Under the pieces are notes generated by a model that was not told the origin of the DNA, searched no databases, and saw only the letters and a program-made list of their open reading frames with translations. A stretch of DNA of 29,649 nucleotides from NCBI GenBank assembly GCA_963662665.2, contig CAXXJS010000041.1, forward strand, positions 1 to 29,649, given 5' to 3'. Position 1 is the first letter of the stretch; each line of letters opens with the position of its first letter. Shown here piece by piece: positions 1 to 29,649 of this stretch. The translations under genes were made by a program, and so were the position numbers. This DNA comes from Candidatus Latescibacterota bacterium. Lineage in GTDB: Bacteria > Latescibacterota > UBA2968 > GCA-2709665.

Positions 1-995
1 CTGGCCATAACCTCGACACCGTCGCGGGCGAGGGCGCTTCTCAATGCGGCGTCGCTGCTTCGGGAAAAGACGTCTGTGGAGTCGACCATCAGGGCGACCC
101 GCCGGTATCTCAGCTTCTCGCGAGTCAGGGAGACACCTCCGGGGATGAGCACGTCCACACTCAGACTGGTGCGAAAGATAAAGTCGCCGATGGCACTCAG
201 GCCCGAGGCCGCCGAGGTTGTGCTGAAGGCTACGACCCGATTCCTCTGCGCGACGGGAAATGCGTCTTTGGCTTCGGTGGAGAGGGCCGGACCGAGGATC
301 ACGGGTACGAAATCGCCAAAAATCAGCTTATTGAAGGCCTCAACTGCACCATGCGCCGTCCCCCGGGAGTCCTCAAAAATGAACGCGATACTTGCGCCAC
401 CGAGTCTGGATGTGCCGTTGATGTCTTCGAGAGCGAGTTCCAGGCCGTTCCGTATAGCCACCCCGTATTGGGTCTGTCTGACCGTAAGAGGCGCGACGAC
501 ACCAATCGCTATTTCCTCCGGGTGACCACCCGGCGTCAGTACGGTTGTACCAGCAACCTGTGCCGTTGCGTTTACAGTTAGTTCAACCGTGACTTCGGTG
601 CCTCGATTGATCGGGATGCTCGACCACGACCCGATCAGGACTCCGTCCCTCAGGGCTTGCGCACGAAAGTATCCACCCGTCTGTACGCCGCTGATCTCGA
701 CCCGCGCCTGTCCGCGGCCGTCCGTCGTACCGGTCCACTCGTGGATGGCCTGCCTGCCCGAGACGGACCGCGCGAACTTGACGGTTGCGCCGCTTACCGG
801 TGACTGGTCCTGCCGGAGGCGCGCTACTGCGACGGCCCGCGCCATGTTTTCGTCGACGGCCAATTTGCCCAATGGCTGTGCTATCGGCTTCTCTGCCGGG
901 ATATTCTGTGGCGTCGTAGGGGGTTCGCCACCGCAGCCCATACCAAGGCCCGCGGCGAGTGGGAGGACGAATGCGCGGCGAATTCTTCTGAACAT
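1..995 (-). CDS. Lipoprotein: N-terminal beta-rich (Ig-like) domain fused to a branched-chain amino acid (LivJ/LivK-type) ABC substrate-binding domain; runs off the left edge
   Basis: Not in the ORF track because no stop falls in the window. Manual translation: GGAGG RBS, ATG at 995, MFRRIRRAFVLPLAAGLGMG-C (lipobox-like), later PEEIAIGVVAPLT...YGVAIRNGLELALEDIN...EDSRGT...VILGPALS...IGDFIFRTS, typical of type I periplasmic binding proteins. The + ORFs 76..525 and 589..1185 are antisense shadows. Confidence 0.85.
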   Translation of the reverse strand, partial: MFRRIRRAFVLPLAAGLGMGCGGEPPTTPQNIPAEKPIAQPLGKLAVDENMARAVAVARLRQDQSPVSGATVKFARSVSGRQAIHEWTGTTDGRGQARVEISGVQTGGYFRAQALRDGVLIGSWSSIPINRGTEVTVELTVNATAQVAGTTVLTPGGHPEEIAIGVVAPLTVRQTQYGVAIRNGLELALEDINGTSRLGGASIAFIFEDSRGTAHGAVEAFNKLIFGDFVPVILGPALSTEAKDAFPVAQRNRVVAFSTTSAASGLSAIGDFIFRTSLSVDVLIPGGVSLTREKLRYRRVALMVDSTDVFSRSSDAALRSALARDGVEVMA

Positions 996-1176
996 AGTTT
1001 GCCTCCATATACGAAACGCGATTCCGATACTTCGCAGGGAACTCACAATTGACTTCCCGTCAACGGTCATCCTCCTGAAAGGGGCCAGGGCGCGCAGTAG
1101 AACCGGCGTTGATCCCCTCTCCGATGCATTGGCCCTCTTTTTTCTCAAGTTGAAACCCTTGTTGCCGGAAACAACC

Positions 1177-1205
1177 AATATATGAGAGAACCTTAGCACT
1201 TGCAA
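1177..1205 (-). promoter_or_regulatory. Putative sigma70 promoter for the lipoprotein gene
   Basis: Minus strand reads TTGCAA-17 nt-TATATT. Confidence 0.5.
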
Positions 1206-1423
1206 AGTCAATAAACAGAATTGCAAGAGTACTCCGGCCCCTGGGAGCCGCCGACAGTAAGACGAACAGCCGACAACCACGCCGCCGCCAGAGTAATCAA
1301 AGAATTCCAAAGGCAGTCAATTACAATGGCGAGACTTGACAACTGCACATTTGTTTAGTATATCTTCGATACCCGTTATGACGAATTGACGAGCTATGTA
1401 GAGCCCTGGCAAGGAGGTCCCGG

Positions 1424-1780
1424 ATGTCTGACCATGCGGTGCAGGAGACGGATGCCACCCGCGGATCCACAATGAAGTGCCTGAGCGAAGACTTTCGCCG
1501 GGTTGTGGAACGGATACAAACCGAGTTTCGTGGCGACGCCTTGCGCGCGATGGACAAGGGGTGTTTGGCAACTGTCGACGCGGCCGAGCGCACCGTCGAC
1601 ACGCTGGCCCTTGAATTGCGGCGAGGTGCGGGAAATCGAAATGCATGGCGTGGGGCGCTTGTAGACTATGAGTCGGCCTGGCTGGAAGTCATCCGAAACC
1701 CGCGATGTACTGCCAGGACGAATACGTACTTGCAACGCGTGAAATCCCCCTTGAATGGAGATTCCGGATCTTCGCAATGA
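1424..1780 (+). CDS. Hypothetical protein (118 aa, probably helical)
   Basis: Strong AGGAGG RBS before the ATG; TTGACA at 1336-1341 upstream; fills the gap between flanking genes; no recognisable family. Confidence 0.6.
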   Translation: MSDHAVQETDATRGSTMKCLSEDFRRVVERIQTEFRGDALRAMDKGCLATVDAAERTVDTLALELRRGAGNRNAWRGALVDYESAWLEVIRNPRCTARTNTYLQRVKSPLNGDSGSSQ

Positions 1781-1900
1781 CGTAATCCTGGTTAAAGAAA
1801 CCGATGGAGAAGAATAGGTTCCCGCGAAGCTGGAGGATCACGAATAGACGGATTTTCAGGGTAAAATCCACATTCGGGTTATTGTACAGCCGATTCGTAC

Positions 1901-2911
1901 TCAGGATAGGTCCACAATATCTCCGAAATACCTGCCCGTTTCTGCAATTGTCACGGGTACGCCTGTGTGCGTTTCAACGTCCTGAATCAGTTTCAGTACG
2001 GGTTCTGTGAGCCCCTCACGAGCGCGGGCACCTTTCACGTCCGGGTCAAGGTGGTCGCAGAAAGTCAGGGCAATCTGTGTGGGGCCATTGAGCATCACCG
2101 CCTCATCCAGGTGCCGCCACGAGATCCGATGAGCCTTTCTGCGGCGTCGCCCGGTAGTGACACCGTATTCGACGATTCCGCGCTGGTTCTGGTCACCCTC
2201 AGACATTTCAAACGGCAGCGGACCCGCGCCCACGCGACTCGGTACGGCTTTGACAACCAGGATGACTTCCTTTATAAACTGCCAGTTCAGCCCTGCATCG
2301 TCCGCTGCGGCAACCGCGGTACAATTGTCGGAAGTACAGTAGGGATAGTCGGTGGTCAGTGCAAGAGACAAATGGGTGCCCTGGCTTGATTCGATAACAA
2401 CGGCACGTCCCTTCGCGCAGGCCGTGTTGATTTCCCGCGGTACATCAGTAAGATAATCCTGAAGCTCCGGGATATCACGGGCCTGCGCTGCGCGGCGCAG
2501 GACAAAGTCCGCTCTGGCGGCGCCGCTACCGCTACATACACTGCCTAGAGTGTCTGCAAGATGCCTGTCCCGGGTCTCACGCGCGCGATGTTCGGGCGTA
2601 ATCACCGGGCAGCGCAAATCCACCCCGGTACGTTCGGCGAGTTTGTAGCTGCGGATTTCACGGAGGAACAATTCAGGGTCTACCGCGACTCCGCTTCCTA
2701 TTCGAAGTTGCGTGTGCGGATGTAACCAGCCGCAGCACAGTTGATGCATCCGGATTTCAGAGCCGTCTTCAAAGTAGATGCTGTGACCGGCATTGGTGCC
2801 GGTGCCGGCACGTACACAGAAGGCGGCTTCCTGTTTGAGGGCGGAATAAGCGGCAATCTTTCCCTTGCCGGAATCGCCCCAAAGCGCGTCCACCACCAGG
2901 GTTGCGCACAC
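1901..2911 (-). CDS. purA: Adenylosuccinate synthetase family protein, short archaeal-type (336 aa)
   Basis: Motifs WGDSGKGK, NAGHS, ESSQG, YPYCTS, SRVGAGP, EYGVTTGRRRR. GTG at 2911 has a GGAGG RBS; the ORF-track start at 2998 is too long. Confidence 0.88.
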   Translation of the reverse strand: MCATLVVDALWGDSGKGKIAAYSALKQEAAFCVRAGTGTNAGHSIYFEDGSEIRMHQLCCGWLHPHTQLRIGSGVAVDPELFLREIRSYKLAERTGVDLRCPVITPEHRARETRDRHLADTLGSVCSGSGAARADFVLRRAAQARDIPELQDYLTDVPREINTACAKGRAVVIESSQGTHLSLALTTDYPYCTSDNCTAVAAADDAGLNWQFIKEVILVVKAVPSRVGAGPLPFEMSEGDQNQRGIVEYGVTTGRRRRKAHRISWRHLDEAVMLNGPTQIALTFCDHLDPDVKGARAREGLTEPVLKLIQDVETHTGVPVTIAETGRYFGDIVDLS

Positions 2912-3004
2912 GGTACACCTCCATGTCGTGAACTGTCGGTTAATTCTGCGAAAACACCTGACTTGCCAGGCTCGGCGTAACGGGAATAGTCTAACCAACG
3001 CTGT

Positions 3005-3053
3005 TTAATAAAAAAAATTTATTAATTTTATTTTTGATATATTGAATTTTTAT
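3005..3053. promoter_or_regulatory. LysR-type (T-N11-A) operator(s) in the AT-rich divergent promoter region
   Basis: TTAATAA-N7-TTATTAA dyad at 3005-3025 and a weaker ATAT-N7-TTAT at 3039-3053, between divergent purA and the LysR gene. Confidence 0.65.
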
Positions 3054-3139
3054 GATACTTTAACGAATATCGCGATGGACTCGACAGAAGCTTCCCGGGG
3101 CGGCGATACACCTCAAATGCGTCAGCGGAGCACCGACAA

Positions 3140-4069
3140 ATGGATCTGGATCGGCTCAAGGGGTTCGTGGAAACGGCGCGCGAGAAGAGCTTCACCCGTG
3201 CGGCGGAGAAATTGTTCCTGACTCAACCGGCGGTGAGTCTTCAGGTGAAGGCGCTTGAAGACGAACTAGGCGAAGACCTGTTCGAACGCCGCGGCAAGCA
3301 GATTCTATTGACCGAGGCCGGTCGGCTTCTTTTCACGCGGGCCGAGGCCATTCTGGAGATGGCCGAGCGGATCCGGCAGGATATGGCTGCCCTTGGCGAA
3401 TTGCGTACGGGTCGACTGAGTATCGGAACGAGCGATACGAACTGCGCCTACGTATTGCCTCCCGCGGTCAAGGCATTTCGACGGGCGTATCCCGGAATCG
3501 AAATCCGCCTGACCGACCGGATGTCTCCTGAGGTGGTGCGGCTGGTTTTGGAGGGGTCCGTGGATTTCGGGCTGGCCACGCTGCCGGTAACCGAACACAG
3601 GGTGAGGACCCGGCCTTTTTTCATCAGAGAAGACGTAGCCATCTGCAGTCCCGGTGATCTCCTGGCTACCCCGGAAACGGTCGATCTGCATACGCTGGGC
3701 GACCGGCCGATGTTGATGCTTGAGCGGGGAAGTACAAGCAGAGGATTGATAGATCGGATGTTCGCCGAGGCGGGGCTCCGGCCGCACGTCGCGATGGAGC
3801 TGGGAAGCATTGAAGTGATCAAGCGCTTCGTTGAGATCGGCCTGGGCATTGCGATTGTGCCCGAAGTCGCGGTTCGAGACGAAGTGAGATCGCGCCGGCT
3901 GACGGCGCTTCGAGTGACGGGGCTCCCGGTCCGGCAGGTTGGGATGGTGCGCCGCGAAGGCGGACATCTTTCACGCGCGGCTGCTGCGTTTCTGAAGTTC
4001 CTGGAAATGCAACTGGAAACGATCGGGCTCCGTATACCTGAAGGAGACGGCGGTGACGTACCGGAGTAG
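3140..4069 (+). CDS. LysR-family transcriptional regulator
   Basis: N-terminal HTH (SFTRAAEKLFLTQPAVSLQVKALEDELG, LFER, LTEAG) plus substrate-binding domain; 309 aa. Confidence 0.96.
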   Translation: MDLDRLKGFVETAREKSFTRAAEKLFLTQPAVSLQVKALEDELGEDLFERRGKQILLTEAGRLLFTRAEAILEMAERIRQDMAALGELRTGRLSIGTSDTNCAYVLPPAVKAFRRAYPGIEIRLTDRMSPEVVRLVLEGSVDFGLATLPVTEHRVRTRPFFIREDVAICSPGDLLATPETVDLHTLGDRPMLMLERGSTSRGLIDRMFAEAGLRPHVAMELGSIEVIKRFVEIGLGIAIVPEVAVRDEVRSRRLTALRVTGLPVRQVGMVRREGGHLSRAAAAFLKFLEMQLETIGLRIPEGDGGDVPE

Positions 4070-4227
4070 CCTGCGAATGCCTCTGGAACAGATCGTGGAC
4101 GTTTTGGATGCAAATCGCGTACATCGACCGGTCAAACGATCGGCCATTGACCTGGATACGGGATTATTGGCCGCTGTTCGAGCGTCTGGAACGCGGCGAC
4201 GCCACGTGATCTGTTGCCAGGCCGAGC

Positions 4228-4256
4228 TTGTGTTTTTCGGGGGTTTTTTGTATCAT
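4228..4256 (+). promoter_or_regulatory. Possible sigma70 promoter upstream of the GWxTD gene
   Basis: TTGTGT-17 nt-TATCAT; weak -35. Confidence 0.3.
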
Positions 4257-4430
4257 TAGCTCGCGGCGGCGGCGGTCAATGGCGGTGGCCCCAATGTACG
4301 ATCCACAAACCGCGCGGCTTGCCGCGTTAACGTCCACGTCCGGTGTCTATGCGGGCGTACTCAATTCGGCTTGTGACGCCATTATGGACGAATCATCAGT
4401 ACATGCACGATTCCACAGGGGAGGCAGGTA

Positions 4431-6704
4431 ATGAGGCGATTGCCCCTGTTTTTTTTCTGGACGGCGTTCGCGCTGGTCGCGGCGGCACACGCGCGTGACG
4501 AAGGAAACGATGCCCGGGCCGGGGCTGAGGCGATTTACAACCAGGCGATGGCGCAGGTGGCTGAAGGGGCATCTGACCAGGCGGCCGAATTGTTTCAATC
4601 TGCCATTAACGCTTACGACAAACACGCGCCGTCATACGTGGGCCTGGGGCACATCCATCTCGAGCGGAGCGATCTGGACGCGGCGGAAGCATTGTTCCGG
4701 CAGGCACTTCGCAAGAAAAAGCGGTTTGCGCCGGCATTTAACGGCCTGGGCCTCGTCTACCGGAACCGACCCAAAGGACTTCGTCAGGCGATCGATGCGT
4801 TTAGGAACGCTCTGAGGGCGGACAAGGCCTATGTCGAAGCCCAGTACAATCTGGCAGAGACCTATCGACAGTTCGGCAGCAGCGAAACGCTCAGGGCCTA
4901 TCGCAAGGTGGTCAAAATGGACTCCGACCACCCGGATGCGTTGTTCCGGATTGGTGTGATTGAAGAAACGAAGGGCGAGTACAGGAAGGCTGAAAAGGCC
5001 TACCTGGACCAGGTTTCCGCGAATCCACACCACTACGAATCACGGTTGAGGCTGGCGGTTGTCCTGAAGCTGCAGGCTCGGACAACACAGGCGATAACCG
5101 AACTGAAAACGGTCGTCCAGAACCGGAACCCGCACCAGCGGCGGGCGGTGCTGGAACTGGCGGATATCCACCAGAGACGTCGTGATTTCGATCGGTCGGA
5201 GGCGTTGTTCGAAGCCTATATCAACCGTCTGGAACCTGAGGAGCAGCGGCTCTATTACGATTTGAGTCTTGTGAGCCGTGCCGCGGATGATTCCGGTGCC
5301 GCATCGTTGGAGGAATTGAAAGCCGCGGCCGAGGCGTTCTGGGTCTGGCAGGATCCGGCGCCGGCGTCTGCCGCCAACGAGCGGATGGTAGAGCATTTCA
5401 GGCGCGTGGCCACGGCAAGGGAGAATCACGGAAAGCACATATTCCCGTGGGACGACCGCGGGGAAGTCTACGTGCGCTTTGGGGACCCGGATCATGTCAG
5501 CCGGTCCGGCGACGTGCGGTTCGAGACCGACCCCCGGGTGCTGGCGGTGAAAGATCGCCTGATCGCGGCGGCGGGAGCGGCCGCGGCGAAGCTTATGAAG
5601 GACGAAGTAAGATCTCTGGGACAGGTGGCGCAGTCGTCCATTCTGGGTCGGCCGGTCTACCCTGTGGGAGGGATCTGGGAATACTGGATATATACCAACG
5701 TGGGTCAGGGAATCGAAATGACCTTTGTGCAGCCGAATTTTCCCGGTCCGTACGAGTTCGCGAGAACGCCTTTGGGCACCGGGCGAATCACAAGAATCTG
5801 GCAAAGAATGAACCCGAAAACCGTGATGCTCAATCAGGCGGCCCGACAGCCGACCGCCTATCGTCCGACATTTGCCACGGGACCGTTGGACTTTTTTTTC
5901 TATACGGCCTCATTTCGCGGCGACAACGACAGTACGGCGATGGAGGTCTATTATGGGATTCCAACTCGTGATTTAACTTTTCGTGACGGCGACCTCGGAC
6001 GGTTGGCGCACCTTGTCCGGGGCGTCGCGGTCTACAGCGACGAGAATAAACCGGTGTACCGAACCGACGATGAGATGTTCCTGAGTGCTTCGGGTGCGGT
6101 GGACACGTCGGCCGGGGCGTTCATTCCCGCGATAGATCGCGTCGTGTTGTCTCCTGGCACCTACCGGGTGGATGTGCAGGTGATGGACCGTAATTCAGGC
6201 AGGACTCAAATTTACAGGGAAGATCGTATCCTGAAGGCGTATCCGGCGGCGGCACTGATGTTGAGCGAGGTGGAAATGGGCGCCCGGATCGACGTGGCGG
6301 ATCGGGGGCGATTTGTAAAGGGCGACATCGAAGTGATCCCTATGGCGTCCAAAGCGTACCGCCCTGGTGAGCCGGTGTTTATCTATTACGAAATCTATAA
6401 CCTCGCGCGTGACGAATTCGGTGCCACGAGATATCGTATTTCATACCAGATACGGTCCTTGCGCCGGACAGACGTTGGTGCGCGGGTTCTGAGCGGCCTG
6501 GGACGATTGATCGGGAAACGCGAAGAGGGCAACGTCATCAGCATCGAATACGATCACGTCGGAACCCTTTCGGACGAACGGGCGTACCTGGAACTGGATA
6601 TGGCAGCAACCGTACCAGGAAGGCAATTGTTGAGAATCACGGTTACCGACGAAAATAGCGGGCAGACGGGCACGGCGGCCATAAATTTCGATATTCGACA
6701 GTAG
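4431..6704 (+). CDS. Secreted TPR-repeat, GWxTD-domain protein
   Basis: GGAGG RBS; signal peptide ending AHA; several TPRs; FWVWQDP..NERMVEHFRRV..PWDDRGEVYVRFGDPD matches the GWxTD domain core; beta-rich C-terminus. Confidence 0.85.
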   Translation: MRRLPLFFFWTAFALVAAAHARDEGNDARAGAEAIYNQAMAQVAEGASDQAAELFQSAINAYDKHAPSYVGLGHIHLERSDLDAAEALFRQALRKKKRFAPAFNGLGLVYRNRPKGLRQAIDAFRNALRADKAYVEAQYNLAETYRQFGSSETLRAYRKVVKMDSDHPDALFRIGVIEETKGEYRKAEKAYLDQVSANPHHYESRLRLAVVLKLQARTTQAITELKTVVQNRNPHQRRAVLELADIHQRRRDFDRSEALFEAYINRLEPEEQRLYYDLSLVSRAADDSGAASLEELKAAAEAFWVWQDPAPASAANERMVEHFRRVATARENHGKHIFPWDDRGEVYVRFGDPDHVSRSGDVRFETDPRVLAVKDRLIAAAGAAAAKLMKDEVRSLGQVAQSSILGRPVYPVGGIWEYWIYTNVGQGIEMTFVQPNFPGPYEFARTPLGTGRITRIWQRMNPKTVMLNQAARQPTAYRPTFATGPLDFFFYTASFRGDNDSTAMEVYYGIPTRDLTFRDGDLGRLAHLVRGVAVYSDENKPVYRTDDEMFLSASGAVDTSAGAFIPAIDRVVLSPGTYRVDVQVMDRNSGRTQIYREDRILKAYPAAALMLSEVEMGARIDVADRGRFVKGDIEVIPMASKAYRPGEPVFIYYEIYNLARDEFGATRYRISYQIRSLRRTDVGARVLSGLGRLIGKREEGNVISIEYDHVGTLSDERAYLELDMAATVPGRQLLRITVTDENSGQTGTAAINFDIRQ

Positions 6705-6771
6705 CTGCCGGACCCGGGTCGCAGACAAACGCCCGGGACGAACCGATCTGCGAATTCGAGGAGTATTCAAT

Positions 6772-8115
6772 ATGCGCGAATATACGGTTGCCCGGATGCG
6801 CGCAGACGCGGCGTTGATCTTTGAATCGGCCGTAGAGGCCGTTGACGCGCAGGAATGCGTGAAGCGATTCGTCAGATTGGATGGTCAGGTGCTTCGGATC
6901 GGGGGCGTAGATTACAATCTGGACGCCTTCGACCGGGTGGTGGTGGTAGGAACCGGTAAGGCGTCGCCGCGGATGGGCGTGGCGCTCGAGGCGGAACTGG
7001 GAGACCGGATCTCTAATGGCGTCATCAATACCAAGTACGAGCATGCGGAGCCGCTGGACAGGATACGCATCGTGGAATGTGGTCATCCGGTTCCCGATGA
7101 AGCGGGTGTCGAGGGTACGCGGAAGATACTGGCGGCGCTGCGGGCAGCCGACGACCGGACCCTGGTAATCTGTCTGATTTCAGGTGGGGGCTCGGCATTG
7201 ATGCCCGCGCCGTCGGAGGGCATTTCTCTACCGGAGAAACAGGCCACGACACTGTTGTTGCTTGAATGCGGCGCCAATATCGTGGAGTTGAACGCGGTCC
7301 GCAAGCATCTGTCCAGGGTGAAGGGCGGGGGCCTCGCCCGCGCGGCTTATCCGGCCACCGTCGTGTCCCTTATGCTGTCGGATGTCATCGGCGATCCGAT
7401 GGACGTGATTGCATCCGGGCCCACCGTTCCCGATACATCCACGTTCAAGGCCTGTATGGAGACTTTCCAGAAGTACGAGGTTTCGAATCGTCTGCCGGGC
7501 GCAGTGCGGAAGCGGTTTGAGGCAGGCGTATCGGGAGAGATTCCGGAAACGCCGAAATCCGGAGACGCCGTCCTGGAACGATGCCATAACGTGATTGTAG
7601 GCAGCAACGGACTGGCGGTGGCTGCCGCCGACGAAAAGGCTCGGGATCTGGGTTACAATACGCTGGTGCTGTCCACGCGGCTGGAGGGTGAGGCACGTGA
7701 GGTCGCTCACATATATTCGGCCATTGGTAAGGAAATTCTCGCATCCGGGGCGCCCTTAGCCGTTCCCGCCTGCGTAATAGCCGGCGGGGAGACAACGGTA
7801 ACTGTTCGAGGAAACGGTAAGGGCGGGCGCAACCAGGAACTGGTGCTTGCCGGCGCCATGCATCTGGCCGGATGGGGCGGAACAGTACTGTTCAGCGGCG
7901 GGACGGATGGAACCGACGGTCCCACGGACGCGGCGGGGGCGATTGCGGATGCCAGGACGATTTCGCGTGCGGAATCGGCAGGGCTATCTGCGATCGGTTC
8001 GCTGAAGAACAACGATGCGTACCACTTTTTCAAACCCCTGGGCGATCTGGTGATGACGGGTCCCACGGGAACCAACGTCGCGGACGTGGCGTTCGTTATG
8101 GTAGGGGCGACGTAG
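6772..8115 (+). CDS. Glycerate 2-kinase (MOFRL / GckA-TtuD family)
   Basis: GTGKAS, GHPVPD, LISGGGSAL, RKHLSRVKGG, SDVIGD, IASGPT, GGETTV, GGRNQE, GTDGTDG, TGPTGTNVAD; GAGGAG RBS. Confidence 0.93.
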   Translation: MREYTVARMRADAALIFESAVEAVDAQECVKRFVRLDGQVLRIGGVDYNLDAFDRVVVVGTGKASPRMGVALEAELGDRISNGVINTKYEHAEPLDRIRIVECGHPVPDEAGVEGTRKILAALRAADDRTLVICLISGGGSALMPAPSEGISLPEKQATTLLLLECGANIVELNAVRKHLSRVKGGGLARAAYPATVVSLMLSDVIGDPMDVIASGPTVPDTSTFKACMETFQKYEVSNRLPGAVRKRFEAGVSGEIPETPKSGDAVLERCHNVIVGSNGLAVAAADEKARDLGYNTLVLSTRLEGEAREVAHIYSAIGKEILASGAPLAVPACVIAGGETTVTVRGNGKGGRNQELVLAGAMHLAGWGGTVLFSGGTDGTDGPTDAAGAIADARTISRAESAGLSAIGSLKNNDAYHFFKPLGDLVMTGPTGTNVADVAFVMVGAT

Positions 8116-8190
8116 GCGGTTGAAACGCCATCGGGCGGCGTCCGGATTGCGAAGCGTGAGGGCTCTGGTTTAATTTACTCTTAACTGGCT

Positions 8191-9078
8191 TCAGGTCTCC
8201 GTATTGACAATGGCGACGCCGATTCCGACCATCAGGACGCTGATGAGAAGTGTCGCCGAGATTTCCTCTCCCAGCAGCAGGTTGCTGCACACGACGCCAA
8301 CGACGGGTGTAACGAATCCGAACACCCCAAGGCGACTGGCTCTGTAGCGTCGCAGGAGCGTTACAGATACCAGAAAGCAGAACCCGGCAACTACGAGACC
8401 CTGGTAGAAAATCGCACCGACGATACCCGGTCGGATGAAGGCGGTATTCAGGTCCTCCAGCAGGGCACTCAGCAGAATGAACACCGGCAGGCTAAGCGCA
8501 GCCTGCCATAACAGTAGACGGGCGGGATGGATGTATTGGGTGAGTTTCTTGGTATAAACCTGCCGGGCTCCAAGCAGCAGACCGCTCGTCAGAACCATCA
8601 CGTCTCCCGGCAGATAGCCGAGGTTTCCACCGGTCAGGCTATCGACAAACACGAGCACGACACCCGTAAACGAGAGGGTCATTCCAACGATCTTCAGGCC
8701 GCTTAGCCGGTCTCCGGGCATGAACAGATGAGCGAAGACGGCTGTAAAAAACGGGTACGTGGATATAAAGACGGTAGACCGGCCGGCCGTCGTGAAATTC
8801 GTGCCGGCATTGAGCAGATAGATTTGCGCGACAAATAGCAGAACGAGCTGAAACAGACCTCGTCTTTCGCCGTATCCGGGCCGGAGCGGGACGCCGGAGA
8901 AGAAAGCCCACGGTATTACAGCCAGCCCGCCCAGAAGAAAACGGGCGGCCGCCAGCGCCAGTGGAGGCAGGCCGTCCAGAGCGATTTTAATGGCGATGGA
9001 GTTGCCGCCCCACAGGATGGCGGTAAGCAGGGCGAGGCTGCCGGCCTGAAGGGTCAGGCGTTCGTTGAGCACGGTCAC
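8191..9078 (-). CDS. DMT/EamA-family transporter
   Basis: Two EamA repeats with about 10 hydrophobic segments. The GTG at 9078 overlaps the upstream stop (GTGA). The extra N-terminus in the ORF track overlaps the neighbouring gene. Confidence 0.9.
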   Translation of the reverse strand: MTVLNERLTLQAGSLALLTAILWGGNSIAIKIALDGLPPLALAAARFLLGGLAVIPWAFFSGVPLRPGYGERRGLFQLVLLFVAQIYLLNAGTNFTTAGRSTVFISTYPFFTAVFAHLFMPGDRLSGLKIVGMTLSFTGVVLVFVDSLTGGNLGYLPGDVMVLTSGLLLGARQVYTKKLTQYIHPARLLLWQAALSLPVFILLSALLEDLNTAFIRPGIVGAIFYQGLVVAGFCFLVSVTLLRRYRASRLGVFGFVTPVVGVVCSNLLLGEEISATLLISVLMVGIGVAIVNTET

Positions 9079-9698
9079 GGCGCCGGTGTCCGATCGACGG
9101 GGAAGCGCCCGCGTACGAAAACGTAACCGACGCCCAGGGGCACAAGAAACCACGCCATTTGCAGCGTGCCCGTCGCTGTTCCTGCCTGCCCGAACGCCCC
9201 GCAGAGGATCAGAATGTTGCAAACGCAAGCCGGTGCGGGTGGAGCACTGGAGACGCTGATCCTCTGGAGGAGACGATCGAACCGCGCGGGGCGTATATTC
9301 TTGAAGTGGTTTCCGACGAGGATGGCGGCAAGTGAAAGCAGGCCGGCAAAAAGGTTCGCCCCGCGGTCTATCCACCCGAGGCCGATGCCCAGCAACAGGA
9401 AATGGCTGTATCCGAACAGGAGGACCGCGCCGTTTCGGAACGGATCGTAAAGGCCGATGTCCTTCAATTGGCGTACACGGCTTTTGTCAACATAGGGGAT
9501 CAGACGAAAGAAGATATAGACGAGAGTCATTGCGCCGGGATGAAGAAAAATGCCTACGCGTTTCTTCATCTCAGCGTCGATCCGTCCGAACGCGTCCCAG
9601 TGTACCGGAATCCGTTCCGGTAAATGGTCGTACGTCAGATAGCTCGCCACAAGCGAAAGCAGTATGGCGGCAATGGGATCCCGTTGAAGGACGCTCAT
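9075..9698 (-). CDS. DUF1648 / SdpI-like membrane protein
   Basis: YDHLPERIPVHWDAFGRID motif followed by several TM helices. ATG 9698 was chosen because upstream in-frame starts lie inside the MITE. Confidence 0.75.
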   Translation of the reverse strand: MSVLQRDPIAAILLSLVASYLTYDHLPERIPVHWDAFGRIDAEMKKRVGIFLHPGAMTLVYIFFRLIPYVDKSRVRQLKDIGLYDPFRNGAVLLFGYSHFLLLGIGLGWIDRGANLFAGLLSLAAILVGNHFKNIRPARFDRLLQRISVSSAPPAPACVCNILILCGAFGQAGTATGTLQMAWFLVPLGVGYVFVRGRFPVDRTPAP

Positions 9699-9719
9699 AC
9701 CAGGCAAACGGAGGGTTAG

Positions 9720-9880
9720 CAGTCCGTTGAAAAAGTCGCTCTGCAGGCGAGGCCGAGTCATTGTGGCCGAAGGCAAGGCGCGCAACCGAGTCGAATCGAG
9801 CGATTCGGCGAGGGAGCGCAACGTACGTATTTCGACCGCAAGGGCCGGCCGTAGCCCGGATGGACTTTTTCAACGGGCTG
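9720..9880. mobile_element. MITE (161 bp), IS5-like target signature
   Basis: Terminal inverted repeats CAGTCCGTTGAAAAAGTC (9720-9737) and GACTTTTTCAACGGGCTG (9863-9880) match at 17/18 and are flanked by the direct repeat TTAG (9716-9719, 9881-9884). No transposase is encoded. Confidence 0.8.
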
Positions 9881-10042
9881 TTAGGGGAGTTTTAGAAGCT
9901 GGCCGGGGATGCAGGGCCGAAAGTCGCGTGCCGCACCGGGAAAAGTACTGTCAGACTGAGTTCGGGGAGTCGGCGGCCGGCAGGGCAGGCGCCGAAGACA
10001 GTCAATGGACACAACAGTGGCGGGTGAACCGAAAGTCTCAGG

Positions 10043-10071
10043 ATTATACCGGGATTTCCGGCACTTGTCAA
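10043..10071 (-). promoter_or_regulatory. Perfect consensus sigma70 promoter
   Basis: Minus strand reads TTGACA-agtgccggaaatcccgg (17 nt)-TATAAT. Confidence 0.8.
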
Positions 10072-10154
10072 GGTATTCGCGGATAAGCGGATCCGGAACG
10101 ATTTGTGGTTATCGGGAAGGTTGTCGAATCAAACACTGAAATGGAGGCGGACGG

Positions 10155-11786
10155 TTGAAACGGACGATTATCATATTCTGTTGCCTTGTCCTTTGGAACG
10201 AAGGTGCGGCTGCCAGGGATTTTCTGGCGGAGATCGGCGACCATGGGGCTCGTGGTCGAGGCGATTCCGTGCTGGTCACGGCGCGGATGTTCGCAGAGAC
10301 GTTTCCGGATAGCGCAAATGCTCTTGGGGTTCTCGGCATGGTATTCGCTCAGATGGGACAGGCGAATGACGCAATCGGGGCATTTGAAAAGGCGATCGAG
10401 TTAGGGCCGAAATTGGATGGGCCTTACGACGCGCTTTTCAGGATTCATGTGCAACTTAACAATGGACGTGAGGCGTTGGCGGTGTTGAATGAAGGATTGC
10501 GTCAGATTCCGAATTCCGTCCTCTTGCTGAAGGACAGGGCAATGTTGTATCAGGAGGCCGGAAATCCGGGGCTGGCGGTGCAGGACCTCAGGGCTGCGAT
10601 TTCCGTGGATCCTCACAATATCGACGCGTACCAGTCCCTGGCGGCGTTGCACGTCGCGCTCAAGGACCCCAATAAAGCGCTTTCAGTTTTCGACCAGGGA
10701 TTGAAGGACAACCCTGAGAGCGTCGTCTTGATGATCAATCAGGGGCAGATCTACGGGGCCTTGGGTAAACCTCAGGATGCGAATCAGCTGTACCAACGGG
10801 CGATACTGGTTCTAGAAAGGGAATTGAAGGAGAAACCGAACGACGTTTCCCTGCTGGTGAACAAGGGTGCCATCTACCATTCGATGCGGCAAAGCAAGGA
10901 AGCTTTCGCCGCTTACCGGCAGGCGGTCTCCGTGGCGCCGGACGATCCCGAGGTGCACCGATCCATGGGTCAGATGGCGGCCGAGGTGGACTCACTGGAC
11001 GTCGCCCGGGAGGCGTGGGAGAATGTGGCACGGTTGGTTCCGGGCGATCTGGATACGCGGTCCGCGCTTGCCCGGCTGTATACGATTCAGAAGAGCTGGG
11101 ACCGGGCCCTGGAAGAGTATCGTCTGATTATGGAAATAGCTCCCGAGGCGGAACGGGCGCGCATCCAGTATGGCATCGCTCAGGTCTTTCTGCAGAAAGG
11201 AGACGCCGAACAGGCGAAGAAAGCGCTGGAGGAGACTATTCAATTGAACCCGGAGGTTATGGAGCCCTACGGAGACCTCGCCTTGATCTATGCGGGACAG
11301 CAGGACCTCGATTCGGCCATTGATGTGTATAACAGGGCATTGGCGGTGGATTCGACCAATGCGGGCGTGCACTACAATATAGGCCTTGCCCATACGTCAA
11401 AGCGGGAGTTTGACATGGCGGCGCAAGCCTTTTCAAAGGCCATTGCCTTCAGTCCGAACGAAGAGATCGAACGGGCGGCACAGATGAAGATTGACGAGAT
11501 TGAGGGGATACAGTCCGGTAAGCTCTGGGTATATCACATTCTGGTGGAAACTGAAGCGGTGGCGCAGGAAGTACTCCAGAAACTGAGGTCGGGTGAGGAT
11601 TTCAGGGAACTCGCCCGTGAACACTCCAATGATTCTTCAGCGGAGATCGGGGGCGACCTGGGGTTTTTTTCTCCGGGCGATCTGAATCCAGCATTTGAGG
11701 AAGCGGTGCTGAAATTGCAGGTGGGTGAGACCAGCGGGGTCGTTCAGACGCCGCTGGGATATCACATTATCAGGCGGCTGAACTGA
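10155..11786 (+). CDS. Secreted TPR-repeat protein with C-terminal parvulin (rotamase) PPIase domain
   Basis: GGAGG RBS and TTG start; signal peptide; about 10 TPRs; HILV...GEDFRELAREHSND..GGDLGFF...AFEEAV...SGVVQTPLGYHII. Confidence 0.9.
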   Translation: MKRTIIIFCCLVLWNEGAAARDFLAEIGDHGARGRGDSVLVTARMFAETFPDSANALGVLGMVFAQMGQANDAIGAFEKAIELGPKLDGPYDALFRIHVQLNNGREALAVLNEGLRQIPNSVLLLKDRAMLYQEAGNPGLAVQDLRAAISVDPHNIDAYQSLAALHVALKDPNKALSVFDQGLKDNPESVVLMINQGQIYGALGKPQDANQLYQRAILVLERELKEKPNDVSLLVNKGAIYHSMRQSKEAFAAYRQAVSVAPDDPEVHRSMGQMAAEVDSLDVAREAWENVARLVPGDLDTRSALARLYTIQKSWDRALEEYRLIMEIAPEAERARIQYGIAQVFLQKGDAEQAKKALEETIQLNPEVMEPYGDLALIYAGQQDLDSAIDVYNRALAVDSTNAGVHYNIGLAHTSKREFDMAAQAFSKAIAFSPNEEIERAAQMKIDEIEGIQSGKLWVYHILVETEAVAQEVLQKLRSGEDFRELAREHSNDSSAEIGGDLGFFSPGDLNPAFEEAVLKLQVGETSGVVQTPLGYHIIRRLN

Positions 11787-13042
11787 TGGCTGCGCGTTTC
11801 GCACAAATGGGCGGCGAGGCTGGTGTATCGTCGCCCGTTTTGTACGTCGGTAAGGGCGAAAAGAGGGTCAAGGTGCTATTCCTGACGGGATGTACGGGGC
11901 GGGGAGGCGCGGGGAACAGCCTCTTTTATCTTTTGAAACATATCGATCCTTCGATGTTCGAGCCCCTGGTCGTAATGCCAAACGAAGGCGTGTTGAAGCG
12001 CAGGCTTGTGGAAAACCGGATCCGATACCGAATTGAACCCCGTCTGAAGGAACGTCTGGCGGAGATGCGGTTCCGGAGACAGACCCGAGTCTGCAGAATC
12101 GCGTCGGTGGTTCTGAATGCCATCGACAGCGTGCGGTTTACGTTCGATCTGATTCGCCTGATCCCGCAAGAGCGTGTTGCGTTGATCTATTGCAACCAGA
12201 TGATGGTGAAACTCATGGGCACCGTGGCCGGAATGGTGTGCGGCACTCCGGTCGTCTGGCACTGCCGCACGCTTTACGGAAAATCCTTCAGGGGCTGGTT
12301 TTTCGACGGGCTCGCGCGGTCTGTTACCGTGAGGAGAATTGTCGCGGTTTCCGAGGCGTGCGCCGGAAATTTCCCGTCGGCTGAAGAGAAGGTACGTGTC
12401 GTATACAACGGCGCGGACCTGGTCAGTTTCGACCCGGACAGCGTTCAGGGGTGTCTCCGTGGCAGGTACCGAATCGGACCGGACGAAGTGGTACTTGGCT
12501 TTGTCGGCCGTATTGTCGCATGGAAGGGAATCGATACCCTGCTGTCTGCGATGGAGCTTGTCCTGGCCCGGCGTAAGGACGTGGTTCTCGTGGTTGTCGG
12601 AGGGAGCCCGCAGCGGTCGTTTAATCTGCTGGATCACTATCGTCGCAACGTGGCCAACGGGCGGTATTGTGGCAGGGTCGTGTTTACAGGATTCCGTACC
12701 GACGTTAGACCATATTTGAAGGATATGGATGTCACCCTTGTCCCGTCGGTGGCCCCCGACCCCTGTCCTCGAAGCGTCATCGAATCTCTGGCATTGGGCA
12801 CTCCGGTGGTTGGGTCTGCGATTGGCGGCGTTCCTGAACTGATCCGCGATGGATACAACGGATTTCTGGTGAAGCCGAACGACGTGGCCGGCTTGGCTGA
12901 CACGATCCTCAGGGTGATTGAGAATAGGGAATTGCGAGAACGTATGGGTTCGGCCGCTCGGGTTTCAGCGGTTCAACGCCACGACGCAGTCGAAGTAGCC
13001 CGGCGCGTGCAGTCCATTATGTTTGAGGCCCTGCGTCATTAG
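11786..13042 (+). CDS. Glycosyltransferase family 4 (GT-B)
   Basis: GGAG, VYNG, FVGRIVAWKG, FTGFRTDV, DPCPRSVIES (D/E-x7-E), GGVPELI; TGATG overlap with the upstream gene. The start could be later (about 11872). Confidence 0.9.
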   Translation: MAARFAQMGGEAGVSSPVLYVGKGEKRVKVLFLTGCTGRGGAGNSLFYLLKHIDPSMFEPLVVMPNEGVLKRRLVENRIRYRIEPRLKERLAEMRFRRQTRVCRIASVVLNAIDSVRFTFDLIRLIPQERVALIYCNQMMVKLMGTVAGMVCGTPVVWHCRTLYGKSFRGWFFDGLARSVTVRRIVAVSEACAGNFPSAEEKVRVVYNGADLVSFDPDSVQGCLRGRYRIGPDEVVLGFVGRIVAWKGIDTLLSAMELVLARRKDVVLVVVGGSPQRSFNLLDHYRRNVANGRYCGRVVFTGFRTDVRPYLKDMDVTLVPSVAPDPCPRSVIESLALGTPVVGSAIGGVPELIRDGYNGFLVKPNDVAGLADTILRVIENRELRERMGSAARVSAVQRHDAVEVARRVQSIMFEALRH

Positions 13043-13213
13043 ACATGTGCCGGAGATTCACTCTTCGGTGGCACGGCATTCGCTGTTAATATACAGATTA
13101 TGCAATCGAAAAAACCGGCTCGAATGAAATTATCTTTAATATATACAAGTATTTTTCTGGATTTTTTGCATAAACTGACGCGCCGAAAAACCGGGAGGGC
13201 GACGGGAGATGTG

Positions 13214-13242
13214 TTGCAAATTTCCCACACGTGTGGTAAAAT
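13214..13242 (+). promoter_or_regulatory. Putative sigma70 promoter (extended -10) at the head of the TolC cluster
   Basis: TTGCAA-17 nt-TAAAAT with TG-n before the -10, and an AT-rich upstream tract. Confidence 0.5.
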
Positions 13243-14593
13243 GTCACAGCGGTTTTTGCTTCCCGTTTCAACTGTGCTGATCTGCGTGATGGGGATAGGA
13301 ATCCGTCCATGTTACCCGGGATCCGGACACGGTCGATACGATCTGACCTCGTGCGTACGGATGGCACTCGTGTCAAGTCCGTCGATACTGGCCGCCAATG
13401 CAGATCTGGAGATCGCTGAGAATAGGCTCAGGCAGGTACATGCGGCTCGATTTCTTCCTCGATTGGATCTGTCGTTGACGTTAGGCCCCTCGCCGGAAGC
13501 CCGGGGGGACGCCATTACAGGGGTCAGTAATTGGCGGCAGATAAGTGTGTTTACGAGAACCGAACTTTCGCTGGTTCAGCCACTCTTCACCTTCGGAAAG
13601 CTCGATGCAGCGGTAGAAGCGGCATCAGGCGGGATCGGCGCGCAGCGCGCCGGACTTGAGAGGTCCCGATTCGACTTGGAGCAGCAGGTCGCCAGGGCCT
13701 ACTATCTGCTGCTATTGGCAAATCAGCTTCGGGCCCTGGCACATGAGTCCCGGGCGGAGATCGACCGGGCACGTCGAACGATCGCGGAAAAGCTGGAAGC
13801 CGATACGGGGGATTTTACGTATACGGATCTGCATCGTCTTGACAGGTTTGTGTACGACGTGGAGGAAAATGTAAACAAGGTTGTCAAGAGTCAGGCACTC
13901 GCACGTTCGGCGCTCCGAATTCTCATCGGACTTTCTCAGTCCGATTCTCTTGTTCTCGCCGACGGAAGTCTGAAGCCGGTTGACGTTCAGATCCGTCCAC
14001 TGGAGCATTATCGGTCGCTTGTCGACGGGCGACCGGACCTGGGTCAGCTTCGTGAAGGGCTGCGGGTTCGGTCGGCACAGGCGCGTGCCGTCCGAACCGA
14101 CCTGTTTCCGCAGGTTTTTCTGGCCGGGCGGTTCAAATACGGGTTTGCGCCGAACAGGGACCGCCAGCGGAACCCGTTTCTGAAAGACGAGTTCAACGTG
14201 ACAGAGTTGGGCGCCGTGCTTGGCTTCCGGCAGTCACTGTCATTCGCGAGTACGAGAGCGAAGGTTAAGGAAGCCCGTCTGGCCTACGAAAAACTCAGCT
14301 ATCAGGCGCAACTGGCAGTACAGGGCGCCCGGCTGGAGATCGAACACGCCTATCGGTCGCTCATTGAGGCGGAAGCTAACATCGGGGCGGCGCGAAAGGC
14401 CCGACGCGCCACGAGGCGGTGGTTTGTTTCGGCGAGAGATGGGTTTAATGCGGGGTTGGAGGAGGCGGGCGAGATGGTCGATGCAGTCAAGGAATACAGC
14501 ATTATCCGCGCCAAGTACTATCAGTCGGTGTTGGAGTTTAATCTGGCCTGGGTCGCATTAAGGCGCGCAACGGGAAATTCGATTCTGAAGTAA
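13241..14593 (+). CDS. TolC-family outer-membrane efflux protein
   Basis: Two OEP repeats (FLPRLDL..QPLFTFGK; RPDL..LFPQVFL); VARAYY helix; ends ALRRATG. Start uncertain (13241 or somewhat later). Confidence 0.85.
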   Translation: MSQRFLLPVSTVLICVMGIGIRPCYPGSGHGRYDLTSCVRMALVSSPSILAANADLEIAENRLRQVHAARFLPRLDLSLTLGPSPEARGDAITGVSNWRQISVFTRTELSLVQPLFTFGKLDAAVEAASGGIGAQRAGLERSRFDLEQQVARAYYLLLLANQLRALAHESRAEIDRARRTIAEKLEADTGDFTYTDLHRLDRFVYDVEENVNKVVKSQALARSALRILIGLSQSDSLVLADGSLKPVDVQIRPLEHYRSLVDGRPDLGQLREGLRVRSAQARAVRTDLFPQVFLAGRFKYGFAPNRDRQRNPFLKDEFNVTELGAVLGFRQSLSFASTRAKVKEARLAYEKLSYQAQLAVQGARLEIEHAYRSLIEAEANIGAARKARRATRRWFVSARDGFNAGLEEAGEMVDAVKEYSIIRAKYYQSVLEFNLAWVALRRATGNSILK

Positions 14594-14608
14594 CAGGGGG
14601 AGGGCGTC

Positions 14609-16048
14609 ATGGTAAGTAAGGCAGTGATAATTGCTGCCGGTATGGGTAGTCGCCTGAACGGGCACGGTTACGGTCAGCCAAAGCCGCTGGTGAAAGTGGC
14701 CGGCGTCGGATTGCTGAAGCGGGCTATATTGACCTCGAAACGGGCCGGTATTGTCGAGTTTGCCATTGTTATCGGACATCGAGGCGATGAGATACGCGAA
14801 GCCATTGAAGGCGATCCGCAGATCGACGTGTACATAGATTGGATTGAAAACCCGGAATGGACGCGTGGCAACGGCCTTTCCGTCCTCAAAGCCCGGGATC
14901 GGGTGGAGGGTCCGTTTCTTCTGCTGATGGCGGACCACCTGTTCGAACCGGAGGTAATCACCCGTATGCGGCGCCTGTTACTGAGCACCGGCGAATCGGC
15001 GCTTTGCGTTGACACCCGGCTTGACCGGATTCAGGATCTGGACGATGCAACCAAAGTCGTCCTGGATGGCGAACGGATTCTGCAGATAGGCAAATCGCTG
15101 GGCCGATATGACGCGGTGGATACCGGCATATTTCTCTGCAGCCCGGCGCTGTTTGACGGGCTTGAGCATTCTGTCGCCAATGGTGACGAAACGCTCTCGG
15201 GGGGTGTCCGTGTGCTGGCATCGCGAGGAGACATGCGGGCAGTGGAAATCGACGGCCTGTTCTGGCAGGACGTGGATACCCCGGAAGCATTGCTCCAGGG
15301 AGAACGGGCGTTGTTCGGCCGGTTGGGCAAGCCGACCGACGGGATTGTCTCGCGCAATTTCAACCGGAAGATCTCCTCCTGGATTTCCAGACTATTGGTA
15401 AGAACGCCGGTGACGCCCAATCAGATATCGATCGCTACGATGCTGGTGACCTTTCTTGCCGGCTGGGCGGTGGCGGAAGGTGGCCATTTCCACGTGGCGG
15501 TGGGGGGACTGCTGTTCCAGTTCGCTTCAATTGTGGATGGGTGCGACGGGGAGATCGCCAAGCTCAAGTTTGCAGGGTCGCGCCTTGGGGAATGGTTGGA
15601 TACGGTGGCGGACAACGTGTCCTATCTGGCTTTTTTTTCCGGTGTCATCTACGGCATGTACAAATTGACAGGCGAACAGGTCATGGTCGCCCTGGGATTC
15701 ATAGCCCTCGCCCTGGACGTACTGGCGGTTCTGCTCATCTGCGTGTACCTCAAGCAGAGTGGGTCGGGCAGTATTGTGAGCTTCAATATGGGTTTTTCCA
15801 GCGAGGTTCCCGAAGAGCGCCGCGGACATTTGCACCGGATCTATTGCGGACTCAAGTTCGCTTGCCGTCGAGACTTCTTTGCGGCTTTGTTCTGTGTCCT
15901 TGCGGTATTGAATTGCCTGGAAGCGATCTACTGGATCTTTGTACTCGGTTCCGGACTGGTAGTAAGCGCAATTTTCGGGTTTATCGGTCATATTATGAGA
16001 ACCCGCACGGCAGAGGCGGACAAACTGATCTCGGGAAAGGCGGATTGA
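14609..16048 (+). CDS. Bifunctional NTP-transferase (IPCT-like cytidylyltransferase) / CDP-alcohol phosphotransferase (DIPPS-like)
   Basis: N-terminal IIAAGMGSRL..PKPL, GNGLS, MADH, DATKV, VDTGIF, WQDVDT; C-terminal DGIVSRNFNRKIS, TPNQIS, DGCDGEIAK..GEWLDTVAD; GGGGGAGG RBS. Confidence 0.9.
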   Translation: MVSKAVIIAAGMGSRLNGHGYGQPKPLVKVAGVGLLKRAILTSKRAGIVEFAIVIGHRGDEIREAIEGDPQIDVYIDWIENPEWTRGNGLSVLKARDRVEGPFLLLMADHLFEPEVITRMRRLLLSTGESALCVDTRLDRIQDLDDATKVVLDGERILQIGKSLGRYDAVDTGIFLCSPALFDGLEHSVANGDETLSGGVRVLASRGDMRAVEIDGLFWQDVDTPEALLQGERALFGRLGKPTDGIVSRNFNRKISSWISRLLVRTPVTPNQISIATMLVTFLAGWAVAEGGHFHVAVGGLLFQFASIVDGCDGEIAKLKFAGSRLGEWLDTVADNVSYLAFFSGVIYGMYKLTGEQVMVALGFIALALDVLAVLLICVYLKQSGSGSIVSFNMGFSSEVPEERRGHLHRIYCGLKFACRRDFFAALFCVLAVLNCLEAIYWIFVLGSGLVVSAIFGFIGHIMRTRTAEADKLISGKAD

Positions 16049-16163
16049 TGAGGGAGGTGGATGCAGGGAAACTACCGGAGGAATTGAACGGGTATCGAGC
16101 CGGCCGGAGAGGTGTCCCTTCGCCGGATCGTTTTGTTTCTGAACGCAAAAGGAACTGGAAAAA

Positions 16164-16787
16164 ATGAGAACATTATCATATATTATTGTGTTTTATGCCT
16201 TTGGCGGGTCTATAAGTGAAGGCTTCGCACAAGATGTAGATCAGGCGGTCGTGCTGCTGGAGATAATGAAATCTCGCGACAGGTCAATTAAGGCAATTGT
16301 GAATTCGGAAACCGCGGGAGAAACGGCCGAAGAAAGGGAGAAACTGAGGGCGATCGTCGAAAAAATGTTCGATTTCCACCGGTTCAGCAGGGTCGCCCTG
16401 GGCCGTCACTGGCAGCGGCGCACCGAGGCCGAGAAGGCTGAATTCGTGGACCTGTGCAGGCGTCTGATCGTCAAGAATTACGCGGATCCGAAGCTGTACA
16501 CGAAATCCGAGAAAATCGATTACGTGAGTTCAGGGGTCGACAGCACGGAAGGTGTGGTTCGGACAATCGTCCATTATAAGGATGAGCAGAGCCACATTGA
16601 CTACAAGCTCCACCCCGTCAACGATATGTGGCTGGTATATGATATGGTTATTGACGATCTGAGCGTTGCCAGAAATAATCGATCCCAGTTCTACAAGGAA
16701 ATCCGCAAGTCGTCGTACGAGGGCCTTGTAAGGAAACTCAGAGACAAGCTGAACGAGGACGAGGCAGACGGGAAAGGGAAGGGATGA
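16164..16787 (+). CDS. MlaC/Ttg2D (HpnM-like) periplasmic lipid-binding protein
   Basis: Signal peptide; FDFHRFSRVALGRHW, IDYKL, WLVYDMVIDDLSVARNNRSQF. Confidence 0.88.
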   Translation: MRTLSYIIVFYAFGGSISEGFAQDVDQAVVLLEIMKSRDRSIKAIVNSETAGETAEEREKLRAIVEKMFDFHRFSRVALGRHWQRRTEAEKAEFVDLCRRLIVKNYADPKLYTKSEKIDYVSSGVDSTEGVVRTIVHYKDEQSHIDYKLHPVNDMWLVYDMVIDDLSVARNNRSQFYKEIRKSSYEGLVRKLRDKLNEDEADGKGKG

Positions 16788-16790
16788 TTC

Positions 16791-19238
16791 ATGCAGGATA
16801 GGTTGAGGTTTCTGGCGGACTTTGTCTATAGACGACACGCCATCATTCTTGTTGTTTCGACTCTCCTTTCGATTTTTTGCAGTTTTTTTGTCTATCGTCT
16901 GATCCAGCGCCTCGAGACGGATATCGCTGCGCTGATTCCGGAACACTATCCCAGCGTGAAGACGCTGGAAGATATCAAGGCGCGGCTGGGTGGCGTGGGA
17001 AGCCTGGTTGTTCTGGCGGAGTGTGAGGATTTCTCCGCGTCCAGGCGATTCGTGGAAGATCTGGATGTTGAACTGAAGGCCGAAAAATATTGGAAATACG
17101 TAAATTACGTCGATTTTAAGCGTGAAGTGGATTTTTTCAAAGAAAACGCGCTTTTATATATGAATCTTGAGGACCTGGAGGAAATCCAGTTTCGCATCGA
17201 TGATCGCATACGGCAGGAAAAACTGAAGCTGTCCCCGTTGTTTTTCAGTCTCGACGAAGAAGAAGAAGACGAACCCCTGGATTTTTCGGATATCGAGTCG
17301 AAGTACAAAGAGAACGGAGACCGCGGGCACGAAGTTTATTATACCAATCCGGACAGTACCATCGTTGCCGTGGAGGTGACCGCATCGGGAACGGTGAGCA
17401 ATATTGGATTTGCCAAGGAGATGTACGGCGTAATCCAGAATGCCGTTCAGACGCTGGAACCCGGATCCTATCATCCCGGCCTGACGATCTCCATTGGAGG
17501 ATCGTACAAGAATAAAATCGATGAATACAACGTCATTCTGGACGATATCGCGTCGACGGTGATTTTTGGATTTGTCGGTGTCGTCTTGCTCCTCACGTTT
17601 TATTTCAGGCAGCCGCTGGCTGCCTTTTTTGTTGCCATCCCGCTCGTTATGGGGCTGACGTGGGCTTTTGCCATTACCTATTGGGCGATTGGCAACCTGA
17701 ACACAATGACCGGATTCCTGTTCGTGATTCTGTTCGGTCTGGGAATTGATTTCGGCATTCACATGTTTTCCCGGTATCTGGAAGATCGAATGGCGAACAT
17801 GGACGTCAGGCGTTCGGTCGAGACGATGTTGATCCAGACGGGTCAGGCCATCCTGACGGCCGCGCTGACCACCTCGATGGCGTTCTATTCGCTGACGATA
17901 ACGGATTTCAAGGGATTTTCGGAATTCGGCTTTATCGTCGGCACGGGAATCATCATGTCGTTGGTATCAATTACAATGGTACTACCGGCCTTTCTCGTTC
18001 TTGCCGACGAGCGCCTGAAGCTCGTGCGGATGCGCCATGTGCTTGGACATCACCGGGGCTCCAGTAAGGGCCGGTTTCCGATGGCGCCGGCCGTGTTCGC
18101 GGTTACAATCGCCGTTACGGTCTACCTGGCATACAATCTCGACCGGATCCAGTTTGAATATGATTTCACCAACTTGCGTTCCAATCTTGCGACTTCGAAG
18201 CAGGTGAAAGACAAGATCAATTCGCTCTCGAAATTCAGGGGCGAGTCGCATTCCCCAAGTGTAGTACTGGCCGACAGTAAAGAGGAGCTGAATGAAATCG
18301 TCGATGCGGTAAACGGCAAGATCACATCCGACGATCCAACGCCGACAATTGACAAGATCAGAACGCTTTCGTCCTTTCTTCCCCAGCAGGAGGACGAGAA
18401 ACTGGCGTTGATCGCCGAACTTCGCGAACTGGTGGACGGTGAAGGCGCGAAATTGCTGAAAGGCGAGCAGAAGAAGCGAGTGGACGAGTTGCGCGAAATG
18501 ATGGACGTGAAAAAGCTGACGGTGGACGACCTGCCGAAGAACATCCTTCGCAAGTTTGCAACGGTCGACGGCAGCCGTGCCCATTTTGCCTTCATCTATC
18601 CCAGCGTGCAACTTCGAGACGGACGACAGGCAATTGAGTTTGCAGACGACACCCATTTGATTACGACCGAATCCGGAAAGGCCTTTTATTCCTCCAGTTC
18701 CAGTATCATATTCGCGGATATGCTCAAACTGATGATCCGGGACAGCAGGTGGGCGATTGGCATCACACTTCTGGTCGTCTTCTTGATCGTGTTTATCGAT
18801 TTCAGAAGCATCCGAAACGGGCTGCTGGTCATGTTGCCGTTGATCTGCGGCGCCATCTGGATGTGCGGAAGCATGTTTCAGACCGGGATGAAGTTGAACT
18901 TCTACAATATGGTTGCCTTGCCCACCATCATTGGGATGGGCATCGATAACGGCGTGCATCTGTTCCACAGGTATCAGGAGGAAGGCGCGGATTCGATGCC
19001 GGTAATCCTCCGGAATACGGGAGGCGCGATGCTGGTATCGATGATGACGACGATGATCGGTTTTTTCGGCTTGATTACGGCAAGGCATCCCGGCTTGAAT
19101 TCCATTGGGAAACTGGCCGTGATCGGACTTCTGACCTGTTTTGTGGCGGCCGTGATTGTCCTGCCTGCGGTACTCGAGATTCTGGATCGAATCAAGCGGA
19201 AGCGGGGTTCGGTCAGAGTCGGGAGTGCGCGGCCGTAA
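16791..19238 (+). CDS. MMPL / HpnN-like RND-superfamily lipid transporter
   Basis: Two halves, each with 1 TM, a periplasmic loop and 5 TM; GLGIDFGIH and GMGIDNGVH motifs; 815 aa. Confidence 0.9.
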   Translation: MQDRLRFLADFVYRRHAIILVVSTLLSIFCSFFVYRLIQRLETDIAALIPEHYPSVKTLEDIKARLGGVGSLVVLAECEDFSASRRFVEDLDVELKAEKYWKYVNYVDFKREVDFFKENALLYMNLEDLEEIQFRIDDRIRQEKLKLSPLFFSLDEEEEDEPLDFSDIESKYKENGDRGHEVYYTNPDSTIVAVEVTASGTVSNIGFAKEMYGVIQNAVQTLEPGSYHPGLTISIGGSYKNKIDEYNVILDDIASTVIFGFVGVVLLLTFYFRQPLAAFFVAIPLVMGLTWAFAITYWAIGNLNTMTGFLFVILFGLGIDFGIHMFSRYLEDRMANMDVRRSVETMLIQTGQAILTAALTTSMAFYSLTITDFKGFSEFGFIVGTGIIMSLVSITMVLPAFLVLADERLKLVRMRHVLGHHRGSSKGRFPMAPAVFAVTIAVTVYLAYNLDRIQFEYDFTNLRSNLATSKQVKDKINSLSKFRGESHSPSVVLADSKEELNEIVDAVNGKITSDDPTPTIDKIRTLSSFLPQQEDEKLALIAELRELVDGEGAKLLKGEQKKRVDELREMMDVKKLTVDDLPKNILRKFATVDGSRAHFAFIYPSVQLRDGRQAIEFADDTHLITTESGKAFYSSSSSIIFADMLKLMIRDSRWAIGITLLVVFLIVFIDFRSIRNGLLVMLPLICGAIWMCGSMFQTGMKLNFYNMVALPTIIGMGIDNGVHLFHRYQEEGADSMPVILRNTGGAMLVSMMTTMIGFFGLITARHPGLNSIGKLAVIGLLTCFVAAVIVLPAVLEILDRIKRKRGSVRVGSARP

Positions 19239-19308
19239 TCCGTTGCACAGCAGGATTTCGTTCGATTACCGGGCGCCCGCCGCGTTGACGCTATTCTATA
19301 TTCCTTCC

Positions 19309-20109
19309 ATGAATTTCTGGTTCCCATTTTTCGTCAGTTTGATTTCAGGTTTATACACCTCATTGTGGGGTGCGTTCAAGGACTCTCCTTATGAGGGACT
19401 GAAGCGGCACACGTTTCCCCGCAGCGTTTACTTTCATGCCGTTATATTTTGTGCGCTTTATTGGCTGCCAATGTTTGAAGTCGGTTTTCGTAAACTGAGC
19501 CCGTTCCAGGTTTTCTTTGCCATTATGGGCCTGGAACGGTTTCTCGCGGAGCTATACAAGGGGTTCTTCAGATCGGAGGAACAGTCAAAATACGCAGTGC
19601 CGTCCAGAATTACGTTTTTCGGCCGGCCGGTTACTAGCGAACCGTTACGACGCTTCGCTGGCGTCGTTCTGGTGTCGGGTGTCTTTTCGCTGCTGTTTCT
19701 TTCCGTGCGAATCGAGGATTTTACGGGATTCGCCGCGGTCGCCTTTTCCACGGGAATGCTGGTTTCTCTCGGAGGGGCATACAAAGACGCTCCCTTCGAA
19801 GGATTCGCCCCGCTGAAGTTCTTCCGCTCGGCAACGGTGTTGGCCATTTGTTCCCCCTTGTTTTTCTATTCAAACAATCCCCTATCTCCGGTGCCGCTCG
19901 GTTATCTGATCTTTATGTACGGCGGACTGGAGCGGTTTCTGGTTGAGTATTACAAGACCTACGTGCAGCGAACCATGTCAGGCAAGTTCAGACCCGACCT
20001 GCCGCGGATCACCCGATATATCGAGACTCGCGAGAAATTCCATTATATGGCGTGGACTATCATTGTCGGTCTGACGATTCTGTACGTTTATGAACTCACG
20101 TCCCTATGA
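19309..20109 (+). CDS. Uncharacterised integral membrane protein with internal duplication (266 aa)
   Basis: Repeats GAFKDSPYEG..GLERFLAELYK and GAYKDAPFEG..GLERFLVEYYK; about 8 hydrophobic segments; overlaps the GMC gene by 20 nt. ATG 19309 avoids overlap with the RND gene. Confidence 0.8.
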   Translation: MNFWFPFFVSLISGLYTSLWGAFKDSPYEGLKRHTFPRSVYFHAVIFCALYWLPMFEVGFRKLSPFQVFFAIMGLERFLAELYKGFFRSEEQSKYAVPSRITFFGRPVTSEPLRRFAGVVLVSGVFSLLFLSVRIEDFTGFAAVAFSTGMLVSLGGAYKDAPFEGFAPLKFFRSATVLAICSPLFFYSNNPLSPVPLGYLIFMYGGLERFLVEYYKTYVQRTMSGKFRPDLPRITRYIETREKFHYMAWTIIVGLTILYVYELTSL

Positions 20110-21586
20110 AGCAATTGTTATCGGGTCCGGTCTGGGAGGCGGCGCTGCGGCGTATGCGCTCAGCCGGGCGGGCTTTCGGACGCTCCTGCTCGAACGCGGC
20201 GGGTGGGTGAAGCGGGATGCGCTGGACTGGAGCCCGCGCAGGATCCTGATTGATCAACGATACAAGAGCCGTTCGCCGTTGGCCGTTGAAGGTGACCGAG
20301 GCCATCAGTCTGTCTATCCGAATGAAGTGGTTGGCGGAATGTCGGTCTTTTACGGAGGCGCGTCGCTGCGGCTGCGCGAGAAGGATTTCTCGCATTGGCC
20401 GATTGATTACGCGGAAATAGAGCCTTATTATACGCAGGTGGAGCATCTGCTGGAGGTGCACGGCCAGGCGGGGGTGGACATGCACGAGCCGCCGAGGTCC
20501 GGTGCGTATGCATTCGGAGGGATAGACCTGGCGCCTCCGGCGAAGCGAATATACAAAGCCGCGAAGTCGCTCGGGCACCGTCCCTTCAAGATTCCGCTGG
20601 CGCTGAATTTCACGAATAAGGATCGGCCAACGTGTATCCGATGTTCCACATGCGACGGATTTCCGTGCCGGGTCGAAGCCAAAAACGATGTGGCGATGAC
20701 GCTTCTGGCAAGAGCGCAGGCATACGATCTGGTTGTCATGCCCGGGATGATCGTACTGCAGCTGGAGACGGAGTGCGGGAGGGTTGTACGGGTGCGATGC
20801 CTGGACGGGACTTCGAAGCGGGCGGTTGATTTCAGTGCAAAGATCGTGATTCTGAGCGCTGGAGCCCTGCAGAGCCCGGCTATTCTATTGCGTTCAGGGC
20901 TGGAACGATACGACAACCACCGGCTGGTCGGCAGGTTTCTGATGCGGCACTGCAATGCGGTGGTTACCGGTCTCTTTCCGTTTCGGACCAATCCGGACGG
21001 TGTGTTTCACAAGCAGTTGTGCCTTACGGATTTCTACGAAGACTTGAGGGACCTGCTGGACACTTCAGTAGGGACGATTCAGGATATCTACACCCCGGCG
21101 CCTGAGGTGCTGAAGCACTATGCGCCTTTCGGGTACGGAAGCTTGTCAGCACTTGTAGCGAACTACGTTCAAAATCTACTTTGCATCGCGGAGGACGATC
21201 CACAATTTGAAAATCGAGTGCATCTGACCACTCGCCGTGACGAATACGGAATCGCGGTCACCGGCGTCGCTCATCGATATTCGGATGGAGACCGCCTCCG
21301 CAGGAAATATTTGACAGACAGAGCCAAACGCATTTTGAGGCAGGCAGGCGGCCTCTACAACCGCGTTTACAAACTGGATACATTCTCCCACGCCGTGGGT
21401 TCGCTGCGTTTCGGCAACCACGCCCCGGACAGTGTTCTCGATGAATCCTGCAGGTTTCGCGGCATCGACAATCTGTTCGTCCTTGACGGCAGTTTTATGC
21501 CCACTTCGGGAGGGGTGAATCCGAGCCTTACGATCGCGGCCAACGCGTTACGGGTCGTGGATGTCATCCACGCGGAATATGGTTAG
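20090..21586 (+). CDS. GMC-family FAD oxidoreductase
   Basis: VIGSGLGG Rossmann motif, VGGMSVFYGG, CIRCSTCDGFPC, SHAVGSLRFG, NPSLTIAANALRV. Confidence 0.92.
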   Translation: MNSRPYEAIVIGSGLGGGAAAYALSRAGFRTLLLERGGWVKRDALDWSPRRILIDQRYKSRSPLAVEGDRGHQSVYPNEVVGGMSVFYGGASLRLREKDFSHWPIDYAEIEPYYTQVEHLLEVHGQAGVDMHEPPRSGAYAFGGIDLAPPAKRIYKAAKSLGHRPFKIPLALNFTNKDRPTCIRCSTCDGFPCRVEAKNDVAMTLLARAQAYDLVVMPGMIVLQLETECGRVVRVRCLDGTSKRAVDFSAKIVILSAGALQSPAILLRSGLERYDNHRLVGRFLMRHCNAVVTGLFPFRTNPDGVFHKQLCLTDFYEDLRDLLDTSVGTIQDIYTPAPEVLKHYAPFGYGSLSALVANYVQNLLCIAEDDPQFENRVHLTTRRDEYGIAVTGVAHRYSDGDRLRRKYLTDRAKRILRQAGGLYNRVYKLDTFSHAVGSLRFGNHAPDSVLDESCRFRGIDNLFVLDGSFMPTSGGVNPSLTIAANALRVVDVIHAEYG

Positions 21587-21658
21587 ATACCCGCTGCACG
21601 GCGGCTGGTCGGGTTCAGTTGGTCAGGACCTGACGCCCCGGTCCATGGAACACGGAAA

Positions 21659-22594
21659 ATGAAGAAAATCTGTCTGGTGGGCTGCGGGACCATCGCACGG
21701 CTGCACGCGAAGAATCTATCGGGTGCCGCCGAACTTTTTTTCTGCAGTCGATCCGAAGAAAGCGCCCGGCGTTTCAACATTGAATTTCGTGGTAGCGGCA
21801 TCTTCAGCCGTTTGAAGGATGCGCTGGCATCGCCGGAAGTGGACGCAGTCGTGATCGCATCCCCGCCTGCGTTCCATAAGGACCAGGTGGTTGACGCGCT
21901 GTCAGCAAATAAGGCTGTACTGGTCGAAAAGCCGATGTGCGTCTCGCCGGCGGAGTTGGCGGCGGTTGAAACAGCGGTGGCGAAACATCCGGAAACGCCG
22001 TTGATGGTGGCCGAAAACTACTATTACAAGCCACTCCTCAAGAAAATCAGGTCACTCACAGGGGAGTCCGGCATTGGAGACATCAGGTCGATATTGGTGA
22101 AAAAGCAGTTTACGCAGTCCACATTCGGCTGGAAACGTCAGTACGGCGCGTTGCTGGAAGGCGGCATCCACTTTGTCGCGTTGATATCCGCGTTGTTTGA
22201 GCGTGCACCGGAACGCGTCATTGGACGCTTTCCCGGACGCCGCGAGGGACAGCCGGAGCGGTCATCGGTCACAAAGCTGATCTATCCCGGCGACGTGACG
22301 GCAGAGTTGAGGTATTCGTGGAACACGAGGAGTCGCACACGGGGCACCTTCCAGCATTCCCGGATTCGCGGTACGCAGGGCCGGATCATTTTTGAGAGCA
22401 ATGGCCTCTACGTACTCCGGACCCGTGACCGCGGTGTCCGTCTGTACTTTCCCGGGATGTCGGATCTGATGGGGTATCGGGAGATGACCCGGGATTTCCT
22501 GTGTTGTCTTGAAGATCGCAGCCGGAAGCCGTATTCGGACTGTCCGAGGGCCAGCCGGGATCTGAGAGTCGTGTTTGATGCCTACGGTTGCTGA
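21659..22594 (+). CDS. Gfo/Idh/MocA-family NAD(P) oxidoreductase
   Basis: VGCGTIA, DAVVIASPP..H, VLVEKPM, GALLEGGIH. Confidence 0.92.
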   Translation: MKKICLVGCGTIARLHAKNLSGAAELFFCSRSEESARRFNIEFRGSGIFSRLKDALASPEVDAVVIASPPAFHKDQVVDALSANKAVLVEKPMCVSPAELAAVETAVAKHPETPLMVAENYYYKPLLKKIRSLTGESGIGDIRSILVKKQFTQSTFGWKRQYGALLEGGIHFVALISALFERAPERVIGRFPGRREGQPERSSVTKLIYPGDVTAELRYSWNTRSRTRGTFQHSRIRGTQGRIIFESNGLYVLRTRDRGVRLYFPGMSDLMGYREMTRDFLCCLEDRSRKPYSDCPRASRDLRVVFDAYGC

Positions 22595-22644
22595 TAACGG
22601 CGCGCTGATGCGCCTGAACGGCCTTTTCAGGATATCCTCGCATT

Positions 22645-22687
22645 GAATACGAAAATTCTTGACCGTATTCGTGCATGTCACTATATT
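22645..22687 (+). promoter_or_regulatory. Putative sigma70 promoter with overlapping inverted repeat
   Basis: TTGACC (22659-22664)-17 nt-TATATT (22682-22687); GAATACG-N12-CGTATTC at 22645-22670 straddles the -35. Confidence 0.55.
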
Positions 22688-22900
22688 GTCGGGCGAACGC
22701 TTCCCCGACCTCTCCCTTCCCCGGTATCAATCCTTCTCACCGATTTTTCCAGAACGAATTTAGCCGAGTGTCCGGTCCACCTTCGGAACGGATACGATTG
22801 CCGCTGCCAGATTGCGCATACAAGGTGGCGCTACGCCATGGGGTGAAGCTCTCGAAGATAGAGCGGTGTCCAAGCCCCGTCGAAGCCGGGGGTCCTGCCG

Positions 22901-23944
22901 GTGAACGATCGTTTAAAGACGTATCTTGAGTCTTTTGTACCACTGATTGATGCGGAGTTGTTCAAGTTTCTGCCTCAAGCCGAACCGCTCAGCTACCTGT
23001 ACGAACCGATGCGGGACTATCCGATCCGGGGTGGCAAGCGGTTCCGGTCTGTACTGGTGTTGCTGTCATGCGAGGGGTTGGGAGGTGTGGTGCAAGAGGC
23101 ATTGAGGACGGCGGCGGCCTTTGAGATGTTCCAGTCTTTTGCTCTGGTACACGACGATATTGAAGACGGGTCGGAGATGCGAAGGGGTAAACCCTGCCTC
23201 CACCACCTCCACGGCGTGCCACTGAGCGTAAACGCAGGCGATGCGCTACACTCGAAGGTGTTCGAGATTCTAGCTTCCAATCGGGAGATTCTCGGCGATG
23301 CCGTGGCGCTTGATCTGATACAGGAGATGCTTTACGGAGCGCAGCGAACATTTGAAGGACAGGCTTACGATATAGGTTGGATCGAGTCGGGCGAGGTCCC
23401 CGAAGTCGGAGTTTTCCTGGAAATGCTACGTCTGAAAACGGGCTGGTACAGTGGCAGAGGTCCGTGTACCGCAGGTGCCATTGTGGCCGGCGCATCACCG
23501 GATTCACAGCGGGCTGTCGGCGCGTTTGGAGAGCGAATGGCGGTAGCGTTTCAGATCAAGGACGATCTGCTGAACCTGACGGTCCGGGCCGAGGATGCAC
23601 TCCACGCTCCCGCAACGACCTCCGGGGGATACGGCAAGGAACGCGGCGGAGACATTGCGGAGGGAAAGCGGACCCTGATGGTGATCGATCTCTTCCACCG
23701 CTGTTCATCGGCTGAACAGGCGTGGGTGCGGGAAATACTGAATCGGGATCGTTCCCAGACGAGAATGGAAGAGGTCGAGCGGACGATCTCGCTTATGGAG
23801 CATTACGGTTCGATCGAACGGGCCGAAGACGCATGCAGGGAATGGGCGGCGGCCGCGGAGGCACATCTGGACGAGATTCCGCCGTCGGATGCCCGGGAAA
23901 CTATGCGCGAAATGTGCAATTTTCTGGTTGACAGGGTATTTTGA
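22901..23944 (+). CDS. Short-chain polyprenyl diphosphate synthase (type I GGPP synthase-like)
   Basis: [23 protein letters not shown] (first Asp-rich motif), [26 protein letters not shown]. Confidence 0.92.
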
Positions 23945-24063
23945 GTCACCTGCGACCGGTACACGTACCGCCAAACGAGTTATCTGGAAATGTCATATGT
24001 AGTCTCACCGATTTTAGAGAATATCGAGTCTCCCTCGATAACCACGCTAAAGGAGGGCGAGCG

Positions 24064-24732
24064 ATGAAGTTCTTTATCGACACTGCCAATATGGACGAGA
24101 TCCGTGAGGCCAACGAAATGGGTGTCCTGGATGGCGTCACAACCAATCCAACGCATATTTCAAAGGAAGAAGGAGCATTCGAACAGATAATATTGGAAAT
24201 ATGTGAGTTGGTGGACGGTCCGGTAAGCGCCGAAGTCGTGAGTACCGAGTGGCGGTTGATGCTTCAGGAAGCACGGCATCTGGCAAGCATTCACGACAAC
24301 GTGGTCGTAAAGGTTCCAATAACGCTGGACGGGTTGAAGGCGATCAAGGCCTGCAGCGATGAAGGGATCAGGACCAACGTGACGCTGTGTTTCTCCCCAA
24401 ATCAGGCACTGCTGGCCGCAAAGGCGGGAGCGGCCTATATCAGTCCCTTTCTGGGACGCCTGGACGATATCGGGCATGTCGGGATGGACCTGATTAAAAC
24501 CATACGGCAGATATACGACAATTACAGTTTCCGAACCGAAGTCCTGGCGGCCAGCCTTCGACATCCCCTCCATGTCATCGACGCGGCTCGAGCCGGAGCC
24601 GATGTGTCCACGTTGCCTCCTGACGTGCTGAAGAAGCTGTTGGCGCACCCGTTGACGGATGACGGCCTGGAGCGGTTTTTAAACGATTGGAATGCGTGGA
24701 AGGAAAGTCGGCGGGAGACCGTTGTTGTATAG
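24064..24732 (+). CDS. tal: Transaldolase (small TalC/Fsa-type)
   Basis: [39 protein letters not shown]. The Glu and Phe residues favour transaldolase over F6P aldolase. AAGGAGG RBS before ATG 24064. Confidence 0.93.
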
Positions 24733-24764
24733 GCCGTCGATATCTGGCGAACGAAACTGCCAAC

Positions 24765-24808
24765 AACGAAAAAGGGCTTGTGTATCCAAACACACAGGCC
24801 CTTTCGTT
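24765..24808. terminator. Intrinsic terminator hairpin between convergent tal and tRNA-Thr
   Basis: AACGAAAAAGGGCTTGTGT...ACACAGGCCCTTTCGTT; the U-tract is strongest on the minus strand. Confidence 0.7.
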
Positions 24809-24812
24809 TGCG

Positions 24813-24888
<76 letters not shown>

Positions 24889-24935
24889 TAAGGCAATGAA
24901 AAACAGATCATTATCTTCTATAACGCGGCGCGTAT

Positions 24936-24964
24936 AAAATACATAGGCGCTGGTTGCATGTCAA
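24936..24964 (-). promoter_or_regulatory. tRNA promoter
   Basis: TTGACA-17 nt-TATTTT followed by a GC-rich discriminator-like stretch (atacgcgccgcg). Confidence 0.6.
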
Positions 24965-24974
24965 GGGTAATTCT

Positions 24975-26249
24975 ATGGAATCCACCGAAACGGGTACGAC
25001 AGGATCGATGGAGCAGAATATTTCCGGAAACCTGACGATGGGCGCCGCGAAGGTTGACGTGACGCCGCCGGTTGGCCTGTCAATGGCAGGCTACTCAGGT
25101 CGAAAGAGCGCGGCCGTCGGAACACATATGCCGCTGTGGGCGAGGGCGTTTGTGTGCGAACAGGATTCGTTGCGCATTGCGCTTGCTGTCGTGGACGTCG
25201 TGGGATTCAGCGGCAAGACCACGGCAGGAATTCGGACGGCGATTCGGGAGCAGACTGGGATTGCGATCGACCGTATCCTCGTTGCAACGACTCACACGCA
25301 CTCCGGACCGGTAACCACCCGGTTCCGTGACGCAGTACCCGATTCCGTGTACCAGGCGGATCTTGTGGAACGGATCGTCGAGGCGGTGGTCAGGGCTTCC
25401 GACGATATGCAGCCCGTAACCATTGGGTTTGCGCAGATGCAGGAATCCGAGTTTCATCACAACCGGCGCAAAGATGGTCAACCGATTGATTCCACGCTTG
25501 GGCTGGCGCGGTTTTTGAGTACAGACGGACGGGTTGTGGCATCATGGATCAACTACGGCTGCCATCCGACGATCCTGACGGGGGCAAATCTCTGCTGGTC
25601 CCCGGATTTCCCCGGTGTGATCTGCGATGAAATTGAGAGAGCCTGTGGTGGTTCTGCCGCGTTTTTCAATGGTTGCCTGGGCGACGTGGGGCCCTACCGG
25701 CCGGAGCAGAACTTCGCGGAAGTGAGAAAGATCGGCGTCGGCATTGCGGCTTCCGTGCTCGGAATGGCCGGTGTCGTCAAACAGAGAAACGTCCGCGGGC
25801 TTGACGCCCGACGGCTTTATTGCACGTCCGTGCTGGACGTGATTCCGAGCGAGGCGGAACTGAAGGAACAGGCGGCGCGTTTCAGGTCGGATTCGTACCA
25901 GGCGGGCTGGGCGCGGGATCAGCTGGCGTTTCGAGCGGCTGGCGATACGGTCCCCACAACGGTGCGGCTGGAGGTGCAGGGGTTTCGTATAGGTGACGTG
26001 TTCCTGGCCTGTTTTCCAGGGCAGCTTTTCGGTTCGTGGGGTCTTGAGTTCCGGCGCCGGTGGCCGGACGACCAATTGTTCATCGTCAATCAGGCGAACG
26101 CGCATGTCGGCTATTTCCCGTCGAAAGCGGCATGGGACGAAGGAGGTTACGAGGTCCGGTCGGCATTCATGTTCAATTCTGATTTACCCGCGCCGATGAC
26201 GTGGGAGGCCGGAGAAGCGTTGATCGATGCGGCGCTTGCCATGGCGTAG
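24975..26249 (+). CDS. Neutral/alkaline ceramidase-like metal-dependent hydrolase
   Basis: GAAKVDVTPP..MAGY, PLWARA, THTHSGP, NYGCHPT, SPDFPG, FFNGCLGD, GYFP..GGYE. Start uncertain (24975 or 25008). Confidence 0.8.
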   Translation: MESTETGTTGSMEQNISGNLTMGAAKVDVTPPVGLSMAGYSGRKSAAVGTHMPLWARAFVCEQDSLRIALAVVDVVGFSGKTTAGIRTAIREQTGIAIDRILVATTHTHSGPVTTRFRDAVPDSVYQADLVERIVEAVVRASDDMQPVTIGFAQMQESEFHHNRRKDGQPIDSTLGLARFLSTDGRVVASWINYGCHPTILTGANLCWSPDFPGVICDEIERACGGSAAFFNGCLGDVGPYRPEQNFAEVRKIGVGIAASVLGMAGVVKQRNVRGLDARRLYCTSVLDVIPSEAELKEQAARFRSDSYQAGWARDQLAFRAAGDTVPTTVRLEVQGFRIGDVFLACFPGQLFGSWGLEFRRRWPDDQLFIVNQANAHVGYFPSKAAWDEGGYEVRSAFMFNSDLPAPMTWEAGEALIDAALAMA

Positions 26250-26305
26250 TGCCCTACGAATACGGATCCGGGTTGGCTTCGCCCGGAAAACCCTTCGAAA
26301 CCGAC

Positions 26306-26344
26306 AGCAAAAAGGCTTCGGGAAGAACCCGGAGCCTTTTTGCT
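26306..26344. terminator. Bidirectional intrinsic terminator
   Basis: AGCAAAAAGGCTTCGGG-aagaa-CCCGGAGCCTTTTTGCT between convergent genes. Confidence 0.8.
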
Positions 26345-26372
26345 TGTTTTTGCCGGAGAGTGCCCTGTTTCG

Positions 26373-26783
26373 TCACTTCGGCTTGAATTTTCGCAATTGG
26401 GGCCGGATTGACTCGACGATGATTGGGACGGACGGCGTTCCGAGTATACGCAGCTTGTAGTCGATGTTGGGGTTTGGTCTCACAAGGGGCATGTTGTACG
26501 CCAAACCGAAACCGGAGTTGGCAATCGGCATGTAATCCAGCGGGGACCTCGGTACCAACAGCCTCTCAATGGCAATTGTCAATTGATGCTTCTCAAGATC
26601 CCGTTTTCGATTAAACCTCTGTCGTAACCCCTTCAACCTTCCAGGGGTGGAAGGACCATCCGCTCCTCGTGGTGGCCGGGTTTTCAGCGAATCGGCCGGC
26701 GCCGGCGGCGCTCCAACCGCCGGTTCCGCGAAAAAAAGCACAGAGACAACAACCGAAAGTGTGCGGAAGAAGATGCCGGGCAT
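26373..26783 (-). CDS. Hypothetical secreted protein (136 aa)
   Basis: GGAGG RBS before ATG 26783; signal peptide MPGIFFRTLSVVVSVLFFAEPAVG; ends just before the terminator. Confidence 0.6.
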   Translation of the reverse strand: MPGIFFRTLSVVVSVLFFAEPAVGAPPAPADSLKTRPPRGADGPSTPGRLKGLRQRFNRKRDLEKHQLTIAIERLLVPRSPLDYMPIANSGFGLAYNMPLVRPNPNIDYKLRILGTPSVPIIVESIRPQLRKFKPK

Positions 26784-26896
26784 CACCCAGGCCTCCTGCG
26801 CAATTATGGAGAGATGATAACAATAGACAACCTTGAAACGCTCCCGCCGGTTCAATGTTCCCTGAATCGGCTCGGCGTGCGGCCCGACAATTCCCG

Positions 26897-29638
26897 TCAG
26901 GTTGCCTCGAGGGCCTGTGCCGGCGGTAAGGAGGTCTCGGACCACGCCATCCACGCCTCTCCGGCGCGGATATTGTTGCCTCTATCGCCGCTTCGAGTGA
27001 CAAGTACGGGCCTGCCTTCGGATTCCGCCAATGCGAGGACCGGGTAAGCACGGGTCATCTGCCGGCTGTCGGTGACGAAGATGCGCCCGCCTTCCAATTC
27101 ACGCAACCCGGTCGCTTCGCCGGTGGTCACCAGGCCGGATTCGCGGTCGGTCACGAAAGTTTCCAGGACGGGACCGGACAGCGCCGCGAAGTCGTACACG
27201 AGGGAGATTTCACCATGTCTTAGTCCTGTGCCTCCCACCAGCCAGGCGTCATCACCGGAAACGAAGCCGAATCGCCCATGGAAACTCAGTTGGAGATCGC
27301 CGTGCCGGATAACTTCGGGTGCCAGTCCGCATCCAGCGCTGATCAATGTGTCTTTCCCGGCGTTCGTGGTAACCTCAACGACCGCACCGAGGGTAGTCCG
27401 GTTCAGGTAGGAGACGCGGACTGACCTGACGGCGTCGCCAACGGAATATACGGTCACGAAGGTACTGGCGCCGTTGTTTCTTCGGCGCACAATGTAAGGT
27501 ATGGTGGCGCCCCTGTCGCGGGCTTTGCGCTGTCCGAATCCGTCGCCGATAAACACCTGTTCGGCTTCGCACGCCGGGACGTGTATACGGAAAGGCGTCC
27601 CCTTGCCGGGCGTCCACGCGGCGGACCAGGGGGATTCCGACCGGCCGTTTCGGATCTGCGTGAGATCGAAGATAATATCGTCTGACGGGATGGTCTGCAT
27701 GCCGGAAAGCGCGAGGGAGCGGTCAGGTCCGTGCATGACCCAGTCATGTCGGCCGCCGCCCCTGACGCGAAATATGTCCACGATGTATTCGTCCCGTCCG
27801 CTGCCGACGGTGGCGATTGTCCTGCGGTAGTCCGACGTGCCCGGATAGACGTTGGAAGAGGCCTCCATCACCTTCGCGCGCGGAAATGCTGAAAAAAGGT
27901 GAAAGGTTGCCCGGCGGCCGCGCGTTGCCTGTTCCTCACCGTCAACCACCACCAGATTGTGCGCGAGGGTACGGTTGACTCCGTAACGGAGGTCTTCCAT
28001 ATCCCACAGATAGCCGAGATCGGTGAGCAGTTCGCGACCTTCCTTCCAGTAGTAAAGATTGAGATGGTCGTGGTGGTGGTGCCCCTTCCAGTCTGCGCCG
28101 CAGAGAATGACGGCAGAACCGTTCCCCTTTTGTCCCGTACGCTGGGTTCCGATGTTCAGGTAGGGCCCGAGATCGTCTGTGAACCGGGGCGGCTCATCCG
28201 GCAGTGCGGTGGACTGCCGGTAGAAGGCGGCCGCCGTGTCCAGGTTGCCGCCGTACCAGAACTGTGCAATGCGGCCGGCATAGCAGCGTTTTTTTCTCGC
28301 GACGTCGCGTTGCAGCACGCGATGGTTTTCCGATGGATAATTGCGCGCGAGGATGTCTGCGAACATGGCGGAAAGGTGGCAGGGAAGCCGGTTGTCGGCC
28401 AGCAGCGGATAATTCAGGTCCGGCAGAAGCGGACGGGCCATGTTCTGCCAGACCGCACGGTAGCGCGGCCACCTGTAGAGGTCCACGTGGTCCAGCTGCG
28501 CCGGGGCAAGATCCACGCCGTCCGGGTCCGAATAGCGCTTGAGGGCTTCGGCGATGCGCCAGATACCGGACAACATCATGCCTGCGTATCCGATGGACTC
28601 CGGTGTTCCGCCGTCGGGCAGCCACCAGTCCCGCACGGCCCTCACAAAGCCGTCGAGGCCGAAACGGATCAGCAGCGGGTCGCCGCAGACGATTCCGATG
28701 AGGCCGACGGCGCAACGGTTCATCCCCGTCTTGTTGTTGATGACGTCGTCCGAGTAGAGCATTACGGCCGCGTCCAGGAGCAGGTCGTGCTCGATATGCC
28801 GTTTTTTCGCGTCTGAAAGGGTTTCAGCAACCAGATCGTAGGCGAGGATGAGTTTCTGCAGTGAGGTGCCTTCCATCCCGCCGGAGGAGCCCCAGCGCAG
28901 CACGGCCCAGTATCCGGGATGGAGCTTCCGGTTCGGCTTGTTGCCCGGCGGACACCACTCGTCTTCGGGCAGATTGTCGACCCGCGTCGATGCGACTTTC
29001 GGATCGAAATCCGCAATGTCGCCATACGAGGAATGTACAAGATATGCGGGATGTACGTCGGCGAAACGCGTAAGAATGGTCGCGGCGCCGGACGCGTAAT
29101 CCCGTATTCCCGTCAACGCGTAGGCCAGCGCCAGGTCTTCGGCCGTGTTCGCCGCGTGCCGGCACTGGTGGATGCGGGCATGACCCGAGAAGCTGGAGTG
29201 TATGGCGGCATATCCGTATGCCTGCCAAGATTTTCCACCATACAGTGTGATTTGCTGTTTGGGGTCGAAACGACTTTCGAAAACCACGTCTTCCGGAAAG
29301 TCGTCGTTGGGATACACGGTGTTACAGCCCTTGCATCGGATGTGCGTCGGATCAGCGGGGAACCAGTCGTAAGCCCCGTGCATTGGCGCGAACTCGCATT
29401 TCGGACACATGGTGAAATGCGGTGAATAAGGGGTGGTAGAAGGTATAAAGGTCCGGGCCCACTCCTCGGAAACCGTGCCGGCTGCTTCAACGCGCGTCAG
29501 AAGCGTTTCGAGTGCCTCTTGGGCCCATGGGTGTCGGGAGGCGTTTTCCCTGGCGCGGCCGATATCGCTTTGTGAGAAGATGGTCGCGGGATGCCGTACG
29601 TGAGACCGGAATTGTTGCCATCGGCCGGGCTTCAGCAT
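26897..29638 (-). CDS. Heparinase II/III-family (polysaccharide lyase-like) protein
   Basis: Helical N-terminal part (LALAYALTG, PDGGTPESIGY) and C-terminal GHHHHDHLNL..LLTDLGY..TLAHNLVVVDG, YIVDIFRV. The frame stays open to the window edge, so the true start may lie outside. Confidence 0.8.
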   Translation of the reverse strand: MLKPGRWQQFRSHVRHPATIFSQSDIGRARENASRHPWAQEALETLLTRVEAAGTVSEEWARTFIPSTTPYSPHFTMCPKCEFAPMHGAYDWFPADPTHIRCKGCNTVYPNDDFPEDVVFESRFDPKQQITLYGGKSWQAYGYAAIHSSFSGHARIHQCRHAANTAEDLALAYALTGIRDYASGAATILTRFADVHPAYLVHSSYGDIADFDPKVASTRVDNLPEDEWCPPGNKPNRKLHPGYWAVLRWGSSGGMEGTSLQKLILAYDLVAETLSDAKKRHIEHDLLLDAAVMLYSDDVINNKTGMNRCAVGLIGIVCGDPLLIRFGLDGFVRAVRDWWLPDGGTPESIGYAGMMLSGIWRIAEALKRYSDPDGVDLAPAQLDHVDLYRWPRYRAVWQNMARPLLPDLNYPLLADNRLPCHLSAMFADILARNYPSENHRVLQRDVARKKRCYAGRIAQFWYGGNLDTAAAFYRQSTALPDEPPRFTDDLGPYLNIGTQRTGQKGNGSAVILCGADWKGHHHHDHLNLYYWKEGRELLTDLGYLWDMEDLRYGVNRTLAHNLVVVDGEEQATRGRRATFHLFSAFPRAKVMEASSNVYPGTSDYRRTIATVGSGRDEYIVDIFRVRGGGRHDWVMHGPDRSLALSGMQTIPSDDIIFDLTQIRNGRSESPWSAAWTPGKGTPFRIHVPACEAEQVFIGDGFGQRKARDRGATIPYIVRRRNNGASTFVTVYSVGDAVRSVRVSYLNRTTLGAVVEVTTNAGKDTLISAGCGLAPEVIRHGDLQLSFHGRFGFVSGDDAWLVGGTGLRHGEISLVYDFAALSGPVLETFVTDRESGLVTTGEATGLRELEGGRIFVTDSRQMTRAYPVLALAESEGRPVLVTRSGDRGNNIRAGEAWMAWSETSLPPAQALEAT

Positions 29639-29649
29639 CTCCGTGGTAT

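Follow-up and report, generated by a model that had tools for sequence, protein, structure and literature searches.

The question raised by this locus is whether seven adjacent genes of a Latescibacterota MAG form a single system that makes, modifies and exports a lipid, as an earlier note had proposed. The window, the whole stretch of DNA analysed, is an entire contig of 29.6 kb. ORF listing together with Pfam and NCBIfam scans bore out seven co-oriented, tightly packed genes, all on the + strand, with intergenic gaps of 15, 115, 3, 70, -20 (an overlap) and 72 nt in gene order. The features are as follows.

11786..13042, + strand: GT4 glycosyltransferase, accessory neighbour (Pfam Glycos_transf_1 and Glyco_transf_4)
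13214..13242, + strand: sigma-70-like motif (9/12 matches)
13241..14593, + strand: TolC-family outer-membrane factor, OEP (Pfam OEP)
14609..16048, + strand: long-form IPCT/DIPPS-like fusion of a cytidylyltransferase and a 6-TM CDP-alcohol phosphotransferase (Pfam, NCBIfam, structure match)
16164..16787, + strand: putative periplasmic MlaC/HpnM-like lipid carrier (Pfam MlaC)
16791..19238, + strand: HpnN-like MMPL/HAE3-type RND transporter (Pfam MMPL, two stretches)
19309..20109, + strand: MEMB, internally duplicated 8-TM membrane protein (matches no family)
20090..21586, + strand: GMC-family FAD dehydrogenase with a Cys cluster (Pfam GMC N- and C-terminal domains)
21659..22594, + strand: Gfo/Idh/MocA NAD(P)-dependent sugar or cyclitol oxidoreductase (Pfam)
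22659..22687, + strand: sigma-70-like motif (10/12 matches)
22901..23944, + strand: short-chain isoprenyl diphosphate synthase, cluster membership uncertain (Pfam polyprenyl_synt)

The OEP ORF is open from 13100 (13100-14593). Its likely start is the ATG at 13241, which precedes a hydrophobic N-terminus and fits the more distant orthologues, as these cover 87-93% of the long ORF. The MEMB ORF spans 19156-20109, with the real start at ATG 19309 (266 aa), and GMC begins over the MEMB stop, a 20-nt overlap also present in locus L003. The two promoter-like motifs said to bracket the cluster do exist, but the region 11500-26500 contains 11 such sites against a shuffle expectation of 8.1 +/- 2.9, so that they carry no weight; the -10 element of the first (13237-13242) overlaps the OEP ATG.

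The seven genes comprise two evolutionary modules and not one indivisible system. Module A (13241-19238, + strand) consists of OEP, the fusion, the MlaC/HpnM-like carrier and the HpnN-like MMPL RND transporter. Module B (19309-22594, + strand) consists of MEMB, the Fe-S-type GMC dehydrogenase and the Gfo/Idh/MocA enzyme. The order OEP-fusion-MlaC-MMPL-MEMB recurs in 13/13 related Latescibacterota loci, with fusion identities of 61-90%, and GMC is present in all 12 loci that extend that far. RND orthologues of 40-93% identity adjoin MlaC and OEP in other loci. Long-form fusions accompany OEP and MlaC in other lineages as well, namely in L016-L018 and L020 (all Gemmatimonadota-type), L075, L078 and L082 (KSB1), and L075, from Calditrichaceae, also has MMPL; the transporter adjacency of the long form spans at least four phylum-level lineages. 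In three of the four sister-family genomes examined, a fusion-like gene of 28% identity is followed by HpnL-like, OEP, MlaC-DUF3047, MlaC and MMPL genes. No OEP, MlaC or MMPL gene lies beside the classical short-form fusion in any of 54 loci, 28 of which have ino1 directly upstream, an adjacency absent from all long-form loci. In L014 and L015 the fusion is separated from MlaC by IS elements, and in genome G057 the OEP-fusion and MlaC-MMPL-MEMB parts are ~1 Mb apart. The parts can thus separate, which counts against the inositol-lipid reading favoured below. Module B stands alone in 4/4 sister-family genomes examined and in three genomes of other lineages, and it is absent from G001, G002 and genus g2 (0/2), which keep module A. 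The proposal of one seven-gene system was thus not supported. The kin are not independent, and the joined arrangement may represent one or two ancestral events.

The fusion enzyme, single-copy in the genome, is the IPCT/DIPPS homologue that the earlier note had recognised. It matches the Archaeoglobus fulgidus IPCT/DIPPS structure 4MND over residues 3-362 with an E value of 8e-50, scores 253 bits against NF041135 (cut-off 580), and is, over residues 4-367, 41-46% identical to the classical enzymes. Its chain has two domains and ~6 TM helices, as in classical IPCT/DIPPS, plus a polar insert of ~40 residues. Residues D310, D313, G314, A317, G327, D331 and D335 are invariant and account for 7/8 signature residues; the signature R is K in the window's fusion and V, T or L in the other long-form members. 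A tree of 86 homologues places each of the 33 long-form rows on one side of a branch with SH-aLRT 100 and the 53 classical enzymes on the opposite side; 27 of the 33 lie near transporters. Loci and tree together bear out a fusion clade that keeps company with OEP, MlaC and MMPL in several phyla and not with ino1.

The two forms differ in the acceptor-side helices. Long and classical enzymes share 50/235 identically conserved positions in the cytidylyltransferase domain, where no position is switched. For the last helices, the count is just 2 shared positions, with 3 switches (K to G, Y to S and R to F) and a further 18 positions conserved in the classical enzymes only. Judged from these alignments, the long form retains the cytidylyltransferase core without the charged residues conserved in the classical acceptor-side helices; the acceptor pocket has been placed between TM4 and TM6 (PMC4634129, partial text). 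One alternative is that di-myo-inositol phosphate, or a compatible solute akin to it, is still the product of the fusion and that the transporters serve some other purpose. The identity to classical enzymes, the fully common core, the TM helix number and the ino1 gene of the genome are all compatible with this, but the classical acceptor-side residues are lost or switched to uncharged ones, the ino1 adjacency has gone, transporters have taken up position beside the gene across the lineages listed above, and the long form is a separate clade. We regard solute synthesis as very unlikely. The ino1 gene, present elsewhere in the host genome, does not discriminate, since it occurs in 142/151 genomes sampled from the phylum, including families that lack the fusion (f10, 9/13).

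The transport genes resemble those of hopanoid export. OEP matches Pfam OEP with 127 bits in two stretches, the TolC and NodT subfamily models scoring below their cut-offs. The window contains no membrane-fusion adaptor gene by Pfam scan, which speaks against inositol-lipid export, and we know of no mode of working for a TolC-family protein without one. The MlaC-like protein scores 116 bits with Pfam MlaC and 63 bits with HpnM (TIGR03481, cut-off 160), has a signal-like N-terminal sequence as judged by eye, and its gene ends 3 nt ahead of the RND gene. The RND transporter scores 332 bits with HpnN (TIGR03480, cut-off 752), 226 bits with BstA and 207 bits with HAE3. In L007-L015, an LPG_synthase_TM/HpnL-like gene takes the upstream position that GT4 has in the closest loci; it lies directly upstream of OEP in 8/9 of these and ~7 kb off in L014. 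The best score of these partners is to HpnL (TIGR03476, 135 against a cut-off of 196). The signal-like MlaC N-terminus and the HpnL-scoring partners thus match the HpnL/M/N trio proposed for hopanoid export (PMC12324291, in part). Three differences separate the two: the cluster embeds a head-group-synthesis enzyme, its outer-membrane partner is of the TolC family and not a MlaA-like HpnS (PMC12324291), and the transporters do not score as true HpnN/HpnM, whose presence in an shc-positive host the earlier note would have counted against its proposal. Their scores are far below the cut-offs, shc is absent from the host genome and from its class, and the Pfam and NCBIfam scans confirmed the lack of shc or other hpn genes in the window.

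The host carries, unexpectedly, hpnC, hpnD and hpnE (326, 303 and 390 bits, all over the NCBIfam cut-offs), which act in squalene synthesis and keep an isoprenoid link in play. The cargo of the HpnL/M/N-like set could then be squalene, or a lipid derived from it or from polyprenol, with the fusion placing phospho-inositol on an isoprenoid alcohol and not on a glycerolipid. Consistent with this, no cyclase accompanies the host genes, and hpnC-hpnD tandems occur in G001, G002 and G003, likewise without a cyclase. Within the class HpnC (f1 17/18, f2 28/30, and in f4 G112 but not G107; f3 0/64) tracks the full-length fusion (f1 18/18, f2 30/30, G112 but not G107), although kinship is a confounder of this co-distribution. 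A short-chain isoprenyl diphosphate synthase (IdsA-like, 209 bits, below cut-off) follows the cluster in L003-L005, L007 and L095 only. However, f3, the sister family, keeps OEP-MlaC-MMPL and a fusion-like gene without any HpnC, G004 and G005 carry the cluster with no HpnC over the cut-off, and G009, G015, G020 and G035, from other families of the phylum, have long-form matches (E 1e-149 to 1e-167) and no HpnC. The hpnCDE genes also lie on a separate contig (C24), and HpnE would strip hydroxysqualene of its sole hydroxyl. An isoprenoid cargo is, on balance, quite improbable.

The glycosyltransferase upstream, which the earlier note had correctly placed, bears on a different cargo: a surface glycolipid, or a polymer of teichoic-acid or capsule type, might be decorated or polymerised with phospho-inositol or some other phospho-polyol from the fusion, and then be flipped and exported. 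GT4 genes turn up repeatedly in the cluster or next to it, since L009 has a different GT4 between the fusion and MlaC, but the window's own GT4 (no NCBIfam model above cut-off; MshA 87 bits) is kept upstream of OEP only in the four closest loci, L003-L006. Besides a flippase of the MOP/Wzx type and a methyltransferase, clusters of other lineages contain a paralogous second CDP-alcohol phosphotransferase and a phosphodiesterase of the alkaline-phosphatase superfamily, and the HpnL-like gene ahead of OEP in relatives is of a flippase family; in the window itself, the Pfam scan found no Wzx, polymerase or chain-length genes. MlaC-type carriers and HpnN-type RND pumps are, moreover, known to serve single lipids and not polymers. 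An envelope glycoconjugate thus appears distinctly unlikely.

Module B begins with MEMB, whose duplication, proposed earlier, is real: the halves share 36% identity over 90 residues (E 2e-11), and the motif K-D-x-P-x-E plus E-x-x-K is present twice and invariant. No Pfam or NCBIfam family covers it. Searches of 1.84 billion proteins yielded 311 representatives at E<=0.001, of which one is fused to DUF3047 and three to a VTT/DedA domain. The structure model (pLDDT 92.3) has no fold match in the PDB, and on this model MEMB is predicted to be a new membrane protein with 8 TM helices and without a known fold. The GMC protein has a Cys cluster, C182, C185, C188 and C193, that is invariant in 15 orthologues. 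Its orthologue profile matches the catalytic subunit of FAD-glucose dehydrogenase (6A2U_B) over the full length with an E value of 2e-53, and the corresponding subunit of 7W2J, from the same group of FAD glucose/fructose dehydrogenase complexes, with 8.5e-44. Three Cys residues align with the Fe-S cluster region of these complexes, where we take the aligned Cys to be the cluster ligands. Unlike the complexes, the window's GMC has a fourth Cys, CxxCxxC(x4)C, and is partnered by the Gfo/Idh/MocA enzyme and MEMB; the window lacks a cytochrome c subunit, a small Tat subunit and a GMC signal peptide, so that GMC probably faces the cytoplasm. The Gfo/Idh/MocA enzyme scores 77 bits with IolG (cut-off 355), and among solved structures it is closest to sugar and inositol dehydrogenases. 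It adjoins GMC in 7/12 Latescibacterota loci reaching that far and in 7/7 stand-alone trios.

Whether module B serves the same pathway is a separate matter. It may instead be a catabolic or respiratory unit for sugar or cyclitol uptake and oxidation, with MEMB as a permease or quinone-reducing anchor, and owe its place next to module A solely to descent within one order. The likeness of GMC to respiratory sugar dehydrogenases with an Fe-S relay, the relatives of the Gfo enzyme, and the trios standing alone in 7/7 loci examined outside f1 and f2 agree with such a unit. Two sister-family trios adjoin xylose-isomerase-like TIM-barrel genes (L090, L093), so that sugar or inositol catabolism would also fit, and aldo-keto reductases occur in L090 and L092. 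Against it, the modules are adjacent in 22/24 f1/f2 genomes (both matches compared by eye), and each of the 109 genomes with MEMB in the phylum sample belongs to a family in which every genome has a fusion or fusion-like match. In a KSB1 sample of 41 genomes, MEMB is present in 4/4 with the long-form fusion compared to 3/37 without it. Furthermore, the DUF3047 fused to one MEMB representative is a domain of module-A-type clusters, and in G062 (sister genus g2) the trio's place is taken by a radical-SAM gene of the kind found after the fusion elsewhere. We consider an unrelated module B unlikely, though a serious contender. In mycobacteria, DprE1 and DprE2, a flavin oxidase and an NAD(P)H reductase, epimerise a lipid-linked sugar in turn. 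By analogy, such a scheme would explain a GMC and Gfo pair beside a membrane protein, although the protein families are unrelated.

The closest precedents for the head-group chemistry come from two bacterial systems. For a putative cluster in Bacteroides vulgatus and Prevotella, an unconfirmed Kennedy-like route by way of CDP-inositol to bacterial inositol lipids has been put forward (Heaver et al. 2022, PMC9246714, in excerpt). The likeness is one of enzyme types, an NTP-transferase and a CDP-alcohol phosphotransferase, and of neighbours, as an LPG-synthase-like gene occurs both there and in relatives of the window's cluster. In the Bacteroides/Prevotella cluster, the two enzymes are separate genes next to ino1 with a HAD hydrolase, and the available part of PMC9246714 reports no RND, MlaC or OEP genes; in the window, the enzymes are fused, away from ino1, without HAD and with export genes. 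Similarly, the phospho-alcohol head group of ceramide diphosphoglycerate, an anionic lipid of the Caulobacter envelope, is activated by the nucleotidyltransferase CpgD, according to partial text (10.1101/2025.01.09.632243). That lipid has a different head group and a sphingolipid backbone; serine palmitoyltransferase, for which the earlier note would have had the host genome searched, was not found there.

The reading we favour, at somewhat less than even confidence, is a Kennedy-type transfer from CDP-inositol to a non-phosphorylated, probably lipidic alcohol, coupled to HpnLMN-like export to the outer membrane. We infer the CDP-inositol donor, the lipidic acceptor, the direction of transport and any part that module B plays in this pathway from sequence comparison. 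Two results count against an inositol lipid: the Pfam scan found no acyltransferase or other lipid-backbone gene in the cluster, and the lipid-alcohol acceptor of the earlier note sits poorly with a fusion without the 3-4 additional C-terminal helices that lipid-acceptor CDP-alcohol phosphotransferases usually have (PMC4634129, partial text). In the favoured reading, inositol-1-phosphate supplied by the distant ino1 would be converted to CDP-inositol by the N-terminal domain of the fusion, and its membrane domain would transfer phospho-inositol to the acceptor alcohol on the cytoplasmic side of the inner membrane. The HpnN-like RND pump would pick up the resulting inositol-phosphate amphiphile, the MlaC/HpnM-like carrier would ferry it through the periplasm, and the TolC-family protein would receive it at the outer membrane, with the HpnL-like flippase-family protein also participating in relatives. 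Module B would form a cytoplasm-facing polyol/sugar dehydrogenase set, in which the GMC FAD/Fe-S and Gfo/Idh/MocA NAD(P) enzymes work on, or dock to, the 8-TM MEMB and would most likely oxidise or epimerise the polyol head group or its precursor.

The contig of the window, C41, is complete at 29,649 bp and belongs to a host genome of 4.86 Mb that is 92% complete. The earlier note proposed that seven co-oriented genes form a single lipid synthesis and export system, and the gene run itself was borne out by the ORF listing combined with Pfam and NCBIfam scans, from which the following features were assigned.

11786-13042, upstream of the OEP gene, GT4
13100/13241-14593, plus strand, TolC-family protein (OEP)
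14609-16048, plus strand, fusion of an NTP-transferase with a CDP-alcohol phosphotransferase
16164-16787, plus strand, MlaC
16791-19238, plus strand, RND transporter of the MMPL type
19156-20109 (ORF), plus strand, membrane protein without a family (MEMB)
20090-21586, plus strand, GMC oxidoreductase
21659-22594, plus strand, Gfo/Idh/MocA oxidoreductase (Gfo)

The first four genes of the run are referred to as module A and the last three as module B, or the trio. The promoter-like motifs said to bracket the run, at 13214 and 22659, do exist, but such motifs are not enriched over shuffles (11 versus 8.1 ± 2.9). Neither promoter nor terminator motif counts in the scanned region exceeded those of shuffled sequence, and therefore these motifs were given no weight. 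The listed sequencing runs that contain the stretch (six runs from two studies, of DNA or unknown type) offered no RNA evidence. An Rfam scan of the window returned no riboswitch and a tRNA gene as its sole match (24816-24888, minus strand, 67.9 bits), which lies between the genes of a fructose-6-phosphate aldolase and a ceramidase-like protein; the co-oriented gene run stops at this opposite-strand gene. The sole strong terminator-like hairpin in 11500-26500, with a 17-bp stem and a T-run, is located at 26306-26344 (plus strand), 3' of the ceramidase-like gene. The product of the latter (24954-26249, plus strand) shows a weak similarity (57 bits) to neutral/alkaline ceramidase, in the N-terminal part of the latter. 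With at least 13 paralogues across the host genome it is one of a multicopy family, and it is thus unlikely to be a dedicated ceramidase and was rejected as a member of the system. Farther out, the window encodes a 913-aa protein with a weak heparinase II/III-like C-terminal domain (26897-29638, minus strand) and a 757-aa TPR protein with a GWxTD domain (4431-6704, plus strand).

The order OEP, fusion, MlaC, MMPL, MEMB is kept in all 13 Latescibacterota loci compared (L003-L015), with fusions that are 61-90% identical. Locus L006 is cut within MEMB by the contig end, and in each of the 12 loci with sequence beyond that point MEMB is followed by GMC. Gfo comes next in seven of these (L003, L004, L005, L007, L013, L015 and, as a partial gene, L008) and not in the other five (L009-L012, L014). 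Upstream of OEP lies a GT4 gene in the four closest loci and an LPG_synthase_TM gene in the remaining nine, the relatives of which have their best score with HpnL (135 bits, short of the cut-off) and pass a "flippase-like" model. In L007 an HpnL-like gene, OEP, MlaC-DUF3047, fusion, MlaC, MMPL, MEMB, GMC and Gfo follow one another in a single row.

Related assemblies occur in other lineages. Gemmatimonadota-type loci (L016-L018, L020) begin with the fusion, a methyltransferase, a Wzx-like flippase and a paralogous CDP-alcohol phosphotransferase, and continue with OEP, DUF3047, MlaC, a phosphodiesterase and a radical SAM gene. The Calditrichaceae locus L075 contains the fusion, a radical SAM gene, a CDP-alcohol phosphotransferase paralogue, a Wzx-like flippase, MMPL, MlaC-DUF3047 and OEP. 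The paralogue that accompanies the fusion at L020:13764-15035 and L075:13304-14605 is a protein of ~425 aa with a CDP-alcohol phosphotransferase domain, in the N-terminal half of which no NTP-transferase family was detected. Locus L078 and the KSB1 locus L082 carry the fusion, a radical SAM gene, MlaC-DUF3047, OEP and MlaC, and loci labelled Pseudomonadota, Nitrospira and Myxococcota carry only an HpnL-like gene and/or a radical SAM gene. No NCBIfam model exceeded its cut-off for the radical SAM partners of these other lineages, which belong to no curated family.

In the phylum, of which 151 genomes were sampled, every genome of families f1 (18/18) and f2 (30/30) has a full-length fusion, and the sister family f3 (64/64) gave diverged or split hits only. 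In three of four f3 genomes examined, an NTP-transferase, a fusion-like protein (28% identical), HpnL-like, OEP, MlaC-DUF3047, MlaC and MMPL genes are clustered, and the association of the enzyme with OEP, MlaC and RND therefore survives deep divergence. The association can also be broken: IS transposase genes lie between fusion and MlaC at L014:11667-12791 and L015:11891-13053, and in G057 the halves of module A are ~1 Mb apart. In L009 the gap between fusion and MlaC is occupied by a GT4 gene unrelated to that of the window.

The fusion carries two Pfam domains on one chain, NTP_transf_3 (residues 5-140) and CDP-OH_P_transf (residues 269-378), and aligns over residues 3-362 with the A. fulgidus protein of 4MND (E 8e-50). 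Judged by this alignment, it is a homologue of the hyperthermophile bifunctional IPCT/DIPPS. It fails, however, as a classical member of that family on score, clade, signature arginine and acceptor-side residues. Its score against NF041135 (IPCT/DIPPS) is 253.5 bits versus a cut-off of 580, and the match spans profile positions 2-343 of 419 and extends up to residue 367. Seven of the eight residues of the signature DxxDGxxAR...GxxxDxxxD are kept (D310, D313, G314, A317, G327, D331 and D335), whereas the arginine is replaced by lysine in the fusion and, elsewhere among the long forms, by V, T or L; catalysis is still plausible.

Homologues of the fusion were scanned in one genome per species, yielding 80 loci. 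Classical short forms account for 54, and in 51 of these the similarity ends near residue 367; L022, L023 and L025 have matches as far as about residue 450 yet fall on the classical side of the tree. The remaining 26 loci encode long forms with nearly full-length matches (L033 is cut by the contig end). Gene neighbourhoods differ accordingly: ino1 lies directly upstream of the classical form in 28 of 54 loci, and none of the 54 has OEP, MlaC or MMPL neighbours, whereas ino1 adjoins the long form in none of 26 loci and in the host resides on a different contig from the fusion. A quick unrooted maximum-likelihood tree of 86 homologues, comprising the window, 77 of the 80 loci (L029, L033 and L062 were left out as incomplete) and eight further genome regions, separated 33 long-form rows from 53 classical ones by a branch with SH-aLRT of 100. 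Twenty-seven of the long-form rows lie near OEP/MlaC, five near radical SAM and/or HpnL-like genes only, and one in another setting.

The divergence was located by a column-wise comparison of the 53 classical sequences with 16 representatives of the long form. In the cytidylyltransferase domain 50 of 235 positions are identically conserved in both groups and none is switched. In the last, acceptor-side helices (TM4-6) only two positions are common, 18 are conserved in the 53 classical sequences only, and three are switched from charged or polar residues to small or hydrophobic ones in the long form (fusion/classical: G387/K, S388/Y, F424/R). Clarke et al. (PMC4634129) place the acceptor pocket between TM4 and TM6, so the conserved acceptor-side residues probably line it. 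From these patterns we infer that the long form would retain the CDP-inositol donor chemistry and act on a different, non-phosphorylated acceptor. The same source gives lipid-acceptor CDP-alcohol phosphotransferases three to four extra helices. The hydropathy profile of the fusion, with ~6 helices and a ~40-residue polar insert (roughly 381-425), does not exhibit these, which disfavours a bulky lipid acceptor.

The transporters were compared with known export systems. HpnL/M/N are a trio proposed in PMC12324291 to export hopanoids. The setting in the window is that of HpnN, as the MMPL RND gene (two Pfam stretches) starts 3 nt after the MlaC-like gene, but the scores of the cluster fall below the cut-offs: the RND reaches 331.8 bits versus 751.85 for TIGR03480 (HpnN) and 209 versus 1100 for NF052374, and MlaC reaches 63 bits versus 160.1 for TIGR03481 (HpnM), with 116 bits for the Pfam MlaC domain itself. 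Moreover, shc, which marks a host capable of hopanoid synthesis and which the earlier note did not see in the window, gave no match to PF13243 above the cut-off in the host genome (92% complete), and within the class five of 81 genomes have weak partial hits only (26-31 bits). Unlike a tripartite RND efflux pump, the window lacks an HlyD/MFP adaptor domain (19 ORFs scanned) and its RND is of the MMPL/HAE3 type. Unlike the Mla phospholipid system (MlaFEDB, MlaA), it contains MlaC alone. Heaver 2022 (PMC9246714) describes, for Bacteroides and Prevotella, a Kennedy-type inositol-lipid cluster, as yet unconfirmed, in which an NTP-transferase and a CDP-alcohol phosphotransferase accompany a HAD hydrolase by ino1. 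In the window, in contrast, the two enzymes are fused, no HAD gene is present and ino1 is on C10. An LPG-synthase-like (BT_1521-like) gene is absent from the window and occurs beside fusion or OEP in L007-L015, L019, L050 and L070. A literature search with terms including DUF3047, CDP-inositol and DIPP synthase, outside of which lay most subscription journals and supplements, returned no description of the cluster.

Within module B, MEMB most likely starts at ATG 19309, because its orthologues align with no more than the final 84% of the long ORF, giving a protein of 266 aa. The internal duplication recognized at the outset was confirmed, the halves being 36% identical (E 2e-11). Neither Pfam nor NCBIfam has a family that matches MEMB, and only 311 of 1.84 billion representatives were identified by a profile search at E ≤ 0.001. 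An alignment reaching down to 26% identity contains no invariant His or Cys and conserves K24, D25, P27, E29, R38, E81 and K84, together with the repeat counterparts K159, D160, E164, E213 and K216. The topology assigned by hand comprises eight helices and places the conserved polar loops at the positive side, towards the cytoplasm. The AlphaFold model (pLDDT 92.3, pTM 0.90) could be assigned to no family, since the best Foldseek match in the PDB has an E of 0.12 and the best VIA-align match among 48,161 chains, an adenylyl cyclase membrane domain, has a Z score of 5.1 and an RMSD of 5.8. An ESM Atlas search returned unnamed clusters only (scores 0.91-0.94). As modeled, MEMB thus appears to represent a membrane protein family that matches no recognized fold. 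Of 12 longer representatives scanned, three contain a VTT/DedA domain and one DUF3047.

The GMC enzyme has no signal peptide, and its cysteines C182, C185, C188 and C193 are invariant in 15 orthologues. Its profile matches the catalytic subunits of membrane-bound FAD-GDH/FDH over the full length (E 2e-53 for 6A2U_B, 3-498, of the glucose enzyme, and 8.5e-44 for the fructose enzyme). Three of the cysteines align with those of the Fe-S region in the FAD glucose/fructose dehydrogenase structures, which we take to be the cluster ligands, and an Fe-S cluster is predicted on this basis. The cytochrome c and small Tat subunits of FAD-GDH/FDH are, however, absent among the ORFs of the window. Gfo is similar to dehydrogenases of sugars and inositol, with every score under its cut-off; against IolG (TIGR04380, inositol 2-dehydrogenase) it scores 77.3 bits versus 355, over the N-terminal half only.

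Whether the two modules constitute one system was examined through their distribution. Elsewhere the trio occurs on its own: in all four f3 genomes inspected (L090-L093) MEMB-GMC-Gfo has no module A gene within 10 kb, and the genomes of L075, L078 and L082 contain GMC-Gfo-MEMB as a free-standing set. MEMB was not found in genomes G001 and G002 or in the sister genus g2 (0/2). In G062, of that genus, a radical SAM gene lies directly after RND, exactly at the place of the trio (L095:14233-15198), and its product is 46% identical to the radical SAM protein after the L030 fusion, a partner of long-form fusions in other phyla. Linkage of the modules is seen in three counts, all inflated by kinship: in 22 of the 24 f1/f2 genomes whose hits were compared visually the distance is 3.4-5.9 kb, G012 (10 kb) and G057 being the exceptions; of the 151 genomes sampled from the phylum 109 have MEMB, all of them in f1-f3 (one class); and among 41 KSB1 genomes MEMB is present in four of four with a long-form fusion versus three of 37 without. 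Every f1-f3 genome has a fusion or fusion-like hit. Xylose-isomerase-like TIM-barrel genes adjoin two of the f3 trios, which fits cyclitol or keto-sugar chemistry as well as a catabolic role.

The host inventory bears on donor and acceptor. The ino1 gene named for checking in the earlier note is present in the host, on C10, as the proposed route requires; it was rejected as a discriminator because it is nearly universal, in 142 of 151 genomes of the phylum. This sole host ino1 (L083, G000:C10:305000-324000) lies among DDE_Tnp_1, DDE_Tnp_1_4 and IS21-type transposase genes, adjoins a LysR regulator and is far from any inositol-using gene. Serine palmitoyltransferase, also named there, was not found in the host, where all SPT models stayed below their cut-offs. 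A ceramide acceptor was rejected, the only alpha-oxoamine synthases being BioF (462 bits) and Kbl (603 bits), and so was an archaeal-type lipid, as no GGGPS was found (PF01884 at 21.7 bits, below the cut-off).

Unexpectedly, the host carries an hpnE-hpnD-hpnC operon (L109, G000:C24:1611-4719, minus strand), each gene of which scores above its NCBIfam cut-off, and neither the host nor its class gave a hit to a squalene-hopene or oxidosqualene cyclase beyond the weak partial shc ones. By its gene content, the host appears to make squalene without a known cyclase. A group II intron reverse transcriptase/maturase (L109:8718-10088; 354 bits, over the cut-off) lies a few kb from hpnCDE. Within the class HpnC tracks the full-length fusion, occurring in 17 of 18 f1 and 28 of 30 f2 genomes and, in f4, in G112 but not in G107, and being absent from all 64 f3 genomes; G001-G003, too, have hpnC and hpnD in tandem and lack a cyclase. 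Because HpnC is missing from f3, G004, G005 and other families of the phylum with long-form hits, the isoprenoid link is a lead rather than a finding.

The idea put forward in the earlier note is partly supported. With a probability that we place just short of even, a CDP-inositol-dependent phosphotransferase would make an inositol-phosphate amphiphile that an HpnN/MlaC/OEP route exports, the redox trio having been joined to it in this order of genes. That transfer, remodelling and delivery together make up an envelope-lipid pathway not described before, in several FCB-type phyla and shc-negative bacteria, is improbable in our estimate. In such a pathway a Kennedy-type enzyme would use CDP-inositol as the donor of phospho-inositol, with a non-glycerolipid alcohol as the acceptor, such as one derived from squalene or polyprenol that hpnCDE and the adjacent prenyl synthase supply. 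The head group would be remodelled by a membrane redox complex anchored by the new-fold protein, and an HpnL/M/N-like route, ending in a TolC-family protein with no adaptor, would carry the product to the outer membrane.

To our knowledge, cultured members are few or lacking in Latescibacterota, KSB1 and many Gemmatimonadota and Calditrichota, next to nothing is known about the envelope lipids of these groups, and the CDP-inositol (Kennedy-type) lipid route has been proposed so far for Bacteroidota only. The conserved single-copy cluster predicts an inositol-phosphate lipid made by this route in these bacteria, and its tightly conserved trio contains a new membrane protein family with a confident model that matches no solved structure. 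If the prediction is true, HpnN/HpnM-type delivery of lipids to the outer membrane would operate without hopanoids, widening the known range of cargo, and a TolC-family protein would gain an adaptor-free role in lipid delivery.
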